Shown one piece after another: positions 1-64,000 of a stretch of DNA of 64,000 nt. The stretch spans positions 1,048 through 65,047 of the forward strand of contig CAZDQE010000004.1 in NCBI GenBank assembly GCA_964507395.1. The letters run 5' to 3'. How positions within the stretch are numbered: the stretch's first letter is position 1; the number at the start of each line of letters is the position of its first letter. The notes under the pieces were generated by a model that searched no databases, had not been told where the DNA came from, and saw only the letters and a list, made by a program, of their open reading frames with translations. This DNA is from an uncultured Eubacteriales bacterium (GTDB lineage: Bacteria > Bacillota > Clostridia > Oscillospirales > Acutalibacteraceae). The translations under genes and the position numbers were made by a program.

Positions 1-115
1 CTAACTGCTGACGGCATCGCAGGTCCGAAAACATGGGTAAAATTGTAATATAAACCACTAAAGTGTATTTTTTTCTAAAATATCGTAATATTTTCTTGAA
101 AAGTGTAAAATTTAT

Positions 116-160
116 CCCCCTATTGTAGTTAACGCTACAGTAGGGGGATTTTTTTATTTT
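116..160 (+). terminator. Rho-independent terminator of an upstream (off-window) + strand gene
   Basis: Stem CCCCCTATTGTAG / CTACAGTAGGGGG (one mismatch), loop TTAACG, followed by ATTTTTTTATTTT. Confidence 0.6.
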
Positions 161-241
161 GTATCGCATTTCGTTATAATATATCGTTTTCAGGTTTATT
201 ATAGAACATATTGATATAATATAACGGAAGGGGCGAGTCGT

Positions 242-487
242 GTGATTAGAATTTTACTTTCAAAAAAATTAGGCGAGCTTCGATGGACTCAGGCTGATTT
301 AGCGAGAAAGACGGGAATAAGACCTAACGCCATCAGCGACATATACAATGAGATGGTCGACAGAGTGAGTTTAGAATATCTCGACAGAATATGTGCTGCA
401 TTGAATTGTGAACTTTCTGAAATTCTCGTGCGAGAGCCCACGGAGATTCCAGAAATGGAAAGTCGCTCCAAATCAATCCAAAAGTAA
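242..487 (+). CDS. XRE/Cro-C1 family helix-turn-helix transcriptional regulator (81 aa, GTG start)
   Basis: The sequence LGELRWTQADLARKTGIRPNAISDIYN...VSLEYLDRICAALNCELSEIL is a typical HTH_XRE fold pattern. GGAAGGGG RBS upstream. Confidence 0.8.
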   Translation: MIRILLSKKLGELRWTQADLARKTGIRPNAISDIYNEMVDRVSLEYLDRICAALNCELSEILVREPTEIPEMESRSKSIQK

Positions 488-492
488 GAAAA

Positions 493-537
493 AGACCGTA
501 GAAGGCACCTGGAAAGGTGTTTTCTATGGTCTTTATT
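493..537 (+). terminator. Terminator of the XRE gene
   Basis: Stem AGACCGTAGAA / TTCTATGGTCT (one G-U) enclosing an inner CACCT/AGGTG stem, then a T-rich tail. Confidence 0.55.
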
Positions 538-550
538 ACTGATAACATGG

Positions 551-658
551 GTGTGCTAATTCTTCGGTGCCGATGTCAGTCAATAAACCTTTGAGTTCAG
601 GATAAGGCATTGCGAAACGCTGGCTCAAATATCGCAATGAAGCGCCAAGCTCACCATC
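551..658 (-). pseudogene. cotJC: cotJC middle fragment (about codons 33-69 of a CotJC/manganese-catalase-family spore coat protein)
   Basis: Minus-strand translation 658->551 is DGELGASLRYLSQRFAMPYPELKGLLTDIGTEELAH. It is colinear with the family region GG.DGEL.A.LRYL.QR....LLTDIGTEE.AH and has no start codon of its own. Confidence 0.8.
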
Positions 659-675
659 CCGACAACTGATTTTAT
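655..675. repeat. attL-like junction: core CATC (655-658) plus element-side arm CAACTGATTTTAT (663-675)
   Basis: The same 4-bp core occurs at the other junction. The arm is the inverted complement (12/13) of the arm at 10868-10880. Confidence 0.7.
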
Positions 676-701
676 AGTTTGTCTTTTTTATTCTTTTATT
701 T

Positions 702-2291
702 TTAATCAAACGGATTGCTGAATTTATAATTTATAACAATCTCATTTGACTTGTATATATAAATACTTTCTATCAATTGACCTATAAGTAAGGGCGAAAC
801 AGTATCAAAAGAAACAATGCTTTTTATTAATTCAAAAACCTGCTCAGGCTTTTTCTTTTCTTTTGCCTGAGTTGCTTCTTCTTCAATTTTTGAAAGTTTC
901 TTTGATAATGTTTCCTTTTCTTCGTTAAACTCTGAAATCATTGTCAAAAAATCTTCTTCTGATATTATTCCTCTTACTTTATCCTCATACAGAGATTTAA
1001 TTATTCGTTTTATTTCAGTTAATCGTTTCAATATCGTTTCTGTTTCTTTTTCTGCATTTACAGCATTCAAATCAACATTTTCAATATTGAAGCTTTTGCA
1101 AAATTCGTCTTTGTTGTCAAATACTTTTTCAGATATGGTTTTCAGATGTGATAAAACATATTTATTTAAAACATCTTCCTTTATAACATTTCTCTGACAT
1201 TTATCTTTTCCGAATCTTGAATAACCTGAACACAGACATATAAATTCTTTCTTTTTTCCTACTCGTCTGAATGTCATCGGCATTTTGCAGTCACCGCAGA
1301 AGATAATACCGCCTAATAAGTGATTTACTCGTTCAACTGGATATTGCAATTGTGATTTCTGCTTTATTCGTTCCTGAACGGTGTTAAAATCTTCTTTGCT
1401 GACAATAGCTTCGTGTGTATCTTCTGCTATTATCCAGTCTTTGCGAGGGATTTTCTTAAATTTTTTCATTTTATAGCTTATCTTCTCGCTTCTGTGCTGT
1501 GCCATGTTTCCTATATATGTAGGATTCGTCAAAATACCCTTTATGGTTTCCGTTCTCCATACATTGTATTTTATATTGACATTGACATAAGAAAGATTTT
1601 GAACAGTCTTTTTATACTCCGTCGGAGTAGGTACAGATTCATCTGTTAAAGTTTTTGCTATCATTGCCATACTGTAACCGTTTAAATACATTGAAAAAAT
1701 ACGTTTTACTGTTTCAGAACCAATAGGGTCAATAATCAGTTTGTTTTTATCATTTTTAGATTTCAAATACCCAAACGGAGCAAAAGCACCGATAAATTGA
1801 CCGTTAATTCTTTTTGTATCCATAACAGTACGAATTTTCTTTGATATGTCTTTTGCATACATGTCGTTTAATACGGACTTAAACGGTGTCATATCGTTGT
1901 TAGCAGATTTTGCAAATGTGTCTATACCGTCACTTAAAGCTATATATCTGATGTTTTTCTGTGGAAAGTATCTTTCAATATAATAGCCTGTGTCTATGTA
2001 ATCTCTGCCAAGTCTTGATAAGTCTTTAGTTATCACCAAATTAATTTTTTTGTTTTCTATGTCAGCAATCATCTTCCTGAAATCAGGGCGGTCAAAATTA
2101 AGACCTGAATATCCGTCATCAATATAGATTTTTGTAATATTCCAACCTTTTTCAAGAACATAATTAACTAAATAGTCTTTTTGATTTTTAATGCTCATTG
2201 ACTGTCCGCTTTCTTCATCTTCACGGGAAAGTCTTAAATATAGACCGACATTATAAACCATTGTATCTAAGCAGTTATTTTGAGTTATCAT
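702..2291 (-). CDS. Large serine recombinase (resolvase/invertase N-domain + recombinase domain + zinc ribbon + coiled coil), 529 aa
   Basis: N-terminal VGLYLRLSREDEESGQSMSIKNQ (catalytic Ser context). Central recombinase domain. Cys cluster CGDCKMPM...CLCSGYSRFGKDKCQ. Lys/Glu-rich coiled-coil tail. Confidence 0.9.
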   Translation of the reverse strand: MITQNNCLDTMVYNVGLYLRLSREDEESGQSMSIKNQKDYLVNYVLEKGWNITKIYIDDGYSGLNFDRPDFRKMIADIENKKINLVITKDLSRLGRDYIDTGYYIERYFPQKNIRYIALSDGIDTFAKSANNDMTPFKSVLNDMYAKDISKKIRTVMDTKRINGQFIGAFAPFGYLKSKNDKNKLIIDPIGSETVKRIFSMYLNGYSMAMIAKTLTDESVPTPTEYKKTVQNLSYVNVNIKYNVWRTETIKGILTNPTYIGNMAQHRSEKISYKMKKFKKIPRKDWIIAEDTHEAIVSKEDFNTVQERIKQKSQLQYPVERVNHLLGGIIFCGDCKMPMTFRRVGKKKEFICLCSGYSRFGKDKCQRNVIKEDVLNKYVLSHLKTISEKVFDNKDEFCKSFNIENVDLNAVNAEKETETILKRLTEIKRIIKSLYEDKVRGIISEEDFLTMISEFNEEKETLSKKLSKIEEEATQAKEKKKPEQVFELIKSIVSFDTVSPLLIGQLIESIYIYKSNEIVINYKFSNPFD

Positions 2292-2312
2292 TTAATCCTC
2301 CTTTTCCTCAAA

Positions 2313-2480
2313 TTAATAACTACTCATAGACTGATTATATTTTACACTATTTTCTGTTAATTGCCAATGTTTTAAAGGCATTTTAACAAGATTATTTATA
2401 TGTATTTCTACTATCTTTTTAAAACTTACTTCCTCTTTTGTATAGTTAGCTGTTACTATATATTTATTTTCATTGAACAT
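2313..2480 (-). CDS. Small hypothetical protein (55 aa from MFNENKY...) immediately upstream of, and co-oriented with, the serine recombinase
   Basis: ORF with a GAGGTGG RBS 6 nt before the ATG at 2480. No recognisable motifs. Its position is compatible with a regulator or directionality factor, but this is unproven. Confidence 0.35.
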   Translation of the reverse strand: MFNENKYIVTANYTKEEVSFKKIVEIHINNLVKMPLKHWQLTENSVKYNQSMSSY

Positions 2481-2629
2481 ATACACCACCTCAATAAATT
2501 TTATGTGATACATATGTTCAATATGTAAATATCAAAAAAACGCCCAGCATGGACGCGTTTTATTAATTATGAAGAGGGGAGTTTACCCCATTCAGACAAA
2601 GGTTGCCTGAATGGGGAGTGTCTTGTATA

Positions 2630-5600
2630 TTAGCTGATTTTAATTCGCATTGCAGGTCGAATACCGATAGAAGTATCTTCAGCAGGCCATTCTCTTCCAT
2701 AAAACTCACCGCCGACATGTCCTTCTAATCCAACACCGAGAGCATTGTTACTAAAAATTCCACCTGCTGTTCTAAGTCTCCAATACGATTTTCCACAGTC
2801 ATCGCCATAAAAATTAACATCTGACGGAACATATAAACCTTGACATTTAGCATAGTCTGTACCCCAAGCCACTCTTGATATATCTGAACCTTTACTTGAA
2901 AAACCATAATTTGAATTTAGTGCTTCATTGTATGATAACAAAAATATTTTATCTGATGTTGATTTACTACTGAATTCTTTGTAATCAGTATCTGAACAGT
3001 TATTACTAACTATTGTCGACTTAATTTGATTTTTTTCGTTATCGCTAAAAGCTACTTTGTAGAAATCATTATTTAACCATTTTCTTATTGAGCTAGTCTC
3101 ATAATTATTAGCATAGTGTTTGCAATTAGAATCACTGTATAATGATAAATAATAGTCAGAAGGATTTTCTTTATAATAAATTGTATCCGTGAATGGTTGA
3201 GAGTCAATTATACTTTCGCACATAGCAAGTCCATTATTGGGGTCTAAAATTCGCCATTTTAATGGCTCATACTTAAACCAATATATCGTATTCTTGTGAT
3301 AACCGTTTTCATATTGCCAAGACCAATCACGTTCTTGAGATTCTTGTACATCTGTTGGTCTATATTTAGAAAAAGTTACTGCACGATATTTATTGCCTTT
3401 ATATGTAACCTCAGCATATTTCATGTAGTCACTTTTTACCATTGAGCCATACTCGCCATTTCCTGAGTAATAGCCGTATGATTTCCAGTTTAATGTCTGA
3501 CTGTTAAGAGCAGAAATCAAGTTCCTATCGGTTACTTTAGACTGTGGATATGAGCCAAAAGTAATAACATCTCCAACCTTATATTTTGTAGTGCTTGTTT
3601 TGTCAGATTTATTAGAATTTGACTCATTTTGATTATTTTTCGACAACAAAACAGCCTCAACAAGCTTGATGTTTTCAGAATTAACATTAATACTAATATA
3701 CCGTGTATCAGTATCAAGTAAATAGTCATCATGGGTAAAATGTAACGAGTAAATACCATAAGGAAGATTAAGAGAAAACTGCCCGTTCTTGTCAGTTGTT
3801 ACCGTGGCTATCAAGTCAGCATTCTCGCTTTCATTGTCAGTTACCTTAACAGTAACCCCTGAAATTGCTTTTCCTGTTGATATATCCTTAACCGTTCCTA
3901 TCACATTACCCATCTTCGGGGACATATATACTGTATTAAGATTAACATTTTCTACATCTTTTTCTATAACAGTTTTAACGGTTTTTGTTACAAAGTTATC
4001 AGATGTTATTGTCAAAGTATATGTTCCGACAGGCAAAGTCAATTCAAATTTTCCCGTTTCATCTGTTACTGTAGTGCGTTTTGCACCGTTTACATCTACT
4101 GTAACAGTAATATTATTTAATGGCTTGTCTGTATCTTTTTCTTTAACAAAAGCTGTAACTGTACCATAACCGATATCAGTTCTACGTATTGCTTCTTCAA
4201 CAGCCAGTTTTGCATTTACCATTTTATATGTATTGTTTAATGGGTGTTTTCCGTCAGGGTTATCATTTACAGTAATTGATGTATAATTACATACCATTTC
4301 TTTTACTTCTGCACCTGTGAAATTAGAATTTACAGACCAAACTAAACCACATACACCTGTAACTTGCGGTGCAGCCATTGAAGTGCCACTCAATAGACCG
4401 TAATTGTTATCAACAGTTGTACTATATATATCAGTTCCTGGGGCGCAAATATCAACTCTTGTCCCACCATTTGAATCTATTGCTTGCTGATACGTACCGT
4501 CAGAATTCTTTTTTGCATTACCGACAACAATAATTCTGTTAAGTATATCATGCTTCATTTTTTCGGTTGAAGCAACAACATTATTTTCAGTAACAGAACA
4601 CCAATAGCCATTGTTTGTTGCGTCCACAGCAATTTGTTCAATTGTGTTTCGAGCAACTTCTACAGGAGTACCATTTCCTGATGACTGGACAACCAAAAAA
4701 TCATAATTATCATTTAATAAATTTTCCATAACTTGACAAGCTTTTTTAGCCTGTTCATCTTTCCAAGTTTGAGAAAAATTTACTGAACCTCGTTCACTGC
4801 TATATACAGAAACAAAACCATTGTTGTCTATTTCTGTGGCACCTGAACAACCCAAAGAAAAGTTAACAACTTTTGCTCCTTTTGTTACTGAATCTTCAAG
4901 AGATTTCAATACCCGTGAGGCTGAATCCCATTGTTGTTTTCCTTTGGTTTCATTTGGTAACCAGTCACTGTAAATTATATTAACTTTTTTTAATATACCA
5001 GTTATTCCTTTATTATCGGCTATAGAACCAATAATTCCTGCAACATGTGTGCCGTGACTATTAGTAATTTCTTTTTTCTGTTTCTCATTCCATTCTTTAT
5101 AGTCATTTTCGCTTTCCATATTTTCCGTTGACGGGGTAAAAATTCCATTTAAATCTTCATGGTCTAAATCAAAACCAGTATCAACAACACCTATTTCTAT
5201 TTCAGAAAATCGGTTTTCATAGTTATATACAGAAGAAACTTCCATAGCTTCATATCCCCAGTCACCGATATCTTCCCAATATTTATATGCTACCATTGAT
5301 TCCCGAATATCAGTATCTGGAACTACTTTATCCGCAGTATTTATCATTGCAGCGAAAACTTCGTCTTTTTCCTCTAACTCACTACTTATTTTTTTTAGTT
5401 CTTTATATGATTTTTCATCAATTTTGATATCCCAAATCGAACCGCCCCTGCCTGCAATTTCTCCATTATACGGTTTTATGATTTCAAGTATTTCATCTTC
5501 TGTGACATCATCTTCAAATATAACTAAAAGAATATTATTTACATAGGTTATACCAGTTTCTTCATCATATCTTACCTTGCTTTCGTCAAATGTATAGGAA

Positions 5601-5983
5601 GTTCCACTATCGTAATGAATATTAATTGTTTCTGTTGTACTTCCTTTATCAGTTTTAGCGGTAATAACAATTTCGTTTTCTCCAGAAACTAAAAATACTT
5701 CTTTGATATACCAATTGTTTTTATTGACTACAGCTTTTCCAGACCAATAAACATCTCCATTTTGATATCCCTCATAGATTATCTCCTCAACAGTATCAGA
5801 AGTTTCTATTGTTCCTGAAAGACTTGTTTTGCTTTTAATTGTGTCAAAGTCTTTTTGGTCAATGGTTAATTTTATGTTGCTGTTATTATCAGAGTTATTC
5901 AGACAAAATATAGCCACTATAATAGCCGAAACTACAACTGTTATAGCTAAAATTAGAATTAGCATTTTTTTCGATTTCTTCAT
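2630..5983 (-). CDS. Secreted subtilisin-like serine protease (peptidase S8), 1117 aa, with CarboxypepD_reg-like beta-sandwich repeats and a C-terminal FGSYPQ-type (DUF6273-like) domain
   Basis: N-terminal signal/anchor MKKSKKMLILILAITVVVSAIIV. Catalytic triad contexts VVDTGFDLDHEDL, HGTHVAGIIGS, GTSMAAPQVTG. Two GxV.D..TGK...V.V repeats. C-terminal VGDVITFGSYPQSKV... segment. Confidence 0.85.
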   Translation of the reverse strand: MKKSKKMLILILAITVVVSAIIVAIFCLNNSDNNSNIKLTIDQKDFDTIKSKTSLSGTIETSDTVEEIIYEGYQNGDVYWSGKAVVNKNNWYIKEVFLVSGENEIVITAKTDKGSTTETINIHYDSGTSYTFDESKVRYDEETGITYVNNILLVIFEDDVTEDEILEIIKPYNGEIAGRGGSIWDIKIDEKSYKELKKISSELEEKDEVFAAMINTADKVVPDTDIRESMVAYKYWEDIGDWGYEAMEVSSVYNYENRFSEIEIGVVDTGFDLDHEDLNGIFTPSTENMESENDYKEWNEKQKKEITNSHGTHVAGIIGSIADNKGITGILKKVNIIYSDWLPNETKGKQQWDSASRVLKSLEDSVTKGAKVVNFSLGCSGATEIDNNGFVSVYSSERGSVNFSQTWKDEQAKKACQVMENLLNDNYDFLVVQSSGNGTPVEVARNTIEQIAVDATNNGYWCSVTENNVVASTEKMKHDILNRIIVVGNAKKNSDGTYQQAIDSNGGTRVDICAPGTDIYSTTVDNNYGLLSGTSMAAPQVTGVCGLVWSVNSNFTGAEVKEMVCNYTSITVNDNPDGKHPLNNTYKMVNAKLAVEEAIRRTDIGYGTVTAFVKEKDTDKPLNNITVTVDVNGAKRTTVTDETGKFELTLPVGTYTLTITSDNFVTKTVKTVIEKDVENVNLNTVYMSPKMGNVIGTVKDISTGKAISGVTVKVTDNESENADLIATVTTDKNGQFSLNLPYGIYSLHFTHDDYLLDTDTRYISINVNSENIKLVEAVLLSKNNQNESNSNKSDKTSTTKYKVGDVITFGSYPQSKVTDRNLISALNSQTLNWKSYGYYSGNGEYGSMVKSDYMKYAEVTYKGNKYRAVTFSKYRPTDVQESQERDWSWQYENGYHKNTIYWFKYEPLKWRILDPNNGLAMCESIIDSQPFTDTIYYKENPSDYYLSLYSDSNCKHYANNYETSSIRKWLNNDFYKVAFSDNEKNQIKSTIVSNNCSDTDYKEFSSKSTSDKIFLLSYNEALNSNYGFSSKGSDISRVAWGTDYAKCQGLYVPSDVNFYGDDCGKSYWRLRTAGGIFSNNALGVGLEGHVGGEFYGREWPAEDTSIGIRPAMRIKIS

Positions 5984-6049
5984 TTTTACACACTCCTTAA
6001 ATTATTTGAAAGATAATGCATAATTCGCAAAAAGCTACGAAAAATAATG

Positions 6050-6062
6050 ATAAAATCAGTTG
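6050..6062. repeat. Third, internal copy of the serine-recombinase arm motif ATAAAATCAGTTG
   Basis: 13/13 identical to the reverse complement of 663-675 and 12/13 to 10868-10880. Lies between the S8 gene start and the left 28-bp inverted repeat. Confidence 0.7.
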
Positions 6063-6069
6063 ACCCCCT

Positions 6070-6097
6070 TTTTCGTGAAGTTTACAACTTTGCGAAA
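6070..6097. repeat. Left copy of a perfect 28-bp inverted repeat (TTTTCGTGAAGTTTACAACTTTGCGAAA) bracketing the tyrosine integrase gene
   Basis: Exact reverse complement of 7420-7447, checked base by base. Confidence 0.9.
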
Positions 6098-6142
6098 AAA
6101 AAGCAAGAAGCCCTGATTTTCAAGGTTTCTTGCTTTTTTTTG
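6094..6142. terminator. Bidirectional intrinsic terminator downstream of the integrase gene
   Basis: A-run, stem AAGCAAGAA / TTCTTGCTT, then T8. It reads as a terminator on both strands. Confidence 0.6.
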
Positions 6143-6158
6143 ACCCATTTTTTGACCC

Positions 6159-7250
6159 CTAAAAGCAAACCGCAAGTTTTTCTATATTCTGCTTTTTGTA
6201 CTCTATTGTAGGGTGTACATATCTATCTAATGTAAAGCTGACTGTTGAATGTCCCAGTATTTCGCTTAATGTTTTTATATCAATATTTTGTTCAACTGCT
6301 CTTGTTGCAAATGTATGTCTTAATGCATGATAATTAATATTTCTGATTCCTGTCTGTTCCAAATATCTTTTAAATCTGTATTGATATGCTCTCGGCTCTG
6401 TGTACTTTCTTTCATTACCTGTTAAAATATATTCTTTCGGCAAACTGTATTTTGATAATATTTTAAGTTCTGATAATAAAAATTCGGGAATAGGTATTTT
6501 TCTTATTGATTTTATACTCTTGGGAGTGTCTATTATAATTTTGGTCTTGTTTTCTGTGCTTTTATCTGTGACTGGTATTCTTTGAAGAGTTTTTGTAATG
6601 CTTATTATTCCTGTATTTAAATCTATATCCTGCCATTGTAAAGCACAGACTTCACCTAAACGAAGTCCTGCAAATAGTGATAATAAAATTCCTATATTTT
6701 CACGGTTAATATCTTGTTTGATTTTGTTTACTAAAAATTCCTGTTCGCTTTTGCTTAATACTTCTAAATCTTTCCTCGGTACGATAGGTCTTGCGAAATC
6801 GTATATTAAAGGTTGTATATATTTTTCTCTTTCTGCGTATTTCAATATCTGAACAAGTACAGCTGTTATATCCTGAATACTTTTTTCTCCTAACTTGCCC
6901 TGTTGTATCTTATATTTAATAAATGAATTTATATTGTTTCTGTCAATTTTAGATATATGAGTATTATTAAAATATGGTATAAGGTGTCTGTTCATTATTC
7001 CGTTATATCTTGCAATGGTAGATTGTTTATTTTTGATTTCTTTTTCTTTAAGCCACTCCTTACATAAGATTTCAAAGGATATTTTAGATTTTATCGGTTT
7101 ATCTTCTTTTAATTCTGATGTTCGCATTTTGCTTTTTACTTCGGTGTAGGTGGGAGCATAAATTGATTTATATTTGCCTGTATCAGTTAAAACTCTTGCT
7201 TCCCAACGTCCGTCTTTTCGTTTTCGTATATTTTCTCCTCGTTTCGGCAT
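6159..7250 (-). CDS. Tyrosine site-specific integrase with N-terminal arm-binding-type domain (363 aa)
   Basis: N-terminus RKRKDGRWEARV (Tn916-Int-like arm-binding fold pattern). Catalytic contexts AGLRLGEVCALQW, HALRHTFATRA, LGHSTVSFTLDRYVH (R..HxxR..H..Y). Confidence 0.9.
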   Translation of the reverse strand: MPKRGENIRKRKDGRWEARVLTDTGKYKSIYAPTYTEVKSKMRTSELKEDKPIKSKISFEILCKEWLKEKEIKNKQSTIARYNGIMNRHLIPYFNNTHISKIDRNNINSFIKYKIQQGKLGEKSIQDITAVLVQILKYAEREKYIQPLIYDFARPIVPRKDLEVLSKSEQEFLVNKIKQDINRENIGILLSLFAGLRLGEVCALQWQDIDLNTGIISITKTLQRIPVTDKSTENKTKIIIDTPKSIKSIRKIPIPEFLLSELKILSKYSLPKEYILTGNERKYTEPRAYQYRFKRYLEQTGIRNINYHALRHTFATRAVEQNIDIKTLSEILGHSTVSFTLDRYVHPTIEYKKQNIEKLAVCF

Positions 7251-7364
7251 AGATACCAGTCCTTTCTGACCCTTATTTTGACCCCCAATAAACAGAAAAA
7301 TGATGATGTTTTAATCTTTGAGAATAAAAATATCTTTCTGCACCTTCTAAATTAGCGTAAAATA

Positions 7365-7393
7365 TTGACATTTGCTGAAATTTTATATAAAAT
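7365..7393 (+). promoter_or_regulatory. Near-consensus sigma-A-type promoter (TTGACA-17 bp-TAAAAT) facing rightwards, just inside the right 28-bp inverted repeat
   Basis: TTGACA at 7365-7370, a 17-nt spacer, TAAAAT at 7388-7393. Confidence 0.45.
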
Positions 7394-7419
7394 TTAGGTG
7401 AAATAAGAAAGATTTTGGC

Positions 7420-7447
7420 TTTCGCAAAGTTGTAAACTTCACGAAAA
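7420..7447. repeat. Right copy of the perfect 28-bp inverted repeat
   Basis: TTTCGCAAAGTTGTAAACTTCACGAAAA is the exact reverse complement of 6070-6097. Confidence 0.9.
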
Positions 7448-7507
7448 TACAAGTATGTAATCTCATTTTTATGTTATAAATATATTCAATTAAATCCATT
7501 ATATTCC

Positions 7508-7536
7508 AGACAGGCTGAAAAGCTTGTCTTTTTTTG
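7508..7536 (+). terminator. Possible intrinsic terminator (weak stem) about 120 nt downstream of the 7365 promoter
   Basis: Stem AGACAGGC / GCTTGTCT (one G-U), loop TGAAAA, then a T run. Confidence 0.4.
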
Positions 7537-7621
7537 TCTGCAAGTGTTCTTTTTGGTTGATACAAAAGTGTTCTTTTTTATCAAGACACACCATAATATT
7601 AAAATAGGAAAAGTAAAGTCC

Positions 7622-7740
7622 GCAACTGCCTATATTACACACAAACGAAGTTTTACGAGTGTGAGGGGTCTCGACTTTGCACCCGAGACCCCTCACACTC
7701 ATCATGGTAAAACTTTTCGTTATGTGTGTTATGCAGTTGC
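7622..7740. repeat. ~120-nt imperfect palindrome with a perfect 17-bp core stem; candidate oriT or structured leader of the Replic_Relax operon
   Basis: Core GAGTGTGAGGGGTCTCG (7657-7673) / CGAGACCCCTCACACTC (7684-7700). Outer pairings ACACACAAACGAAGTTTTAC~GTAAAACTTTTCGTTATGTGTGT and GCAACTGC (7622-7629) / GCAGTTGC (7733-7740). Confidence 0.75.
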
Positions 7741-7801
7741 TGATGTGTTGTGTGTTTTGGTGTTTGTATTTGTTTGTTAGTTTAGTGTGTGGTGAGTTGT
7801 T

Positions 7802-8431
7802 GTGGGTATAAGATTAGTTGAGAGAGATTATTTAATATTAAGAGAGATAGACAGGTGGAGAGTAATTACAGGTAAGCAGATATGTAAGGTAGCTGGATTT
7901 TCGGGTCAGAGGTCTTGCGACAGAAGGCTTCATAAGCTTTTGATTGCCGGGATTCTTGACAGAAAGCGAATATTATACGGAATCCCGGCAATCTATGAAT
8001 TGACCCCAAGGGGAAAAGCCATTATCGGTATACCGATAAAAAACGAGCGTGTACGAGTTGAACAAATCGTACACGATATGGCCGTATTGGATACGGCTAT
8101 ATATTTCAGCCATAAATATGCAATTGCCTTTTCAGATATTAAATCTGAAAAACAATTACATAAACAAGACGGGTTTGCTGTTCGCAAGCACCGCCCCGAC
8201 TTTGTTTTCACAAAGAATAACAAATCTTTTTGTGTCGAGGTCGAGCTTACAATGAAATCAAAGGAAAGATTTAGTAAAAATATTATTGCTAACTTTACAG
8301 ATTACTATATTCAAATATGGGTAGTTCCTGACTTTAATTCAAAAATATATGCGTTTCTTTGTGAGATGAAAGAAAGCTATCCAAATATAAAAATCATTGA
8401 TATTAATGAGGTGAAGTCTTATAACGTTTGA
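7802..8431 (+). CDS. Replication-relaxation (Replic_Relax) family protein, 209 aa, GTG start
   Basis: N-terminal winged-helix pattern LVERDYLILREIDRWRVITGKQI...CDRRLHKLLIAGILDRKR...YELTPRGKAI. C-terminal nuclease-like HD..RPDFVF...CVEVELTMKSKER. Confidence 0.7.
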   Translation: MGIRLVERDYLILREIDRWRVITGKQICKVAGFSGQRSCDRRLHKLLIAGILDRKRILYGIPAIYELTPRGKAIIGIPIKNERVRVEQIVHDMAVLDTAIYFSHKYAIAFSDIKSEKQLHKQDGFAVRKHRPDFVFTKNNKSFCVEVELTMKSKERFSKNIIANFTDYYIQIWVVPDFNSKIYAFLCEMKESYPNIKIIDINEVKSYNV

Positions 8432-9828
8432 AGCTTTATTTAATCGGTTTAACTAAATACGGAAATGCAATTTTACTTACAGTTATGGCAATAGCCTTGT
8501 TTTTCATTTGCCTTGAAGCAAGAAAAAGCTTGATTATAAAGAAGCATTTTAACTTTTGGAGAGATTTAAAAGCTATGAACAGGAAAATAAAGCCTAATTT
8601 AACAAGTAGTAAAGACAGCACTTTTTTAGGCTACAGCCACAAAAAGCCTGTATACATTCCCGATAATTGCAAACATTGCTTTGTTTGCGGTACAACAGGA
8701 AGCGGAAAGACCGTTGTTCTTTCAAACTTCATCAAGCATGGTGCAGAAATGAAATACCCCATGCTTATAGTTGACGGCAAGGGCGATATTGGAAACGGCT
8801 CAATTTTGGAAATAACAAAGCATTTTGTAAACAGGCAAAAATTATATGTTATAAACCTTGCAGACCCGATAAAATCTGATAAATACAACCCTTTCAGATA
8901 TGCAAGTCCGACAATGTGCAAGGATATGCTGATTAATATGACGGAGTGGAGCGAAGAACACTATAAACTGAATACAGAAAGATATCTGCAAAGGCTTATT
9001 ATACTGTTACAGCAAAATGACATTCCCCTGTCGTTCAACACTATTATTAATAATATGAGTGTTGCGAATTTCAACGCTTTAAGTTCAAGGTTGCTGAAAG
9101 CTGAAATAATAAGCAAGCAAGAACATTTATTAAACCTTAATATTTCTGATACTTGCGGTAAAATCGCACAAAATGCAAGTGCAAGGTTCAGCACTATTGC
9201 AGAAAGTGAGTTCGGCTCAATATTTGCTGATAACGGAATAGACATATACACGGCAATTAAAGAAAACGCAGCTATATTGTTTGTTTTAAATCCTTTACTT
9301 TATCCTGAAATTTCACCTTTAATGGGTAAACTGATATTAATTGATGCTAAACAAGCAGTAAATAAATGTTTTAATTCAGGACTTGAAAGAGCGTTTTACA
9401 TATTTGACGAGATAAATAGTTATGCTTCACCGACTTTAATAGATTTAATAAACAAGTCAAGAAGTGCAAATATTACATCAATACTTGCAACACAAAGTTT
9501 GTCGGATTTAGATTTTGCCTGTAATGAAGCATTTAAAGAACAAGTAATAGAAAATACAAATAATTATATTGTTTTAAGACAGAACAGTTCTGTAAATTCC
9601 GAGCATTGGGCGAATGTTTTAGGAACAAAGTCAACTATTGATGTAACTTATCAATTACAACAAAGGGGGTATTTAGAAACATCTGAAACAGGTTTAGGAA
9701 GTGCAAGACGTGTAAGAGAATTTTTATATCACCCTGATGATATTAAGATTTTACAGGTTGGAAAAGGTATTTTTATGTCAAAGGATAACGGCTATCACTC
9801 AAAAATAGATATTATAAAGCCATTTTAG
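8428..9828 (+). CDS. Type IV coupling protein-like ATPase (VirD4/TraG/TraD family, TraM-recognition-domain type), 466 aa
   Basis: N-terminal TM segment. Walker A CGTTGSGKT. Walker B YIFDEINSY. ILATQSLSDL motif typical of the FtsK/TraG superfamily. Start overlaps the upstream stop. Confidence 0.8.
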   Translation: MKLYLIGLTKYGNAILLTVMAIALFFICLEARKSLIIKKHFNFWRDLKAMNRKIKPNLTSSKDSTFLGYSHKKPVYIPDNCKHCFVCGTTGSGKTVVLSNFIKHGAEMKYPMLIVDGKGDIGNGSILEITKHFVNRQKLYVINLADPIKSDKYNPFRYASPTMCKDMLINMTEWSEEHYKLNTERYLQRLIILLQQNDIPLSFNTIINNMSVANFNALSSRLLKAEIISKQEHLLNLNISDTCGKIAQNASARFSTIAESEFGSIFADNGIDIYTAIKENAAILFVLNPLLYPEISPLMGKLILIDAKQAVNKCFNSGLERAFYIFDEINSYASPTLIDLINKSRSANITSILATQSLSDLDFACNEAFKEQVIENTNNYIVLRQNSSVNSEHWANVLGTKSTIDVTYQLQQRGYLETSETGLGSARRVREFLYHPDDIKILQVGKGIFMSKDNGYHSKIDIIKPF

Positions 9829-9840
9829 GAGGTTTGTTTT

Positions 9841-10710
9841 ATGGAGAAAAGAGGCGGATTTTTCAAATCAAATTGGGCATATTTAGTATGGTTTGCAATT
9901 TATTATACTATCGCAGTTTTTCTGATTTATATGTGTACAAGCGATTTTGTAATAAGCTTTTTTCTATCTTTTTTCATTTATGGTGCTTCTGTAGGACTTG
10001 CATTATCTCCTGTTGGAGAAAGTATATTACGGTTAATGCAGGGAATTAAACCAATTCAGACAGAACAAGACAGAGAATATTTAATGCCGATTTTTGAAGA
10101 AGTGTATGCAGAAGCTTTAAAATTCACTCCCGAACTAAACGAAGATATCGAACTATACATATCTGAAAGTATGACAGTAAATGCCTTTGCTATCGGAAGA
10201 AAGACAATAGCAGTAACAAGAGGAGCAATATATACCTTTAGTCCCGAGGAATTAAAGGGAATATTATCCCATGAATTCGGTCATATGGCGAATGGTGATA
10301 CAAAAGCCTTACTTATTAATGTAGTAGGAAACGGATTTTTCTCTTTAATAATCTTTGTTTTTCGGTTTATAATGTTGTTAATACAAAATATTACGGTTGC
10401 TTTTAGCGGTAAAAATATTGTTGTTGCTGTACTTGCAATAATTTCATTTTTATTCAGATTACTTGTTGATTTAGGAATAATTGTGTTTGTTTTCTTGGGT
10501 AATGTGATTTTAGCACTCAATAGCAGATACAGTGAACTGCTTGCTGATGAATACGCTTTTCAAATCGGCTATGGCGAAGAACTAAAGAATTCTTTGTATA
10601 TAATCAGTAAATTGAGTTTACCTGAAAAATTAACGCTTATGGAACGCTTGACAGCTTCACACCCATATACAACAGCAAGAATTGAAAAACTTGAAGAATT
10701 AGGGGCTTAA
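9841..10710 (+). CDS. Membrane M48-family (HtpX-like) zinc metalloprotease, 289 aa
   Basis: HEFGHMANGD (HExxH), several TM segments, C-terminal SHPYTTARIEKLEE typical of M48. Confidence 0.8.
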   Translation: MEKRGGFFKSNWAYLVWFAIYYTIAVFLIYMCTSDFVISFFLSFFIYGASVGLALSPVGESILRLMQGIKPIQTEQDREYLMPIFEEVYAEALKFTPELNEDIELYISESMTVNAFAIGRKTIAVTRGAIYTFSPEELKGILSHEFGHMANGDTKALLINVVGNGFFSLIIFVFRFIMLLIQNITVAFSGKNIVVAVLAIISFLFRLLVDLGIIVFVFLGNVILALNSRYSELLADEYAFQIGYGEELKNSLYIISKLSLPEKLTLMERLTASHPYTTARIEKLEELGA

Positions 10711-10721
10711 ACAAGCCACAA

Positions 10722-10830
10722 TATCCCATACCCCTTAATTGATAATACTGCCAAAAGTAAGAAAATCAGACTTGCAAAACGCAGGTCTGATTTTCGCTTT
10801 TGGCATATTCTTTCTTTTGGGTATGGGATA
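10722..10830. repeat. Three-tier 109-bp palindrome at the right end of the element; the inner hairpin functions as a bidirectional terminator
   Basis: Outer TATCCCATACCC (10722-10733) / GGGTATGGGATA (10819-10830). Middle GCCAAAAG / CTTTTGGC. Inner GAAAATCAGAC(TTGC) / (GCAG)GTCTGATTTTC with A/T flanks. Confidence 0.75.
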
Positions 10831-10867
10831 ATATTTTAGTCAAGAGTAGTTATTAATTTGATGTGTC

Positions 10868-10886
10868 ATAAAATCAGTGGTTCATC
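10868..10886. repeat. attR-like junction: element-side arm ATAAAATCAGTGG (10868-10880) plus core CATC (10883-10886)
   Basis: Mirror image of the junction at 655-675. Confidence 0.7.
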
Positions 10887-10982
10887 GGGTCCGCCATACT
10901 GAGTAATAATGATTTTTGCAAGCTTCGGATTGGGATTCTTAATATTTACAGGATACTGTAATCTCTTTTCATATTGGAACAT
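10884..10982 (-). pseudogene. cotJC: cotJC N-terminal fragment (codons 1-33); as it stands the frame ends at 10866 after 5 foreign codons
   Basis: Minus-strand translation is MFQYEKRLQYPVNIKNPNPKLAKIIITQYGGPD, then EPLIL-stop. The ATG overlaps the cotJB stop (TAATG). Confidence 0.85.
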
Positions 10983-11242
10983 TAGCAGTCACAACCTTCT
11001 TTCTCCCATGGCCATGGGTTTTTAATCCATTCAACGCCCTGTGCGTTAGTAGTTGAAAGCTTCCAGCATTTTTCTTCAAATTCCTCGCGAAGCATCAGAT
11101 ATTTTTCTTTATATTTATTATAAAGTGCAATGGCTTCCGTATCGCATGTATGTGTGTCAAGATAAAGGTGAAGATCCCACATGACAAATGCAGTTGCAGA
11201 AAGCTGCCTTAAAAGATCATTGTTTCTCATCATTTGCAACAA
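10982..11242 (-). CDS. cotJB: Spore coat protein CotJB
   Basis: Family hallmark FVMWDLHLYLDTHTCDTEAIALYNKY. 86 aa. Sits between a CotJA-like ORF and the cotJC start. Confidence 0.85.
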   Translation of the reverse strand: MLQMMRNNDLLRQLSATAFVMWDLHLYLDTHTCDTEAIALYNKYKEKYLMLREEFEEKCWKLSTTNAQGVEWIKNPWPWEKEGCDC

Positions 11243-11493
11243 CCTCCGAGAAAAGGCTTGTCGAGGCAGGGGAATGCTGTTCCTCTTTCCAATGCTTTAC
11301 ATTCATCATAAAGCTCCGTCATTTCCTGAAAAGGCACAAATGCCATAGCTACCGGTGTACATTCGGGAAATTTTCCTTCGGGCTGAATACAACATTTTTT
11401 TACATAACTATAGTTGCTTCTGTCCGTTTGTCTGTAGTAATTGTCACGCATCATACGAGAATTACCTGACGAATAATCATACATTCTTTGCAA
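11230..11493 (-). CDS. cotJA: Spore coat-associated protein CotJA
   Basis: VAMAFVPFQEMTELYDECKALERGTAFPCLDKPF matches the CotJA pattern (AMAYVP.Q...Y....AL..GT.FP.L..PF). The start may be the TTG at 11493 or the ATG at 11484. Confidence 0.8.
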   Translation of the reverse strand: MQRMYDYSSGNSRMMRDNYYRQTDRSNYSYVKKCCIQPEGKFPECTPVAMAFVPFQEMTELYDECKALERGTAFPCLDKPFLGGCCK

Positions 11494-11598
11494 AATGATT
11501 CTCCTTTCATAAGTTTATTCATTATTATGTTATGTGCTTTGTCCCAAAGTGTGAAAATAAGTTGCAAAAAAGCGGCAAGTTTAAACTTACCGCTTTCT

Positions 11599-12414
11599 TT
11601 AATATGTTGCTTCAAATGTTGTTTTATAAACCATTCCGAAACCTTGGTTATAGCCTATGTATAAATCGTCATTCACAAGGAAAATATTTTCACTTTCGTA
11701 TTGTGCAGCTTCATCGTTGAGTTCGAAAACACCGTAATGGTTTCCGTTCCAATCATAAACTGAAATTGCGTTAGGAAAGCTCAGAAGAAAATATAAATAT
11801 TTATCGTCACTGTCCATGCCTTGCTTCGTTGTAGATTTCGGTTTGACTCCCTTGATCGTTTCAATCACATTAAAATCTTTATCAAGTATCGCAAAATCAA
11901 AAGTGTAGGAAATGCCCACGGCATATCTGTTTGTTTTAGCGTTATATGTGATTGAATAAATTTCAAGGGGAATCTCTACAGTTTCAATAATTTCCAGCGT
12001 GTCCTTGTCAACAAAAGACACAAGAGTTCTGTTTGGAGAGTTGTGACAAACCACAAGACATTTTTTATCTTTATTATATGCAATATCATTTCCGTGGTCA
12101 ACCTTTACAACCTCTGCTCTTGCCACTTCTTCCCATGTTTCGAGGCTGTATTTAGAGATTGAACAAACATTTGCGTAACTGTTGTTAGAACAGAAATAAG
12201 CATATTTTCCGTCAGTACAACCTCCTTGAAGGATTGTCTGACTGGCGTAATGCAAATCTTCAAGCACAAGCTCGGAAGAAAATGAGATTTCCTTTACTGA
12301 AGAAAAATCAATATCATCAAAACCGTTGTTATATACGTTAATACCGAAAAAGCTCAGTATTGACATAAAGAAGGATAATAAAACTGAAATAAAATTTGTA
12401 AGAACAGGGGACAT
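11599..12414 (-). CDS. Hypothetical membrane-anchored/secreted protein (271 aa), possibly beta-propeller-like
   Basis: N-terminal hydrophobic segment. No recognisable catalytic motifs. Long uninterrupted ORF followed by a hairpin at about 11565-11598. Confidence 0.5.
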   Translation of the reverse strand: MSPVLTNFISVLLSFFMSILSFFGINVYNNGFDDIDFSSVKEISFSSELVLEDLHYASQTILQGGCTDGKYAYFCSNNSYANVCSISKYSLETWEEVARAEVVKVDHGNDIAYNKDKKCLVVCHNSPNRTLVSFVDKDTLEIIETVEIPLEIYSITYNAKTNRYAVGISYTFDFAILDKDFNVIETIKGVKPKSTTKQGMDSDDKYLYFLLSFPNAISVYDWNGNHYGVFELNDEAAQYESENIFLVNDDLYIGYNQGFGMVYKTTFEATY

Positions 12415-12430
12415 ACCGTCAACTCCTTAA

Positions 12431-13075
12431 TTACTGCATTTTTTCCTGTTTGATTTTTTTGTCAATAATATGACGCTTTGAAAGCTCTGTTGTAACATCA
12501 TCAAGTGTGATGCCCATTTCAATCATCATAACCATTACATGATAAGCAAGGTCAGCAATTTCATAAATTGTTTCGGCTTTGTCGCCGCCTTTAGCACCGA
12601 TGATAACCTCGGTACATTCTTCGCCTACCTTCTTGAGTATTTTATCAATACCTTTTTCAAAAAGGTAAGTTGTGTACGAGCCTTCTTTTTTCTGGGTTTT
12701 TCTGCCAACGAGCATATCGTAAAGTCCCGGATATGAGAAAGCGTTTTCTTTTGACGGTTCAACAATATCGTTGAAGAAACAGCTCTCACTTCCCGTATGA
12801 CAGGCAGGACCTTCTTTAATTACATCTACAAGAAGAGTGTCCATATCGCAGTCAGTTCTGATTGATACAATATTCTGCACATTACCTGATGTTGCACCTT
12901 TTCTCCAGAGCTCCTGTCTGCTTCTGCTGAAGAAGCAGGTTTTTCCTTCTTCTATACTGATTCTAAGACTTTCTTCATTCATGTATGCAAGCATAAGAAC
13001 TTTTTTGGTGTAAAAATCCTGTACAATTGCAGGAATGAGCCCTTTTTCATCATATTTTAACTCTTTAATATCCAT
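12431..13075 (-). CDS. hisIE: Bifunctional phosphoribosyl-AMP cyclohydrolase / phosphoribosyl-ATP pyrophosphatase
   Basis: GLIPAIVQD...CDMDTLL..V...[10 protein letters not shown] (HisI) followed by a HisE-like helical domain. Last gene of the his operon. Confidence 0.9.
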
Positions 13076-13086
13076 AGTAATTCTCC

Positions 13087-13842
13087 TTATATTCTCATCT
13101 CGATGTTATTTTCAATGAGATAGTTTTTCAAATCCTTGATCGAAAGTTCTTTTCTGTGGAAAATTGATGCTGCAAGTCCTGCATCAGAACAATTTTCGTT
13201 GAACAGGTGAAGAAAATCTTCTTTTTTGCCTGCACCGCCGCTTGCAATAACAGGAACAGAAACTCTTTCGGAAATAGCTTTAAGCATTTCAATGTCGAAT
13301 CCCTGTTTAATTCCGTCAGTGTCAATACTGTTGACAACAAGCTCGCCTGCACCGCGTTTTTCACCGTCAACTGCCCACTGAATAGCTTCAATACCTGTGT
13401 CAATTCTGCCACCGTTTTTGAAGATATGGAACTCACCGTCAACTCTCTTGATGTCCATGGAAAGAACTACACACTGGTCACCGTATTTTTTTGCAGCCTG
13501 AGTAATAAGCTCAGGGTTATTAATTGCGCCTGAATTAACAGATACTTTGTCAGCACCGCATTTTAAAACTATGTCAAAATCATCAACTGTGTTGATACCT
13601 CCGCCGACTGTAAGTGGAATAAAAATTTCAGATGCAACTTTTGCAAGAACATCAGTAAATAAACCTCTGCCTTCGTGTGAAGCAGTAATGTCATAGAAAA
13701 CAAGCTCATCCGCACCGCTGTCGTTATAGAAATGAGCAAGCTCGACAGGGTCAGCAACATCCTGAATTCCCTCGAAATTTACACCCTTAACAACTCGTCC
13801 GTTTCTGACATCGAGGCAGGGGATTATTCTTTTTGTAATCAT
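13087..13842 (-). CDS. hisF: Imidazole glycerol phosphate synthase cyclase subunit
   Basis: [31 protein letters not shown] signatures. Confidence 0.95.
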
Positions 13843-14567
13843 TATAAAATCTCCCCCTTCGCGATTTTGAGAACTCTTTCAAGGTCAAGTTTACCTGCAT
13901 AAACAGCCTTACCTACAATTGCACCGTAAGTGTTCATAGAAGTCAGTTTTTTGATTTCTTCTTCAAATGTAATACCGCCTGACGCGATAATATCAAGGTT
14001 TTTTATTTCTGCAAGTTTCTCATAAATTTCAAGATTTGTGCCCGAAAGTGTGCCGTCCTTTGAAATATCAGTGTAAATTACCGTTTTTACACCTGCATCA
14101 CGAAGCTTACGGCAAAAATCCAGTGAATCGATTTCTGTTGTTTCAAGCCAACCGCTGACAGCAACTTTGCCGTTTCGAGCATCAACGCCAACTGCAATCT
14201 TATCACCGTGTTTTTTTACGGCTTCTTCGACAAATTTAAAATTACGCACTGCGACAGTGCCGAGGATTACTCTGTTAACACCGAGGGAAAGATAATCTTC
14301 AATTCTTTTTTCGTCACGGATACCGCCGCCGACCTCAGTGAAAAGTTTACCTGTTTCGGCAACACTTTTAATTACATCGAAGTTTACGGGTGCACCGTCT
14401 TTGGCACCGTCGAGGTCAACCATGTGAAGATTTTTTGCACCTTTTTTTATAAATGCTTCAGCCATTTCGAGTGGACTTGAGCCGTAAACAGTCATTCTGT
14501 TGTAGTCACCCTCGGTAAGTCTTACAACATTACCGTTTCTGATATCTATAGCGGGAAAAATTTCCAT
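13842..14567 (-). CDS. hisA: ProFAR isomerase (1-(5-phosphoribosyl)-5-[(5-phosphoribosylamino)methylideneamino]imidazole-4-carboxamide isomerase)
   Basis: IFPAIDIRNGNVVRL..GDY, VGGGIR, ASGGI motifs. Start overlaps the hisF region. Confidence 0.9.
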   Translation of the reverse strand: MEIFPAIDIRNGNVVRLTEGDYNRMTVYGSSPLEMAEAFIKKGAKNLHMVDLDGAKDGAPVNFDVIKSVAETGKLFTEVGGGIRDEKRIEDYLSLGVNRVILGTVAVRNFKFVEEAVKKHGDKIAVGVDARNGKVAVSGWLETTEIDSLDFCRKLRDAGVKTVIYTDISKDGTLSGTNLEIYEKLAEIKNLDIIASGGITFEEEIKKLTSMNTYGAIVGKAVYAGKLDLERVLKIAKGEIL

Positions 14568-14579
14568 TTCTTTTCCTCC

Positions 14580-15188
14580 TTATATTTCTGAAAATGCTTT
14601 CAAAAGGAGCAAGCCTTTTTCACCGCTCTTTTCGGGATGAAACTGCATACCGTAAACATTTTTGTTGTTTACAACTGCAGGAACTGCTACATCATACTCA
14701 CTGACAGCAAGCAGACTTTCTTCACAGTTTTTTCCGTAATAGGAATGAACAAAGTACATATAATCGCCGTCATCAATATATTTAAAAATAGTGTCATTCC
14801 TCTTGAAAATAAGCTTATTCCAACCCATGTGAGGAATTTTAAGGCTTTTATCAATATCGCCTTCAAAGGGGCAGATTTCACCACTAATCAGACCTAATCC
14901 CTCAAATTCGCCGTATTCGTAGCTCTTATCAAAAAGAAGCTGCATACCAAGGCAAATGCCGAGAATTGGTTTTCCTTTGTTTGCTTCTTCAATAATAACA
15001 TCAGCAAGACCTGAATTTCTCAATTTGTTGATTGCATCTTCAAATGCACCAACACCGGGAAGAATGATTCTTTCAGCATTTCTGATTTTTTCTGCATCGC
15101 CTGTAACTATAACATCAAGACCTAAAGCTTTTGCTGAACTCGAAATTGAAAACAGGTTACCGCAACCGTAATCTACTATAGCTATCAA
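14580..15188 (-). CDS. hisH: Imidazole glycerol phosphate synthase glutamine amidotransferase subunit
   Basis: IAIVDYGCGNL, GICLGMQLL (catalytic Cys), FHPEKS. Confidence 0.9.
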   Translation of the reverse strand: MIAIVDYGCGNLFSISSSAKALGLDVIVTGDAEKIRNAERIILPGVGAFEDAINKLRNSGLADVIIEEANKGKPILGICLGMQLLFDKSYEYGEFEGLGLISGEICPFEGDIDKSLKIPHMGWNKLIFKRNDTIFKYIDDGDYMYFVHSYYGKNCEESLLAVSEYDVAVPAVVNNKNVYGMQFHPEKSGEKGLLLLKAFSEI

Positions 15189-15203
15189 ATTTAAAACCTC
15201 CGA

Positions 15204-15794
15204 TTAAAGCAAGCCTTTGCTTGAGGGAATTTCATCTTTTGCTTTTTCATCAATGCTGACCGCTTCTCTGATTGCGCGTGCAACAGCCTTGAAAGCACCT
15301 TCAATAATGTGATGTGAGTTCGTACCGTCAAGCTGTTTGATGTGAAGAGTGATATCAGCATTTCTGACAAATGAAATGAAAAATTCTTCAACAAGCTCTG
15401 TATCCATTTCTCCGACTTTCTGTGCGGGGATCTCAAGGTCATATTTGAGAAAAGCTCTGCCGCTTATATCCAGTGAAGCAAGAATGAGTGATTCATCCAT
15501 AGGAAGAAGCATATTACCGTATCTTTTAATGCCTTTTTTGTCGCCAACAGCCTCTTTGAATGCCTGTCCGAGAACGATACCGATATCTTCAGCGGAGTGA
15601 TGAAAATCAACGAATGTGTCACCCTTGCAAGTAACAGTAAGATCCAGTCTGCCGTGCTTTGCGAAAAGGTCAAGCATGTGGTCAAGGAAGCCGATTCCTG
15701 TATTGATTTCACTTTTGCCTGTTCCGTCAAGACAGAGTGAAAGTGAAATATCTGTTTCATTAGTTTTTCTTGAGATTTCTGACTTTCTCATCAT
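15204..15794 (-). CDS. hisB: Imidazoleglycerol-phosphate dehydratase
   Basis: R.TNETDI...LDG.G...I.TGIGFLDHML, HH..E..FKA.ARA pattern. Confidence 0.9.
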   Translation of the reverse strand: MMRKSEISRKTNETDISLSLCLDGTGKSEINTGIGFLDHMLDLFAKHGRLDLTVTCKGDTFVDFHHSAEDIGIVLGQAFKEAVGDKKGIKRYGNMLLPMDESLILASLDISGRAFLKYDLEIPAQKVGEMDTELVEEFFISFVRNADITLHIKQLDGTNSHHIIEGAFKAVARAIREAVSIDEKAKDEIPSSKGLL

Positions 15795-16861
15795 TCTCTC
15801 TCCTTTATAATTTCATCAATAACATCCATTACTTTTTTCATTTGTTCCATAGTGCCCATAGACATTCTGAAATATTCAGAAATTCGCGGTGCATTAAAAT
15901 ATCTGATAAGAATACCCCTGTTTCTCAGCTCGGCATAAAGTTCGGATGAAGGAATTTTGTCACTCTTTGCAAAAACAAAATTGGTTTTTGAATCTGTGAC
16001 AACAAAGCCACGTTTTTTCAGTTCTTCTTTTGCGAATTCTCTGATTTTTACAGTTTCCGAAATTGTGTTCTCGTAATATTCTCTGTCACTGATTGCGGCA
16101 GCGGCAGCTTCAATCGAAAGAGTATTAACATTATACGGATTAAATGAATATTTCAGCTTTTCGAGGTCATCAGCAAGAATTTTTGAAGAAACCGAAAAAC
16201 CGACTCTCAGACCTGCCAATGAACGGCTTTTTGAAAAAGTCTGAGTAACCATAAGGTTATCATATTGATTTACCAGATCAACAACACTTGTGCCTGCTGC
16301 AAAATCCACATAAGCTTCATCTATGATTACAACATTATGGGGATTGGTTTTGACAATCAACTCGATCTCCTCGCGTGTTAAAGCAAGGCCAGTAGGAGCG
16401 TTGGGATTTGCGATTATTATATTTTTGTTTTTGCCGATATAATCGTTTACATCAACAGAAAAATCGTCTTTAAGTGGGATTTTTTCAAGATTTACTTTAA
16501 ATAAATCAGCGAAAACAGGGTAAAAACTGTAAGTAATATCAGGACAGCAGAATTCACCGCCCAGACCGCCGAAAGCCATGAATGCAAAGGCGATTACATC
16601 ATCAGAGCCATTGCCTACGAAAATCTGTTCAGGTGTAACTGAGTAAAAAGAAGCAATAGCTTCTTTGATTTTTTTCAGCTTCGGGTCAGAATATAAATAC
16701 AGTGAAGAAATGAGATTTGTATTTAATGCTTCAAGAACTTTAGGTGAAGCAGGGAAAGGTGATTCATTTGTGTTAAGCTTTATGTATTTTTTATCATTGA
16801 GCTGTTCGCCGGGTGTGTATGGCACAATTGAATCATATTCTTTTCTCATAAATCCGCTCAT
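15791..16861 (-). CDS. hisC: Histidinol-phosphate aminotransferase
   Basis: Class II aminotransferase layout: IKLNTNESP, NPNAPTG, FSKSRSLAGLRVG (PLP lysine context). Operon position. Confidence 0.85.
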   Translation of the reverse strand: MSGFMRKEYDSIVPYTPGEQLNDKKYIKLNTNESPFPASPKVLEALNTNLISSLYLYSDPKLKKIKEAIASFYSVTPEQIFVGNGSDDVIAFAFMAFGGLGGEFCCPDITYSFYPVFADLFKVNLEKIPLKDDFSVDVNDYIGKNKNIIIANPNAPTGLALTREEIELIVKTNPHNVVIIDEAYVDFAAGTSVVDLVNQYDNLMVTQTFSKSRSLAGLRVGFSVSSKILADDLEKLKYSFNPYNVNTLSIEAAAAAISDREYYENTISETVKIREFAKEELKKRGFVVTDSKTNFVFAKSDKIPSSELYAELRNRGILIRYFNAPRISEYFRMSMGTMEQMKKVMDVIDEIIKERE

Positions 16862-16876
16862 AAATGAAATACCTTC

Positions 16877-18154
16877 TTATTTTTCAAGTCTTTTGCTAAC
16901 TGCTCTGCCGTGAGCCTGTAAGCCTTCTTTTTCGGCAAATCTAACAACATCTTCGCCAACCTCGTTCAGTGCTTCCTCAGAGAAATAAATGAATGAAGAT
17001 TTTTTTATGAAATCATCAACAGAAAGGGGAGAACTGAATCTTGCTGTACCTGATGTGGGAAGAGTGTGGTTAGGACCGGCGAAATAGTCGCCGAGTGATT
17101 CGGGAACATTTTTGCCGAGGAAAATTGAGCCTGCATTTGTAATAAGATTGAGAAACTCAAAAGGATTCTCAACGCAAACCTCAAGGTGTTCGGGCGCAAT
17201 TTCGTTGCTGATTTCCACAGCCTGCTTCATATTGTCAGCGATGATGATTTTGCCGTTTGTGTCAATTGAAGTTCTTGCAATTTCACATCTTGGAAGCTCA
17301 GGAATCTGTTTCTCGAGCTCTTCTGAAACTTTGTAAGCCAGTTCTTCTGAATCAGTGATGAGAACTGCACTTGCAAGCTTGTCATGCTCTGCCTGTGAAA
17401 GCAAGTCAGCGGCGACAAATTCAGGATTACATGTGCCGTCTGCAAGAACAAGAATTTCACTGGGACCTGCAATCATGTCGATATCAACGATGCCGTAAAG
17501 CATTCTCTTTGCAGTTGCAACGAACACATTACCGGGACCCACAACCTTATCAACCTTTGTTACTGTTTCTGTGCCGTATGCAAGAGCGGCAACTGCCTGT
17601 GCACCGCCTGTTTTAAAAATCCTGTCAACACCTGCAACCTTTGCTGCAGCAAGGATGGGAGCAGGAATTTTACCTGTTTCGTCAGGGGGAGTTACCATGA
17701 CAATTTCCTTAACGCCTGCGATTTTTGCAGGAACTGCATTCATAAGAACGCTTGAAGGATATCTTGCGGTGCCACCGGGAACATAAAGACCAACTTTTTC
17801 GATAGGTGTGATTTTCTGTCCGAGAATTACGCCGTCTTTATCGTTTATAATAAAGTTATTTCTCACCTGATGTGAATGGAAGTGGTGAATATTATCTCTT
17901 GCTTTTTTAAGTGTAGAAATAAAATCTTTATCTTCTGATTCGTAAGCTTCTTCGATCTCTTCTTTAGTCACTTCAAGGTTTTCAACAACAGCTTTGTCAA
18001 ATTTCAGGCTGTATTCTTTGAGTGCTTTGTCGCCATTCTTTCTGACGTTATCAATAATGTCTGAAACGATATCTTCAACACCGCTTTTTGTGTTAATGTC
18101 ACGTGTTAAAATATCTTCCTTTTTTGCATCAGCCATTTTAATTATTTTAATCAT
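16877..18154 (-). CDS. hisD: Histidinol dehydrogenase
   Basis: Contains YVPGG.A.YPSSVLM, AGPSE, SQAEHD and PEHLE. 425 aa. Confidence 0.9.
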   Translation of the reverse strand: MIKIIKMADAKKEDILTRDINTKSGVEDIVSDIIDNVRKNGDKALKEYSLKFDKAVVENLEVTKEEIEEAYESEDKDFISTLKKARDNIHHFHSHQVRNNFIINDKDGVILGQKITPIEKVGLYVPGGTARYPSSVLMNAVPAKIAGVKEIVMVTPPDETGKIPAPILAAAKVAGVDRIFKTGGAQAVAALAYGTETVTKVDKVVGPGNVFVATAKRMLYGIVDIDMIAGPSEILVLADGTCNPEFVAADLLSQAEHDKLASAVLITDSEELAYKVSEELEKQIPELPRCEIARTSIDTNGKIIIADNMKQAVEISNEIAPEHLEVCVENPFEFLNLITNAGSIFLGKNVPESLGDYFAGPNHTLPTSGTARFSSPLSVDDFIKKSSFIYFSEEALNEVGEDVVRFAEKEGLQAHGRAVSKRLEK

Positions 18155-18783
18155 TTCTTAACCTCCTGAAGTTTTTTGCTTAATTTTTCAGTAAGTTCAT
18201 TTATAGTTTCCTGCTTAAATCTGTAAGAGGATTTGTTTGCGATAAGTCTTGCGCTGATGGGTAATATTTTCTCAAAGACTGAAAGGTTGTTTTCTTTGAG
18301 AGTTGTACCTGTTTCAACGATGTCCACAATAACATCTGAAAGACCTAAGAGGGGAGCAATCTCGATTGAGCCGTTAAGCTTAATGATATCGATTTCCCTG
18401 TTGAAGGATGCATAATATCTCTTCGCAATATTCGGAAACTTTGTAGCAACACGAATCGGTCTGTCGGGGTCTTCAACGTAATCATTTTTGGCGGCAACGC
18501 ACATGTTACATTTGCCGATATCAAGGTCGAGAAGCTCGAAAACATCAAAGTCACCCTCGTCAAGACAATCCTTTCCGACAATGCCTATGTCTGCAGCTCC
18601 GTGTGCTATATAAACAGCAACATCAGAGGGTTTCACAAGCAGATATCGAACACCGTTATCCGGGTTTTCAAAAACAAGCTTTCTGTTGTCAGCATAAATT
18701 TCAGCACAATCGTAACCGATTGATGAAAGAAGATTGTAAACTTTATCGCCGAGACGACCTTTAGGTAAAGCAATGTTAAGCAT
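18151..18783 (-). CDS. hisG: ATP phosphoribosyltransferase, short (HisZ-dependent) form
   Basis: LNIALPKGRL, DIGIVGKD, DIVETGTTLKEN. 210 aa short form, adjacent to hisZ. Confidence 0.9.
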   Translation of the reverse strand: MLNIALPKGRLGDKVYNLLSSIGYDCAEIYADNRKLVFENPDNGVRYLLVKPSDVAVYIAHGAADIGIVGKDCLDEGDFDVFELLDLDIGKCNMCVAAKNDYVEDPDRPIRVATKFPNIAKRYYASFNREIDIIKLNGSIEIAPLLGLSDVIVDIVETGTTLKENNLSVFEKILPISARLIANKSSYRFKQETINELTEKLSKKLQEVKK

Positions 18784-19889
18784 TATTCTCCCTCCTTAAG
18801 CTCGCCGTCAAATGTGTAAACAGATTTGTAATTATAGTCAGTAGGCTCACTGATTTCAACCTTGACTGATTTTCCTTCGTCAGCAAATTTTTTAACGCAT
18901 CTGAGAAGCTCTGCTGCTGAGCCGCCTTTGTTTATGATCACAACTTCTGTATCAAATTCTTTTTTATTAGGATACCAGAGATTAAGGTTATCAAGGTAAA
19001 TTGCAAAACCTATAGCCTCCGTATGCTTTCTGATTTTATTCGCGAGATTGTCGTATCTGCCGCCTGCAAGTACAGCACCCGGAGCTTTCTTGACAAAGCC
19101 CTGGAAAATAATTCCGTTGTAGTAATCAGTGTTATTGAGAACAGAAAAATCAACTGTTACATTTTCGTCATAACCACTGATTCGGAGAGCCTCGGAAATT
19201 ACCTTGAAATCTGCTATAGCTTCTGAAAAATCAAATCCGTTTTCATCAAATTTTTCAAGCTTTTCAATAACAGAATCAGTTTTACCGTTTACAGAAATTA
19301 CTTCAATAAACTTGTCTGCATCAATTTCGTTTTCAGTGAGAAGTTTTTTCAGGTCGTGCATGTTTTTGCCGATAATGTAATCTATTACTTGCTTTCTCAG
19401 TTTTCTTGAAATGCCGTACTTTTCATTCAGTTCAGAAATCACCGACATGTGGGAAATTGAAAGAATATTGTTTGAATCAATTTTGTTCAGACTTTCGACA
19501 GCAAGGAGAATAATTTCAGAAATATTGTAAGAATCAAGCTTGCCCAGCACCTCAACGCCTGTCTGCTTTATCTCTTTATAATCATGGGTGTTTTTTCCGA
19601 TTCTGTAAACGCTTTCGTTGTAGTAAGCCTTAGTCAGAGTATCACGTGAAATCCTTGAGTTTTTAACGATTGAAAGAGTGATATCAGGCTTAAGTGCCAT
19701 AAGACGTCCGTCAGAATTGTTGAAAGCAATAATGCCTTCGCCTGAAAGGAAATCTCTGTTATCACTGTAAAAACTGTACTCCTCAAATTTAGCCATACAG
19801 TATTTTTTGTAACCGAATTTTTCAAAAAGTGAAGCCAGTTCAATAGTAAGCTTGTCCTCAATCGGCAATGAATTTATGTATTGCTGCAA
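18783..19889 (-). CDS. hisZ: ATP phosphoribosyltransferase regulatory subunit (HisRS paralogue), TTG start
   Basis: Class II aaRS-like core without an anticodon domain. First gene of the his operon. GGGGGTG RBS before the TTG. Confidence 0.8.
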   Translation of the reverse strand: MQQYINSLPIEDKLTIELASLFEKFGYKKYCMAKFEEYSFYSDNRDFLSGEGIIAFNNSDGRLMALKPDITLSIVKNSRISRDTLTKAYYNESVYRIGKNTHDYKEIKQTGVEVLGKLDSYNISEIILLAVESLNKIDSNNILSISHMSVISELNEKYGISRKLRKQVIDYIIGKNMHDLKKLLTENEIDADKFIEVISVNGKTDSVIEKLEKFDENGFDFSEAIADFKVISEALRISGYDENVTVDFSVLNNTDYYNGIIFQGFVKKAPGAVLAGGRYDNLANKIRKHTEAIGFAIYLDNLNLWYPNKKEFDTEVVIINKGGSAAELLRCVKKFADEGKSVKVEISEPTDYNYKSVYTFDGELKEGE

Positions 19890-20067
19890 AAGGATACACC
19901 CCCAAAATAAATATACTATAATATTATACTATAATTCACCGCTTTAGTAAAGTAAAACATTTCAAAAAATGATAGATATTTTTGTATAAAAATCCTATAA
20001 AGTTGTATAAAATGACAGTGTTTCACGGCAGGGCAAAATCATCAGCCTTTCAGGTCGTGAAGGCTAT

Positions 20068-21294
20068 TTGACAACTGCTGATATCGGTTACGGCACAGGC
20101 ACAGGCTTCAAAGGCTACAACTGCCGACATGACTGGTTTCCGTTCTTCGAAGGCATCAGTGAAAAAGCATATTCCGACAAGGAACTTGAGCAGAGAAAGA
20201 ATGAAACCGTTACATACAACGATAAAACAATGTCCAGGTACGATGCCGAGCAGAAGCAGAGAGTCATGGAACGGCAGATAAGAAAAGAGCGTTCAAAGTT
20301 AGCTGCTCTCGATACCGCAATCAAAGCCACAGATGATGAAGAGCTGAAAGTAAGGCTCAAAAATGACTTTGACAACCTCTCCGTCAAACTTAAATCCCAC
20401 GAAGCAAAGTATAAGGACTTTTCTTATAAAATAGGTTTACCGCCACAAAAACAGCGGTTACAGATATATGGATTCAACAGGAGTGTAAGTCAGAAGGCGG
20501 TGCACGGAGCAAAAGAATTAAAGCATTTCAGAGAAGATTCTAAAGCCACAGCGCAACAATATAAACGATATGTTGAAAGATTAGGTGAAAAAGAAGTCGG
20601 AAGTTTCCGCGATTTTGCTAAGCTTAAAGAGCAAGGCTCTGCCGACTGGGACAAACTTCAACTTAAATACCGATACAAAGGCATTGACCAAAGGCTTCTC
20701 GAAAGAACACCATCGTATAAAGTCATGGATATCAAAGACGGTGTGCCTCAAAACTATAGCGATTGTGCTTTATCTCTTGATACAACACAAAAATCTGTTG
20801 TTTACAGATATTCAGACGGCAACGGACACTGTTCAACTATAAATACATATGCTGCTACAGGTAAAATCACATCGCCAACAGCAGTAAGTGACTTCAATGA
20901 ATTGGATGATACCATTGCCGGAATGTATCTTCCTGAAAACACAGTTGTCTTCAGAGGTACAAAGCGAGCATATATTGAGGGACTTGAAGAACTTGAAGGA
21001 AAGCTGCCTTTACCTGATTGGAAGAAACAATCTATCAAAATCAAATCTTTTGCTTCTACATCATTATTCAGAGACACAGCGTACGACAGTGATGTTGAAA
21101 TGACAATTCTCGTTCCAAAAGGGAAGCGAGGAGCTGGATACATTAACGATATATCACATCATCATTTAATAAAAAAAGGCGAAGAATATGAAGTAGTATT
21201 GCAAAACAATTCCGATTATGGTATAATTGAGGCACAGTATTTCAAAGGCAAATTATTCTTAGTCGTTGAATGGTTGGGAGTGAAACTAACATGA
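20068..21294 (+). CDS. 5'-truncated phage minor head (Mu F / SPP1 gp7-like) protein fused to a C-terminal ADP-ribosyltransferase (R-S-E exoenzyme type) domain; probable prophage remnant
   Basis: The frame is open from 20011 and homology-like sequence (..QGKIISLSG..GYNCRHDWFPF) begins with no N-terminal head-protein domain. C-terminus has VVFRGT (Arg), FASTSL (STS) and GEEYEVVL (ExE). The listed start is only the first TTG. Confidence 0.65.
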   Translation: MTTADIGYGTGTGFKGYNCRHDWFPFFEGISEKAYSDKELEQRKNETVTYNDKTMSRYDAEQKQRVMERQIRKERSKLAALDTAIKATDDEELKVRLKNDFDNLSVKLKSHEAKYKDFSYKIGLPPQKQRLQIYGFNRSVSQKAVHGAKELKHFREDSKATAQQYKRYVERLGEKEVGSFRDFAKLKEQGSADWDKLQLKYRYKGIDQRLLERTPSYKVMDIKDGVPQNYSDCALSLDTTQKSVVYRYSDGNGHCSTINTYAATGKITSPTAVSDFNELDDTIAGMYLPENTVVFRGTKRAYIEGLEELEGKLPLPDWKKQSIKIKSFASTSLFRDTAYDSDVEMTILVPKGKRGAGYINDISHHHLIKKGEEYEVVLQNNSDYGIIEAQYFKGKLFLVVEWLGVKLT

Positions 21295-21572
21295 ATGAAG
21301 ATAAAGCAAGACAGTATGCTGATGACTGTGAAAAAAGCGGTAATCTTGATTATCCTTTGGCAGGAAGTATACGAACACCAAAATGCAAAATCTGCAAGAA
21401 TGCTGATTTCAAGTACGGAACATGGGATGAGCCCGTATGCTTATTTTTAAAAACCGAAATGCCTGAAGATTTGTTGCGCTGTTTAACTTATGAGTGTGAA
21501 CACTTCATTCACGATAAAACAAGCAAATTCAATCAGTTTTTTGACAAGAATCTCAATCCTTTGCTCAAATAA
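21291..21572 (+). CDS. Small Cys-rich hypothetical protein (93 aa), translationally coupled (ATGA) to the ART-fusion gene
   Basis: The ATG at 21291 overlaps the TGA of the upstream ORF. GGGAG RBS. CKICKN...C..C.H pattern. No family recognised. Confidence 0.45.
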   Translation: MNEDKARQYADDCEKSGNLDYPLAGSIRTPKCKICKNADFKYGTWDEPVCLFLKTEMPEDLLRCLTYECEHFIHDKTSKFNQFFDKNLNPLLK

Positions 21573-21872
21573 ATCTATTTTATTGATTTAAGCATCCTTC
21601 CAAGGGTGCTTTTTCATACCTAAAATTCAATAATCAAACACCTTACTTTCGCAGTAGGGTGTTTTTTTATACCAACTTTTCGAGGAAGGAGGTAAAAAAA
21701 TGACAACAGACGAACGCAAAGGCTTTGGTCTTACAGATGAGCAGTGCCAGCAGGTGTCTGACCTTCATAATAATGAGGTTTTGGTTTTGTGATGAGAAAA
21801 TAAGTGTTTACTTTGAAAGGTGAGAGTGATATAATTAAATTCAATGAATGAATCAATCAGAGGTATACGATT

Positions 21873-22310
21873 ATGTTTATACTCGAAGAAGTGAATAATG
21901 ATAATTTTTCTTATTACACAGAATATGATAAGGCTTTTGAAAAAGAATTGAACCAATATCAATCAAGAATTTATCCGTCAAAAGATGCTGCATTTCTCAG
22001 CTGGTATCATATAAAGTTAAGAAGAAAATACATCGGTGCTGTATGGCTTGAAAAGTGTGCAAAAGACGATTTTGCTGTGCTGGGTATCTTTATTGCTGAT
22101 AAAAAACACAGGAATAAAGGAATCGGCAGACGCGCAATCAAACAGATAATTATAAATGATTTACAATATTTCGGCACAAAGAAAATTGTGCTCCGTGTCC
22201 GCGAAGAAAACGAACAAGCAATCAGGTGTTATAAAAAAGTTGGCTTTAAAGAACAAAGAAGATTTCAGAAAGATAATCTGAATGTGATTGAAATGATGTA
22301 TGAGATGTAA
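21873..22310 (+). CDS. GNAT family N-acetyltransferase
   Basis: Acetyl-CoA binding motif HRNKGIGRRAIKQ (Q/RxxGxG/A) and a beta-bulge region. 145 aa. Confidence 0.75.
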   Translation: MFILEEVNNDNFSYYTEYDKAFEKELNQYQSRIYPSKDAAFLSWYHIKLRRKYIGAVWLEKCAKDDFAVLGIFIADKKHRNKGIGRRAIKQIIINDLQYFGTKKIVLRVREENEQAIRCYKKVGFKEQRRFQKDNLNVIEMMYEM

Positions 22311-22337
22311 ATTAATTTTGTAAAGCGAGGGAAAAAC

Positions 22338-23837
22338 ATGACTTTTGATATCAATGAATTTACTGCAAAAATAATCTGTGAAAATCAGGTTTCCGATGCT
22401 GTTATTGACACAGCTTCAAGAAATAATGAATTGGATTTATTTCTTACTGCGTATGAAGATAAACCAAAATTTATTGAACTACATTGGAATATTTCTGAAG
22501 ATAAAGATATCCTTGTTTTAGGTGATGTCTGGGAAAGAAGCTATGGTGATCTTGAATTCAGAATTCTGTCTGATAACAACAGATCAATGCCTTGGTATTT
22601 TATTGCAACAAATAAGAAAGAATGCTTTTGTTTCGGCGTAAAAACAATGGCAAATTCTTTCGTCAGTTTCAGATATGACGAGTCAGGGATTACCGCTGTG
22701 CTTGATGTTAGAAACGGCGGAAACGGTGTACATCTCAATGGCAGAAAGCTTTGTCTTGCTTCTTTTATTTATTCGCATTATGACAACGGAAATGTTTTTG
22801 AAAACCTTAAGGATTATTGCAGAAAGTTGTGTAATAATCCTGTTCTTCCCAAAGAAAGAATATATGGCGGTAACAATTGGTATTATGCTTACGGAAAAAG
22901 CAGTTATGAGCAGATAATATCTGATGCAAAGCTCCAGGTTGAACTTTCTGAAGGTGTTGAAAACAAGCCTTTCCAGGTCATTGACGACTGCTGGCAGTTA
23001 AATTCCTGTGAAGGACCTTGGTATCCTAATGAAAAATTCGGCGATATGAAAAAACTTGCTGACGAAATTAAAGAAATCGGTGCAAGACCGGGAATATGGG
23101 TAAGACTTCTTCATAACAGAGATTCTGCAATTACAGATGAAATGAGAATACTCAGGGACGGAAAACGTACATACCTTGATCCCACACGTGAAGATGTTCA
23201 GAAGTATATCAGGTCTGATATTGAAAGAATAAAATCTTGGGGATATGAGTTGATAAAACACGATTTTACAACATTTGACCTTTTCGGCAGTTGGGGAAAA
23301 GACCTTGATTCCGGAATAACCAATACTGAAAACTGGCATTTTTACGATAAAACAAAGACAAATGCAGAAATCGTCATTGACCTTTATAAACTTATTAAAA
23401 AAGCGGCAGGAGACATGCTTATAATCGGCTGTAATACCGTTTCACACCTTTCTGCAGGACTTGTTCAGATTTCAAGAACCGGTGATGATACAAGCGGCAG
23501 AGAATGGGAAAGAACAAGGAAAATGGGCGTAAACACCCTTGCGTTCAGACTTGCTCAGAATGAAGCATTTTATATGTGTGATGCCGACTGTGTGGGAATA
23601 TTAGACGATAACATACCATGGGAGAAAAACAGTCAGTGGCTGCATCTTCTTTCGTATTCAAATACCCCATTTTTTATTTCGTGTACTGATAAGATAAATG
23701 AAATTCAGAAAAACGATATAAAAGTAGCATATAGAACTTTTAACACACCACACACTATAAAACCCATTGACATTTTTGATACAAAAACTCCGTCAAAATG
23801 GGAAATTGACGGAACAATTGTTGAGTATGAGTGGTGA
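22338..23837 (+). CDS. Putative glycoside hydrolase, alpha-galactosidase-like TIM barrel (clan GH-D-like)
   Basis: The motifs IDDCWQ, IKHDF and YMCDADCVG resemble melibiase-type active-site strands. Family assignment is tentative. Confidence 0.45.
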   Translation: MTFDINEFTAKIICENQVSDAVIDTASRNNELDLFLTAYEDKPKFIELHWNISEDKDILVLGDVWERSYGDLEFRILSDNNRSMPWYFIATNKKECFCFGVKTMANSFVSFRYDESGITAVLDVRNGGNGVHLNGRKLCLASFIYSHYDNGNVFENLKDYCRKLCNNPVLPKERIYGGNNWYYAYGKSSYEQIISDAKLQVELSEGVENKPFQVIDDCWQLNSCEGPWYPNEKFGDMKKLADEIKEIGARPGIWVRLLHNRDSAITDEMRILRDGKRTYLDPTREDVQKYIRSDIERIKSWGYELIKHDFTTFDLFGSWGKDLDSGITNTENWHFYDKTKTNAEIVIDLYKLIKKAAGDMLIIGCNTVSHLSAGLVQISRTGDDTSGREWERTRKMGVNTLAFRLAQNEAFYMCDADCVGILDDNIPWEKNSQWLHLLSYSNTPFFISCTDKINEIQKNDIKVAYRTFNTPHTIKPIDIFDTKTPSKWEIDGTIVEYEW

Positions 23838-23908
23838 AATTTAATTATAGCAGATTACGATAGTGGTGCTGTTGAAGTTATGTATTGACAAAAATTAAGG
23901 TGATTTTA

Positions 23909-24490
23909 ATGACAAAAGTATATTTCGTCAGACATGCTGAGCCAAATTATAATAATCGTGATGATATGTCAAGAGAGCTGTCCACTAAAGGATTGGTTGA
24001 CAGAGAACTTGTTACGCAGTTTTTATCGGATAAAAACATTGAAGTTGTGTTGTCAAGTCCCTTTAAAAGAGCTGTTGATACTGTCGCACACTTTGCTGAT
24101 AGTAAAGGACTGAATATTGAAATTATTGATGATTTCAGAGAACGTAAGGTGGATAGTGTTTGGATTGAAGATTTTACGGCTTTCAGTAAAGCTCAATGGG
24201 CTGATTTTGATTATAAACTGTCTGACGGTGAAAGTTTAAATGAAGTTCAGAACAGGAATATTTCCGCTTTAAAGAATGTACTAAAAAAACATAAAGACAG
24301 AAACATTGTAATCGGCAGTCACGGAACAGCTTTGAGTACAATTATCAATTATTTTTATAATTCTTTCGGATATGAAGATTTTGAAAAAATCCGTACGGTT
24401 ATGCCCTGGATTGTTGAATTCACTTTTCAGAATGACAAATGCACTTCAATAAAATATATTGATTTATTTATAAATGCAAAACAGGAGTAA
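23909..24490 (+). CDS. Histidine phosphatase family protein (phosphoglycerate mutase-like)
   Basis: VYFVRHAEPNY (RHG motif) and GSHGTAL (second His). Start moved to the ATG at 23909, behind an AAGGTGA RBS. Confidence 0.75.
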   Translation: MTKVYFVRHAEPNYNNRDDMSRELSTKGLVDRELVTQFLSDKNIEVVLSSPFKRAVDTVAHFADSKGLNIEIIDDFRERKVDSVWIEDFTAFSKAQWADFDYKLSDGESLNEVQNRNISALKNVLKKHKDRNIVIGSHGTALSTIINYFYNSFGYEDFEKIRTVMPWIVEFTFQNDKCTSIKYIDLFINAKQE

Positions 24491-24589
24491 AAATAAATCG
24501 TTTTTGTTCAAGAAAACATTTCTGCTTACAGATATAATGGTGTTGTAAAGGTCGATTTTTACACATTATTATTTTCAGGAGATGTTACT

Positions 24590-25771
24590 ATGGAAAATAC
24601 AGAACTAATTATCAATGCGGTAAATTTCACAAAGAAAAATGCAACCCAAAACGGTATATCTGTTGAAGAAGTTGCGAAGAATGCAGGCTTTTCTATTGAT
24701 TATTTCAATCGCATTTTTCTTACACATACAGGCTTTACTGTTACTGCATATATAAATTATATCAGATTAAAGCAGGCAACATATCTTCTTCGCACTACAG
24801 ACAAATCGGTGCTTGATATTGCTCTTGAAATCGGATATGACTCCCATGAGGGTTTTACAAAAGCTTTTAAGAAAAAATATGGTGCTACACCGAGCGAATA
24901 TCGTTGCAAAAAGAGAAAACACATTATATATCTGGGAGAAATTGCAGATGTGTCTGTTGCCACACGTTTTATTCACAATAATCCTGATTTTCAACTTGTT
25001 GATTCCGGCGAAGTAATAGATTTTTTGCTTGAAAAAGATGCAAAACGATACGGCTATTTTTGCACAACAATAAAATATTGTGGTCTTCAAATAGCAGCTT
25101 CCGGCGGTAATTATGAAAATGGATTTATCGGAATAGGGGATGATAGAAATAACAACTGCTACCTTGAAATATTAACAGATGATTTTAAACTATTGTCTGA
25201 TTGGATAAAGCGTTTTCCACAACAAAAAGCATTTTATTCAGATGAAGATGCAGAAATAGTAAAAGAAAATCTGTCTTATTTCGATGTTGCAGAAAATCTG
25301 AAAGTAACACCACAAACACTATATTTGGGCGAACCTTTTAACTATTCACTTCCTGATAATATTAGAATCAGATTACTTACACCAAAAGATAAAGTATCAA
25401 TTCTTAAGTGGGCAAACGGCCAAAAAGACGGATATATAAAACATTTGCTTAATGAACAAGATTATCTTGATGAAAATAATCTTGAATACGGTGTTTTTGA
25501 AAATGAAGATTTAATTGCTGTAGCTGGATGCGGAATTGATGAAGTTCATGGAATGAGGTTCAATAACTGCTGTGCAATTCGTTTTGCTGACGGTAAAGAA
25601 AGCGATAATTTATATCGTTCAATCTTTAAATTTATAACAAATGATGTATTAACAAAAGGTATTTTGCCGTTCGATGATATCCAGCATGGTGAATATTCAA
25701 AAACTCATGGCAACTTCACGTCTACTGAATTAGGTTATGTTATTGTAAACAGGAGATATGACCTTACATAA
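24590..25771 (+). CDS. AraC/XylS family regulator with N-terminal HTH and a ~290-aa C-terminal domain of unknown type (Rob-like arrangement)
   Basis: ISVEEVAKNAGFSIDYFNRIF....LDIALEIGYDSHEGFTKAFKKKYGATPSEYR is a double-HTH AraC signature located in the first ~105 aa. Confidence 0.75.
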   Translation: MENTELIINAVNFTKKNATQNGISVEEVAKNAGFSIDYFNRIFLTHTGFTVTAYINYIRLKQATYLLRTTDKSVLDIALEIGYDSHEGFTKAFKKKYGATPSEYRCKKRKHIIYLGEIADVSVATRFIHNNPDFQLVDSGEVIDFLLEKDAKRYGYFCTTIKYCGLQIAASGGNYENGFIGIGDDRNNNCYLEILTDDFKLLSDWIKRFPQQKAFYSDEDAEIVKENLSYFDVAENLKVTPQTLYLGEPFNYSLPDNIRIRLLTPKDKVSILKWANGQKDGYIKHLLNEQDYLDENNLEYGVFENEDLIAVAGCGIDEVHGMRFNNCCAIRFADGKESDNLYRSIFKFITNDVLTKGILPFDDIQHGEYSKTHGNFTSTELGYVIVNRRYDLT

Positions 25772-26001
25772 GTTTTTGTTGCGGTAAATAATAATAAACA
25801 GTAAATTATAAAAAGCGTACCGGAGAAATCTACCATTCTCTGATACGCTTTTTTAATAATCATCATATTGCATTTCAAACATCATATTTGTGCTGTTTTC
25901 ACTCCCCTTAACTGCACAAAACATTTATTTTGTGCAGTTAATCTAATTTCTTTTTAGGGGTGTTTTTTACTGACTTTTATAGACATACCTATCTCCCTCT
26001 C

Positions 26002-26736
26002 TTAAATGAGTGGAAAAATTGAGCCTATATCTTCTACGATGCTGTCTGTCAATTCTATAAGTTCAATATCTTTCTTAAATAAAAACTTTTTGATTTTATC
26101 TCCGTCGGATAAATTTTCAGCACAGCCTGTAAGTAACATTTTGTTTTCTGAAATTTTCCCTGTTGCACCGCCGATGAATCCATAATTAAAATTTCGTAGT
26201 TTAATGTCACCTTTATTGATTATCAGTACATCAAATCCGAATTCAGCTCCTCTGTAGCCGATAGAAATATCATCAGTGATGAAAGTATCATCTGACACGG
26301 GCGCTATCGAACACTTGGTATACCCTTGTTTGACTGTAACTTCAATTAAATCAGATTTTTTTATAAAATCACGTATTTTCTGCGATACGGTCTTCGGATT
26401 ATAAAAAATGTGTTTTCCTATAACTACACAGTTCAAAAACACGTCATTCGGATAATCTGCCTGTAAATCTTCATCAATGAACTCAGTATTATATCCTAAT
26501 TTTATAAGTTCAGCACTTATGTCTGTCTGTTCCTTTGAAAGTAAAAATCTTTCTGTACTCAACGGACAGAATGTTAAATCGGCATGATTCTGAATCCCCT
26601 GACGAACATTTGTACTTTTTGTTGTAAAAATCGGCTCAATGCACAGTTTTTCTAATTTTCTGTAGATTTCATCGTTATAATCAGCACCGATAATAACTTT
26701 ATCTACCTGTTTTTTTGGTAAATTCGGATAAATCAT
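26002..26736 (-). CDS. Conserved hypothetical protein downstream of radA (244 aa)
   Basis: Uninterrupted ORF 6 nt downstream of radA. No motif that I can assign. Confidence 0.5.
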   Translation of the reverse strand: MIYPNLPKKQVDKVIIGADYNDEIYRKLEKLCIEPIFTTKSTNVRQGIQNHADLTFCPLSTERFLLSKEQTDISAELIKLGYNTEFIDEDLQADYPNDVFLNCVVIGKHIFYNPKTVSQKIRDFIKKSDLIEVTVKQGYTKCSIAPVSDDTFITDDISIGYRGAEFGFDVLIINKGDIKLRNFNYGFIGGATGKISENKMLLTGCAENLSDGDKIKKFLFKKDIELIELTDSIVEDIGSIFPLI

Positions 26737-26742
26737 TATAAA

Positions 26743-28110
26743 TCAACCAATCGCAACGGCAAAAGCCTGTCTGATATATTTTGCACCGAGGACTTCGATT
26801 CCCTCAATCTTGTTTTTGAGATTTCTCAGATTGTATTCGGGAATAATGCACCTTGTGAAACCAAGTCTTGCGGCCTCTCTGATTCTCTGTTCACAGTTGC
26901 TGACTGCTCTCAGTTCACCGCCAAGACCGATTTCGCCAAAAGCAATCAGACCGTCATCAACAGGAACCTCTTTCAGTGACGATACGAGTGCCATGGCTAC
27001 CGACAAATCTGTTGCAGGCTCATCAAGTCTGAGACCGCCGACAACATTGATGTAGCTATCCATGTTTCCGAAGAAATAGCCTCCCCTTTTTTCAAGCACT
27101 GCCATAATCATAGCCATTCTGTTATAATCAAAGCCTGTCGCCATTCGTCTCGGATTTCCGAAGCCTGATGGTGTCACAAGTGCCTGAACCTCAGCAAGAA
27201 TAGGTCTTGAGCCCTCCATAACACAAGCAATGCAACAACCTGATGTGTTTTTAGGTCTGCCTGAAATGAGCATCATCGAGGGGTTTTCAACCTCTTCGAG
27301 TCCCCTGTCCATCATCTCGAAAACACCGATTTCATTCGTTGAGCCGTATCTGTTTTTTACAGCTCTCAGAATTCTGTATGACAAGTTTCTGTCGCCCTCA
27401 AAATAGAGAACAGCATCAACAATATGTTCAAGAACTTTAGGTCCTGCGATGTTTCCGTCTTTGTTCACATGACCTACAACGAACATCGGAATATCGAGTG
27501 CTTTAGTTGTACGCATAAGTAAATTTGTACACTCTCTGACCTGTGAAACGCTACCCGGAGAAGACGAAATTTCATTGATATTCATAGTCTGAATTGAGTC
27601 TATAATTACAATTTCAGGCTTTTCCGAACGGATATATTCTGAAATTTTCTCAGCATCGGTTTCGCTCATTATGTAAAGGTTGTCCGTATCTACACCGAGC
27701 CTGTCTGCGCGGAGCTTAATCTGTCTTGCCGATTCTTCGCCCGAAACATATAAAATGTTGTGTTCTTCTCCCATATGACGGCAAATTTGCAATAAAATTG
27801 TTGATTTACCGATGCCGGGGTCACCACTGAGTAACACAAGCGAACCCTTTACAAGACCACCGCCGAGAACTCTGTCCAGCTCATTCATGCCTGTTTTATA
27901 TCTGACTTCATCAGCAAAAGATATCTCTTTGATGGGTACAGCTTTTGCTGCGCCTGCAACAGAAACTGTCTTTGAGGTTTTACTTGTTACAGTAGTTCTC
28001 ACGTCCTCCTGCATTGTGTTCCATTCTCCGCAGCCGGGACATGAACCGTACCATTTGGAGCTTTCATATCCGCAATCGCTGCAAACATATATTACTTTAG
28101 ATTTTGCCAC
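26743..28110 (-). CDS. radA: DNA repair protein RadA/Sms
   Basis: N-terminal zinc ribbon CSDCGYESSKWYGSCPGCGEW. Walker A GDPGIGKST. KNRYG motif. Lon-like C-terminal domain. Confidence 0.95.
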   Translation of the reverse strand: MAKSKVIYVCSDCGYESSKWYGSCPGCGEWNTMQEDVRTTVTSKTSKTVSVAGAAKAVPIKEISFADEVRYKTGMNELDRVLGGGLVKGSLVLLSGDPGIGKSTILLQICRHMGEEHNILYVSGEESARQIKLRADRLGVDTDNLYIMSETDAEKISEYIRSEKPEIVIIDSIQTMNINEISSSPGSVSQVRECTNLLMRTTKALDIPMFVVGHVNKDGNIAGPKVLEHIVDAVLYFEGDRNLSYRILRAVKNRYGSTNEIGVFEMMDRGLEEVENPSMMLISGRPKNTSGCCIACVMEGSRPILAEVQALVTPSGFGNPRRMATGFDYNRMAMIMAVLEKRGGYFFGNMDSYINVVGGLRLDEPATDLSVAMALVSSLKEVPVDDGLIAFGEIGLGGELRAVSNCEQRIREAARLGFTRCIIPEYNLRNLKNKIEGIEVLGAKYIRQAFAVAIG

Positions 28111-28127
28111 TTATCGGCACCTCCGAA

Positions 28128-28847
28128 TCAGATTGAAGAATAATAGTCAAGAATTCCGCTGAAAATACAGAATGCAACCTGCTTCTGGTATTCAGAATTT
28201 TTAAGATTTTCAAGCTCTTCCGAATTAGAAACAAAACCGCACTCGCAAAGAACAGCAGTTGTTTTTGCATGATAAATCAGAAAAACATCTGTTGTACACT
28301 TCTTTATTTCACGTTCATTTTCCTTTTGCAAACGTGACGAAAATGATTCCTGAAGACATCTTGCAAGGTCCACGCTTGATGAAACGTTTGGTGAATAAAA
28401 GAGCTGAGCACCTTTATATTGCGGGTCAGAATACGTATTCTGATGAATACTGACGAAAATATATTCTGGATTGTTTTCCATAATTTCAAACCTGTTATGT
28501 ATGTCACTCGCCTTTTTAGCTCTTATCGTAGTTGCCGAGTCATCGTGAATCGAAATATCTGAATCACGTATCATTATTGTTTCTGCCCCGGACATTTTCA
28601 GCATCTCATTAAGAATCTGAGCAATTTTCAGATTCAGGTCTTTTTCAAGCGTTCCGTCCCCTGCTACTGCACCGCCGTCAACACCGCCATGTCCTGCATC
28701 TATGATAACTTTGATTTTTTCTGTGTTATCAGGCGCTGATGATGTTTGTATGTACTTTGAACTCTCAGAAATCTGCAATACACCAAGTACGAAAAAAAGT
28801 GCAAGAACAATTGAAACTGAATACATAATTTTCTTTTTACTTATCAT
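28128..28847 (-). CDS. cwlD: N-acetylmuramoyl-L-alanine amidase (Amidase_3), CwlD-like germination-specific type
   Basis: Single N-terminal TM, IIDAGHGGVDGGA, and a size (~240 aa) typical of CwlD. Start set to the ATG at 28847 behind a GAGGTG RBS. Confidence 0.6.
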   Translation of the reverse strand: MISKKKIMYSVSIVLALFFVLGVLQISESSKYIQTSSAPDNTEKIKVIIDAGHGGVDGGAVAGDGTLEKDLNLKIAQILNEMLKMSGAETIMIRDSDISIHDDSATTIRAKKASDIHNRFEIMENNPEYIFVSIHQNTYSDPQYKGAQLFYSPNVSSSVDLARCLQESFSSRLQKENEREIKKCTTDVFLIYHAKTTAVLCECGFVSNSEELENLKNSEYQKQVAFCIFSGILDYYSSI

Positions 28848-28895
28848 GGCACACACCTCATAAAATTTTATGCGGTGTTATGAAAAATATGTAAT

Positions 28896-29318
28896 TTATC
28901 CGTTTTCAGCCTTTCTCCTTGCAAGGTAATCCTGCAGAATTGTAACAGCGGCTACTGCATCAATAACCTGTCTTGTTTTTCTGCCGTGAAAATCTACCTC
29001 GTTCAGTGCTCTGTACGCAGAAACTGTTGTGAGCCTTTCATCCCACATGTCTACTCCAAGCCCCGTAGCTTCCCGTAATTCCGCAGCAAGCTCTGTGCAT
29101 TTTTCACACCTTTCGCCACAGGTTCCGTCCATGTTTTTCGGAAGTCCGACTACCAACATTTCAGGTTTTCTTTCCTCAATTATTTCAACTAATTTTTTAA
29201 TAAGATTAGGTCTGTACCGCTCAGTAATTACCGTTACGGGACTTGCTAAAATTTCCTTTTTATCACAGATGGCGACACCTGTTCTGGTATCGCCATAGTC
29301 AATTGACATTATAATCAT
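28896..29318 (-). CDS. ruvX: Holliday junction resolvase-like nuclease RuvX/YqgF
   Basis: MSIDYGDTRTGVAI, GLPKNMDGT, DERLTT motifs. The upstream extension of the ORF overlaps the PBP gene and was discarded. Confidence 0.85.
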   Translation of the reverse strand: MIIMSIDYGDTRTGVAICDKKEILASPVTVITERYRPNLIKKLVEIIEERKPEMLVVGLPKNMDGTCGERCEKCTELAAELREATGLGVDMWDERLTTVSAYRALNEVDFHGRKTRQVIDAVAAVTILQDYLARRKAENG

Positions 29319-29322
29319 ATAA

Positions 29323-31635
29323 TCACCCCAGAATATCCGAAGGTTGTGTAACAAGATCAACAGAGCTTTCAGTGGGAGAGTCAATAACTACTGACTCATC
29401 TGTTCCGCCGATGACAGGAAGTGTTGTTGTTTCAACTGTTTCACCTTCTGCCGTTTCGCCCTCGCCGGATGAACTGCTGCTTGTACCTGACCAGCCGCCG
29501 TTTCCGCCGATGACACCGTTTTTGCCGGAGTGGTCACCCGTGCAAACTGTTGTATAACTGCTTGTGAAGTACCCTTTAGCTGTTGAGTAGCACGAGCTTC
29601 CTGCGAGTTGACCTGAGTATGTGCAATATTTAACTTCTTCAGCATTACTGTCCGGATACTCAAAGTCTTTTACCTCAAGGTCTTCATGTATCTCATTATA
29701 TACATATTTGAAAATCTGAGCCGCAGGGTTGCTTGCAGATGAACTGATTGCCCTGTTTATGTCATATCCGTACCAGACTGCAGAAACATAGTAAGGAGTA
29801 CCTGCTGCAAACCAACGGTCATAGTTGTTAGTTGTGGTACCTGTTTTCGCAAAAGTCTGGAAACCGTCCACGCCGTAACCGCTACCTGTACCCTCGGTAA
29901 TAACAGTCTGAAGCATCCTGTTCATGACCTCAGCAGTATCAGCAGAAATCACCTGTTCACCTTCGGGATTTGTGTTATCAAAGTAAACGATCGAACCGTC
30001 ACTGTTGGTAACCTTGAAATATGGATAAGGCTTGTAATACTTACCGCCGCTGCCGTAAATTGCAAATGCCGCCGTCATTTCAAGAGAAGTCAGACCTTTG
30101 TTCATACCGCCTACGCAAAGGGGTGAATAGTCAGCATCGTCCACTCCATCAACCATTGTTGTGAAATGCAGCTTGTCTTTCATAAACTCGTAAGCTTTGG
30201 AAAGAGAAACGTATTCAAGGATTCTGTAAGGCACTGTATTAAGCGATTTTTTCAAAGCATATTGAGTGGTAACATAAGAGCCTGAACCTGTTGAACCGCC
30301 ATAGTTTGTAGGCCAGAGCTTACCCTCACGCTTCGTACCGGAATAGTCAAGAATACGCGTGCCCCATGTAATCTGATTGGAATCAATAGCGTAGGTGTAA
30401 ACGCTTAAAGGCTTGATTGCCGAACCGGGCTGTCTGGGTGACTGCTCAGCTCTGTTAAGAGAACGGTCTTCCGTTTTCTTGTCAGCACCGCCGATAATTG
30501 CAACTACCCTGCCCTTATAATCCATAATAGTCATGGCACTTTGCACTTTTTCTCCGCCTGTGTTGTAAATAGACGGGAAACCTTCTCTGTTTTCATAAAT
30601 AGTTTCAAGAGTGTCCTGAATTTCAGTGTTTTCGGCAGAATAGATTCTCAGACCGCCGTAATAAACCTTTTTCCATGCCTGTATATATGACAAATCATAA
30701 TCTGTCTGGAAATCCTCAATAAGCTGATTGATAATATAGTCAACATAATAGCTCTGAATTTCATCAGTTTCTTCTTGCTCGTTTGTATCCTCGATCTGAC
30801 TTACAAAATTAGGGTCATCAGAAAGCACAAGCTCATAATTAACAGCTTCATTATATTCATCTTCCGTAATATACCCTTCGGAAAGCATCAGACCAAGACA
30901 ATGCTCTCGCCTTTCGGCATTGTTCTCAGGATTAATAAGCGGGTCGTAGGTTGTCGGTTCTTTTGTTATACATGCAAGTGTCGCACACTCCGCCAGATTG
31001 AGATCCTCAACCTCTTTGCCGAAATATACCTCGGCTGCCGTCTTTATTCCGTAGCATCCCTGACTGAGATATAGAGTATTAAGATATGTCTCAAGGATTT
31101 CATCTTTTTCATAATTCTTTTCAAGATTCAGTGCCGTGAGAATTTCTTTGAACTTACGTACATATGTTACGTCTTTTTCATCTGTTAAATTCTTAATCAA
31201 CTGCTGCGTAATGGTCGAGCCGCCCTGACCTGAGTTACTGGGTTTAATCATAACACCGATAGTTCTTATCCAGTCAACACCGTTATGCTTTTCAAAACGC
31301 TTGTCCTCCAGCGCAATAATCGCATTCTTCATGTTTTCGGGAATATCCTCAAAATTTACCCATATTCTGTTTGTTTCACCATGAAGTCTTGTGTACTCAG
31401 TGTAGTCGGAGCTCTCAGTTTCTTTCCTGTAAATAATTGACGTCTGTACCTGGTCAGCCTTATATTTATCAAGGTCAAAAGGTTCTCCGTTGACGTAAGA
31501 CACTGACTTAATGAGAACATAGCCGCCTACAACCAGAACACACAGAAGAAACACAAGCAAAAAGCTTTTTAATATAATTCCTCCCGTTGAAGCAGAAGAC
31601 GGTGATTTTTTACGTTTTTTTCCTGCTGATGCCAT
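29323..31635 (-). CDS. Class A penicillin-binding protein (glycosyltransferase GT51 + transpeptidase)
   Basis: GT51 motifs ALEDKRFEKHNGVD and GGSTITQQL. Transpeptidase SAIKP (SxxK) and KTGTT. N-terminal TM. An AGGAGG RBS supports the ATG at 31635. Confidence 0.9.
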   Translation of the reverse strand: MASAGKKRKKSPSSASTGGIILKSFLLVFLLCVLVVGGYVLIKSVSYVNGEPFDLDKYKADQVQTSIIYRKETESSDYTEYTRLHGETNRIWVNFEDIPENMKNAIIALEDKRFEKHNGVDWIRTIGVMIKPSNSGQGGSTITQQLIKNLTDEKDVTYVRKFKEILTALNLEKNYEKDEILETYLNTLYLSQGCYGIKTAAEVYFGKEVEDLNLAECATLACITKEPTTYDPLINPENNAERREHCLGLMLSEGYITEDEYNEAVNYELVLSDDPNFVSQIEDTNEQEETDEIQSYYVDYIINQLIEDFQTDYDLSYIQAWKKVYYGGLRIYSAENTEIQDTLETIYENREGFPSIYNTGGEKVQSAMTIMDYKGRVVAIIGGADKKTEDRSLNRAEQSPRQPGSAIKPLSVYTYAIDSNQITWGTRILDYSGTKREGKLWPTNYGGSTGSGSYVTTQYALKKSLNTVPYRILEYVSLSKAYEFMKDKLHFTTMVDGVDDADYSPLCVGGMNKGLTSLEMTAAFAIYGSGGKYYKPYPYFKVTNSDGSIVYFDNTNPEGEQVISADTAEVMNRMLQTVITEGTGSGYGVDGFQTFAKTGTTTNNYDRWFAAGTPYYVSAVWYGYDINRAISSSASNPAAQIFKYVYNEIHEDLEVKDFEYPDSNAEEVKYCTYSGQLAGSSCYSTAKGYFTSSYTTVCTGDHSGKNGVIGGNGGWSGTSSSSSGEGETAEGETVETTTLPVIGGTDESVVIDSPTESSVDLVTQPSDILG

Positions 31636-31830
31636 TATATAATCTCCTCCTGACATAAGAAAAGATAATTAGTTAAAATTACAGATATATGTATTATATC
31701 ACATAATTGTCAATTTGTTTAGTGTTTTTTAAAAAAATAACAAAATTGTAACATATTTACATTTTTTTGAATAAAACTACCCCTTAAGTCAAGGATAAAT
31801 AAAGAAATAAAATAAAAGAAAGGCAAAAAT

Positions 31831-32160
31831 ATGAAATACAAGTTTGTTGCAATTTTTATGTTTACAGCAGTTTTTTCAATAACCTATCTCTCAATTGACC
31901 TTGTAAACAACAACATTTTTGAGTCTCTTGAAGAAAATACATCTGTTTCAGAGAACAATATCGAAAACGAATACAGATATCGTGTCTCAGTCTTCAACGG
32001 AAAACTCGCTGTATTTGACAGAGATTCAAAACTACCCTATAAAGTTTACGACACTTATATCAGCTCGCTGCCTGAAGAAGACAGAAAAATTATTGAGGAA
32101 GGAATCTTTACAAACTCATCATCAGAGCTCATGAAAATAATTGAAGACTATACAAGCTGA
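31831..32160 (+). CDS. Small membrane-anchored hypothetical protein (109 aa), BofC-C-terminal-like pattern
   Basis: N-terminal TM. The pattern G.LAVFD.......Y.....SLPEEDRK.IEEGI......EL..IIEDY is seen in BofC/YpeB-type small domains. Tentative. Confidence 0.4.
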   Translation: MKYKFVAIFMFTAVFSITYLSIDLVNNNIFESLEENTSVSENNIENEYRYRVSVFNGKLAVFDRDSKLPYKVYDTYISSLPEEDRKIIEEGIFTNSSSELMKIIEDYTS

Positions 32161-32229
32161 TAAATTTATTGACAAACCTCTGAAAAAATATATAATTAAG
32201 ATGTATATTTATTTTATGAGGTGAACTCC

Positions 32230-33375
32230 ATGGTTACAAGAAAATTATATAAAAAGACCAATAGCGAAATTTCCCTTTTAGGCTTCGGCTGCATGAGATT
32301 TCCGGTGCTTGATTCAGATGACAGCAAAATTGATTATGATGCATCTCTTGAAATGATTGATTATGCTTATAAAAACGGAGTAAATTATTTTGATACTGCT
32401 TACGGTTACCACGGCGGTGAAAGCGAAAAGTTTGTGGGTGTCGCCCTCAAGAGATATCCACGGAATTCCTTTTATCTTGCATCAAAAATGCCACCTTGGT
32501 TTGTGAAGGAAAAAGCAGATCTTGAAAGAATTTTCAACGAGCAGCTTGAAAGATGTCAGGTTGAATATTTTGATTTTTATCTTGAGCACAGCCTTAATGA
32601 CGAAAATTACGACAAACTCGAAAGCTTTGATACGTATGATTTTCTTACGGAAAAGAAAAAAGAAGGAAAAATCAGAAACCTCGGCTTCTCCTTCCACGGC
32701 TCATTAGAATGTCTTGAAAGAATCACATCTGACCACGAATGGGATTTTGTGCAGCTTCAGTATAACTATCTCGATGCCGTAAATGCCGATACCCTTAAGG
32801 AATATGAAATTATAAAAAAATACGATCTTCCCCTTATTGTTATGGAGCCTGTAAGGGGCGGTGCTCTTGCTAATCTCTGCGATGAGGCTAACGCTCTTCT
32901 TAAGGAAGCAAGACCTGATAAAAGCATTGCATCGTGGGCAATCAGATATGCAGCAAGCAACGACAGTATTCTTACTGTTCTCAGCGGTATGTCTGACGAA
33001 AATCAAGTCAGAGATAATATCGAAACGATGACGGATTTTGAAAAAATCTCAGACGATGAGCAGAAAGCACTTGATAAGGCTGTGGGAATTTTCAAAGAAT
33101 ATTTTACTGTTCCCTGCACTAAATGCAGATATTGTACAAAAGATTGCCCTCAGAGCATTGATATTCCCGAATTGCTTGCTCTCTGGGGCAGATACAGACT
33201 TGAAAAACGCGACTCAGACTACATTGAAAGATATCACAGAGTACCCGAAGAAGCGCGAAGTGCAAACTGCATTGGTTGCCACCTTTGTGAAAGCTTTTGT
33301 CCGCAGGGAATTAAGATTGTTGATATCATGGATAATTTGAAAGCACTGAACACAAAACTCGGTGTAAAAGATTAA
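32230..33375 (+). CDS. Aldo/keto reductase with C-terminal 2x[4Fe-4S] ferredoxin-type Cys motifs
   Basis: GFGCMRF, DTAYGYHGGESE, and Cys clusters CTKCRYCTKDCP and CIGCHLCESFCP. TTGACA-16-TATAAT promoter at about 32170-32198. Confidence 0.8.
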   Translation: MVTRKLYKKTNSEISLLGFGCMRFPVLDSDDSKIDYDASLEMIDYAYKNGVNYFDTAYGYHGGESEKFVGVALKRYPRNSFYLASKMPPWFVKEKADLERIFNEQLERCQVEYFDFYLEHSLNDENYDKLESFDTYDFLTEKKKEGKIRNLGFSFHGSLECLERITSDHEWDFVQLQYNYLDAVNADTLKEYEIIKKYDLPLIVMEPVRGGALANLCDEANALLKEARPDKSIASWAIRYAASNDSILTVLSGMSDENQVRDNIETMTDFEKISDDEQKALDKAVGIFKEYFTVPCTKCRYCTKDCPQSIDIPELLALWGRYRLEKRDSDYIERYHRVPEEARSANCIGCHLCESFCPQGIKIVDIMDNLKALNTKLGVKD

Positions 33376-33390
33376 TTTGAGGTTTTAACT

Positions 33391-35547
33391 ATGACGCATA
33401 CTCTCGGAAATGCAAGAACAATCTGGCTTGACAGTTCAAAGCATACTGACTCATGGCATGGCTATGAATCAATATTTATGATGCACGGTGACTATTGTCT
33501 GCGTGTTGCGGATTTCAAAAAAATAATCAATATAAGTAAAGATGTTAAGGAAGCGTACATAACGATTTTCGGTGACTGCAAATACAGACTCTCTGTAAAC
33601 TCTCAGGTTATCGGTATGGGTCCTGTATGTGCAGGCGGCGATTTCAGTAATCATCACTCTTTGCCCAAAAGTTATTACACAACTTTTCCCATAAACCTGA
33701 TCATAGGCGAAAATGAAATCATTGCTGAAGTGCAGACTCTCCCTGAAGTTATGACAGACACATCAAAGGGTAAACCTTGCTTAATAGCAAACATCGAAAT
33801 AATCTATACTGATTTGACAGAAGAAAGTATTATCACTGACGAAACATGGCTTTGCAGATATACAGAAAAATACAGAACAGCACAGCATTATACATGCAAA
33901 TACGATGACACACCATGGGAAAATGCTTCAATTACAGAAAACATCTGGGATCTGCATCCATCTCCAATTAAACCGCTTAAGGAAGAATATATTACTCCTG
34001 TGAAAATTGTAGTACCCGATGAATTCAGAGAAAGAGTTTGTGTAAAGGATAATTCCTTTACAGTAAAATACGGCTCCCCTGTTACGGTTGATTGTGTTTT
34101 TGATAAAATATATGCAGCATATCCAACTGTAAAGTTTTCTTCTTGTCATAATGTTAGCGCCGATATTGATTGTCAGGAGTTTCTCGGACAGATATGCCAC
34201 AATTCAAAAACACGAATTCGCATACAAGAGATCTATGACCTTGATTTCAGAGGCATGAGACTGCAAAGCATCGGTGTTATCAGAATAGGAATAGTTTTCA
34301 CTAAAAAACAGGATGCAGTAATAGAAAACGTAGGGCTTGTTTCAACTCATTACAGCGAGCCTGATAACGGTACTTTTGTCACAAGTGATAATGATTTGAA
34401 CAAGGTTTTTGACCTCTGTAAACACACTCTCGGAATCTGCAGACAATCCCTGCATCTTGACAGTCCGTATCATCAGGAAAATCTTGCATGTACCGGAGAT
34501 TACTACATTGAAAGCCTTATGGCGTATTTCTGTTTTGGTGACACAAAGCTTACTCGTTTTGATATAGTAAGAACTATAGATTTTCTCGAAATGAATGACT
34601 ATTATATGTTTCATACAACATACAGCCTTATTCTTGTCAGAATGATTTATGATTATTACATGTTCAGCGGTGATAGGTCTATTCTTGAGTATTCTGTAAA
34701 AACTCTGCACGGACTCATGGAACGATTTGATTCTTACACAGCAGACGACGGCATTGTTACAAATCCGCCTAACTATATGTTTGTTGACCATGTAGTATAT
34801 GACGGATATTCAATGCATCATCCGCCGAGAGCACTGGGCGAAACAGTTCTGAACGCTTTTTATTATGATGCACTTTGCAATATCCAAAAGATATGTTCTG
34901 TTTTGAATGACGAGAAAATTTCTGTCTATAATACCCGTGCCGAAATACTTAAGGCCGCTTTTAACAAAACCTTCTACGACAAAGAAAACGGCTTGTATTT
35001 TGACGGCAGAAATTTCGATGACGAAGAAATCCAATGGCGCCCTTGTGAAAAAATCAAGCGTTATTACAGTGTTCATTCAAACACCCTTGCAGTTCTTTAC
35101 GGTCTGTGCGAAAAATCAGAGTCAGAAAAAATTCTGAGAAAAGTTATTAATGATAAGACACTTATACAGGCAAATCCGTATTTTTATCACTTTATTCTTG
35201 ATGCCGTATATGACACGGGACTTTTCGATGAATTCGGTATAGAAATTCTCAGAAAATGGACAGACCTTGTAAAAGAATGTGACAAAGGTCTGAAAGAGGT
35301 CTGGGATGGTTTTGATTGCGATTACAGTCACGCTTGGGGCGGAACACCTGCATATCAGATGCCTGCAAGATTTTCAGGTATTCGTATTTTAGAGCCGGGC
35401 ATGAAGAAAATCAGTCTTAAGCCCTCGTCATTCGGACTTGATTTTGCGGAGATTTCTATACCCTCCCCATACGGAAAAATCAATTTAAAAGTACAGAAAG
35501 ACGGAAAAACTCAGATTTCTGTCCCCGAAAAAATTACAGTTGTGTAA
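33391..35547 (+). CDS. Putative six-hairpin glycosidase, alpha-L-rhamnosidase (GH78)-like
   Basis: Size and C-terminal (alpha/alpha)6-type region with E.WDGFDCDYSHAWGGTPAYQ resemble GH78 catalytic domains. Tentative. Confidence 0.45.
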   Translation: MTHTLGNARTIWLDSSKHTDSWHGYESIFMMHGDYCLRVADFKKIINISKDVKEAYITIFGDCKYRLSVNSQVIGMGPVCAGGDFSNHHSLPKSYYTTFPINLIIGENEIIAEVQTLPEVMTDTSKGKPCLIANIEIIYTDLTEESIITDETWLCRYTEKYRTAQHYTCKYDDTPWENASITENIWDLHPSPIKPLKEEYITPVKIVVPDEFRERVCVKDNSFTVKYGSPVTVDCVFDKIYAAYPTVKFSSCHNVSADIDCQEFLGQICHNSKTRIRIQEIYDLDFRGMRLQSIGVIRIGIVFTKKQDAVIENVGLVSTHYSEPDNGTFVTSDNDLNKVFDLCKHTLGICRQSLHLDSPYHQENLACTGDYYIESLMAYFCFGDTKLTRFDIVRTIDFLEMNDYYMFHTTYSLILVRMIYDYYMFSGDRSILEYSVKTLHGLMERFDSYTADDGIVTNPPNYMFVDHVVYDGYSMHHPPRALGETVLNAFYYDALCNIQKICSVLNDEKISVYNTRAEILKAAFNKTFYDKENGLYFDGRNFDDEEIQWRPCEKIKRYYSVHSNTLAVLYGLCEKSESEKILRKVINDKTLIQANPYFYHFILDAVYDTGLFDEFGIEILRKWTDLVKECDKGLKEVWDGFDCDYSHAWGGTPAYQMPARFSGIRILEPGMKKISLKPSSFGLDFAEISIPSPYGKINLKVQKDGKTQISVPEKITVV

Positions 35548-35655
35548 CAATCGACATTATATCGTAAAAATTCCTTTTTTCTTCTTGACTACTTTAAAAT
35601 ATCATTGTATAATCTTAGTGTATTTACTTATACTTTTAAGTGAGGTTATGTATCT

Positions 35656-36555
35656 ATGGCTAATAGAAATGACTACAATTATTATAAAAACGAATATGGG
35701 AAGTACAAGGCAAACTATTATTCACCCGGTAGCGAGGAATATAAAAAAAGGCAGAGCGGTTCAAGAAAACAGAAGGCTGCAAGATTCTTTCGTGCTTTTA
35801 TTGTTTTTATTGTAATCGCAGCAGTTGTAGTAGGTCTTATTTTCGGTATTATTAAGCTTTCCGGCATAATTCATGACAGAATCAATACCAACGAAGAAAC
35901 GACAACAAGCTCAACTGAAACCACAACTGAGAAAACAACCGAGAAAACTGATTCCAAATACAAAAAAGGTACTGAATGTGTTGTAAAAACAGAAGAAGGT
36001 ACCGGTGTAAATCTCAGAAACAAGCCAACTTATGACGTTGCCGGCTATCAGCTTATCGCAGACGGTGAAAAAGTTGTTATCGCAGAAATCAGTGAAGATG
36101 GTGAATGGTGCAAAACTTCGAACTTTGATAAGAACGGTTGGCTTAACATCAAATATCTTCAGATAGTTGAAAAAGAAGAAAGCACAACAAAAAAGACTGA
36201 AGAAACAACAACAGAAAAAGTGACTGAAAAAGAAACAACTACAAAGAAGCCTGAGAGTACAACTGAGAGTAAAACAGTTACTGACGGAAGCATCACATCC
36301 TATGCAGATGCAGTTGAAGCTTTCAAGGGTAAAGAAAGCGGAACTGTTATGAACTGTAAGATTTCAGGCAGCAGTAATGTCTTTGCAACCTCACGTCCTG
36401 ACTCTTCGTCTGTAAAAATTCTTCTTCTTGTTCCCGGTGAACAGATACAGGTTGTTGCAGTTGAAGGCGACTACAGTAAAATCGTCAAGAAAGGTTACGA
36501 GAGCTCGATTACATGGGTTCCCAACGATTGTCTCACTTTTGTAAGCTGGGGTTAA
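35656..36555 (+). CDS. Membrane-anchored protein with two SH3b-like domains separated by Thr/Glu/Lys-rich linkers
   Basis: TM segment FIVFIVIAAVVVGLIFGII. Low-complexity TTEKTTEKT / TTKKTEETTTEK linkers. SH3_3-like G.GVNLR..P......I..GE.V.... Confidence 0.6.
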   Translation: MANRNDYNYYKNEYGKYKANYYSPGSEEYKKRQSGSRKQKAARFFRAFIVFIVIAAVVVGLIFGIIKLSGIIHDRINTNEETTTSSTETTTEKTTEKTDSKYKKGTECVVKTEEGTGVNLRNKPTYDVAGYQLIADGEKVVIAEISEDGEWCKTSNFDKNGWLNIKYLQIVEKEESTTKKTEETTTEKVTEKETTTKKPESTTESKTVTDGSITSYADAVEAFKGKESGTVMNCKISGSSNVFATSRPDSSSVKILLLVPGEQIQVVAVEGDYSKIVKKGYESSITWVPNDCLTFVSWG

Positions 36556-36570
36556 TTTAAAAGTTTTAAC

Positions 36571-36599
36571 AAGGTGCCTTTCTAAGGCACTTTGTTTTT
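36571..36599 (+). terminator. Intrinsic terminator between the SH3 protein gene and metG
   Basis: Stem GTGCCTT / AAGGCAC, loop TCT, then TTTGTTTTT. Confidence 0.6.
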
Positions 36600-36626
36600 A
36601 GCATTAATTAAGGAAAGGAAATTTTT

Positions 36627-38555
36627 ATGAGAGAAAAATTCTACATCACTACGGCTATAGCCTACACTTCAAGAAAACCGCATATCGGTAACAGTTATGA
36701 AATCGTTCTCACAGATGCTCTTGCGCGTTATAAGCGAATGCAGGGTTACGATGTATTTTTTCTCACCGGTACTGATGAACACGGTCAGAAGATTGAAGAA
36801 TATGCAAAAGCTGCTAATGTTACTCCAAAGGAATATGTAGATAAAGTTGCAGGAGAAATCAAAGGCATCTGCGACTTACTTAATACAACATATGATCACT
36901 TTATCAGAACAACTGATGAATACCACGAAAAAACAGTTCAGAAAATTTTCAAAAAACTTTATGAGCAGGGTGATATATATAAGAGCGAATACGAAGGTCT
37001 TTACTGTACTCCCTGCGAATCTTTCTGGACAGAATCTCAACTCGTTGACGGCAAATGTCCCGATTGCGGCAGAGAAGTAACAAAAGCAAAAGAGGAAGCA
37101 TATTTCCTTCGCCTTTCTAAATATCAGAAGCAGCTTGAAGAATATATTGAAGAAAACGACAACTTCATCTTCCCTGAAAGCAGAAAAAAGGAAATGCTCA
37201 ATAACTTCATTAAGCCCGGTCTTCAGGACCTCTGCGTTTCAAGAACTTCATTCAAATGGGGCATTCCTGTAAGCTTTGATGAAAAGCATGTTATTTATGT
37301 TTGGATTGATGCACTTTCAAATTATATTACTGCACTCGGATATGATCCTGACGGCAGCAGTGAACATTACAAAAAATACTGGCCTGCTGATGTGCATATT
37401 ATAGGTAAAGATATTGTACGTTTCCATACAATTTATTGGCCGATTATGCTTATGGCTCTCGGTGAGCCGTTGCCGAAACAGGTGTTTGGCCATCCATGGC
37501 TTCTTTTCGGCACTGACAAAATGTCAAAAAGCCGCGGTAATGTAATTTACGCTGATGACCTTGTGTCACTCCTCGGCGTTGATGCTGTAAGATACTATCT
37601 TCTTTCAGAAATGCCTTACACATCTGACGGTTCAATCACATATGAAACTATTATTGAAAGATATAATTCTGACCTTGCAAATACACTCGGAAATCTCGTT
37701 AACAGAACCATTGCAATGACTAACAAATATTTCGACGGAGTAATTACAAATCCCGAAGTAAAAGAAGATGTTGATGAAGAGCTGATTTCACTTGCTCTTT
37801 CTACAGTAACAAAGGTTGACGAGCTTATTTCTCAGTACAGAGTAAGCGACGCTCTTGATGCAATCATTTCACTTGCAAAGAGAAGCAATAAATACATTGA
37901 CGAAACAATGCCATGGGCACTTGCTAAAGACGAAGAGAAAAAAGCAAGACTTGCAACCGTTCTTTACAATCTTCTTGAAAGTATAAGATTTACTGCAATT
38001 CTTCTTTCTCCCTTTATGCCTGAAACTTCTGAAAAGATTTTTGCACAGCTCAATACCTCAGTAAAAGATTATGACAGTCTTCAAGCTTTCGGAAATCTTG
38101 AAAAAGACAATAAGGTTACTGTACCTACTCCCCTCTTTAACAGAATTGATGCTGAAAAAATGCTTGCTGAAATTGAAGAGAAAAACAAAGCAGCTCAGGA
38201 AGAAGAGAAGCTTGTGCTTGACGGTATTGCAAAAATCGGAATTGACGATTTTGCAAAAGTAGATCTCAGAGTAGCTAAAATTACAGCATGCGAGCCTGTC
38301 AAAAAAGCCAAGAAACTTCTTAAACTGACTCTTGATGACGGCACTGCAAATCCCAGAACGGTTGCTTCGGGAATAGCACCATGGTACAAGCCGGACGAAC
38401 TTATAGGACACAATGTAATTGTTGTTTCAAATCTTAAGCCTGCAACTCTTTGCGGTGTTGAGAGTCAGGGCATGATTCTTGCTGCAGATTGCGATGAGGA
38501 TGATGTTAAAGTGATATTCGTTGACAACATGCCTGTAGGTGCAAAAATCAGATAA
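36627..38555 (+). CDS. metG: Methionine--tRNA ligase (with C-terminal tRNA-binding EMAP/Trbp111-like domain)
   Basis: HIGN (HIGH-class motif), KMSKS, zinc knuckle CTPCE...CPDCG, C-terminal VA.I......A..L..L.LD.G. Confidence 0.95.
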   Translation: MREKFYITTAIAYTSRKPHIGNSYEIVLTDALARYKRMQGYDVFFLTGTDEHGQKIEEYAKAANVTPKEYVDKVAGEIKGICDLLNTTYDHFIRTTDEYHEKTVQKIFKKLYEQGDIYKSEYEGLYCTPCESFWTESQLVDGKCPDCGREVTKAKEEAYFLRLSKYQKQLEEYIEENDNFIFPESRKKEMLNNFIKPGLQDLCVSRTSFKWGIPVSFDEKHVIYVWIDALSNYITALGYDPDGSSEHYKKYWPADVHIIGKDIVRFHTIYWPIMLMALGEPLPKQVFGHPWLLFGTDKMSKSRGNVIYADDLVSLLGVDAVRYYLLSEMPYTSDGSITYETIIERYNSDLANTLGNLVNRTIAMTNKYFDGVITNPEVKEDVDEELISLALSTVTKVDELISQYRVSDALDAIISLAKRSNKYIDETMPWALAKDEEKKARLATVLYNLLESIRFTAILLSPFMPETSEKIFAQLNTSVKDYDSLQAFGNLEKDNKVTVPTPLFNRIDAEKMLAEIEEKNKAAQEEEKLVLDGIAKIGIDDFAKVDLRVAKITACEPVKKAKKLLKLTLDDGTANPRTVASGIAPWYKPDELIGHNVIVVSNLKPATLCGVESQGMILAADCDEDDVKVIFVDNMPVGAKIR

Positions 38556-38571
38556 ATTTAAGGTGAGCAAA

Positions 38572-39333
38572 ATGGGAAAAATATTTGATTCTCATGCTCA
38601 TTATGATGATGAAAAATTTGAAACAGACCGTCGGGAGGTTCTTGACGGTCTGTTTTCGGATAAAGTGTGCGGTATCATTAACTGCGGATGTGATTTGAAA
38701 TCATCTTTAATGAGCATAAAACTTGCAAATAAATATGAAGGAATTTATGCAGCAGTAGGTGTACATCCGCACGAGGCAGAAGATGTAAGCGAAGAAGAAT
38801 TTCTGAAAATCATGAAACTTCTTGATGAAAGCAAAGTGGTCGCAATCGGTGAAATCGGTCTTGACTTTCATTATGATTTTTCACCGAGAGATAAACAAAT
38901 TGAAATGTTTGAAAGACAGGTAAAGCTTTCTAAAGAACTTGACATTCCAATAATTGTTCATGACAGAGAAGCGCACGAAGAAACATATAAAATTCTTCGA
39001 AAATACCGTCCGAAAGGCGTTGTTCACTGTTTTTCAGGCAGCGTTGAGCTCGCTAAAGAAACAATAAAAATGGGCATGTATATCGGCCTTGGCGGTGCTG
39101 TAACATTCAAAAATGCAGTAAAACCTGTAGAAGTCGCCTCTTACACACCGATGGATAGAATCCTGCTCGAAACCGATGCACCATATATGGCACCTGTTCC
39201 TATGCGCGGAAAAAGATGCACATCCGACATGATCGAGCATACTGCGTTAAGGATTGCGGAAATTAAGGGACTCGACTATGAAACCGTTGTCGATACTGCT
39301 TACAAAAACACAAAGGAATTATTTGGTATTTAG
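38572..39333 (+). CDS. TatD family metal-dependent DNase/hydrolase
   Basis: FDSHAHYDD, IGEIGLDFHY, VVHCFSG, LLETDAPY. Confidence 0.85.
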   Translation: MGKIFDSHAHYDDEKFETDRREVLDGLFSDKVCGIINCGCDLKSSLMSIKLANKYEGIYAAVGVHPHEAEDVSEEEFLKIMKLLDESKVVAIGEIGLDFHYDFSPRDKQIEMFERQVKLSKELDIPIIVHDREAHEETYKILRKYRPKGVVHCFSGSVELAKETIKMGMYIGLGGAVTFKNAVKPVEVASYTPMDRILLETDAPYMAPVPMRGKRCTSDMIEHTALRIAEIKGLDYETVVDTAYKNTKELFGI

Positions 39334-39342
39334 GAGTAAAAT

Positions 39343-40329
39343 ATGAAAAGAGAAGATTTTGCAGCTCTCCCATCCCTCCTGAGAAGCTTTCTTACGTATC
39401 TGGAAGTTGTCCGCAACAAATCCTCACTGACAGTTCTTGAGTACGCATCAGACCTGAGAACTTTTCTCAGGTACATGAAAATAACACATAATTTAGTGCC
39501 TAAGACCGTAAAATTTGAAGAAATAGATATTTCTGATATTGATGCAAGATTTCTTGATGAAATAACACTGAACGATGGCTATGAGTTTCTTCTTTACTGC
39601 AAAAATGAAAGAAATAACGATTCTACCGCGAGAGCCAGAAAGGTAACATCACTTAAATCTTTTTTTAAATACCTTGATTCGCGTGAAAATGCAATAAAAG
39701 AGAATCCTTTCAGGGAATTGGAAGCACCAAAATTAAAAAAGACACTGCCGAAATATTTATCGCTTGAACAAAGCAGGATTCTTCTCAACTGCGTTTACAA
39801 TGATTCAAACCCGAATAAAGAACGTGATTTTTGCATACTCACCTTGTTTCTGAATTGCGGTCTCAGACTCGCAGAGCTCGTTGGCTTAAATCTTCGTCAC
39901 ATACATGATGACAATTCGATGACTGTTACAGGTAAAGGTAATAAGGAGCGGATTGTTTACCTTAATGCTGCATGTATCGCCGCTCTTAATAACTATTTAA
40001 AAGTCCGTCCAGTTGATGGTGTAAAAGATAAAGAAGCACTTTTTATCAGCAGAAACAAACAAAGAATCAGCAGAAGAACAGTTCAGAACATCGTCGAAAA
40101 CGCACTGCAGAAATCAGGTCTTGCAGACCTTGGCTTTTCAACGCATAAGCTAAGACACACGGCTGCTACGCTTATGTATCAGTACGGTGACGTTGATGTT
40201 TTATTGCTTAAAGAAATTTTGGGGCATGAAAACTTATCTACAACACAGATTTATACTCATGTAGCAGATGACCAGTTAAGAAATGCAGTAAATCTGAATC
40301 CGTTAAACAATACAGTTGATGAGGATTAA
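39343..40329 (+). CDS. Tyrosine recombinase, XerC/XerD family
   Basis: NCGLRLAELVGL, HKLRHTAATLM, LGHENLSTTQIYTH catalytic contexts. Housekeeping neighbourhood next to spoIIM. Confidence 0.8.
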   Translation: MKREDFAALPSLLRSFLTYLEVVRNKSSLTVLEYASDLRTFLRYMKITHNLVPKTVKFEEIDISDIDARFLDEITLNDGYEFLLYCKNERNNDSTARARKVTSLKSFFKYLDSRENAIKENPFRELEAPKLKKTLPKYLSLEQSRILLNCVYNDSNPNKERDFCILTLFLNCGLRLAELVGLNLRHIHDDNSMTVTGKGNKERIVYLNAACIAALNNYLKVRPVDGVKDKEALFISRNKQRISRRTVQNIVENALQKSGLADLGFSTHKLRHTAATLMYQYGDVDVLLLKEILGHENLSTTQIYTHVADDQLRNAVNLNPLNNTVDED

Positions 40330-40970
40330 AAGTTAAAAAGCTTTGTAATATAAACTGTCATTACTGCAGTAATCAGAGAAAGTATTGTACTGATTGAAAT
40401 TGTTATTATGAACTTCAGTAAGTATTGATTAAATTCTGTCCCTTCATTGCTGTTCTGACGCCTTTCATTCAGTATCTTCAGAAGCGAAATTGACATTTTA
40501 AAGCTGTCTTGTCCTGTTTTCAACAATATAAGACAAGCAATTATTTGAACCGGATAGACTACCAGCATGCAATAGCCGAAACCCTTAAGCGCAAATGATG
40601 TGTACAAATACGAGCTGAGCGCACCTATGCTAAGACCTTTGATTAAAACGGAAATCAGCGGCACGGGAAAACCGACGGCACATAAACCGAAAATAAAGTT
40701 TATAAATAAAATTCCGGCATTAATTATTGCGTTTTGCAAAAAGCATCTCAGAAAGGTTTGTCCGTCAAGAGAATCTATGTATGATTGAAATATATCACCA
40801 ATTGAATTATATATTTTTTCGTTTCCGTTAACAATAAAATTTCCGAGAAGCAAGCCGGTAAACAGCAACAAAAACAGAAAAAGCATCAGTACATGTTTTC
40901 TTGCTTCAAAAATAAAACCGCTTACATGTCCGTTTCTTTTTCGATTCGTCTTTATAATTTTAACATCCAT
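40326..40970 (-). CDS. spoIIM: Stage II sporulation protein M-like membrane protein
   Basis: ~210 aa polytopic membrane protein with a SpoIIM-type layout. Neighbours xerD as in other Firmicutes. Confidence 0.55.
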   Translation of the reverse strand: MDVKIIKTNRKRNGHVSGFIFEARKHVLMLFLFLLLFTGLLLGNFIVNGNEKIYNSIGDIFQSYIDSLDGQTFLRCFLQNAIINAGILFINFIFGLCAVGFPVPLISVLIKGLSIGALSSYLYTSFALKGFGYCMLVVYPVQIIACLILLKTGQDSFKMSISLLKILNERRQNSNEGTEFNQYLLKFIITISISTILSLITAVMTVYITKLFNF

Positions 40971-41040
40971 AAAAAAACCTCCTTGAATTTTAACTTCTCA
41001 AGTTAAATATATTCAAGGAGGAAATTTTTATGATTAAATT

Positions 41041-41673
41041 TTATTTAGTGCCGAAAATTCTGTCTCCTGCATCCCCAAGACCGGGTACAATATAACCGTG
41101 GTCATTGAGCTTTTCATCAAGTGAAGCAAGATAAACCTGCACATCAGGATGAGCTTTGCAAAGAGCATCAAGTCCTTCAGGTGCACCTATTATACCCATG
41201 AACTTAATTGATTTAGGACCTCTCTTTTTTATCTGAGAGATAGCATCAATTGCACTTCCGCCTGTCGCCAGCATGGGGTCAAGGACGATTACTTCACGTT
41301 CATGAATGTCGGCGGGAAGTTTACAGTAATATTCAACAGGCTTCAATGTTTCAGGATCTCTGTAAAGTCCGATATGTCCTACTCTTGCTGAGGGAACAAG
41401 CGATAAAACACCGTCAACCATGCCAAGTCCTGCCCTGAGAATAGGCACAAATGCAAGCTTTTTGCCTGCCAGTACATTCTTTGTAGTTTTGCAAATAGGA
41501 GTTTCAATCTCAATTTCTTTGAGAGAAAGGTCTCTTGTTGCCTCATAGCACATAAGCATGGCAATTTCGCTTACCAACGCTCTGAATTCATTTGAAGCAG
41601 TTGAAGTTTTGCGCATAAGAGTAAGCTTATGCTGAATAAGCGGATGGTTAGTAATTGTAACTTTTTCGTTCAT
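41041..41673 (-). CDS. upp: Uracil phosphoribosyltransferase
   Basis: [43 protein letters not shown]. Confidence 0.95.
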
Positions 41674-41694
41674 AATAAATTACCTCCGTACAGA

Positions 41695-42135
41695 TTAGTT
41701 TTCGTTCTCAATTGCTGTAATTTTATCAACTCTTAAAGCATGTCTGCCACCCTCAAAACCTGTTGAAAGGAAAATATCAACAAGCTCACATGCAAGTCCG
41801 GGGCCAACAACCCTGCCTCCGAGGCAAAGGACATTCGCATCATTGTGCAGACGTGTAAATTTCGCTGAAAATTCATCAGAGCATACTGCTGCACGAATAC
41901 CTTTGTGTTTGTTAGCGGCAATTGAAATTCCGATGCCTGTACCGCATACAAGGATACCGTTTTCGCATTCACCGCCCAGAATACTCTGACATACAAGTTT
42001 TGCAATATCAGGATAGTCAACACTGTTTCCGTCGTATGTACCGAAATCCTTAAACTCAACACCATTTTCAGTAAGGTGAGCAATAATTTCTTTTTTTAAA
42101 TCGTAACCGCCATGGTCACAGCCGATTGCCAACAT
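41695..42135 (-). CDS. rpiB: Ribose-5-phosphate isomerase B
   Basis: IGCDHGGYDLK, CGTGIGISIAANK, R.HNDANVL.LG. Confidence 0.9.
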   Translation of the reverse strand: MLAIGCDHGGYDLKKEIIAHLTENGVEFKDFGTYDGNSVDYPDIAKLVCQSILGGECENGILVCGTGIGISIAANKHKGIRAAVCSDEFSAKFTRLHNDANVLCLGGRVVGPGLACELVDIFLSTGFEGGRHALRVDKITAIENEN

Positions 42136-42157
42136 TTTTATATTCCTCCAATTTAAT

Positions 42158-42853
42158 TTATTTCAGATTTTGTTTTTTCGCAAGCTCTCGTTGTGCCTGC
42201 GGAAGTCGTATATAATTTACTGAGATTTCTTCTGCATTTTTTCCTGAATAATTCATTGAACAAACTGCAACGGAAGAAGCTCTTTGTTTGCGGAGATTTA
42301 CAGGCGATAAATATAAAAAATTGATATCATCTTTGAGTTTATTATAGCATATTTCAGCTCCGTCGCCAACAAGTATTACAGATTTACCAATATTTTTAAT
42401 TTTCTCACCAAGCTCATCTATTGAGATTGCAACATCTTCCGACAAGCGTTTCACTTTACAACCATCAAAATTTTCAAAAAATGCTGTATAGACCTGATTA
42501 CATCTTGCATCCATTGCTGAGCATATAATTCCGTCAAAAACAGGAATATTATAGGCCATACTCTCTAAAGTTGAAACCTCAACACAAGGAATATTGTTCG
42601 TAAAGGCTACTCCCTTTACAGTGGCAATACCGATTCTGACTCCCGTAAATGATCCGGGACCGTTAGCAACGGCAATACTGTCAATATCATCTGACGTAAC
42701 ATTTGCATTCTTCATACAGCTTTCTATCATCGGCAAAAGTGTCTGGCTGTGTGTCAATCCTGTATCTGAAAAAACCTCACTTACAAGCTTACCGTCCTTA
42801 ATAATAGCTGCGCTTGCTGCAGTTGCAGAGCTTTCCACACCTAAAACTGTCAT
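42158..42853 (-). CDS. tsaB: tRNA t6A37 threonylcarbamoyl transfer protein TsaB
   Basis: Gcp-like inactive homologue pattern: LG.ESS......A, GPGSFTGVRIG. Adjacent to tsaE. Confidence 0.85.
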   Translation of the reverse strand: MTVLGVESSATAASAAIIKDGKLVSEVFSDTGLTHSQTLLPMIESCMKNANVTSDDIDSIAVANGPGSFTGVRIGIATVKGVAFTNNIPCVEVSTLESMAYNIPVFDGIICSAMDARCNQVYTAFFENFDGCKVKRLSEDVAISIDELGEKIKNIGKSVILVGDGAEICYNKLKDDINFLYLSPVNLRKQRASSVAVCSMNYSGKNAEEISVNYIRLPQAQRELAKKQNLK

Positions 42854-43288
42854 TTATGTATATGCCTCCCCTGACTCGAAAACTGTTATAATTCGGTCAT
42901 CATCGTTTTCGCCTTTTTCAAACTGAATTCTTATATACCCCTCAGGCAGTACGTTTTCGATATTTTCACTCCACTCAACTGCGAGAATACCGCCCATATC
43001 GAGATAATCGAAAAAACCCGTTGAATACAGGTCGTCCCACGTACTGATTCTGTACATATCAAAATGGTAAAAATGAGGATTTCCGCCGTAATCATGGACA
43101 ATTGCAAAAGTCGGACTGCTGATTTCAGAATCGTTTCCGAGACCTTTCGCCAATCCTCTTACAAAAGCAGTTTTACCCATTCCAAGGGTACCAAACATTG
43201 CGAGAACCTCATCTCCCTTTAAAGAAGAAGCAAGCTCTGAAGCAATTTTTTCTGTATCTGACGGGCTATGTGAAATGTATTTTTTCAT
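42854..43288 (-). CDS. tsaE: tRNA t6A37 ATPase TsaE
   Basis: P-loop GTLGMGKT, SPTF..VH.Y, HFD.YR. Confidence 0.85.
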   Translation of the reverse strand: MKKYISHSPSDTEKIASELASSLKGDEVLAMFGTLGMGKTAFVRGLAKGLGNDSEISSPTFAIVHDYGGNPHFYHFDMYRISTWDDLYSTGFFDYLDMGGILAVEWSENIENVLPEGYIRIQFEKGENDDDRIITVFESGEAYT

Positions 43289-43562
43289 TAATTTACCTCA
43301 AAAAAACTGTTTTTTATTATTATACCACTTTTCGAAAAAATGTAAATAACAAATGATAAAAAATAAGCCGTTTATATCGGCTTCCCAACATAATACGGCT
43401 ATTACAGACCGACGCAAACGCTCTTTGTCGCTCTGTAACTGTATTATATGTGCATCTGAACGAAATAAACAGGTAAATATAGTAAAAATATTAATAAAAG
43501 ACTTGCTTTTTTCGATTGACTGTGATAAAATATAACGAAATAATAATCGGAGGTAATATAAT

Positions 43563-43820
43563 ATGATGACAGGATATGAAATTGCATTGGCAGTTGGACT
43601 GATTCTTTTGTCTTTGTTCCTTATAGTTGTAGTTCTTCTTCAGGAAAGCAAATCAGCAGGTCTCTCAGGTGCAATTGCCGGCGGTGCTGATACTTTCTTC
43701 GGAAAACATAAAGGTCGCACAGTGGAAGCTAAACTTGCAAAGGCAACAAAAGTTGTTGCAGTTCTCTTCTTTGTACTTACTCTTGTTTCTTGCTTCCTTA
43801 TTGCATTCTTCAGAGGCTAA
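43563..43820 (+). CDS. secG: Preprotein translocase subunit SecG
   Basis: Two TM segments with [17 protein letters not shown]. ~85 aa. Confidence 0.85.
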
Positions 43821-43833
43821 TTTAAAAAAATTC

Positions 43834-43862
43834 GGCTCACCGAAAGGTGAGCCTGTTTTTTT
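43834..43862 (+). terminator. secG terminator
   Basis: Stem GGCTCACC, loop GAAA, stem GGTGAGCC, followed by TGTTTTTTT. Confidence 0.8.
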
Positions 43863-43941
43863 ATAAACTTTTTTAAATCACTTGCATTACTATGTCAATA
43901 AAGGTATAATATTAGAGAATAAATTACAAGAGGTGCTTTCT

Positions 43942-45132
43942 TTGGAAAGTTTACGAAAAAATTTAGTTAAATTTATTAAAGGCACAGATTGGCTAATGAT
44001 GCTTTTGTGTCTCATAGCCTCCTCCGCAGGTGCACTGCTTGTTCACAGTGCTACATTGTACACACTGACTGAGGATCAGGTTATTTCCCGTGACACACGC
44101 ACAATGCTTCTCGCTGTTGCTTTGGGAATAGTTGTTGCTATTATTATTTCGCTGATTGACTACGAATTGATAATTAAAATCTGGCCTGTTATTGCTGCAG
44201 TTGCCCTGCTATTGATGGTTTCATTGTTTTTCTTTGGTGTAGGTCCTGATGCACGAAGCGACGCAAAAACCTGGCTCAAAATTACAAGTTCATTTTATTT
44301 TCAGCCTTCTGAGCTTGTAAAAATTGCATTTGTTGTTACATTTTCCGTACACCTTGAGCTGATTTCAGACAAGATAGACAAGGTTGTAAACATACTTTTG
44401 CTCACTGCCCATGCGATGATTTATGCAGGACTTGTAGCTCTTACAGGTGACATCGGTTCTGCTCTCGTGTTTATATTCATCTTCGTCGGCTTGATGTTTG
44501 TCGCAAATGTCAAACTCAGATACTTTGCCATCGGTCTGCTCGGTGTTATTGCCATGATACCTGTAGTCTGGACAAAGGTTTTCTCGGAAATTCAGAAAGA
44601 AAGATTTCTCGCCCTGATTTTTCCTGAATCCTACGGCGATGTTATCTATCAGCAGGACAACTGTATAAAAGCTATCGGCTCAGGCGGATTGTTTGGCAAA
44701 GGTCTTTTCAACGGTACTTTTACACAGAACGGAATCGTTCCTGAAAGTAAAAACGATATGATTCTTTCAGTTATCGGTGAAGAACTGGGTTTTGTAGGTT
44801 GTCTTGGTTTGCTTATACTTTTTTCTGTTATAGTTATAAAAATCATCAACAACGGAAGACGTGCTAAGGATAACACAGGCACTCTTATGTGCTACGGCAT
44901 TGCTTTTATGATTTTGTCTCAGATTGTAATTAATATCGGAATGTGCCTTCAGCTTTTGCCTGTTATCGGTATTACACTGCCATTCATGAGCGCCGGTGGT
45001 TCATCTACTCTTTCAATATACGTTGCAATAGGTCTTATAATGAGTGTATACAGACAAAACATTGAAACCGAGCCTGAGAACTTCATCGTCTCCGGAGTTG
45101 TAACACCTTATTCAAACTATAAAACAAAATAA
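43942..45132 (+). CDS. SEDS family peptidoglycan glycosyltransferase (FtsW/RodA/SpoVE)
   Basis: Ten-TM layout, QPSELVK, PESKNDMI and LPFMSAGGSS motifs. Start placed at the in-frame TTG at 43942 behind an AGAGGTG RBS (the maximal ORF begins at 43882). Confidence 0.8.
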   Translation: MESLRKNLVKFIKGTDWLMMLLCLIASSAGALLVHSATLYTLTEDQVISRDTRTMLLAVALGIVVAIIISLIDYELIIKIWPVIAAVALLLMVSLFFFGVGPDARSDAKTWLKITSSFYFQPSELVKIAFVVTFSVHLELISDKIDKVVNILLLTAHAMIYAGLVALTGDIGSALVFIFIFVGLMFVANVKLRYFAIGLLGVIAMIPVVWTKVFSEIQKERFLALIFPESYGDVIYQQDNCIKAIGSGGLFGKGLFNGTFTQNGIVPESKNDMILSVIGEELGFVGCLGLLILFSVIVIKIINNGRRAKDNTGTLMCYGIAFMILSQIVINIGMCLQLLPVIGITLPFMSAGGSSTLSIYVAIGLIMSVYRQNIETEPENFIVSGVVTPYSNYKTK

Positions 45133-45136
45133 AATT

Positions 45137-45174
45137 TCACCCCTGAGTTTTGTCGAAAACTCAGGGGTGATTTT
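45137..45174. terminator. Bidirectional terminator between the convergent SEDS and glycosyltransferase genes
   Basis: Perfect 15-bp stem TCACCCCTGAGTTTT / AAAACTCAGGGGTGA, loop GTCG, A/T runs on both sides. Confidence 0.85.
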
Positions 45175-45175
45175 A

Positions 45176-46375
45176 TCATTTCATGTTATCAAAATAATCT
45201 CCGAGTATTTTAACATAAGACATGCAATCAAGTCGTTTATCATCTTTGCAATTTGCATGAATTTCAGTTATCTGTTCGTTAGTAACCTTGCAGGATTCAG
45301 CAAAAGCTTTTTCAAAAGACTCATATGTAGCATCTTCTGAAATATAGCCGTTAACACCGTTAACAATATAATCCTTAAGGTCACTTGTGGGTGTCGTCAC
45401 AGACGGCACGCCCATTGCAAGACATTCAGAAAATTTAGTCGGGAAGCCTGCTAATGTTGGCTGAGAAATCAAACGGGCAAACACTGAAAAATCTGCTCTT
45501 GCAATTGCTTCAAGACAGGTCTTATTGTCACAGAAACCGTGAAAAGTGATTTTTTCATCTTTTGCTGCTGATTCGTTTGCAGGAAACTGTTCGATGAAAT
45601 CCTCAAGAGAAATACCGAATATGTCAAACCTTGCGTGGGAAGGGGCATATTTTGCAAAGGCCTTGACACACCAGTCAACTCTGTCCTTACTACCCTTATA
45701 GCCGGGATTACCTGAATATACGTATCTGAGAACTCCATCATTTTTATATTCGGGTAAATTCTGAAATCTTTTATCAGTAGAAACTGTCAGCGAGGGAACG
45801 ATAATACAGTTGCATCCGTGTTTCTTAGTGTAATAATCATATAAGAAAGAACTGATCGTAATTACATTTTTGATTTTTGGTTTCAGTATTTTCACATAAA
45901 CCTCTTCATCAAGCTTTTTATATGTTCTTCTGATAATATTACCTGTAAATTTATCAAACCAGTCCTCGGTATCAGAAACCATGTGAATTCCATGTTTTTT
46001 AGCAAAGCGCATAAGACCATAGAAATTTGTAGAGCCTATACTGCAACAGACAATTGAATGTATACCCTCTTCAAGATAATCAGATATAAGGTCTGTCAAT
46101 TTTTTATATGTTACAGCATCCCTCACCCAGTCTGAGTTTGAAATTGGATAAGGAACATTATAACAGTCAAAACCATTGACCTTGAAGTGTGTTTCTTTGA
46201 TGTTCTTAGATGTATTTTTGTCCTTGCTGTAACCGATAAGAATTGGACGGTATCCGGCTTCTCTGAGTGCAATACAGTTTGCAAGAACTCTGTGTGCAAG
46301 GGCATTTATATCAGGCAATTCAATATGTGCAATGTAAAAAATTATCTTCCCGTTTTCTTTATTGTGTTTTTTCAT
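45176..46375 (-). CDS. Glycosyltransferase, GT4 (GT-B fold) family
   Basis: C-terminal FP.K..E..A.G.P motif region (GFPTKFSECLAMGVPSV), typical of GT4. 399 aa. Confidence 0.7.
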   Translation of the reverse strand: MKKHNKENGKIIFYIAHIELPDINALAHRVLANCIALREAGYRPILIGYSKDKNTSKNIKETHFKVNGFDCYNVPYPISNSDWVRDAVTYKKLTDLISDYLEEGIHSIVCCSIGSTNFYGLMRFAKKHGIHMVSDTEDWFDKFTGNIIRRTYKKLDEEVYVKILKPKIKNVITISSFLYDYYTKKHGCNCIIVPSLTVSTDKRFQNLPEYKNDGVLRYVYSGNPGYKGSKDRVDWCVKAFAKYAPSHARFDIFGISLEDFIEQFPANESAAKDEKITFHGFCDNKTCLEAIARADFSVFARLISQPTLAGFPTKFSECLAMGVPSVTTPTSDLKDYIVNGVNGYISEDATYESFEKAFAESCKVTNEQITEIHANCKDDKRLDCMSYVKILGDYFDNMK

Positions 46376-46450
46376 CTCAATACCTCATATAACCGAAATT
46401 TTACTCTTATATTTTATCATGGCAGACCTGAAAGGTCAATCGACACAGTG

Positions 46451-48835
46451 CTATAATTTTTTAAGCTTAGCATATGTTGCCATAATTTTCTTGGTGCTTG
46501 CCTTTTCAAAAGCAATTTCAAGAAAATAATCGCCACCCACAGGTTGAACGGAAAGAATCACACCTTTACCGAAAGCATTGTGCATAACAGCATCTCCGAC
46601 TTTGTACGTTTCCTTGCCGGAAGAAGCCGATTTTACAGGTGCAGTTTCTGTTTTAGACTGATAGTGCTTCGGAATTGTGTAAGATTTTTCTGTTCTTGTT
46701 TCCTGAGGTCGGAACATGATTTTCTGTGCAGTTGTAATACTGGTTTTTGAAACATTATCTATAAGCTCTGCAGGAATTTCGTCTACAAAGCGTGAAGGTC
46801 TGTTATGTGAAGTTGAGCCGAAAAGAAGTCTCGTTTTTGTTGCAGTAAGATACAGCTTTTCCTTAGCTCTTGTAATTCCAACATAAGCAAGCCGTCTTTC
46901 TTCTTCAACTTCTGAAGGAATGTACATTGACTGCTGACCGGGGAAAATCCCTTCTTCCATACCTGCAATAAACACACAAGGGAACTCAAGACCCTTTGCC
47001 GAATGCAGAGTCATAAGCGTTACAGTATCGGCTTCCGAATTATAATTATCAATATCAGTCATAAGCGATACTTCTTCAAGGAATGAACCGAGAGTTGCTT
47101 CTTCATTTTCTTCCTGATGTTTCACTAAGTTTGATGACAATTCGTTAAGGTTTTCAGATCTGTCAACATAAGTATCTTTATCTGCCGTTAATGATTCGAG
47201 ATAACCGCTTTCCGTCATAACAATCTGAAAAAGTTCATCAAGTCTCAATGTTTCTGCTTTCGCTCTGAAGGATTCAATCATACTTACAAATCCGCTGATT
47301 TTTCCTGCTGCACGTGAAATTGAAGGATAATCCTCTGCATTTTTAAGCACCTCATAAAGGCTGATACCCATACCGCCTGCAATTTCGAGAGCATGGTTAA
47401 TTGTAGTATCACCGATTCCCCTCTTAGGTTCATTAATAATTCTTCTCAGACGAATGTCATCAGCAGGGTTATTGATTACGGTAAGATATGCAAGTGCATC
47501 CTTAATTTCCTTACGTTCATAGAATCTGTGACCTCCAATAACACGATACGGCACAGCAGAACGCACAAGGGCATTTTCAATTGCGTTTGACTGAGAGTTC
47601 ATTCTGTAAAGGATCGTATGGTCTGACCATTTTTTACCGTCAGATACGTTGTCTATAATTGTATCTGCAATAAATCTGCCTTCTTCTCGCTCATCATAGG
47701 AAACTGAAAGTGTAATCAAATCGCCTTCACCATTATTTGTCCAGAGATTTTTACCTTTTCTGCCCTGATTATTTGCAATAACAGCGTTTGCAGCATCGAG
47801 AATATTTTGTGTTGAACGATAGTTCTGCTCAAGTCTTATAACTTTTGCGTTACTGTATCTCTTTTCAAATGACAGGATGTTTTCAATTGTAGCACCTCTG
47901 AATCGGTAAATACTCTGGTCATCATCACCAACAACACATATGTTTTTATGTTTTGCCGCTAAAAGTTCTGTAAGCCTGTACTGAACATGGTTGGTATCCT
48001 GATATTCATCTACCATAATATATTTAAACTTATTCTGATAGTAATCAAGTACTTCGGGACACTTTTCGAAAAGTCTTACAGTATTTACAATTATGTCATC
48101 AAAGTCCATAGCATCGGCATTTTTCAGCATCTGCTGATATTTTGAATAAGCACGTGAAATCATCTGCAATCTTATGTCACCGCTTGCGTTTTTGGCATAT
48201 TCCTCCGGCGAAACAAGAGAATCCTTAGCATGACTTATTTCTGACAAAACAGACTTGACAGGCAGCATTTTATCACTGATTTCAAGCTGTCTCATGCACT
48301 CCTTCATCATTCTTTTGCTGTCATCAGTATCGTAAATTGTAAAGTTAGAAGAAAAACCTATTTTATCTCCGTCACGTCTCAGAACTCTTGCACAGAAAGA
48401 GTGGAAAGTGCTTGCCCAGATATCCTCAGCCTGACTGCCTAAAAGATTAGACAGTCTTTCTTTTAATTCGCCTGCTGCTTTGTTAGTGAAAGTTATAGCA
48501 AGAATCTGCCACGGTTTAGCAGGATTTACTGCAAGCAAATCTTCAATATCAAATAAATCGGTAGTCTTTCCGTCAAGATAATCGCGCATTAATTGAATAT
48601 CACTGTCATTCACCGAAAAAGCACAATAATCAGAATTATACGCCTTACCAAATCTTATTAAATTATAAATTCTGTTAACTATAACCGTAGTTTTTCCGCT
48701 TCCTGCGCCAGCAAGAATAAGAAGCGGGCCGTCTGTATGAAAAACAGCTTCTTTCTGCATGGGATTCATTCTTGAAAAATCTTTTTCTATTATCTTTTTT
48801 CTGAGAGTTAAAAATTCATTCATTATGTTTTTCAC
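46451..48835 (-). CDS. pcrA: ATP-dependent DNA helicase PcrA/UvrD
   Basis: AGAGSGKT, TFTNKAA, VDEYQDTN, QNYRS, MTLHSAKGLEF and VGITRA motifs. C-terminal Tudor-like tail. Confidence 0.9.
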   Translation of the reverse strand: MKNIMNEFLTLRKKIIEKDFSRMNPMQKEAVFHTDGPLLILAGAGSGKTTVIVNRIYNLIRFGKAYNSDYCAFSVNDSDIQLMRDYLDGKTTDLFDIEDLLAVNPAKPWQILAITFTNKAAGELKERLSNLLGSQAEDIWASTFHSFCARVLRRDGDKIGFSSNFTIYDTDDSKRMMKECMRQLEISDKMLPVKSVLSEISHAKDSLVSPEEYAKNASGDIRLQMISRAYSKYQQMLKNADAMDFDDIIVNTVRLFEKCPEVLDYYQNKFKYIMVDEYQDTNHVQYRLTELLAAKHKNICVVGDDDQSIYRFRGATIENILSFEKRYSNAKVIRLEQNYRSTQNILDAANAVIANNQGRKGKNLWTNNGEGDLITLSVSYDEREEGRFIADTIIDNVSDGKKWSDHTILYRMNSQSNAIENALVRSAVPYRVIGGHRFYERKEIKDALAYLTVINNPADDIRLRRIINEPKRGIGDTTINHALEIAGGMGISLYEVLKNAEDYPSISRAAGKISGFVSMIESFRAKAETLRLDELFQIVMTESGYLESLTADKDTYVDRSENLNELSSNLVKHQEENEEATLGSFLEEVSLMTDIDNYNSEADTVTLMTLHSAKGLEFPCVFIAGMEEGIFPGQQSMYIPSEVEEERRLAYVGITRAKEKLYLTATKTRLLFGSTSHNRPSRFVDEIPAELIDNVSKTSITTAQKIMFRPQETRTEKSYTIPKHYQSKTETAPVKSASSGKETYKVGDAVMHNAFGKGVILSVQPVGGDYFLEIAFEKASTKKIMATYAKLKKL

Positions 48836-48950
48836 CTGTAAATTTTATTATCATCATATTTTATCATTTTCAGACAAATTATTCAATATAAATATTGAAC
48901 TAAAAGCAGTTTACTGATATAATATTTTTGATGTGAAAGGATGAGATTAA

Positions 48951-49568
48951 ATGAGATGTGTTATTGTCGGCGGTGCTGATATTGCAGATTACAATGAAAT
49001 CAAATCGTACATTAAATCAGATGATTACCTGATTTTTTGTGACAGCGGATTAAAGCACGCTAATGAACTCGGAGTTTCACCGTCATTAATCATTGGTGAT
49101 TTTGATTCTCATGAAAAACCGGATTCCGATATTGAAACTATAGTTTTACCATGTGAAAAAGATGATACAGACACCGTTTTTGCTGTAAAAGAAGCAGTCA
49201 AAAGAGGTTTTGAAGATTATCTTCTAATAGGTGTTGCAGGAAACAGACTCGACCATACGTTTGTCAACATTTCAATTTTAAACTATCTTTTTGAAAACGG
49301 AAAGAATGGTATAATAGTAGATGATTTTTCTGAAATGGAGGTTGTTGGAAAAGAAACTGCTTTTGTAAATGATACTTTTTCATATTTCTCTCTTGTCAAT
49401 ATGTTCGGAATCAGCGAGGGCGTGACAATAAAAAATGCTAAATACACACTTGAAAACGCGGTGATTACCTCTGAATATCAATACGCGACAAGCAATGAAG
49501 TTATAAAGGGAAAAACAGCAGAAATTACAGTTGATAATGGTAAACTTCTTTTAATAAAAGTAAAATGA
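48951..49568 (+). CDS. thiN: Thiamine diphosphokinase
   Basis: GDFDS, KDDTD, G..G.RLDH motifs. 205 aa. Confidence 0.85.
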   Translation: MRCVIVGGADIADYNEIKSYIKSDDYLIFCDSGLKHANELGVSPSLIIGDFDSHEKPDSDIETIVLPCEKDDTDTVFAVKEAVKRGFEDYLLIGVAGNRLDHTFVNISILNYLFENGKNGIIVDDFSEMEVVGKETAFVNDTFSYFSLVNMFGISEGVTIKNAKYTLENAVITSEYQYATSNEVIKGKTAEITVDNGKLLLIKVK

Positions 49569-49594
49569 GCAGTGTTTTGCACTGCTCATAATTT

Positions 49595-50779
49595 TTACCA
49601 TTTGACATCCCAGCGTGATGAAGCCTTTCCTGCACGAATGGAGTTGTCTTTTACAATTTTTTTCTTTGGCTGAGAATCCTTGACTTTTTCCATAAGGAAC
49701 TGCTTGTGGATTTCAGAATCAAACGGAATTTCTACTGTTTTTCCTGTCCAATCAGACAAATGTATTGCATTGGAAATCGTTAAACCACGTATTCCGTCAA
49801 CACCGGGAGAAATAAGCTTTTCGCCATACAATATAGAATTTGTAAAATTCTGCAGAATCTGATTGTGTGCGGAAACGCCGTAATCCTCAGGTATGTATTC
49901 AGAAAAATCACACGTAACCTTTGCTTTATAATCCTCCGAAGTGAATGTTCTGTATTCTGTTTCGGGAATATTATATTTCCACATACAAAGCTTTCCGTTC
50001 TCAATAACAAGCTTTGCTTTATCACAAGAAATTTCAAGTCTGTTCGTACCCGGATTTTCACCTGTTGAAGTAAACATCGCACCTGTAGCGCCATCAGGAA
50101 ATTCAAAAAATGCCGAAACATCGTCTTCCACTTCAATATCATGATATTTACCGTAGTAACAATGCGCAGTAACCTTTGTCGGCATACCAACTATCCACTG
50201 CAACAAGTCAATATTATGGGGACATTGATTTATCAGTACACCCCCGCCTTCATCTTTCCATGTTGCACGCCACGAACCTGAGTCGTAGTATTCCTGTCTG
50301 CGATACCAATTTGTAATAATCCACACAACTCTTTTGAGTTTACCTGCTTCACCTGAAGCAATTATTTCACGGGCTTTCCTGAAAATCGCATTTGTTCGCT
50401 GATTATACATAATTCCGAAAACCTTACCGCTTTTCAGGGCGGCTGCATTCATTTCTTCAACCTTCCGCACATAGACACCTGCAGGTTTTTCGGTAAGTAC
50501 ATTCAGTTTTTTCTCAAAAGCATCAATTGCAATAACAGGATGCAGATAGTGCGGAGTTGCAATAATCACCGCATCAATTTCGTTATCAGAAAGCAAGTCA
50601 GAGTAGTTTTCATATATGCGAACATCGGGCAGATTTTTCTCTGCCCATATTCTTTTTTGGGAATCAACATCACATACTGCATGCAAAACTGCACCGTTAA
50701 TTTTTAAATCATAAAGATTTTTTGCATGTGATGACCCCATGTTACCGATACCGACAACGCCGAACCTAACTTCTTTCAT
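49595..50779 (-). CDS. Gfo/Idh/MocA family NAD(P)-dependent oxidoreductase
   Basis: N-terminal Rossmann VRFGVVGIGNMGSSHA. EKP motif TEKPAG. Confidence 0.8.
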   Translation of the reverse strand: MKEVRFGVVGIGNMGSSHAKNLYDLKINGAVLHAVCDVDSQKRIWAEKNLPDVRIYENYSDLLSDNEIDAVIIATPHYLHPVIAIDAFEKKLNVLTEKPAGVYVRKVEEMNAAALKSGKVFGIMYNQRTNAIFRKAREIIASGEAGKLKRVVWIITNWYRRQEYYDSGSWRATWKDEGGGVLINQCPHNIDLLQWIVGMPTKVTAHCYYGKYHDIEVEDDVSAFFEFPDGATGAMFTSTGENPGTNRLEISCDKAKLVIENGKLCMWKYNIPETEYRTFTSEDYKAKVTCDFSEYIPEDYGVSAHNQILQNFTNSILYGEKLISPGVDGIRGLTISNAIHLSDWTGKTVEIPFDSEIHKQFLMEKVKDSQPKKKIVKDNSIRAGKASSRWDVKW

Positions 50780-50794
50780 AATTAAAAACGCCTC

Positions 50795-51412
50795 TTATAC
50801 TCTTGCTTTTTTAATATTTTCAACAAATGCTTTCGCATTAGCGGTAATGTCACCTTTTGTAAGACAACTGCCCGCACCAACTGCAACAGCACCGGCTTTT
50901 ATCCATTCACCTACGTTATCTGCATCAACACCGCCTGTAGGCATAATCTGTACCCAAGGAAGAGGACCTTTGATATCCTTGATAAATCTGGGACCACTCA
51001 GATCACCGGGGAAGAGTTTGAGAACATCAACACCTGCTTCCATAGCGGTTACAGCTTCTGTGATTGTGAGAACACCCGCCATTGAAGCTGTTCTGTATCT
51101 GTTACAAAGCTTCGTAACGTCAGGATTAAAATGGGGAGAAACAATATACTGTGCTCCTGAAAGCAGAGCTATTCTCGCAGTTTCACTGTCAAGGACGGTG
51201 CCTGCACCAAGCACTATTTCATCACCATATTTTTTAGCGAGGTCTTCAATTACATGGTGAGCAAAAGGAACTGAAAAAGTAAGTTCAATTGCATCAATAC
51301 CGCCTTCTATACATTTTTCAACGATATCAAATGCTTTTTCTGAGTTTTCAGCACGAACTACCGCTACAATACCTTTATCTTTAATTCTTTCAATTACTCT
51401 TTCTTTTGTCAT
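50795..51412 (-). CDS. eda: 2-dehydro-3-deoxy-phosphogluconate (KDPG/KHG) aldolase
   Basis: GIVAVVRA, GAGTV, KLFPG and PTGGV motifs. Start at the ATG at 51412 behind an AAGGAGG RBS. Confidence 0.85.
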   Translation of the reverse strand: MTKERVIERIKDKGIVAVVRAENSEKAFDIVEKCIEGGIDAIELTFSVPFAHHVIEDLAKKYGDEIVLGAGTVLDSETARIALLSGAQYIVSPHFNPDVTKLCNRYRTASMAGVLTITEAVTAMEAGVDVLKLFPGDLSGPRFIKDIKGPLPWVQIMPTGGVDADNVGEWIKAGAVAVGAGSCLTKGDITANAKAFVENIKKARV

Positions 51413-51425
51413 TTTTATTTCCTCC

Positions 51426-52253
51426 TTATACTCCTGAATATGCTGAGAAGCCGCCATCAATAGGAATAACTACACCTGTAATAAAGCTCGAAACACTGTC
51501 ATCAAGCAGGAATCTCACTGTACCCATAAGCTCATTCGCCTCACCGAATCTTCCCATAGGTGTTGCGTTGAGAATCTTATTTGTTCTTGCGGTCGGAGTG
51601 CCGTCTTCATTAAAAAGAAGTCCCCTGTTCTGATTAGTAACAAAGAATCCGGGAGCAATTGCATTTACTCTTACTCCTGAGTTTGCAAAATGCACTGCAA
51701 GCCACTGTGTAAGGTTTGAAACAGCAGCCTTTGCACCGCTGTAAGCAGGAATTTTTGTAAGAGGAGTATAAGCATTCATTGATGAAATGTTAAGAATGCA
51801 TCCTTTTTCGCCCATTACAAAATCCTTTGCAAAAACCTGTGTCGGAAGAAGGACACCCAGGAAGTTGAGGTCAAATACAAAACTGATTCCTTCGCTCTGA
51901 AGGTCAAAGAAAGAAACAACATCTTCCTTATCTATATCTTCAGGGTTGAAATATTCATTTGTTGTTGTACCTCTGGGATTATTACCGCCTGCACCGTTAA
52001 TGAGTATCTGACACTTGCCAAAAGCTTTGAGAACTTCATTATGAGCGTTTTCAAGGCTTTCTTTGTCAAGAACATTAGTTTTAACAGCGATGGCTTCACC
52101 GCCGTTTGATCTGATTTCAGATGCTAATTTTTCTGCAGTTTCAATATTGATATCAAGAAGTGCGACTTTATGCCCGTCCTTTGCAAGCTCAACTGCAAAA
52201 TTTCCGCAGAGGACACCGCCTGCACCCGTAATTACAATTACTTTTGATTCCAT
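51426..52253 (-). CDS. SDR family oxidoreductase, probably the mannonate/fructuronate reductase partner of uxuA
   Basis: TGAGGVLC (TGxxxGxG), NGAG, and YSGAKAA (YxxxK). Sits between uxuA and eda. Confidence 0.7.
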   Translation of the reverse strand: MESKVIVITGAGGVLCGNFAVELAKDGHKVALLDINIETAEKLASEIRSNGGEAIAVKTNVLDKESLENAHNEVLKAFGKCQILINGAGGNNPRGTTTNEYFNPEDIDKEDVVSFFDLQSEGISFVFDLNFLGVLLPTQVFAKDFVMGEKGCILNISSMNAYTPLTKIPAYSGAKAAVSNLTQWLAVHFANSGVRVNAIAPGFFVTNQNRGLLFNEDGTPTARTNKILNATPMGRFGEANELMGTVRFLLDDSVSSFITGVVIPIDGGFSAYSGV

Positions 52254-52265
52254 AATTCTATCTCC

Positions 52266-53306
52266 TTACTTTGACGATTTTTCTACAGCTTCAATCAGAC
52301 CTGTAAGATAAGTTGCACCAAGTGCTCTGTCAAACAAGCCGTAACCGTATCTGCCCTTTTCTCCCCAGATCATTCTGCCGTGGTCGGGACGCACATAGCC
52401 TTCAAAGCCGCTGTCATGAAGTGCCTTTACAATTTCATACATGTCAAATGAACCGCATGAACTCGGATGAGCCGTTTCCATAAACTGTCTGTCACCGAGA
52501 TGTTTGACATTTCTGAGGTGTGCAAAATGAATTCTGCCCTCATATTTTTTTATCATTTTTACAAGGTCATTCTTTTCGCTTGCCCCGAGAGAACCGGTGC
52601 AGAAAGTAAGACCGTTTGCGGGAGAGTCTACAAGTTTCAGGAATCTGTCAAGATTTTCTTCGTTTGTAATGATTCTGGGAAGCCCGAAAATACCCCATGG
52701 CGGATCATCAGGATGAATAGCCATTTTAACACCTGATTCCTCTGCAACAGGAATAACAGCCTCAAGAAATGTTTTCACATTTTCCCAAAGCTTTTCTTCT
52801 CCAAGCTCCTCATACTGTTTAAGAAGGTCTTTAAGCTGCTCTTTTGTATAGCTTTCGTCCCACCCGGGAAGTGAAAGCTCACTTGTAAGAGGATTCATAG
52901 AAAGAACGGTCTCCTCATCATATGCCAAGCCGTTTGAACCGTCTGCATGAATGTGTTCAAGCTCACTTCTAAGCCAGTCAAAAACAGGCATGAAGTTGTA
53001 GCAGATACATTTAACACCTGCTTCACCGAGCCTTCTGACGTTTTCACAATAGTTTTCAATAAGCTGAGGTGCTTTCTCATTTCCGAGTTTTATGTCCTCA
53101 GGAACAGGAACGCTTTCTACTACCTCAAACTCAAGACCTTTATCGTTAGCCTTTTTCTTAAGTTCGGCAATACTTTCCCTTGACCAGACACCGCCCGCAG
53201 GAACATCATAAACTGCTGAAACAATGCCTGTCATCATCGGGATTTGTCTGATATGGTCAAGTGTTACCGGGTCACTGTCGCCGTACCATCTGAATGTCAT
53301 TTTCAT
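52266..53306 (-). CDS. uxuA: Mannonate dehydratase
   Basis: [14 protein letters not shown]...IRQIP start and HPDDPP motif. 346 aa. Confidence 0.9.
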
Positions 53307-53330
53307 GGTCTTTATCTCCTTTTGTATTAA

Positions 53331-54710
53331 TTATTCTTCAAGTTTGCTTTTAATATTATAATAGCAAATTCTTTCTGCAATTTTAACCGCGCTTTCAGCA
53401 GGGGCAAATTCACCGTTTTCAACAGCTTTTCCAAGTGCGGAAGAAAGAATTCTTCTGAAATAATCATGTCTTGCATAGGAAAGGAAGCTTCTGCTGTCTG
53501 TAAGCATTCCGTAGAATGTACCGATGGCTGCCGTTTCACTGTAAACTTCAATCTGCTTTTTAATGCCGCTTAAATTGTCACAGAACCACCATGCAGCACC
53601 GAGTGAAACATTTCTGAAAGAACGAATGCCAGTAGCAATTTCGTAGTAAACAGTAGGATTAAGAGTATATACAATTGTGTCAGGAAGCTTGTCTTCCTGT
53701 TCCATTTTATCAAGAAGAGCCGTAATTGCCGATGCCTTAATAGGATTACCGACACAGTCACCGCCAACATCTCTGCCAAGATTTTTGAAAAGCTTGGTCG
53801 AAGCATTTCTCTTAACTGCAAGATGAAGCTGCATAATGAGCTTATGCTTTTTATAAAGACCGCCTAGAAAAACATACAAGTCTGAAATAAACGCGTCATA
53901 TTCTTTCTCGGTGAGAATTTCACCTGCAAGAGCTTTTTTAAAAGCTAAATCCGCCTCTTCTTCACTGCCGATATACTCAGGGAATCTTTCGATACCTACA
54001 TCTGTCATATTGCATCCCATTGATGCAAAAAACTCAACCCTGTTTTCAAGTGCTTTTTTGAGAGAAGAAATATCGTTGACTTTGAAGCCTGAGCACTCAG
54101 AAAGTTTCTGAATATATTCTTTATAGCCGTCTGCAGTGTAAAGGAAAAGATTGTCAGTTCTGAAGGAAGGACAAACCTTTGCATTTATTGATAAATCCTC
54201 TGCAATAAGCTTATGATATTCAAGAGTATCAATTATATCGTCGGTTGTTGCAATATACTCTACGTTTGAATTTGCAATAAGCTTTCTCGGTGACATAGCG
54301 GTCTCTCTGATAACAGCATTTGCCTTATTCCAGATTTCTTCAGCATTTTCAGAAGTGAGAGGTTCATTAATTCCAAAGAACTGCTTCAACTCCATGTGAG
54401 ACCAATGATAAAGCGGATTGCCGAGAGCTAATTCAATAGCATCTGCATATTTTAAAAACTTTTCTTTCCATGTTGCATCGCCTGTAATATATTTTTCATC
54501 AATACCAACACTTCTCATAAGACGCCACTTATAATGGTCGCCGCCGAGCCAGATTTCACCAATGTTATCGAAAGGCTTATCCTCAAATATTTCTTTCGGT
54601 TGCAGATGACAGTGATAGTCAATTATCGGTAAATCCTTCACATCGTTATAAATTTTTTCTGCCGCGGTGTTTTCGAGAAAAACATTTTCTCCATAGAAGC
54701 TTTTGTTCAA
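53331..54710 (-). CDS. uxaC: Glucuronate isomerase
   Basis: LPIIDYHCHL, GNPLYHWSHMELK. 459 aa. Confidence 0.9.
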   Translation of the reverse strand: MNKSFYGENVFLENTAAEKIYNDVKDLPIIDYHCHLQPKEIFEDKPFDNIGEIWLGGDHYKWRLMRSVGIDEKYITGDATWKEKFLKYADAIELALGNPLYHWSHMELKQFFGINEPLTSENAEEIWNKANAVIRETAMSPRKLIANSNVEYIATTDDIIDTLEYHKLIAEDLSINAKVCPSFRTDNLFLYTADGYKEYIQKLSECSGFKVNDISSLKKALENRVEFFASMGCNMTDVGIERFPEYIGSEEEADLAFKKALAGEILTEKEYDAFISDLYVFLGGLYKKHKLIMQLHLAVKRNASTKLFKNLGRDVGGDCVGNPIKASAITALLDKMEQEDKLPDTIVYTLNPTVYYEIATGIRSFRNVSLGAAWWFCDNLSGIKKQIEVYSETAAIGTFYGMLTDSRSFLSYARHDYFRRILSSALGKAVENGEFAPAESAVKIAERICYYNIKSKLEE

Positions 54711-54728
54711 AGAAAACTCCCCTCTCTA

Positions 54729-56165
54729 TTAGTATTTTCTGCTCAGAAGCTTTTCAGCCTCTTCACGTGTAATTTTTTCTGCATTGCAGTCAGCCATAAC
54801 CTGCACATCTTTATCATTTAGCTTGTAGAATTTCCAAATAACCAGACCAATCAAACAACCGATTGCAGGAACCATTACGTAAACAAACCAAAGCACATCA
54901 AGTGCGTGGGAAGACTGAGTGATGTTTAATGATGACAATTCCTGGAAGTTTTCAACCTCAACAGAAACCCATCCTGTTGATTTAAGACCAAGAATGAACA
55001 TTCCGAGCGCACCTGAAATAGCAGCAGTGAGTTTAACCATAAATGTCTGAATTGCAAAGGTAATACCGTTTGCTTCAATACCGGATGTGTACTTACCGTA
55101 TTCTGCACAGTCAGGAGTAAACATAAACATAAGAACACCGTACACGCCCATAGGAACTGCACGAATAGTTGAAAGAATAATGTAAATAGCAATATGCTGT
55201 TTACCCGCAAGCCAGATAATAACGCTGAGAACTACATTCAGAATGTTACACCACATCATAAGCTTTGTCTTATCAATCTTTTTCAGCATTTTTGGGACAA
55301 GGAGTGAGAAGATAAGCTGAGGAGCAACACCGATTGCACTGACAACAAGTGCAAAAAGCTCATTATTGAAAATATAATATGAAACAAAAAGATTAAATGA
55401 AGAGCCTACGCTAAATGCGGAATAGAAGAAAAATCCGATGTAATAAATAAGCAGATATTTATTCTTAAACAGATAATTGAACATTTTTCTGATTGTAAAC
55501 GCTTCATCATCTACTGAGTTGAACCTCTCCTTGATATTAAACAAAACAGGCACCATTGTCACTACTGCAAAGATGCAGATAACAATTGCAACAACAGTAT
55601 AGTTTGAATTTACTTTTTCACTTACAAGAACAGAAGCAATCAGCGTAGTAACTGCAGTACCTACACCGCCCCAGATACTCTTATATGAAAGCATGCTGTT
55701 TCTTTCGTCCATGTTTTTGGTCATAGATGTAATTACACCATAAATCGGCACATCACATAAAGTGTAAGCAGTATCCCAACAGATATATGCAACAGCAAAC
55801 CAGACAAGTTTCAGCGTTTCACCGCTGCTCTTGGGTATAAAGAAAAGAAGCAGTGTTGAAATAGGAATAAGTACAGTCGATATTTTAAGCCACGGTAAGT
55901 ATTTTTTACCGCTTTTGAATTTTACCGAATCAAAAATGACACCGAAAATTGCATCATTTACAGCATCCCATACCTTAACCAAAAGCATTATTGTACCTGC
56001 TTTTGCAAGATTCACTCCCTGGAACATGAGGTATGTTACAAGGAAAGATGAAACAAGAGAATATATTGCATTCTGACCTGCAAAATAAATGTAATAACTC
56101 TTTCGTTCCTTTGAATCAGTTTCCCAACCAAGTGGAGTTTCTTTAAGCTTTTTTAACATTTTCAT
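54729..56165 (-). CDS. Glycoside-pentoside-hexuronide (GPH) family cation symporter
   Basis: 12-TM MFS-like layout with WDAVNDAIFG (GPH signature region). Confidence 0.8.
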   Translation of the reverse strand: MKMLKKLKETPLGWETDSKERKSYYIYFAGQNAIYSLVSSFLVTYLMFQGVNLAKAGTIMLLVKVWDAVNDAIFGVIFDSVKFKSGKKYLPWLKISTVLIPISTLLLFFIPKSSGETLKLVWFAVAYICWDTAYTLCDVPIYGVITSMTKNMDERNSMLSYKSIWGGVGTAVTTLIASVLVSEKVNSNYTVVAIVICIFAVVTMVPVLFNIKERFNSVDDEAFTIRKMFNYLFKNKYLLIYYIGFFFYSAFSVGSSFNLFVSYYIFNNELFALVVSAIGVAPQLIFSLLVPKMLKKIDKTKLMMWCNILNVVLSVIIWLAGKQHIAIYIILSTIRAVPMGVYGVLMFMFTPDCAEYGKYTSGIEANGITFAIQTFMVKLTAAISGALGMFILGLKSTGWVSVEVENFQELSSLNITQSSHALDVLWFVYVMVPAIGCLIGLVIWKFYKLNDKDVQVMADCNAEKITREEAEKLLSRKY

Positions 56166-57882
56166 TCACCTCTGCATTTTCATGCGGAACATTTGCTTTT
56201 ATCATTTCTAAAAGTTCATCAACGGTAACAAGAACAATATCATCATCAAGCTGATTTACAAAATACTCAAGATTTTCTATGCTCATTGACCATGGGTGAA
56301 CATTTATAACACTGTACCCGTTTATGGAATGAATATCTGCATCATAACTGTTTACAATCTCTGCCTGTTCATCAATCCATTCTTTAGTAACTTCATTCAT
56401 CTGATTACTCGGATGCCAGAGAGAAAGTCTTGCACTGACAAAAGGCTTATCATTCACAAAATAAACTCTGCCTTTGCCGCCGGCGTATCTGTCCGGATCA
56501 AGATAAATAACACCGCCTTTGATGTTATCGTATCTTGCATAATACTTAAAACTTTCAATCAACCTTGCTTCCTTCAGGGCGTTTTCAGGAAGGTTATCAA
56601 GGAACGAAACATATTCAAGGTTGCTTTTTAACATCAATGATGCCGTAATATCTGTAAATTCAGCTAAAGCTTTATATGGATATTCAGACGGATGAATATA
56701 TCCCGCACCTGAAACACCGGCAATAAAGTAATCGTTTACGGTTGAATCCCCGATTATTCTACTGTAAGTCAGCGGCGACATATCCTGCAAAATCGGAGGA
56801 AAAGTCCATGTCATCGGAAAATCAGTTTCAAGACTCAGCTTCTGATAGTATTCAGAAAAGCCGTTCTGAATCCACTGAACATTATCACCGTCGCTGAAAA
56901 GCAATGCACAGTAATGTTTAGTTTCGTCAGTATATGTTTTCGTTTCTTTATGTGCCTGTTCAGGCAAATCACATTCAAATGAAGTGATAAAACTATTATT
57001 GTAGCAGTGGTCAGACGGTATAACAGGGTTACCGTTTTCCGAGGCACCTGTCACGTAGCGCACTTCATCCTTTGCCCAACCTAAAACAAGGCAATTATCA
57101 CCAGCATATTTCAAGACATAATCTCTGAACCATGTGCCGTCTGCATCGTCATCCAGGTAAAAAGTAAAAAATCCCTGTTGAATTGCAAAATCTCGCAAAG
57201 CCTTCATGTTATAATTCTCGTGAACCACGGCATTATAATTGAATTCTTTTTTATATTTATTAAAAAACTTCAACTGAAAGTAAACATTATAATCGTCATC
57301 TGAAAAATCTTCTTTCAGTTGAAGGCCCGCATCAACGGCAAGCTGTTCAAGACTTTCAGGTACGGCGAGATAACCGTAAATCGTTGACAGGTTTGTTGCC
57401 ATATTAAGTCCTTCACCGCTTTCGCTTTCTCGGTAAAGAACATATCCTGAATCGCCGATATATGATTTGAATTTATCAAGAAGAGATTCTACAGTCCAGC
57501 GATCTCCGTTTTCATCAGTATAGACAAGAGCTATACCGCTTTTTTCAATTTCTGCGAGATAATAGTCATCAGTCGATACTGTTTTAATATAAATAGATGG
57601 CGATGTTTTAGCAACTATCCCCTGCAAAGATATCATCAGGTGAGCTTTATCTGTAGTATCAAGTACACTATTGTCAATAACATAAATGTTGTCCGGTAAA
57701 TCATACTTGCTGAAATTCACCGATATCTGCGCCAGTTCATCAGTATTCTTTGTGTCAGGAACTGAAGGTGTAATAATTCCGATAATTAAAAGAATAATTG
57801 ACATTAAGAAAGAAGCAAATGAATTTATCACGGAACCACCCCTACATTTATTCATTATAATATAAACTGAAAGTGAAATCAA
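56143..57882 (-). CDS. GxGYxYP family putative glycoside hydrolase with N-terminal anchor
   Basis: Contains AGVSGAGYIHPSEYP (GxGYxYP signature). N-terminal hydrophobic segment. The true start may be internal (ATG 57855 or GTG 57831 behind AGGGGTGG). Confidence 0.6.
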   Translation of the reverse strand: MISLSVYIIMNKCRGGSVINSFASFLMSIILLIIGIITPSVPDTKNTDELAQISVNFSKYDLPDNIYVIDNSVLDTTDKAHLMISLQGIVAKTSPSIYIKTVSTDDYYLAEIEKSGIALVYTDENGDRWTVESLLDKFKSYIGDSGYVLYRESESGEGLNMATNLSTIYGYLAVPESLEQLAVDAGLQLKEDFSDDDYNVYFQLKFFNKYKKEFNYNAVVHENYNMKALRDFAIQQGFFTFYLDDDADGTWFRDYVLKYAGDNCLVLGWAKDEVRYVTGASENGNPVIPSDHCYNNSFITSFECDLPEQAHKETKTYTDETKHYCALLFSDGDNVQWIQNGFSEYYQKLSLETDFPMTWTFPPILQDMSPLTYSRIIGDSTVNDYFIAGVSGAGYIHPSEYPYKALAEFTDITASLMLKSNLEYVSFLDNLPENALKEARLIESFKYYARYDNIKGGVIYLDPDRYAGGKGRVYFVNDKPFVSARLSLWHPSNQMNEVTKEWIDEQAEIVNSYDADIHSINGYSVINVHPWSMSIENLEYFVNQLDDDIVLVTVDELLEMIKANVPHENAEVNENVKKA

Positions 57883-58023
57883 TAAAAATAATAATTAAAT
57901 TATGATAAAATTTTGTCTTGTGATTAAAACATAATGAAAAAATCCCTCTTGCGGATTGCAAAAGGAATTTTATGTGTTTATCGTACAATTTTGCTACAGA
58001 AAGACAAATTGGAATTTGTTTGT

Positions 58024-59868
58024 TTAAATTTTAAACTCAAAAATAATTTTCCAAAATTCAGAATATCCTTTTGCGCCAAAGATTTTAATGAAAGTATCGC
58101 TGATAATTTTCAATATTTGTATTAAAACATTATTCAAAATATCTTCAAAGCTGTCTTTCTTTTCTTTTCCGTTTTCGATTTTGTAAATCACGGCGTCAAA
58201 CTCATCGTTTGCGGCATTGAATTCCTCCGTGGGCATATACGTGCTTTCTACTGCCCTGCCCAACTTTTCAAGAGCTGCATTAAAAGCCGCCGCATCCTCA
58301 CTGCTGAGTGTTGATGTGTCGAAGTCTTTCCACTCGTTATACTTTGCAACGATTTTCCTTGATGTTCTGGCATAGTTAAACTGCGGAAATGCCGGATCGG
58401 AATATACGTCTTCAAAAGTCGGATCGGTAAGAATTCTGATTGCAAGACGGATTATTACGTCGTTATCTGCTGTGGATTCATGACCTTGATTTTTGAAATA
58501 AAATGTTCTGTCGCACATAATACCCGTTGAAGCATCAATCAGTCTGTCTTCATCAATGTGATTATGTTCGGGATTTGTACAATATGTATTTGCCTGCTTA
58601 TAACCGTCCGCAAGAGGCACGTTGACATTTACCGTCGTTGCACCGAAAGACACGGAATCGCAATGAATAACACCGTCACCGTTTTCGGTATTCCACGAAT
58701 CAAATATTTTGTAATTGGCGGCGTTGTAATTAACTATATCAAAGAATTCAACGCCCTTTGACTGTGCATCAAGAATATATTGTCTTGAATTAAGCTGTGC
58801 ATTATAGTACCAATCTGTTTGCTCACGGATATAAACATCCTCGGGGTCGCTCAGGAATTTCTCTCTGAGTGCAGGATAATCTCTTGACGGAATCAAGCCC
58901 CACAGACAGGTTGAATATTCAAGATAGTCTTCAATGAGTCTGTCCACGATTATGTCAAGCATATTGTTGAGGTCAGCCTCAGGGAAAATACGCAGAGCGA
59001 GATTTATACCATATGCGAGTGCCTGATTATCAGCACCGAGAATCGAGGGAAGCAGATAACCGTAAAGTGCCTCAGGGTCATCAAGAAAACCGTATCTGTA
59101 AATATCACCGAGAACATAAGCACCGTCTGCAGCAGGAACAACATAGCATACCCTGTTGACATCATCGGCAAATTCAAGACCGTTATCTATATAATACTGC
59201 ATCAGAGCATTCTGAATTGAGCCGCCCTGACTGAGCGGAACAAGATTCACTTTATCGTGACCGGTTTCTTTTTTAGCAATCTGTATAAGGTCATAAAGGT
59301 CTTTGGCGGCGTCCTTGATGTTTCCGGTATGTATATATGAACAGAAATAAAGATGGTCAAGACCTGCAATATCAACATATAAATCAAGAGGAACTTTGTT
59401 GAGAGCGTAATCTACCTGCTCCTGAGTAAGATTTGCAAAGCTTGTCATATATCTGTCGGGCTGGATATTCTTTATGGGCTTACCGTATTGGTCAAGCTCA
59501 AGGTTGCCGAGAAGAACCTGACCCGCAACATCAGCAATAGCATTTGCACAGCGATTTTCTTTATCCTGCTGTGTGATGAGCAGTTTTCCGAGAGGAAGAA
59601 TGGCTTCTTCAAGTGCGAGCTTCACAATTTCGTCTGTAGGCTCAAGGAAGAACGGTGCAGAATAAGCAGTTCCGTCGGGCTTAAGCATATCATTGCCGTT
59701 TTCGTCAAGATACATAACATCCGACTGAAAAAGTCCGGGTACAACGATTGACGGACAATGTTCGCAAGTGCATGCACCGTCGGTTTGTGAAACTGCGTAA
59801 ACATTAGAAGAAAAAACAACTGCCAACACAAGTGCAACTGCAACAACTCTCAAAAAAATCTTTTTCAT
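58024..59868 (-). CDS. Secreted protein, possibly lipase/esterase-like alpha/beta hydrolase (614 aa)
   Basis: Signal peptide MKKIFLRVVAVALVLAVVFSSNVYA. VPLSQGGS resembles a nucleophile-elbow (GxSxG-like) motif. Weak assignment. Confidence 0.35.
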   Translation of the reverse strand: MKKIFLRVVAVALVLAVVFSSNVYAVSQTDGACTCEHCPSIVVPGLFQSDVMYLDENGNDMLKPDGTAYSAPFFLEPTDEIVKLALEEAILPLGKLLITQQDKENRCANAIADVAGQVLLGNLELDQYGKPIKNIQPDRYMTSFANLTQEQVDYALNKVPLDLYVDIAGLDHLYFCSYIHTGNIKDAAKDLYDLIQIAKKETGHDKVNLVPLSQGGSIQNALMQYYIDNGLEFADDVNRVCYVVPAADGAYVLGDIYRYGFLDDPEALYGYLLPSILGADNQALAYGINLALRIFPEADLNNMLDIIVDRLIEDYLEYSTCLWGLIPSRDYPALREKFLSDPEDVYIREQTDWYYNAQLNSRQYILDAQSKGVEFFDIVNYNAANYKIFDSWNTENGDGVIHCDSVSFGATTVNVNVPLADGYKQANTYCTNPEHNHIDEDRLIDASTGIMCDRTFYFKNQGHESTADNDVIIRLAIRILTDPTFEDVYSDPAFPQFNYARTSRKIVAKYNEWKDFDTSTLSSEDAAAFNAALEKLGRAVESTYMPTEEFNAANDEFDAVIYKIENGKEKKDSFEDILNNVLIQILKIISDTFIKIFGAKGYSEFWKIIFEFKI

Positions 59869-60167
59869 TTACACGTCTCCTTTTTATTCCGATTCGGTAG
59901 CTTGGTATTTAACTAATTCTATCATACCGCACTAAAATTGTCAATTATAAATCCAACTTCAACGATAAACACCTGAAGAAGTTGAAGCTTATATTTTAAA
60001 ATTGCAGTTCCGGCAAATCGAAATCTGTTTATGTATCCCTACAAATTCTTATTTGTCGAGATGATTTTATCACACTTAATCTGAAAATACAATCGTGTTC
60101 GGGTGTCACACCTGACAATTATTCATACAAGCGAAAATCCGCTCACTTTCGTGAACGGATTTTCGCT

Positions 60168-60242
60168 TGGCTGGGATGGCTGGATTCGAACCAGCGGATA
60201 ACGGAGTCAAAGTCCGGTGCCTTACCACTTGGCGACACCCCA
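60168..60242 (-). tRNA. tRNA-Gln (anticodon TTG), CCA encoded
   Basis: Reverse complement TGGGGTGTCGCCAAGTGGTAAGGCACCGGACTTTGACTCCG...GGTTCGAATCC...CATCCCAGCCA folds as a cloverleaf with anticodon loop CTTTGAC. Confidence 0.9.
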
Positions 60243-60272
60243 ACATATAAAATTTAAAAACAGGCAAAAAAA

Positions 60273-60350
60273 TGGGGTGGATGATCGGGGTCGAACCGAC
60301 GACCTCCAGGGCCACAACCTGGCACTCTAACCAACTGAGCTACATCCACC
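60273..60350 (-). tRNA. tRNA-His (anticodon GTG) with encoded G-1 and CCA
   Basis: Reverse complement G-GTGGATG-TA-GCTCAGTTGGTTAGAGT-G-CCAGG-TTGTGGC-CCTGG-AGGTC-GTCGG-TTCGACC-CCGAT-CATCCAC-C-CCA. The extra 5' G pairing with C73 is His-specific. Confidence 0.9.
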
Positions 60351-60435
60351 AAATAAAACATATATTTTTGGAATACCCGCCGACAAAATCGGAAATTATT
60401 GTGGCAATACAAATATTCCGTAAACAACGTACATA

Positions 60436-60464
60436 ATTATAACAGAGATATTTGATTCTGTCAA
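60436..60464 (-). promoter_or_regulatory. Consensus sigma-A promoter (TTGACA-17-TATAAT) driving tRNA-His/tRNA-Gln
   Basis: On the minus strand, TTGACA (60464-60459), a 17-nt spacer, and TATAAT (60441-60436), about 85 nt upstream of tRNA-His. Confidence 0.7.
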
Positions 60465-60645
60465 TAGGAAGTTGACAATTTTTTTCTTTCAGTTTTAAAA
60501 ACTTTTTTAACAGTTTTAAACTAAATTTGTGCAAACTAATATAAATTTAATTTTATGTTTGAATTGCCATATATTCTCAGAAATTGTTGTTGACTTTTCA
60601 AATTATTCAATATAAAATGAACTTGTACCAAATCTTAGAAAAACG

Positions 60646-62292
60646 GTGATGATTATGGGTATTTTAGATTTTGCAGTATTCCTCGGCGGCGTAGGACTTT
60701 TCCTGTATGGTATAAAAATCATGGGTCAAGGTCTCGAAATGGCTGCAGGAAGCAAGCTTAAATCAATGTTGGATAAGGTAACGTCAAATAAATTTATGGC
60801 TGTGCTTATCGGCGTTGTGGTTACCGCTTTGATTCAGAGCTCCTCTGCAACAACAGTTATGGTTGTCGGATTTGTAAACGCGGGACTTATGAATCTTGTA
60901 CAAGCTACAGGCGTTATCATGGGTGCAAACATCGGTACAACAGTTACCAGCGTTCTTATTGCACTTGATTTAACTGCAATTGCACCTGTTTTTGTGTTTA
61001 TCGGTGCTGCACTGCTTGTTTTTTCAAAAAAGAAGTTTTTGACACATATCGGTGAAATTATTGCAGGTTTCGGTCTTCTTTTCATCGGTATGGATACAAT
61101 GTCTACTGCAATGGAACCGTTGAGAAATTCACAGGTGTTCATTGATTTCATGGTTAAAGCAAACAATCCTATTATAGGAGTTCTTGTAGGTCTTGTGTTT
61201 ACCGCAATTATCCAGAGTTCTTCCGCAAGTATCGGTATTTTGCAGGCTCTGGCTATCAAAGGGCTTATCCCCATTGAATTTGCAGTATTTGTTCTTTTCG
61301 GACAAAATATCGGTACTTGTGTCACTGCTTTGCTTTCATCTGCAGGTAGTAAAACTAACTCAAAACGTGCTGCTATAATTCACCTGTTGTTCAATGCTAT
61401 CGGTACAGTAATCTTTGTGCTCATTACCATATTTACACCATATATTGAGCTTCTTAAAATGATCAGCGATGATACGGTTGTGCAGATTTCAGCAGCTCAT
61501 ATTATTTTCAATGTTGTCAGCACACTCATACTTTTCCCCTTCTCAAACAAAATCGTTGCCCTTTCACGTCGGATTATCCCCGACAAGGAGGACAAGCTCT
61601 CAAAAACACCTCAGCTTTCATATCTTGATGAACGTATTCTTTCAACGCCTCCCCTTGCTGTTAAGCAGGCAGGAAATGAAGTTATCAGAATGGCTGAGCT
61701 TGCAAAAGAAAATTTTTTAAAGGCCGCAAAAGCTTTTATAAATATTGATGATTCAGAGCTTTCAGAGATTGAAGATACAGAAGAAGTTATTAATTTCCTC
61801 AATCACAGCATTACTCCGTATCTCGTGAAAATAAACAATCTGGACATCAGCGAGCAGGATTCTGAGTATATCAGCAGCCTTTTCCATGCAATAACTGACA
61901 TAGAACGTATCGGAGACCATGCAACCAATCTGGCTGAAGCTACTGTTTACAGACGTGACAACAAGCCTGTTTTATCAGATGAGGCAATCAATGAATTAAA
62001 TCTTATGGTAGATAACATTGAAAAGCTTCTTAATAAATCAATTGCAATCTTCGCAAACCAATCAGCAACCTATGAAGAAGCAAAAGCAGCAGTTGACCTT
62101 GAGGAATATATTGATGACCTCCATGATGAAGCAAACGGCAACCATATTAAACGTATGAATAAAGGAAAGTGCGATACTAAGGCCGGTATGCTCTTTATTA
62201 ATACAATCACCGACTTTGAAAGAGTCGCTGACCATGCAATCAATATTGCTTTCTATATTCCAAATCCCCCTCAGGTTGTTGAAGAAAACTGA
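60646..62292 (+). CDS. Na+/phosphate cotransporter family protein with C-terminal PhoU-like repeats
   Basis: Repeated QSSSATT / QSSSASI motifs in TM repeats. C-terminal PhoU-type D.ER.GDHA.N repeated twice. Start is uncertain by a few codons. Confidence 0.85.
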   Translation: MMIMGILDFAVFLGGVGLFLYGIKIMGQGLEMAAGSKLKSMLDKVTSNKFMAVLIGVVVTALIQSSSATTVMVVGFVNAGLMNLVQATGVIMGANIGTTVTSVLIALDLTAIAPVFVFIGAALLVFSKKKFLTHIGEIIAGFGLLFIGMDTMSTAMEPLRNSQVFIDFMVKANNPIIGVLVGLVFTAIIQSSSASIGILQALAIKGLIPIEFAVFVLFGQNIGTCVTALLSSAGSKTNSKRAAIIHLLFNAIGTVIFVLITIFTPYIELLKMISDDTVVQISAAHIIFNVVSTLILFPFSNKIVALSRRIIPDKEDKLSKTPQLSYLDERILSTPPLAVKQAGNEVIRMAELAKENFLKAAKAFINIDDSELSEIEDTEEVINFLNHSITPYLVKINNLDISEQDSEYISSLFHAITDIERIGDHATNLAEATVYRRDNKPVLSDEAINELNLMVDNIEKLLNKSIAIFANQSATYEEAKAAVDLEEYIDDLHDEANGNHIKRMNKGKCDTKAGMLFINTITDFERVADHAINIAFYIPNPPQVVEEN

Positions 62293-62401
62293 GATAATAA
62301 CGGATATGTCGTGCGATGTATCCGTTTTTCATTTTGGTGTTGAAAAATTAATTAAAAGGTGTATAATAATATCATAATATTTTTGAAAGGTTCTGAGAGG
62401 T

Positions 62402-63853
62402 ATGAATACCGAAAACGACAGAAATTTAACTATGCTTTTTGATTTTTATGAATTAACCATGGCTAACGGTTATTTCAAAAACGGAATAGGCGATAAAACT
62501 GCGTATTTCGATATGTTTTTCAGAAAAGTTCCCGATAATGGCGGTTTTGCAATTATGGCAGGTGTCGAGCAGATGGTCGATTACCTTAAAAATCTCAAAT
62601 TCACAGAAAATGACATCGATTATCTGAGGGCAAAGGGGTTCGGAGAAGAATTTCTCAATTATCTCAGAAATTTTGAATTTAAATGCGATGTGTGGACAGT
62701 AAGAGAAGGCACACCTATTTTCCCCGGTGAACCGATCGTTACAGTTAAAGGCCCTGTTATTCAGGCACAATTCGTTGAAACAATGATTCTTCTTTCAATA
62801 AATCATCAGAGCCTGATTGCCACAAAATCCAACAGAATTGTCAGAGCCTCAGAAGGACGAGCTGTTATGGAATTCGGCTCACGCCGTGCTCAGGGATTTG
62901 ACGGTGCAATTCTCGGTGCAAGGGCAGCATATATCGGCGGTTGCATTGGTACAGCCTGTACAATAACAGACAGTATTTACGGCGTACCTGCCCTCGGCAC
63001 AATGGCACATAGCTGGATTCAGATGTTCGATTCCGAGCTTGAAGCTTTTTGTGCGTATGCAAGAGAATATCCTGACAACTGTACTCTCCTTGTTGACACA
63101 TACAATGTAACACACTCGGGTATCCCCAATGCAATCGAAGCTTTCAAAAGAGAAGTTCTGCCGAGAGGTTTCAGACCGAAAGGTGTCAGAATAGACAGCG
63201 GTGACATAACTTATCTTTCCAAAAAAGCAAGAAAAATGCTTGATGAGGCAGGATTTGAAGACTGTCAGATAGTTGCATCAAACTCGCTTGATGAGTACAT
63301 AATCCGTGATATGCTTCTTCAGGGTGCAAAGGTTGATTCGTTCGGAGTAGGCGAAAGACTGATAACAGCATCATCTACTCCTGTTTTTGGCGGTGTTTAT
63401 AAACTTGTTGCTGTTGAAAATGATAACGGAGAAATCATTCCCAAAATTAAAATCAGTGAAAATGTTGCTAAAATCACAACACCGGGATTCAAAAACGTTT
63501 ACAGACTTTATGACAACGAAACAGGTAAAGCAATGGCCGATCTCATCACACTTGCTGATGAAACAATAGATGACGACAAGCCCTATGAGCTCTTCGACCC
63601 CGAACATACATGGAAAAGAAAGACGATTGAAAACTTCACCTCCGTTTCATTAAAAGAAAAAATCTTTGAAAACGGAAAATTCATAGGCAAGGAAAGAGAA
63701 TTACGTGAGGTCAGGGATTATTGTGCAGCACAGATTGATACTCTTTGGGATGAAGTAAAGCGTTTTGAAAATCCACATAATTATTATGTTGACCTTTCGC
63801 AGAGACTCTGGGATGAAAAGAACAGACTTCTTGAAAGTCATAAAAGAGGTTGA
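62402..63853 (+). CDS. pncB: Nicotinate phosphoribosyltransferase
   Basis: DFYELTM, FGSRRA, GTMAHSW and RIDSGD motifs. 483 aa. Confidence 0.9.
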
Positions 63854-63858
63854 TTTAT

Positions 63859-64000
63859 ATGTTAAAAATTGGTTGTCACCTTTCCGCTTCAGCCGGATAT
63901 GTTCATATGTTTAACGAAGCGCTGAGCATAGGAGCAAATACTTTTCAGTTTTTCACAAGAAATCCAAGAGGCGGAAAAGCTAAAGCCATTGACGAAAAAG
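63859..64000 (+). CDS. nfo: Endonuclease IV (Nfo), 5' part only; runs off the window
   Basis: [15 protein letters not shown]......[15 protein letters not shown] is the typical Nfo N-terminus. Confidence 0.6.

Follow-up and report, generated by a model that had tools for sequence, protein, structure and literature searches.

The cotJC gene of the cotJA-cotJB-cotJC operon lies in pieces near the left end of the 64-kb stretch of DNA analysed here (the window). Its N-terminal part is separated from a short middle fragment by a first insertion, element 1, and the middle fragment itself gives way to foreign sequence that runs off position 1 of the window. The preliminary description of this DNA took the latter as a second break by a separate element. 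The locus raises the questions of whether cotJC is truly cut twice, what the second element is and exactly where it entered, and how often this gene is interrupted elsewhere. The break point at element 1 is referred to below as site 1 and that at the second element as site 2; the features concerned are collected in Table 1.

Table 1. Features of the cotJ locus and its two insertions (window coordinates)
Feature	Position	Strand	Evidence or remark
Endolysin C-terminus, last 15 codons and stop (LTADGIAGPKTWVKL, then stop)	1..48	plus	Translation and alignment with L002 lysin
Terminator-like hairpin and T-run after lysin gene	114..149	plus	16-bp stem, 7 GC pairs; conserved in L002
XRE-family HTH gene, 81 aa, prophage-terminal, pointing at junction	242..487	plus	HTH_26 E 7e-17, HTH_3 E 7.5e-10
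Long perfect hairpin, 20-bp stem, T-runs on both strands	491..534		dG -32.4 kcal/mol, z -9.85
P' arm of LSR-type attP, TTACTGATAACATGGGTGTGCTAAT	536..560	plus-strand sequence	cotJC strand codes (E)LAHPCYQ-stop
Predicted crossover dinucleotide	561..562	TC plus / GA cotJC strand	Second Glu codon of GTEE; centre of 25+2+25 dyad
cotJC middle fragment, codons ~34-65	563..657	minus	Between the two insertions; tblastn and Pfam Mn_catalase
Element 1, first insertion, ~10.2 kb	654..10886	minus	Pfam genes; arms AAAATCAGT round GATG core
Element-1 LSR	702-2291		Pfam
Element-1 S8 peptidase, 1117 aa	2630-5983		Pfam
Element-1 tyrosine integrase	6159-7250		Pfam
cotJC N-terminal fragment, codons 1-33/34	10883..10982	minus	Pfam Mn_catalase 1-33 (10866..10982); tblastn
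cotJB	10982-11242	minus	Pfam CotJB
cotJA	11230-11493	minus	Pfam CotJA

A Second Break in cotJC

The insertions lie in a sporulation gene, the broken gene being the cotJC of a cotJA-cotJB-cotJC operon identified by Pfam matches to CotJA, CotJB and Mn_catalase. Both cotJC fragments score above the Pfam cut-off for the Mn_catalase family, and intact relatives align to the Mn catalase structures 6J42 and 1JKU. A tblastn search of the 64 kb with full-length CotJC recovers two pieces only, residues 1-36 (10982..10875) and residues 33-68 (658..551), the latter with 92% identity. Residues 69-198 have no match in any frame of the whole window; the upstream part of the gene is present and the downstream part absent, and the claim that positions 1-550 lack the rest of cotJC extends to the full 64 kb. 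The gene resumes at about position 657 on the minus strand, reads DGELGASLRYLSQRFAMPYPELKGLLTDIGTEELAH and then ends in PCYQ and a stop codon; the corresponding minus-strand ORF (536..709, ...SCRDGELGASLRYLSQRFAMPYPELKGLLTDIGTEELAHPCYQ followed by the stop) matches Mn_catalase positions 32-69 (E 3e-9).

Past this point, intact CotJC homologues read ...TEELGHLEMIGAIV..., and P0206, an intact homologue with a 91% identical N-terminus, is among those that continue ...TEELGHLEMIGAI.... The homologues run on past the break, which is therefore a true break and not clade-specific sequence. Natural divergence of CotJC after the His in this clade, which the preliminary description had itself named as the outcome that would count against it, was checked and is ruled out by the LEM that follows in intact relatives. 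The second break by a separate element running off the window is real, and that element is a prophage.

Phage-Derived Sequence at the Junction

Only 550 bp of phage DNA lie within the window. The same junction is found in loci from three other samples (L002, L003 and L004), which align base for base with window positions 1-600. In these loci cotJA and cotJB are followed by a truncated cotJC (72 aa, ...TEELVHLCYQ and stop) and then by the same arm, hairpin and XRE gene, the homologues of the last aligning closely at the DNA level and in the same position. The lysin of L002 is a 215-aa protein with Peptidase_M15_3 and PG_binding_1 domains, and its end, ...LTADGICGAKTWAKL and stop, aligns with the product of window positions 1-48. 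Beyond the lysin, L002 encodes an XhlA-like holin region, tail-fibre and baseplate proteins and a Sheath_initiator protein. Lysis and structural modules of a prophage are therefore found beside the att site in L002, the window itself holding the lysin C-terminus only. Judged from this homologue, the second element is a tailed prophage with its lysis end next to the upstream part of cotJC.

The hairpin between the XRE gene and the junction was more stable than any of 200 shuffles and is kept in L002 and L003; it is likely a bidirectional terminator that would end the XRE transcript and stop cotJ read-through into the prophage. The only contig found to carry the element-1 LSR, from an independent Logan assembly (SRR14307658), breaks off within the PG-binding domain of the lysin, one base past window position 1. 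This suggests a repeat or strain-variable point there, such as a second related prophage.

No deposited phage matched window positions 1-560 by blastn, and a protein search found no record of the exact XRE protein. Homologues with 60-70% identity occur in at least 80 IMG/VR viral contigs, often ~0.3-3.5 kb from the contig end among the matches listed. These homologues are widespread and mostly unlinked to cotJC, and the XRE gene was rejected as a marker of the window phage family. Among the same listed matches a small HTH gene is frequently located near a prophage end, and in L093 the XRE homologue adjoins the other junction in the opposite orientation. The terminal XRE protein is a speculative candidate for a directionality factor; immunity, a moron function or excision control are possible roles.

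The Attachment Half-Site and the Position of the Crossover

Between the hairpin and cotJC lies a sequence with the character of an LSR attachment site, i.e., two inverted arms of ~25 bp round a dinucleotide, one arm of which is present in the window and its partner in other genomes. The arm and the predicted crossover dinucleotide span positions 536-562 and make up one half of an attP site. In cotJC orientation the junction reads GGCACCGAA-GA-ATTAGCACACCCATGTTATCAGTAA; in reverse complement, the 25 nt that follow GA give TTACTGATAACATGGGTGTGCTAAT. This window arm, followed by TC, agrees at 18-19 of 25 positions with the P arms of L199, L208 and L167, which have the mirror orientation and the same 25-nt spacing. 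Those P arms stand before C-terminal pieces of cotJC: the attL of L199 reads TTACTGATAACATCACGGTACTGAC joined to GAGCTTGCTCAT, with GA directly after the arm, and the attL of L208 and L330-L333 reads TTACTGATAACATTTTTGTACCAAC joined to GAACTGGCTCAC. The P' arm is conserved in L002-L004, L253 and L255, and the complete dyad is present in L286 and in Dorea phage DO134P1. In the window an exact 13-mer of the arm occurs only once, as would be expected with the partner arm outside it. The minimal attP of SPbeta SprA is 52 bp long: symmetric arms of 25 bp flank a central dinucleotide, and the site has a conserved core in common with attB (PMC5499854). Two 25-nt mirror arms round a dinucleotide would give a 52-bp dyad of exactly this architecture at cotJC.

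The preliminary description had placed the break at 550/551, directly after the His codon. The break stands, however its position does not: the crossover is most likely at 561-562, ~10 bp further to the right, where the bridging Glu ligand is encoded. The codons for L-A-H probably belong to the phage arm and mimic the host sequence. Truncated CotJC products at other elements diverge right after GTEE (EEYVHQCWK, EEYDPYCWI, EECAPVCLK, EESAPRCWK and others), attL junctions consist of phage sequence up to GA(R)CT, and joining L286 in silico at GA restores GTEELAHLEM. The closest intact attB, that of L464, reads GGCACAGAGGAATTGGGGCACCTTGAAATG, and attR is similar to attB through position 551. The attP and attB would share a core-like sequence of ~21 bp (551-571) centred on 561-562, with 550/551 as the presumed outer edge of this similarity. 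Since attR and attB are similar over 551-571, the exact crossover cannot be fixed by sequence alone.

Recombinases at the Second Break Site

In the loci of the attL junctions above, L199 and L208 among them, and in about 20 others, including L068, L081, L168, L170, L201-L240 and L286, an LSR gene ends immediately upstream of the junction and is co-directional with the C-terminal piece of cotJC that follows. The encoded proteins carry Resolvase, Recombinase and Zn_ribbon_recom domains and match the PHROG integrase category; they are 40-53% identical to one another, ~30% identical to the LSR of L005 and 20-24% identical to that of element 1. Among solved structures, SPbeta SprA/YokA is the closest to them (E 1e-42, 149 bits). 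Neither the AAAATCAGT arms nor the GATG core of element 1 are found at the second junction, as the preliminary description had reported; the arms there are of another kind (TTACTGATAACAT...). The earlier conclusion that a different recombinase was at work is upheld for specificity, as the different arms imply, but not for enzyme class, the relatives' enzyme also being an LSR.

In L208, repressor genes lie upstream of the LSR gene, followed by replication genes on the opposite strand; the late and lysis genes would therefore face the other junction, which agrees with the orientation in the window. An isolated counterpart is available in the gut Clostridia phage DO134P1 of Dorea (OP172779.1), whose LSR is 69.7% identical to that of L208 and whose gene order is that predicted for the window prophage. 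A spacer of 90 bp separates its convergent LSR and amidase lysin genes, and the best dyad in it has 25-nt arms (18/25) round GA; however these arms share only a general pattern with the window arm, and no XRE gene lies between lysin and attP.

Complete insertions at site 2, with both cotJC flanks on one strand, are present in L286, L042, L065, L070 and L076. Cross-matching of IMG/VR contig names among the C-terminal, N-terminal, attR, attL, GGPDGE-pattern and bare-arm scans (for GGPDGE, among the matches listed) found no contig on which a prophage of the window type has both its lysin/XRE end and its LSR end. Likewise, no N/C contig pair of the TTACTGATAACAT class was found among the IMG/VR scans, and a protein search linking N- and C-terminal cotJC fragments gave no match.

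In L005 (10001-11888; GCA_965358175.1) and L254, site 2 is taken by another phage, inserted the opposite way round with its LSR abutting the N-terminal fragment; site 2 is therefore used in both orientations by different LSR lineages. The his-operon/cotJ synteny of L005 is the same as in the window. In L093 (4277-5353) a group II intron-type reverse transcriptase ORF lies between the holin and tail-fibre genes of the prophage at site 2.

Element 1 and the Independence of the Two Insertions

Element 1 lies 32 codons upstream of the second insertion and differs from it in both LSR and att arms. Joining the N-terminal and middle fragments in silico at the GATG core restores ...QYGGPDGELGAS.... 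In addition to the genes in Table 1, Pfam matches identify a replication-relaxation (relaxase-like) protein, a TraG/TrwB-type T4 coupling protein and an M48 peptidase. Element 1 looks composite: a mobilisable element may have become nested in an LSR element or fused to it.

The nearest relatives of the element-1 LSR among the fetched loci (~250 bits) are encoded by L072 (10433-11992), L078 (1587-3143) and L084 (14810-16546). They are located at a third break site of cotJC (site 3, described below) and not at site 1, with different arms (GTTGTTCTTA...); related LSRs seem to have switched sites within cotJC.

Site 1 is uncut in L002-L004, which carry the second junction without element 1, and the two cotJC insertions are therefore independent events, as had been proposed. 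With ~95 bp between them, the attB sequences of sites 1 and 2 should be free of overlap, in agreement with independent occupancy.

Origin of the Second Insertion

Very probably, window positions 1-562 are the lysis-module end (attR side) of a tailed prophage that was put into cotJC by an LSR of the SPbeta-SprA type. Its attP would be a dyad of ~52 bp, two 25-nt arms round GA, with the 3' end of the integrase gene on one side and the lysis/XRE end of the phage genome on the other. This attP would have recombined with the cotJC sequence GGN-ACN-GAR-GA/R-YTN-GSN-CAY, which codes for the Glu-x-x-His manganese-ligand motif. Recombination would have joined the upstream part of cotJC to the P' arm, terminator, XRE gene and lysin, which is the arrangement seen in the window, and the downstream two thirds of the gene, predicted on the same strand beyond window position 1, to the integrase and P arm. 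For the window genome, the integrase and C-terminal piece are predicted from the related genomes in which both flanks are observed. The insertion is independent of element 1. By analogy with SPbeta and skin, the prophage might be excised on phage induction or in the sporulating mother cell, giving an attB that would read GGCACCGAAGA-ACTNG... and an attP of the form arm-GA-arm. Excision of the prophage together with element 1 would rebuild cotJC; the earlier statement that reassembly requires two excisions is supported.

The missing C-terminal piece could also mean that the phage inserted and that its far end, the C-terminal part of cotJC or both were later deleted or rearranged, leaving positions 1-562 as a relic and cotJC as an irreparable pseudogene. 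In keeping with this, no C-terminal piece is found in the 64 kb, both assemblies break inside the lysin gene, and some related loci have shortened recombinase genes (a short LSR-like ORF in L065 and L070); cotJC is in any case already inactivated by element 1, and there may be no selection for repairability. However, the P' arm is intact and correctly spaced and is strongly conserved in L002-L004, neither the XRE gene nor either terminator is damaged, and related genomes have kept both flanks; a prophage of ~40-55 kb would place its other end outside the window anyway. Such a dead end is quite improbable. A mis-join of metagenomic sequence at the junction would fit an apparently metagenome-type assembly whose contig ends inside a phage gene, and is scarcely credible: window positions 1-6100 are identical in the independent Logan assembly, and the junction is therefore not a local assembly error; the same junction is present in three other samples and falls exactly at a recurrent att site. 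An assembly artefact was rejected.

Insertion by a tyrosine integrase with a long identical core (~GAAGAATTAGCACAC) would make 550/551 the true core edge and L-A-H a sequence shared by host and phage. The attR does match the intact attB of the closest relative through GAATT-G--CAC, and cores of 10-14 bp are common in many clostridial phages (PMC3442830). However, attL junctions with the same arm do not have the host ACNGAR before GARCT and read CTGAC or CCAAC instead, the arms form the 25+2+25 dyad typical of an LSR attP, the products at other elements diverge right after GTEE, and it is an LSR and not a tyrosine integrase that lies beside the junction in every relative of this arm/junction class. 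This reading is very unlikely and was rejected.

cotJC as a Recurrent Insertion Target

The suggestion that this short part of cotJC is an insertion hotspot proved far stronger than had been guessed. GTDB species representatives were scanned with the central part of CotJC, and the resulting 80 loci, mostly from Oscillospiraceae and their relatives, were read in frame. The gene is intact at 46 loci and broken at 32 (78 of the 80 being assessable), with the remaining two at a contig end; six of the 80 loci have cotJC broken twice. Breaks recur at four positions: site 1, ...QYGGPD/GELGA (6 loci; window 654-657); site 2, ...GTEE/LGHLEM, together with a sub-site before GTEE (17 loci; window 561-562); site 3, DLAAE/QKAR (9 loci); and site 4, HFQRFGE/ (6 loci). 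By alignment to Mn catalase and its known ligands, namely Glu35, Glu66, His69, Glu148 and His181 in the Lactobacillus plantarum enzyme, the four break sites are the four manganese-ligand motifs, the most conserved DNA of the gene. Among gut Oscillospiraceae and their relatives, serine integrases make wide use of site 2 as attB, and phages land there recurrently.

In L042, L065, L070, L076, L037, L370, L049, L072, L078, L084 and L286 the two flanks of a single insertion are found on the same strand, which proves that these breaks are insertions. Genomes other than that of the window also have cotJC in three or four pieces. L065 (4001-15526) belongs to an isolate, Intestinimonas massiliensis Marseille-P3064, and is cut at sites 2 and 4. 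In L286 (9896-19400) there are cuts at sites 1, 2 and 3, and sites 1 and 2 each have an LSR of their own. A middle fragment of ~32-36 codons, produced as in the window by cuts at sites 1 and 2, is present in L286 and also in L265, L267, L274, L275, L266, L322 and L324; several IMG/VR contigs are among these. C-terminal pieces of cotJC were found in 263 stretches of viral contigs in IMG/VR, of which the best 80 are mostly fragments starting at site 1 or site 2. Protein searches with 68-aa and 41-aa queries returned only proteins of up to ~1.7 times the query length, and a third search gave fragments as well as full-length proteins; the apparent dominance of truncated CotJC is therefore in part a search artefact and was not used as a frequency.

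It is conceivable, though we advance the idea tentatively and consider it unlikely, that cotJC is a multi-slot landing pad in which the DNA of each ligand motif serves as attB for a distinct LSR lineage, with two or three unrelated elements resident at once, as in the window. If this were so and all elements were excised in the mother cell, expression of the coat catalase would need a multi-step programmed gene reassembly, and cotJC expression would be open to veto by any one of several independent phages or elements. We know of no such multi-element reassembly described for sporulation genes.

Relation to Known Systems

Interruption of sporulation genes by prophages or skin-like elements with an LSR is established for sigK (skin), spsM (SPbeta) and others, and removal of such elements in the mother cell is an established model of phage-host regulatory switching. 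SPbeta in the spsM gene of Bacillus subtilis (integrase SprA, directionality factor SprB) is likewise a tailed prophage with an LSR that splits a mother-cell sporulation gene. It resembles the cotJC case in SprA being the closest solved structure to the LSRs at the cotJC site, in the 52-bp attP dyad and in the attB-like core, however the target (spsM rather than cotJC), the central dinucleotide (AA as against a predicted GA) and the arm sequences differ, the relatedness to SprA is distant (149 bits), and cotJC carries a second element here. The skin element of sigK (SpoIVCA) and skin-like elements also interrupt a sporulation gene with an LSR-bearing element, whereas the element described here, judged from L002, would be a prophage with lysis and tail genes and not a degenerate remnant. 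In cyanobacteria, the heterocyst genes nifD, fdxN and hupL are interrupted by elements that carry a recombinase and are removed in terminally differentiated cells, some genes carrying several; developmental genes are split in the same way, but the phylum, the recombinases and the elements are different.

A skin-like element has been reported in cotJC of Laceyella sacchari, with cotJC listed as a target (bioRxiv 10.1101/2022.02.25.481979), and Abe 2013, as cited elsewhere, also gives cotJC as a target. These published mentions of cotJC, made in passing, come without the site, the att structure or multiple occupancy, and the searchable literature yielded no account of the att structure of the site, the four-site ligand pattern or the frequent multiple occupancy. 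LSR elements in sporulation genes are of a kind already known; the att structure, four-site pattern and multiple occupancy are the more interesting by-product. With at least four serine-integrase sites and common double and triple occupancy, cotJC offers a natural set of orthogonal LSR/att pairs aimed at one short conserved gene, and a system in which to ask whether the excision of several elements is coordinated during sporulation or whether cotJC is simply a dispensable safe harbour. In practical terms, the 66-75-aa 'manganese catalase' ORFs in MAG annotations are mostly split cotJC genes. In Clostridioides difficile R20291, the CotJC-like manganese catalase gene CDR20291_1465 adjoins prophage phi027 (PMC11222575), and this may be the same association.

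Follow-up and report, generated by a model that had tools for sequence, protein, structure and literature searches.

In an uncultured gut Clostridia bacterium, the spore-coat gene cotJC is present as three pieces, broken by two separate mobile elements whose large serine recombinases (LSR1 and LSR2) are unrelated, with 23% identity. The window, by which we mean the whole 64,000-nucleotide stretch analyzed here, contains the first two pieces, all of element 1, and the right end of element 2, which resembles a temperate phage, has an LSR of its own, and is inserted at cotJC codon 65. Precise excision of element 1 would restore the frame across the codon-33 joint, as a natural empty-site allele with an uninterrupted 200-codon cotJC shows (conspecific metagenome contig L084). 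Two independent insertions split the gene, and we lean towards a reading in which each LSR excises its own element in the mother cell, rebuilding cotJC.

Three pieces of cotJC and the ends of two elements

The operon and the cotJC pieces within the window are as follows:
11526-11552, minus strand: sigma-K-type promoter match 5' of cotJA (ACACTTTGGGACAAAGCACATAACATA = AC-N17-CATAnnnTA), a consensus match only
11230-11493, minus strand: cotJA (PF11007 CotJA, E = 4.3e-17, Pfam)
10982-11242, minus strand: cotJB (PF12652 CotJB, E = 3.3e-23, Pfam)
10884-10982, minus strand: cotJC piece 1, codons 1-33 (tblastn)
560-658, minus strand: cotJC piece 2, codons 33/34-65 (99/99 nt identical to L084 2697-2795)

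Pfam and the sequence bear out the preliminary description of this DNA in its placing of cotJA and cotJB and in the TAATG overlap, by which the cotJC ATG (10982-10980) shares bases with the cotJB stop. Four Logan contigs carry an identical CotJA protein, and the probable cotJB start is the ATG at 11233, the gene tables of L082-L085 giving 83 aa. The sigma-K-type consensus is matched exactly only four times in the 64-kb window, both strands included, the cotJA site being one of them, and cotJ-like operons of C. difficile are sigma-K dependent (PMC3789822).

Piece 1 reads MFQYEKRLQYPVNIKNPNPKLAKIIITQYGGPD in the minus frame, beyond which it departs from the family; it is identical to the intact allele of L084 over 99 of 99 nt, and the gene call on L082 makes of it a 38-aa Mn_catalase stub. 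Both tblastn and the L084 alignment uphold the earlier proposal that the N-terminus at 10982-10884 continues 10.2 kb away, on minus strand 658->551, which translates as DGELGASLRYLSQRFAMPYPELKGLLTDIGTEELAH. This continuation is cotJC down to position 560; the final codons 'LAH' (559-551), initially counted as part of the gene, were rejected as element 2 DNA mimicking it, the intact allele reading LGH. Joined, the two pieces (68 aa) are colinear with positions 1-69 of Pfam Mn_catalase (E = 2.8e-23), as had been anticipated. The last 135 codons were not found in the window by tblastn; codons 65-200 lie with LSR2 and the far end of element 2 on contig L173, which comes from the same sample but has no physical link to the window. 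The three pieces sum exactly to the intact 200-codon gene, which many relatives keep; the gene order in relatives is his operon - cotJA - cotJB - intact cotJC - galT.

Element 1 has been placed by LSR1 between codons 33 and 34, and its limits are defined by these features:
659-10882: element 1, a 10,224-bp integrative non-phage element, probably mobilizable, absent from conspecific L084
10883-10886: crossover core at the promoter-proximal junction (CATC on the plus strand, GATG in the coding sense; the 4-nt overlap of two L084 alignments)
655-658: crossover core at the distal junction (CATC on the plus strand; L084 alignment)
663-675: att arm CAACTGATTTTAT (sequence)
10868-10880: att arm ATAAAATCAGTGG, an inverted copy of 663-675 (sequence), kept in L002, L083, and L085

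In L084, sequence matching window 13582-10883 (99.6%) is followed at once by sequence matching 658-560 (100%), the two alignments sharing 4 nt (GATG). This fit to both flanks, with the overlap that had been predicted, confirms the in-frame join, the att core, and the terminal inverted repeat, and the site-1 junction is not due to chance; the same conspecific contig supplies the uninterrupted cotJC, with the attB, that had been predicted for a related genome. The inverted arms are imperfect, as is the palindrome of the reconstructed attP (13/20 complementary positions around a central GA), and the promoter-proximal core is identical in L002. Within the shared GATG, GA is most probably the 2-bp crossover.

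The second cotJC break, at codon 65 (window 560), is marked by the end of element 2:
1-559: right end of element 2, prophage-like (att arm homology)
536-559: att arm, with homologous arms in prophage L099 and in the L056/L068/L070/L075 elements located at this cotJC site
560-562: crossover core (TTC on the plus strand, GAA = codon 65; window 536-570 compared with L173 915-1005 and intact L084)
242-487, plus strand: XRE/HTH gene (HTH_26/HTH_3, Pfam)
1-47: ORF leaving the window, of which only the last 15 codons are present

We give practically no weight to the reading of the junctions as artefacts, a mobile element and a cotJC fragment having been fused by metagenome assembly. The data are metagenomic, window position 1 is exactly where one independent Logan contig stops, and 6099 and 10191 are break points of others; however, contigs L001, L082, and L088 reproduce window 1-6099, 6070-7434, and 10191-21493 at 100% identity, with the site-1 and site-2 junctions independently assembled on L001 and L082 from the same sample. 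Site-1 junctions also occur in two other samples (L083/L184 and L085/L185, ~98-99% identity) around a variant of element 1, and the same architecture recurs in diverged sequence in L002, L004, and L006.

Gene content and mobility of element 1

From the cotJC 5' side, element 1 carries the following genes and sites:
9841-10710, plus strand: M48-family membrane metallopeptidase, cargo (PF01435, E = 4.8e-21)
8428-9828, plus strand: type IV coupling protein-like ATPase of the mobilization module (PF10412 TrwB_AAD_bind, PF12696 TraG-D_C)
7802-8431, plus strand: Replic_Relax family protein, putative relaxase or replication initiator (PF13814, E = 3.1e-6)
7420-7447: 28-nt near-palindromic site, a perfect inverted copy of 6070-6097 (100% complementary, repeat search)
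6159-7250, minus strand: tyrosine recombinase, conserved backbone gene (PF00589, PF14659)
6070-6097: 28-nt near-palindromic site TTTTCGTGAAGTTTACAACTTTGCGAAA (repeat search)
2630-5983, minus strand: secreted S8 subtilase of 1117 aa with CarboxypepD_reg repeats and DUF6273, variable cargo (Pfam)
2540-2556, minus strand: intrinsic terminator-like hairpin after the S8 gene
2498-2526, minus strand: sigma-E-type promoter match (ACATATT-N14-CATAAAAT) 5' of the 55-aa ORF, 13/15 to ZHATAXX-14-CATACAHT
2313-2480, minus strand: conserved 55-aa ORF (MFNENKY...), called on Logan contig L001
2339-2367, minus strand: sigma-70-type promoter match (TTGGCA-17-TAAAAT) inside the small ORF and 5' of the LSR1 start, 10/12
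702-2291, minus strand: LSR1, large serine recombinase of TnpX type, 529 aa (PF00239, PF07508, PF13408)

The preliminary cargo list of S8 protease, tyrosine integrase, Replic_Relax, and T4CP genes was correct in what it named and omitted the M48 peptidase and the 55-aa ORF. Element 1 has a G+C content of 32.4%, against 38-39% in the host. Its PHROG matches other than integrases are weak and partial, with non-structural or ambiguous labels, and no resistance gene was recognized among its annotated genes.

Much of this backbone is shared with the element of a much more distant host (L002), which is colinear, has an LSR 73% identical to LSR1, and matches in att ends and core. The M48 peptidase and the tyrosine recombinase have counterparts in the corresponding places of L002 (59% and 62% identical), while the coupling protein-like ATPase and the Replic_Relax protein, the latter with a replication initiation match (phrog_2190), are 73-83% and 64-65% identical in L002 and L083. 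The pair of 28-nt sites brackets the tyrosine recombinase in L002 and in metagenome contigs as well, and in L002 another large secreted protein takes the S8 slot.

LSR1 is full length, with Resolvase, Recombinase, and Zn-ribbon domains all present, and its gene ends 43 bp inside the distal junction, close to the 40 bp or so first estimated. Among solved structures, the TnpX catalytic domain is closest (E = 2e-30); the catalytic domain of LSR1 aligns with it, YxRLSRxD serine motif included, and SPbeta SprA follows at E = 6e-17. LSR1 and LSR2 each lie at the element end adjoining the downstream cotJC piece and are oriented as cotJC.

Conspecific strains carry neither element (L084, L086, L087, L089-L092), only a close variant of element 1 (L184/L185 with L083/L085), a site-2 element (L186-L189), or both, from which we conclude that the two elements are mobile and independent. 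In another strain the variant has a 99% identical LSR, with other cargo at its opposite end. A fixed, domesticated skin-like remnant was considered and rejected, element 1 being polymorphic in the species, horizontally moving, and mobilizable, with a relative in L002. It is likewise very improbable that element 1 is a decayed insertion unable to excise, with cotJC a pseudogene in the lineage. Although cotJC is broken twice and the window shows no activity, LSR1 keeps its three domains and has its near-identical copy beside different cargo, L002 shares the intact att arms and core, and no base of the cotJC pieces differs from the intact allele (100% identity). The species harbours empty sites alongside variant elements, which indicates recent insertion.

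Proposed excision in the mother cell and possible insertion without a programme

The LSR1 family is tied to sporulation genes: among its best 80 relatives in GTDB species genomes, at least 31 lie in or next to such genes, 14 in cotJB/cotJC, 10 adjoining a truncated pdaB-like deacetylase, 5 in sigK (L046, L047, L049, L064, and L067, ~39% identity), and 2 in spoIVA. Distinct LSR lineages use three to four distinct sites of the cotJ operon, with up to three insertions in one operon (L068), and site specificity within the LSR1 family is high (one cotJC codon in six hosts).

Programmed mother-cell excision is, on sequence grounds, plausible. Each LSR would precisely excise its own element in the terminally differentiated mother cell, as do skin/SpoIVCA, SPbeta/SprA-SprB, and skinCd/CD1231-CD1234, so that cotJC is rebuilt before its sigma-K-type promoter fires, and the forespore chromosome would retain both elements. 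The likely trigger for element 1 is the 55-aa ORF, a candidate recombination directionality factor or LSR partner, placed behind the terminator and the sigma-E-like match, and LSR1 has a sigma-70-like match of its own. Mobilization through the Replic_Relax and coupling-protein module would likewise begin with the excised circle.

Homologues of the 55-aa ORF, which has no Pfam or PHROG match, lie directly 5' of the LSR in L002-L009, L013, L015, L031, L032, L035, L036, L056, L068, and L075, and accompany LSRs outside cotJ too. The sigma-E-type promoter that the preliminary description had sought in front of 2480 is present as a consensus match, of a kind found 23 times in 128 kb and yielded by 2.6% of local 200-nt shuffles. 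Of six elements compared, three (those of the window, L004, and L006) have sigma-E- or sigma-K-type matches 5' of the small ORF, all of them consensus-level matches to Bacillus sequences in AT-rich DNA; L002, L003, and L005 have none reaching 13/15, nor is there any at this cut-off on the reverse strand. The sigma-70-type match has a counterpart in the homologous place of L002 (TTGGAA-17-TACAAT).

Possible, if somewhat doubtful, is a safe-harbour insertion with no developmental programme, in which the LSRs of a mobilizable element and a temperate phage evolved to recognize the most conserved DNA of a silent, dispensable gene, spores of carriers lack CotJC, and excision is sporadic or accompanies induction or transfer, as with Tn4451. 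In B. subtilis, mutation of cotJ has only mild effects, so a simple tolerated knockout is possible. The two cotJC sites adjoin the DGE and TEE..H motifs, which we take to be conserved metal ligands, and together with the cotJB site in PWPWE would make good broad-host attB sequences. Both elements vary between strains and clearly move horizontally, several insertions per operon are expected if the first already removed selection, LSR1 is closest to a recombinase that works without a directionality factor, and the predicted circular attP junction was not found in the two collections scanned. On the other hand, dispensability does not explain the strong bias of the LSR clade to many different sporulation genes of the mother cell, among them the essential sigK and spoIVA, and the interrupted cotJC pieces examined, from several distant hosts, are all without stops or frameshifts up to the junction. 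The intact gene of many relatives and the promoter matches of the small ORF also weigh against it.

Comparison with known intervening elements

The cotJC case is a new example of a known arrangement, the gene rebuilt during sporulation, and not a new kind. In skin/SpoIVCA (B. subtilis sigK) and skinCd/CD1231 with CD1234 (C. difficile), an LSR likewise lies inside an element splitting a mother-cell gene, and excision restores the frame. Recombinase production in skinCd is constitutive, and when excision occurs is determined by a small factor under sigma-E control (PMC5025042); element 1 shows promoter matches that suggest the same layout. In contrast to skin and skinCd, the target here is a coat protein and not a regulator, element 1 is non-phage and polymorphic instead of phage-derived and fixed, and cotJC carries two elements with two unrelated LSRs. 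The skin-like architecture first proposed stands as to the LSR beside the att site, the in-frame split, and the sporulation-gene LSR clade; it falls short in that removing element 1 alone would not rebuild cotJC, since element 2 interrupts codon 65.

It counts against the mother-cell reading that rebuilding cotJC requires two independent excisions within one cell.

SPbeta in spsM of B. subtilis is an active element in a late mother-cell gene for the spore surface, with LSR SprA and small factor SprB (PMC4191935, PMC5499854). As in SPbeta, a small (candidate) factor gene lies directly 5' of the LSR, SprA aligns with LSR1 residues 12-464, albeit at low similarity, and element 2 is temperate-phage-like; unlike SPbeta, element 1 is without phage genes, and two insertions in one gene are not described for spsM. 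A non-prophage intervening element excised by a serine recombinase during sporulation is gin in gerE of B. cereus ATCC 10987 (PMC5595907); set against gin as described there in outline, element 1 is 10.2 kb long and carries secreted or membrane proteases, a mobilization module, and a further recombinase cassette of the tyrosine type.

Among clostridial mobilizable and conjugative transposons (Tn4451/Tn4453 with TnpX, Tn5397 with TndX), TnpX is the closest characterized recombinase to LSR1. Tn4451 is mobilizable and non-phage, recombines at a 2-bp GA, and is excised as a circle, and TnpX performs integration and excision without a directionality factor and with no link to sporulation (PMC5704250). 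Element 1 shares the GA central dinucleotide and the mobilizable, non-phage character, whereas Tn4451 uses many GA sites and mobilizes with MobV/TnpZ in place of Replic_Relax and a coupling protein.

As had been surmised, no characterized cotJC element was found in the literature, in which Abe et al. 2013 is represented by a citation; the novelty first claimed is weakened because that citation already names cotJC as an integration target (Kohm et al., bioRxiv 10.1101/2021.11.22.469490). In the same literature, we found neither a cotJC described as carrying two elements nor an account of the several cotJB/cotJC sites seen here. In C. difficile, phi027 adjoins cotG/CDR20291_1465, a CotJC homologue.

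Two interruptions of cotJC

cotJC, which belongs to the Mn_catalase family and follows cotJA and cotJB as the third gene, is broken in two places in this genome: at codons 33/34 (site 1) by a 10.2-kb insertion, element 1, with its large serine recombinase LSR1, and at codon 65 (site 2) by a prophage-like insertion, element 2, with its recombinase LSR2. The two genes that precede it were verified with Pfam:

11493-11230, minus strand, cotJA (Pfam PF11007, E = 4e-17)
11242/11233-10982, minus strand, cotJB (Pfam PF12652, E = 3e-23)

The ATG of cotJC overlaps the cotJB stop, and its frame reads MFQYEKRLQYPVNIKNPNPKLAKIIITQYGGPD before departing from the family; the minus strand at 658-551 reads DGELGAS...TEELAH. 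The two pieces join in frame, as the preliminary description had proposed, and the 68 joined residues align colinearly with positions 1-69 of the Mn_catalase profile (Pfam, E = 2.8e-23). The uninterrupted cotJC that it had proposed to look for in relatives was also found. An exact look-up of the CotJA protein led to conspecific contigs in sibling samples (the same look-up of the 84-aa version of CotJB returned no record), and one of these metagenome contigs, L084, carries cotJA, cotJB and an unbroken cotJC of 200 codons. By blastn, L084 1-2700 matches window 13582-10883 at 99.6% and L084 2697-2795 matches window 658-560 at 100%, the two alignments sharing the four bases GATG, and each cotJC piece of the window is identical to the L084 allele at 99 of 99 nt. 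The gene order in the close relatives L086 and L087 is his operon, cotJA, cotJB, intact cotJC, galT. Independent Logan contigs of the matching sample reproduce the window at 100% over 1-6099, 6070-7434 and 10191-21493, and the site-1 junctions were seen again in two further samples; together with the L084 alignment, these observations argue that the split is not an assembly artefact.

The second piece had been read as running to 551, and a single excision had been held to rebuild the gene; both points need correction. The window encodes only CotJC residues 1-33 and 33-67, and the last two thirds of the protein have no counterpart within it. Identity to the intact allele ends at 560, after ...ACCGAAGAA, beyond which the window reads TTAGCACAC (LAH) and the intact gene CTTGGGCAT (LGH), with a stop four codons on; window 1-559 thus represents one end of a further insertion. 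Using the expected C-terminal stub as a protein query, we retrieved a 130-aa gene call (P0121, 100% identical) on a contig, L173, whose sample also yielded the window-identical contigs. In order along L173 come the final 312 residues of LSR2, with Recombinase and Zn-ribbon domains, a junction between ...TGTACAGAC and GAACTTGGGCAT..., cotJC codons 65-200, and galT. The core shared at site 2, between window 1-562 and L173 1-1370, is GAA (codon 65). cotJC thus lies in three pieces, and excising the 10.2-kb element alone would not rebuild it. Joined in silico, the two window pieces and the one on L173 reproduce the intact 200-aa allele of L084 (protein P0001), so that precise excision of both elements would be predicted to restore the open reading frame. 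Expression of the gene in the mother cell would be expected by analogy with B. subtilis and C. difficile.

Anatomy of the two elements and their attachment sites

Element 1 occupies 659-10882 (10,224 bp) and has a G+C content of 32.4%, against 38-39% in the host. Its features are as follows:

9841-10710, plus strand, M48 peptidase, nearest the 5' side of cotJC
8428-9828, plus strand, TrwB/TraG-like coupling-protein ATPase
7802-8431, plus strand, Replic_Relax protein (PF13814)
6070-6097 and 7420-7447, two 28-nt near-palindromic sites, perfectly matching
7250-6159, minus strand, tyrosine recombinase, between the two 28-nt sites
5983-2630, minus strand, 1117-aa secreted S8 protease, followed by a terminator at 2556-2540
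2480-2313, minus strand, 55-aa ORF
2291-702, minus strand, LSR1

A PHROG search that covered the element apart from the S8 protease gave no convincing phage structural, packaging or lysis gene. Its matches were to integrase families, a replication-initiation family and, as the sole head-and-packaging label, a weak and partial terminase large subunit (E = 8e-6) that falls on the coupling-protein ATPase; exact look-up of the M48 peptidase returned no record. Element 1 is interpreted as integrative and probably mobilisable.

The 529-aa recombinase noticed earlier near the left junction, LSR1, ends 43 bp from that junction and has the Resolvase, Recombinase and zinc-ribbon domains of large serine recombinases (PF00239, residues 17-165; PF07508, 192-311; PF13408, 325-384), with a nucleophilic-serine motif, YLRLSRED, that aligns with YERLSRDD of TnpX. 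The nearest solved relative is the catalytic domain of TnpX from Tn4451 (E = 2e-30 over 110 residues, for that domain only), followed by the TP901-1 integrase and SPbeta SprA. The CATC cores at 655-658 and 10883-10886 and the inverted arms at 663-675 and 10868-10880 stand as first described, and this 4-bp core is shared by attL and attR. The reconstructed attP, ...CTATAAAATCAGTTGTCGG GATG AACCACTGATTTTATGAC..., is an imperfect palindrome (13/20 positions complementary) with its dyad centred on the GA of the shared GATG; short sites of imperfect dyad symmetry with few bases common to attL and attR are what characterises serine integrases. The sites predicted for both elements are listed below.

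Predicted attachment sites of elements 1 and 2
attB1: GGCGGACCCGATGGTGAGCTTGGC
attP1: AAAATCAGTTGTCGGGATGAACCACTGATTTTAT
attB2: GGCACCGAAGAACTTGGGCAT
attP2: GAATGTACAGACGAATTAGCACACCCATG

The Tn4451 recombinase, TnpX, likewise recombines at a 2-bp GA, and it needs no directionality factor for either integration or excision (Guedon et al. 2017, PMC5704250). LSR1 is TnpX-like; element 1 departs from Tn4451 in two of its defining features: Tn4451 has low target specificity (many GA sites), whereas the LSR1 family is highly site specific, and Tn4451 mobilises with the MobV relaxase TnpZ and an oriT, whereas element 1 has Replic_Relax and the TrwB/TraG-like coupling protein, and a search of it for MobV found none. 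The crossover falls within GATGG(T/A)GA, at cotJC codons 33-35, in the window and in the related loci L083/L085, L002, L004, L005 and L006. At a further locus, L003, an LSR 64% identical to LSR1 has a similar att arm (CATAAAATCAG..., 11540-11600) in an element outside cotJC, with the flanking frame ...YTIQEMSEELGRNNGHQMGG.

The entire backbone of element 1 is colinear with an element in L002, a distant Clostridia genome from rabbit gut, where it sits at the identical cotJC codon, its core unchanged and its arms almost so, and where the rest of cotJC (codons 33-189) is intact. Identities are 59% for the M48 peptidase, 73% for the coupling protein, 65% for Replic_Relax, 62% for the tyrosine recombinase, 38% for the small ORF and 73% for the LSR; the cargo position holds another large secreted protein. 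The host proteins are far more diverged than this backbone (CotJB 28%; CotJC about 59-67%), which argues that element 1 moves between hosts, and we reject on the same figures the alternative that it is fixed and co-diverges with its host as skin does.

The tyrosine recombinase gene (6159-7250) is bracketed by inverted, near-palindromic sites of 28-30 nt with a 12-3-12 layout. The site pair is kept in related elements (L002, 4583-4612 and 5972-6001; L175; L181), identical within each element and different in sequence between them. A recent or nested insertion sequence is not supported as an explanation of this cassette, since it holds the same backbone place in L002 and five metagenome elements; a frequently inverting switch is not supported either, one orientation being found in all six or seven copies. 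Breaks between Logan contigs at 6099 and 7434 are consistent with a graph branch at the repeat's outer edge rather than with inversion. The 28-nt sites could possibly serve as recombination sites, operators or resolution sites. Among the Logan contigs of the matching sample, ends fall exactly at window positions 1 (L001), 6099, which is 30 nt into the repeat starting at 6070, and 10191 (L082), and the window start may be a contig end of its source assembly.

Element 2 is represented in the window by 559 bp with an XRE gene; related elements that occupy its site and have a homologous att arm or LSR are phages. Exact look-up of the XRE protein returned no record, and no GenBank phage matched window 1-560 by blastn. 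Its recombinase lies on the second contig:

L173:3-941, LSR2 coding sequence, ending roughly 18 bp short of the crossover core (960)

LSR2 shares only 23% identity with LSR1, against 37-41% with the recombinases found at site 2 in the loci L006 and L068 and 78% with the integrase of a temperate prophage that occupies this site in the related genomes L186/L187 and carries a CI-type S24 repressor, HTH genes and RecT. L099, an IMG/VR prophage with baseplate, tail and endolysin genes, occupies this cotJC site as well; its att arm is homologous and its XRE gene 68% identical. Adjoining its tail genes at 4277-5353 is a reverse transcriptase (phrog_1423), which we take to suggest a diversity-generating retroelement.

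Site occupancy and related insertions in sporulation genes

Four states of cotJC occur within one species, the flanks being 98-99.6% identical: (i) both sites are empty in L084, L086, L087 and L089-L092; (ii) site 1 is filled and site 2 intact in L184/L185, the partners of L083/L085, whose LSR is 99% identical to LSR1 and whose cargo at the other end is different; (iii) site 2 is filled in L186-L189; and (iv) both are filled in the window with L173. The two elements are thus independent, recently mobile and not fixed. In the protein collection, close relatives often have truncated CotJC gene calls of 130 or 152 aa.

From the GTDB species genomes we surveyed the 80 LSRs closest to LSR1, with representatives checked against NCBIfam. 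Fourteen lie in a cotJ operon. Where one flank was inspected per locus, ten of the 80 adjoin a pdaB-like sporulation deacetylase without its N-terminus (L017, L019-L022, L024, L025, L029, L039, L042), five a C-terminally truncated sigK, the classical skin situation (L046, L047, L049, L064, L067), and two a spoIVA fragment starting at profile position 118 (L052, L069); a further five adjoin YkuD-like (L009, L012), collagen-like (L008, L010) or SleB-like (L038) genes. The LSRs beside truncated sporulation genes other than cotJ are 37-49% identical to LSR1, and in gut Clostridia the clade shows a clear bias towards mother-cell sporulation genes. We found no description in the literature of spoIVA or pdaB as interrupted genes. 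The occurrence of LSR1 relatives in cotJB, cotJC, sigK and spoIVA and beside pdaB-like genes suggests that interruption of mother-cell genes is much commoner in gut spore formers than the few characterised cases imply. Such a survey may be of interest to work on sporulation in the microbiota, and perhaps also to the mining of serine integrases for genome engineering.

Within the operon itself, different LSR lineages use different places. In nine loci (L045, L048, L056, L059, L068, L070, L071, L072 and L075; for example, L072 5200-5400 and 11545-11660), cotJB is split at a conserved PW|PWE, and the LSRs there show about 42% identity to LSR1; in four of these loci (L056, L068, L070, L075) cotJC is broken as well, at codon 65. 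Insertion points in cotJC are codons 33/34, codon 65 and, in L068, also a place near codon 103: on the minus strand at L068 2230-1900, cotJC is apparently broken after ...YYTDHGVG, with a recombinase fragment further on, which would bring the operon's insertion sites to four.

Proposed coupling of excision to sporulation

The arrangement shares its structure with the elements that intervene in sporulation genes, such as skin/SpoIVCA, SPbeta/SprA-SprB, vfbin, vrin, gin and yin, each recombinase standing beside its att site (LSR1 43 bp and LSR2 about 18 bp from the junction or crossover). The initial reading of a skin-like intervening element holds as to the in-frame split and the element's own recombinase at an att site, but not as to sufficiency, since one excision does not restore the gene, nor as to fixation. 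Its claim of novelty loses some force. cotJC was already a cited integration target (Abe et al. 2013, as cited by Kohm et al., bioRxiv 10.1101/2021.11.22.469490), and the C. difficile prophage phi027 adjoins a cotJC homologue; in the literature, with Abe et al. represented by that citation, we found no characterised cotJC element, no pair of elements in one cotJC and no cotJB site.

We lean towards excision being coupled to sporulation. In favour are the number of LSR1 relatives lodged in or beside sporulation genes and the several cotJ sites used by different LSR lineages. The interrupted pieces examined run without stops or frameshifts up to the junction in all cases, and we regard a dead insertion or an artefact, taken jointly, as very improbable. 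The promoter calls that bear on timing are consensus matches in AT-rich DNA, and the one upstream of the operon is among four of its type in the 128 kb of the window's two strands:

11526-11552, minus strand, sigma-K-type consensus match AC-N17-CATAACATA, about 35 nt upstream of the cotJA start

In C. difficile, cotJ-like operons are sigma-K dependent (PMC3789822). The 55-aa ORF keeps its place immediately upstream of the LSR in 17 loci as well as in the window; no known family was matched. To our knowledge, directionality factors share no common fold. The ORF comes after the terminator, with a sigma-E consensus match of 13/15 in front of it; the equivalent place holds exact sigma-K-type matches in L004 and L006 and no match reaching 13/15 in L002, L003 and L005. 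In the window and in L002 the ORF also contains a sigma-70-like match, placed upstream of where the LSR starts. This layout resembles SprB/SprA and CD1234/CD1231, in which the recombinase is constitutive and timing comes from a small factor (PMC5499854, PMC5025042).

Plain insertion into a safe harbour is the less probable but still substantial alternative: cotJ may be dispensable, and TnpX works without a directionality factor. The predicted circular junction attP1 (AAAATCAGTTGNCNNGATGAACNACTGATTTT) had no match in JGI metagenome contigs or IMG/VR; as those collections are not the source of the organism's data, this result is uninformative. With a plain insertion, the locus would be an ordinary pair of insertions in a dispensable gene. 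If excision is instead coupled to sporulation, the rebuilding of mother-cell genes would extend to uncultured gut Clostridia, to a non-phage, mobilisable element and to a gene that needs two independent excisions. Exact attB, attP, attL and attR sequences are available for both site-specific serine recombinases, as are natural alleles with empty sites, which makes direct tests possible.

A broader and rather doubtful proposal is that the cotJ operon of gut Clostridia is a landing pad with at least four sites, each with its own LSR lineage, so that rebuilding in the mother cell would act as a multi-lock switch that needs the excision, in one cell, of two or three elements unrelated to one another (at this locus, one mobilisable and non-phage, the other a temperate phage), and sporulation-coupled excision of the mobilisable element would double as its release for transfer from the lysing mother cell. 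We consider the locus of moderate interest for its one spore-coat gene cut twice, by a mobilisable element and a prophage, for its empty-site alleles and for the bias of the recombinase clade. Elsewhere in the window, at 20068-21294 on the plus strand, a 408-aa protein with Phage_min_cap2 and ADP-ribosylating exotoxin domains adjoins the his operon (gene table of L082).

Follow-up and report, generated by a model that had tools for sequence, protein, structure and literature searches.

A tyrosine integrase gene within its own inverted repeats: a probable invertible promoter cassette beside an S8 protease gene, with relatives in gut Clostridia

Does an integrase gene that sits between the two arms of a perfect inverted repeat, with an outward-facing promoter at one end, control the gene next door by inverting itself? 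The question is raised by a segment of 1.38 kb in the window (the whole 64-kb stretch of DNA that was analysed) that lies between a gene for a large S8 protease and the operon of a mobilizable island. This segment is likely, in our judgement, to act as a self-contained cassette whose invertible promoter turns the adjacent protease gene on and off, and we set out below which parts of this reading are observed and which are inferred.

The boundaries of the segment were as the original prediction had them: the two arms are present, 100% complementary and separated by 1322 nt (Table 1), and the repeat is exactly 28 nt long because the adjoining base is unlike on both sides. With up to 3 mismatches permitted, the 28-mer had 2 matches in total in the 64-kb window, compared to 0.00 expected from dinucleotide shuffles. 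Within itself, each 28-mer forms an imperfect palindrome, T-TTTCGTGAAG-TTTACAA-CTTTGCGAAA, in which two inverted half-sites of ~10 nt flank the asymmetric spacer TTTACAA, as in the core site of a tyrosine recombinase. Within 8 kb on either side, neither the window nor any related locus contained further copies of the site, except for one tandem site (L068), and the presence of only two sites rules out a shufflon or other multiple-inversion system. When JGI metagenome contigs were searched with the 28-mer, allowing degeneracy at four positions, there was no match and no further copies of the element were obtained.

A single open reading frame of at least 150 aa lies within the segment, confirming that the repeats enclose only the integrase gene, its terminator and its upstream region. 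Its product matches the Pfam families Phage_integrase (PF00589, 5e-24) and Phage_int_SAM_3 (PF14659, 2e-10), and the catalytic set R197/K220/H308/R311/H334/Y344 is invariant in an alignment of the integrase family. The AlphaFold model (pLDDT 86) begins with a three-strand-plus-helix (beta-beta-beta-alpha) domain at residues 8-47 and a disordered linker, followed by a SAM-like core-binding domain and the catalytic domain. Its best structural matches in the PDB (Foldseek) were Tn1549 Int (E = 2.5e-15, TM 0.62-0.73) and full-length lambda Int, the latter aligned across about 360 columns, and the two Pfam matches together with these structures identify the integrase fold in the catalytic and core-binding domains. 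Sequence comparison gave the N-terminal domain only two weak hints of kinship with known arm-binding domains, neither of them significant (PF02920 in 1 of the 30 members, and an AP2-domain protein with E = 4), and a profile of the N-terminal 62 residues found no significant match among PDB sequences, so that its assignment rests on the predicted fold; on this modelled basis, and without binding data, it may be an arm-binding domain. NCBIfam offered no named family for the integrase, every match falling far below cut-off, including the 'tyrosine-type DNA invertase' models (24 bits against cut-offs of about 221). Two other assignments were rejected: an integron platform, on the integron-integrase model (63 bits against a cut-off of 265) and on the presence of two identical sites only, with no attC array; and membership among the serine invertases (Hin/Gin/Cin), on the finding of tyrosine-recombinase domains only and no Resolvase catalytic domain.

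The near-consensus promoter predicted just inside the right repeat was located there, with a -35 element at 7365-7370, a 17-nt spacer and a -10 element at 7388-7393 that ends 26 nt from the right core site; its score (11/12) is the highest between 5800 and 8000. At the opposite end, the claim of a bidirectional terminator beside the left repeat holds as well, since a hairpin (-25.8 kcal/mol, z = -6.4 against shuffles) stands there between an A-run and a T-run. By folding prediction, this hairpin terminates integrase transcripts and stops transcription that arrives from the left; a comparably strong hairpin is found at the cassette in only about 20 of 55 relatives. The hairpin and T-run described beyond the right repeat were also recovered. 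In the absence of expression data, the promoter and the terminators remain consensus or folding predictions, and promoter activity is inferred. Tandem direct repeats (TTTTGACCC on the plus strand, GGGTCAAAA on the integrase strand) flank the reading frame at 6137-6162 and 7263-7288; such GGTCAAA-type pairs stand on either side of it in many relatives too (no binding data), the one after the stop codon in most of them. The second repeat of the upstream pair abuts the ribosome-binding site of the integrase gene. A search of 5700-8000 against Rfam yielded no RNA family and only sub-threshold hairpin matches.

Table 1. Features of the putative cassette and of its surroundings (window coordinates).
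Feature	Position	Strand	Basis or remark
S8 protease, 1117 aa (Peptidase_S8, CarboxypepD_reg, SpaA-like, DUF6273)	2630..5983	-	candidate switch-controlled gene
Leader, 86 nt, left core site to S8 protease start codon	5984..6069	-	RBS AAGGAG, no terminator
Extra GGGGTCAA copy 2 nt outside left (cargo-side) core site	6060..6067	-	also in L005 and L084
Left core recombination site	6070..6097	.	28-nt repeat arm; family-wide site anatomy; inversion breakpoint in L084 and L002/L003
Bidirectional intrinsic-terminator-like hairpin inside left core site	6095..6141	.	A-run, stem-loop, T-run; folding
Two tandem GGGTCAAAA-type repeats right after integrase stop codon	6137..6162	-	candidate arm-type sites
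Tyrosine integrase, 363 aa	6159..7250	-	Pfam, family alignment, AlphaFold model, PDB matches
Two tandem GGGGTCAAAA/GGGTCAGAAA repeats 10-35 nt upstream of integrase ATG	7263..7288	-	candidate arm-type sites, candidate autoregulatory operator
Outward sigma-70-type promoter (predicted), TTGACA-17-TAAAAT	7365..7393	+	consensus match; position conserved in relatives
Right core recombination site	7420..7447	.	exact reverse complement of 6070-6097
Intrinsic terminator (predicted) 61 nt beyond right core site	7508..7536	+	hairpin 7508-7529 plus T-run
Replic_Relax / VirD4-like coupling protein / M48 peptidase operon of mobilizable island	7802..10710	+	neighbour; Replic_Relax gene 7802-8431

This anatomy is conserved. 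Relatives of the integrase occupy at least 553 loci in species-representative genomes, and 80 related loci were examined, among which the integrases of the conserved set are only 38-63% identical to that of the window. At least 62 of the 80 have flanking repeats with a score of 17 or more at fixed distances from the reading frame, and about 14 lack the repeats; the common architecture consists of two palindromic core sites, an outward promoter and tandem GGTCAAA repeats around the gene. In every locus the inverted score exceeded the direct score, which rules out a direct-repeat (excision) orientation of the sites. In loci from viral contigs, repeats accompanied 11 of 17 integrases with at least 34% identity and none of 42 more distant ones, and the absence of flanking repeats from these 42 outgroup integrases (maximum score 12) excludes a chance origin. 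The same co-occurrence (62/80 loci versus 0/42 in the outgroup) is the basis for inferring that the integrase acts on these sites. A promoter scoring at least 10/12 is present on the outward strand in 50 of 62 loci, compared to 4 of 62 on the integrase strand, and in 38 of 59 loci, versus 1.1 expected from shuffles, its -10 ends at a fixed distance from the site (median 28 nt). The carriers are mostly mobile elements of abundant gut Clostridia (Ruminococcus, Oscillospiraceae, Lachnospiraceae), and the cultured ones include Ruminococcus albus 7 and Vescimonas fastidiosa MM35, whose plasmid pMM35_02 (NZ_AP023417.1) bears a perfect 29-nt version of the repeat, with the sites at L168 3772-3800 and 5180-5208. 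The remark that a tyrosine integrase is unusual in this position stands for the searchable literature and fails for genomes, in which the arrangement is the rule within a large clade of Clostridia integrases.

The neighbouring genes were identified as had been proposed, the S8 protease gene on one side and Replic_Relax on the other. At least one neighbour reads away from the cassette in 53 of 55 loci (p = 2.5e-5 against 0.75), and in close relatives the product of the adjacent gene is always large and of the secreted type (S8, M4, dockerin, VWA/cadherin-like or SpaA). Across the family the neighbouring genes are very diverse, and to speak of a 'cargo switch' is therefore a generalisation. As a separate observation, cargo swapping at the core site was considered as a possibility at two loci (L047 and L054).

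Both orientations of the segment occur in sequence data. In the Logan contigs of run SRR14307658, the 30-mer composed of TT and the repeat at the integrase-3' end runs into the left flank in one contig (L003) and into the right flank in another (L002), where the right flank is preceded by 'TT' (the reverse complement of 6098-6099) and not by the window's 'GC', and the inner contig (L001) ends exactly at 6070. As the 28-nt repeat is shorter than k = 31, one orientation alone would have left the assembly graph unsplit. In this run both flanks are seen joined to the integrase-3' end alone, L001 stopping 13 nt short of the edge of the other repeat, and the flipped junction rests on two diagnostic bases plus the logic of the graph. 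Moreover, the clonality of SRR14307658 is not established and coexisting strains with fixed opposite orientations would give an identical picture; switching within a clone is inferred. A contig of 1382 bp from another run (L086) has the repeats at its bounds. Comparison of related loci revealed the same rearrangement. First, a syntenic element (L084) whose integrase is 78% identical has both flanks colinear with the window and the segment inverted, its positions 5900-7274 matching window positions 7447-6070 on the minus strand and the breakpoints falling at the repeats. Second, two loci (L034 and L037) that are 99.9% identical over more than 11 kb differ in that an IR-bounded segment of 1468 bp is inverted, and another pair (L035/L040) likewise contains an inverted segment, the flanks within these pairs being 96-100% identical. 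Overall, homologous flank matches among the 80 related loci were flipped in 24 cases and unflipped in 22. We conclude that the segment, proposed earlier to be invertible, does invert. The further proposal that inversion would aim the promoter at the protease gene is borne out by the syntenic element, where the promoter faces a large protease gene.

These features can be assembled into a mechanism. The encoded enzyme would be a heterobivalent tyrosine recombinase, similar to those of Tn916, Tn1549 and lambda, acting on the two 28-bp core sites. Because the asymmetric spacers of these sites are in inverted orientation, the 1.38-kb segment would be inverted and not excised. The GGTCAAA repeats are probably bound by the N-terminal domain of the integrase to assemble the inversion complex and, as the upstream pair overlaps the ribosome-binding site, this binding probably also holds integrase expression low; arm binding and autoregulation are both inferred. 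At one end of the segment lies a near-consensus promoter that would fire out through the core site there, and at the other end a predicted bidirectional terminator. In the present orientation the protease would be OFF or low, with the promoter aimed at the Replic_Relax side, its transcript predicted to stop at the terminator past the right site, and the protease gene facing the cassette's own terminator. After inversion (ON), the promoter would transcribe the leader into the S8 protease gene, the arrangement seen in L084. The assignment of ON and OFF and the effects on expression are inferences from this layout.

Could the cassette instead serve both sides in turn, driving either the protease or the Replic_Relax/VirD4/M48 mobilization operon, such that transfer and cargo expression exclude each other? 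In the window, as in 19 of 55 related loci, both flanking genes point away from the cassette, and the promoter is at present aimed at the mobilization operon. However, most family members have only one neighbour that reads away, 355 nt with oriT-like hairpins separate the core site from the Replic_Relax start codon, and an intrinsic terminator intervenes: located 55-80 nt beyond the repeat on the Replic_Relax side, it is kept in L007, L011 and L004 with the cassette in either orientation. Such a two-way toggle is in our estimation unlikely. On account of the conserved terminator, the switch looks one-sided, with the Replic_Relax operon apparently insulated from it.

A protease switch driven by inversion must also be weighed against a miniature mobile unit of the Tn916/Tn1549 type, reduced to its integrase, that excises and reinserts and for which inversion is a side reaction when a homology-tolerant integrase acts on near-palindromic ends. 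In Tn916-family elements, terminal inverted repeats are accompanied by internal arm-type repeats close to either end, a layout that the cassette resembles, and the Tn1549 integrase is the closest solved structure; very diverse genes adjoin the cassette, and many assemblies hold it alone on its own contig of 1.34-1.46 kb. Against this, the terminal overlaps of the short contigs are inverted and not direct, so the contigs are not circles; pairs of loci with similar cassettes all share flanks, with none in unrelated contexts; the half-sites and spacer are perfectly repeated with the spacers inverted; the promoter keeps its position relative to the site; and no target-site duplication was found beside the repeats of the window. 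With one genome sampled per species, multicopy cassettes may have been missed, and this explanation retains a very small chance of being correct. Mobility of an IS or transposon kind was likewise rejected, given the shared flanks, the lack of a duplication and the non-circular short contigs (again with one genome per species).

Two further explanations carry hardly any weight. The yeast 2-micron plasmid uses FLP/FRT inversion during replication to amplify its copy number, and by analogy inversion here could reorient a replication fork and amplify the excised island, the promoter being incidental; inverted target sites enclose a tyrosine recombinase gene, and the element also encodes a Replic_Relax protein, but the cassette is found in surroundings without Replic_Relax genes as well, there is no evidence for a replication origin, and the conserved outward promoter and terminator would be left unexplained. 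Finally, that no recombination takes place at all, the repeats being operator sites of a regulator and the flipped junctions artefacts of assembly or library preparation, can be entertained insofar as inverted repeats may give rise to chimeric reads and the within-run evidence for the window consists of short junction k-mers, but independent long contigs from different studies and assemblers invert exactly the repeat-bounded segment in 99.9%-identical or syntenic surroundings, and the sites are built as recombinase core sites are, from two half-sites around a spacer.

Returning to the invertible promoter cassette, we consider it an evenly balanced question whether it is the first example of a widespread class, so far undescribed, of autonomous and portable cassettes for phase variation in gut Clostridia. 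Such a cassette would be a 1.4-kb unit with a Tn916/lambda-like arm-binding tyrosine integrase inside its own inverton and a fixed outward promoter, carried on integrative, mobilizable and conjugative elements and on plasmids, and its switched cargo would be whatever adjoins it (proteases, adhesins, regulators, defence-like operons). Standard inverton searches cap the repeat span at 750 bp. Portable cassettes could have escaped notice because of this cap and because assemblies break at the repeats. A full-text literature search of incomplete coverage turned up no account of an arm-type integrase bracketed by IRs and accompanied by an outward promoter, which is absence of evidence only. The cassette accounts for a recurrent assembly artefact, integrase genes stranded on contigs of 1.35-1.45 kb, and suggests what inverton finders with a size limit are liable to miss; phase variation of the cargo (secreted proteases, adhesins, regulators, defence-like genes) may be general on these elements, and one gene, two sites and one promoter would make a compact memory switch for synthetic biology in Firmicutes.

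How does the cassette compare with known systems? By analogy of function, its closest counterpart is the Hin-type segment: in the H-segment of Salmonella (Hin), as in Gin of phage Mu and Cin of P1, the recombinase gene likewise lies within an invertible segment, which at about 1 kb also has short inverted end sites and an outward promoter for the adjacent gene or genes. All three enzymes are serine recombinases (Resolvase domain) and depend on an enhancer and Fis, whereas the window encodes a tyrosine integrase (PF00589) that has an N-terminal domain in addition and candidate arm repeats on both sides of its gene, so that the cassette resembles Hin in its working and is not a member of the serine invertase systems. 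Tyrosine recombinases also invert promoter or regulator segments to turn surface or secreted products ON and OFF at fimS of Escherichia coli (FimB/FimE) and, through RecV, at cwpV, flgB and other loci of Clostridioides difficile, but these recombinases are encoded outside their 150-350-bp switches and lack an arm-binding domain, and RecV serves several unlinked switches. RecV establishes that switching by tyrosine recombinases occurs in Clostridia (PMC2784873, PMC5386303, PMC5903667). In gut Clostridia, 'inverton group 139', which is linked to the tyrosine integrase 'invertase group 35', has IRs of 13-26 nt with a tyrosine-type integrase nearly always close by, and its orientation shifts were measured in culture; unlike the cassette, its invertons span about 250 bp with the integrase outside (PMC11892184). 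At the ivr/PsrA-CreX locus of Streptococcus pneumoniae and the hsd loci of Mycoplasma, a tyrosine recombinase gene does lie between inverted repeats and is moved by inversions (PMC7096588, PMC7672463). In such type I restriction-modification 'epigenetic invertons' the repeats lie within hsdS coding sequences and inversion shuffles protein domains, whereas the sites of the cassette are dedicated palindromes in non-coding DNA, and it is a promoter that is carried as payload.

In structure, the integrase is closest to those of Tn916/Tn1549 and to lambda Int, with which it has in common core-type sites, internal motifs repeated towards either end and, going by the predicted fold, the heterobivalent layout (N-terminal, core-binding and catalytic domains). 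Integration and excision of elements are the reactions of those enzymes, with overlap regions in direct orientation and Xis-type directionality factors; in the window, by contrast, the spacers are inverted, the reaction seen is inversion, substrate and product are equivalent, and the cassette has no Xis gene. If confirmed, the cassette would represent a third design of invertible promoter switch, beside the serine type with the recombinase inside and the Fim/RecV tyrosine type with the recombinase outside: a heterobivalent integrase that flips itself, with arm and core sites apparently placed such that substrate and product are equivalent, which would permit reversibility without a directionality factor.

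The integrase cassette is bounded by the originally predicted perfect 28-nt inverted repeat, the match ending at exactly 28 nt in both arms, and when ≤3 mismatches were allowed these two arms were the only matches to the 28-mer in the 64-kb window (shuffled sequence is expected to yield none). One real gene lies between the arms, upholding the proposal that the segment carries no gene but the integrase, and its 363-aa product is a tyrosine recombinase (Phage_integrase, 5e-24; Phage_int_SAM_3, 2e-10). The proposed outward-facing promoter (TTGACA, 17 nt, TAAAAT) matches at 11/12 positions, the top score of the region, and the predicted hairpin with A- and T-runs on either side beside the left arm (folding z = -6.4) and the terminator beyond the right arm both proved real as sequence features. 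No good candidate for the integrase's own promoter is visible in the sequence. Each 28-mer is an imperfect palindrome (T-TTTCGTGAAG-TTTACAA-CTTTGCGAAA) with two inverted half-sites flanking an asymmetric spacer of 7 nt, as in the core sites of tyrosine recombinases. As the spacers of the two sites are inverted relative to each other, strand exchange should invert the segment and not excise it.

Features of the cassette and its surroundings (window coordinates)
Feature	Position	Strand	Remark
Large serine recombinase	702-2291		left of cassette
Small ORF, 66 aa			between serine recombinase and S8 protease, left of cassette
S8/DUF6273 protease, 1117 aa	2630-5983	-	left of cassette
Lone further GGGTCAAAA-motif copy	6060-6067		2 nt beyond left site
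Left repeat arm	6070-6097		28 nt
Hairpin with A- and T-runs	6095-6141
Motif GGGTCAAAA pair	6137-6162	integrase strand	two tandem copies ~12 nt apart, directly past stop codon
Integrase gene	6159-7250	-
Motif GGGTCAAAA pair	7263-7288	integrase strand	tandem, ~12 nt apart, 10-35 nt upstream of ATG; second copy abuts integrase ribosome-binding site
Outward promoter	7365-7370 / 7388-7393	+	TTGACA / TAAAAT
Right repeat arm	7420-7447		28 nt
Terminator	7508-7536
Direct repeats AAGTGTTCTTTTT x2	7542-7554, 7566-7578		upstream of Replic_Relax gene
Long hairpin	7657-7673/7684-7700		17-bp perfect stem, extended by 7648-7665/7698-7715; upstream of Replic_Relax gene
Replic_Relax, VirD4-like coupling protein, M48 peptidase			right of cassette

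The idea of an invertible switch gained support from a flipped homologous locus: in L084, a 13.1-kb contig with the gene order of the window and an integrase 78% identical, positions 5900-7274 align to window 7447-6070 on the opposite strand, and both flanks are colinear. The cleanest inversion among the pairs compared is that of L034 and L037, loci from different MAGs: their flanks match at 99.9% identity across 7.8 kb on one side and at 99.2% across 2.1 kb on the other, and the intervening segment of 1468 bp, itself 99.9% identical, is inverted, with breakpoints within the 26-nt repeats. The L035/L040 pair is inverted likewise. When L006 is set against L008, L012 and L013, the gene for a large secreted protein, 72 nt away from the site, adjoins the promoter end of the cassette in one locus and the terminator end in the rest. 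When the 600 nt outside the sites were compared for all pairs of loci, 22 flank matches were in the same orientation versus 24 crosswise and reversed, which implies that orientation is essentially randomised among relatives.

The window's own element is represented in Logan contigs of run SRR14307658. One of them (L001) consists of 1365 bp equal to window 6070-7434, encodes the exact integrase protein and has one end coinciding exactly with the left repeat's outer boundary. The contig bearing the S8 protease (L003) starts with TT, the repeat and the left flank, as in the window; the Replic_Relax contig (L002) starts with the identical TT and repeat followed by the right flank, whereas beside that flank's repeat the window has GC in place of TT. 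From these junctions we conclude that the integrase-3' end of the segment was joined to both flanks in this run; as the 28-nt repeat is shorter than the graph k of 31, a single orientation alone would have left the graph unbroken. Junctions of the integrase-5' end to either flank were not seen in the SRR14307658 contigs. The other end of L001, at 7434, falls mid-spacer in the right repeat, 13 nt short of its outer edge; this stop is unexplained, possible causes being coverage, cleaning of the graph or some property of the crossover region. A second run yielded a 1382-bp contig with the repeats as bounds and an integrase 94% identical.

Relatives of the window integrase number in the thousands; scanning a single genome for each species returned at least 553 loci encoding one, the best 80 of which were inspected. 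Flanking inverted repeats (counted at score ≥17, most being 20-36 nt exact) accompany 62/80, although the integrases there are merely 38-63% identical to the window's, as well as 11/17 closer integrases in viral contigs, versus 0/42 of the more distant integrases taken as control (<34% identity, mostly prophage integrases). The repeats lie 160-270 nt upstream of the ATG and 50-100 nt past the stop; their sequence varies by locus within a retained pattern (TTTCGyAGAGT, 5 to 7 nt, ACTCTGCGAAA), and the inverted alignment outscores the direct one in every case. Tandem GGTCA(A/G)A repeats upstream of the ATG and past the stop recur widely, and a strong hairpin separates stop codon and site in 20/55 loci. 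Promoters scoring at least 10/12 occur on the outward strand in 50/62 loci versus 4/62 on the integrase strand, with a median of 28 nt (IQR 26-30) from the end of the -10 element to the site (38/59 loci versus 1.1 expected from shuffles); the predicted outward promoter is a component of the conserved module.

Cultured carriers include Vescimonas fastidiosa MM35 (pMM35_02; perfect 29-nt repeat, dockerin protein gene on the promoter side) and Ruminococcus albus 7 (pRUMAL02; 24-nt repeat, 88% complementarity). The pRUMAL02 cassette (NC_014825.1 135358-144419) sits within a nest of recombinase genes, two tyrosine recombinases directly upstream and three serine 'recombinase family' genes downstream. 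In about 20 of the best 120 integrase clusters, including ones of 48-392 member sequences, the longest contig measures 1.34-1.46 kb, the size of the cassette; such contigs recur across public metagenomes as the mark that the repeat-bounded cassette leaves in assemblies. Additional site copies were found near none of the loci, with the sole exception of L068, which has a second tandem copy of the upstream core site (4 mismatches; 3313-3340 / 3395-3422, 82 nt apart). The defining features of a shufflon fail (no additional site copies near the loci), as do those of an integron (NCBIfam models below cut-off, no additional sites).

At least one neighbour is transcribed away from the cassette in 53/55 loci (p = 2.5e-5). 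Neighbours are diverse and include Xre-type HTH and TetR regulators, FHA/TadZ/CpaF proteins, SpaA, dockerin and VWA/cadherin-like proteins, S8 and M4 proteases, EssC-like ATPases, serine recombinases and a JAB/E1-like operon; in the window's clade the site-adjacent gene always encodes a large secreted-type protein. Inversion in the window would direct the promoter through an 86-nt terminator-free leader into the S8 gene. In L084 the promoter (TTGACA-17-TAAAAT, 28 nt from the site) faces an M4 protease gene, making this locus the predicted post-inversion state. On the other side, a terminator 55-80 nt past the site is conserved in the window, L007, L011 and the flipped L004. Because the leader into the S8 gene lacks a terminator and the opposite side has a conserved one, our interpretation is that the cassette switches the cargo gene ON and OFF on one side only and that the mobilization operon is insulated from it, effects on expression being inferred. 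A two-way toggle serving both flanking operons is disfavoured and improbable, as the insulating terminator stands against it. Among loci with a single outward neighbour the promoter points away from it in 26 and toward it in 8; the OFF-like arrangement predominates in assemblies.

In L034, the operon beside the cassette (4682-11194) encodes Xre-like HTH, coiled-coil, Prok-JAB and ThiF/E1-like proteins and looks like a defence-type system; genes for a small resolvase and a CHAP-domain protein lie on the opposite side, as is typical of conjugative elements. Homology between L047 and L054 spans the cassette and stops precisely where the downstream core site ends on its outer side (9224/9225 and 7560/7561, respectively), beyond which ~700 bp encode a ~214-aa protein, 17% identical, before 91% homology returns; this stretch represents either an allele that has diverged strongly or a gene exchanged at the site.

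The catalytic set of the integrase (R197, K220, H308, R311, H334, Y344) is invariant in the family alignment. Its AlphaFold model (pLDDT 86) has an N-terminal three-strand-plus-helix domain at 8-47, followed by a disordered linker, a helical core-binding domain and the catalytic domain, and its top PDB matches are Tn1549 integrase (E = 2.5e-15) and full-length lambda Int; no NCBIfam model attained its cut-off. The sequence itself points only weakly to an arm-binding domain, and we infer one, without binding data, from the predicted fold together with the repeated motif. The integrase would then bridge arm repeats and core sites. As arms and inner half-sites travel together, the substrate would be identical in both orientations, from which we infer that inversion is reversible without Xis. 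A further inference, suggested by the arm pair that overlies the ribosome-binding site, is negative autoregulation. A GGTCA-type arm-like motif lies 2-4 nt outside one particular core site, in the fixed flank, in the window, L005, L084, L034/L037, L035/L040 and L024; its presence might render the two orientations unequal and hence bias switching.

Kinship of the enzyme also makes a mini Tn916-like transposon the most serious structural rival, but we consider it very unlikely: among the loci compared, sampled at one genome per species, similar cassettes share flanks in every case, the short contigs are not circular, the two spacers are inverted relative to each other and the promoter position is conserved. 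That the repeats are mere operator sites or an artefact, without recombination, is barely tenable given the inversions of L084 and L034/L037.

The invertible cassette resides in a mobilizable, low-GC (32-35%) island (1-11500) adjoining the his operon, which starts at 12431; the S8 protease contig ends 1 nt past the first base of the window, which leaves the left border of the island out of view. The direct repeats and hairpin within 7542-7720 are a candidate origin of transfer for the island.

That recombinases lie 'near or inside' invertible regions is known as a general pattern (PMC9881135), and flipping has been measured for small Clostridia invertons with nearby tyrosine integrases (PMC11892184); a literature search of incomplete coverage did not find the compact architecture of the cassette described. 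In function the cassette resembles the Salmonella H segment, which likewise holds recombinase and promoter inside; by enzymology its enzyme belongs to the heterobivalent tyrosine integrases.
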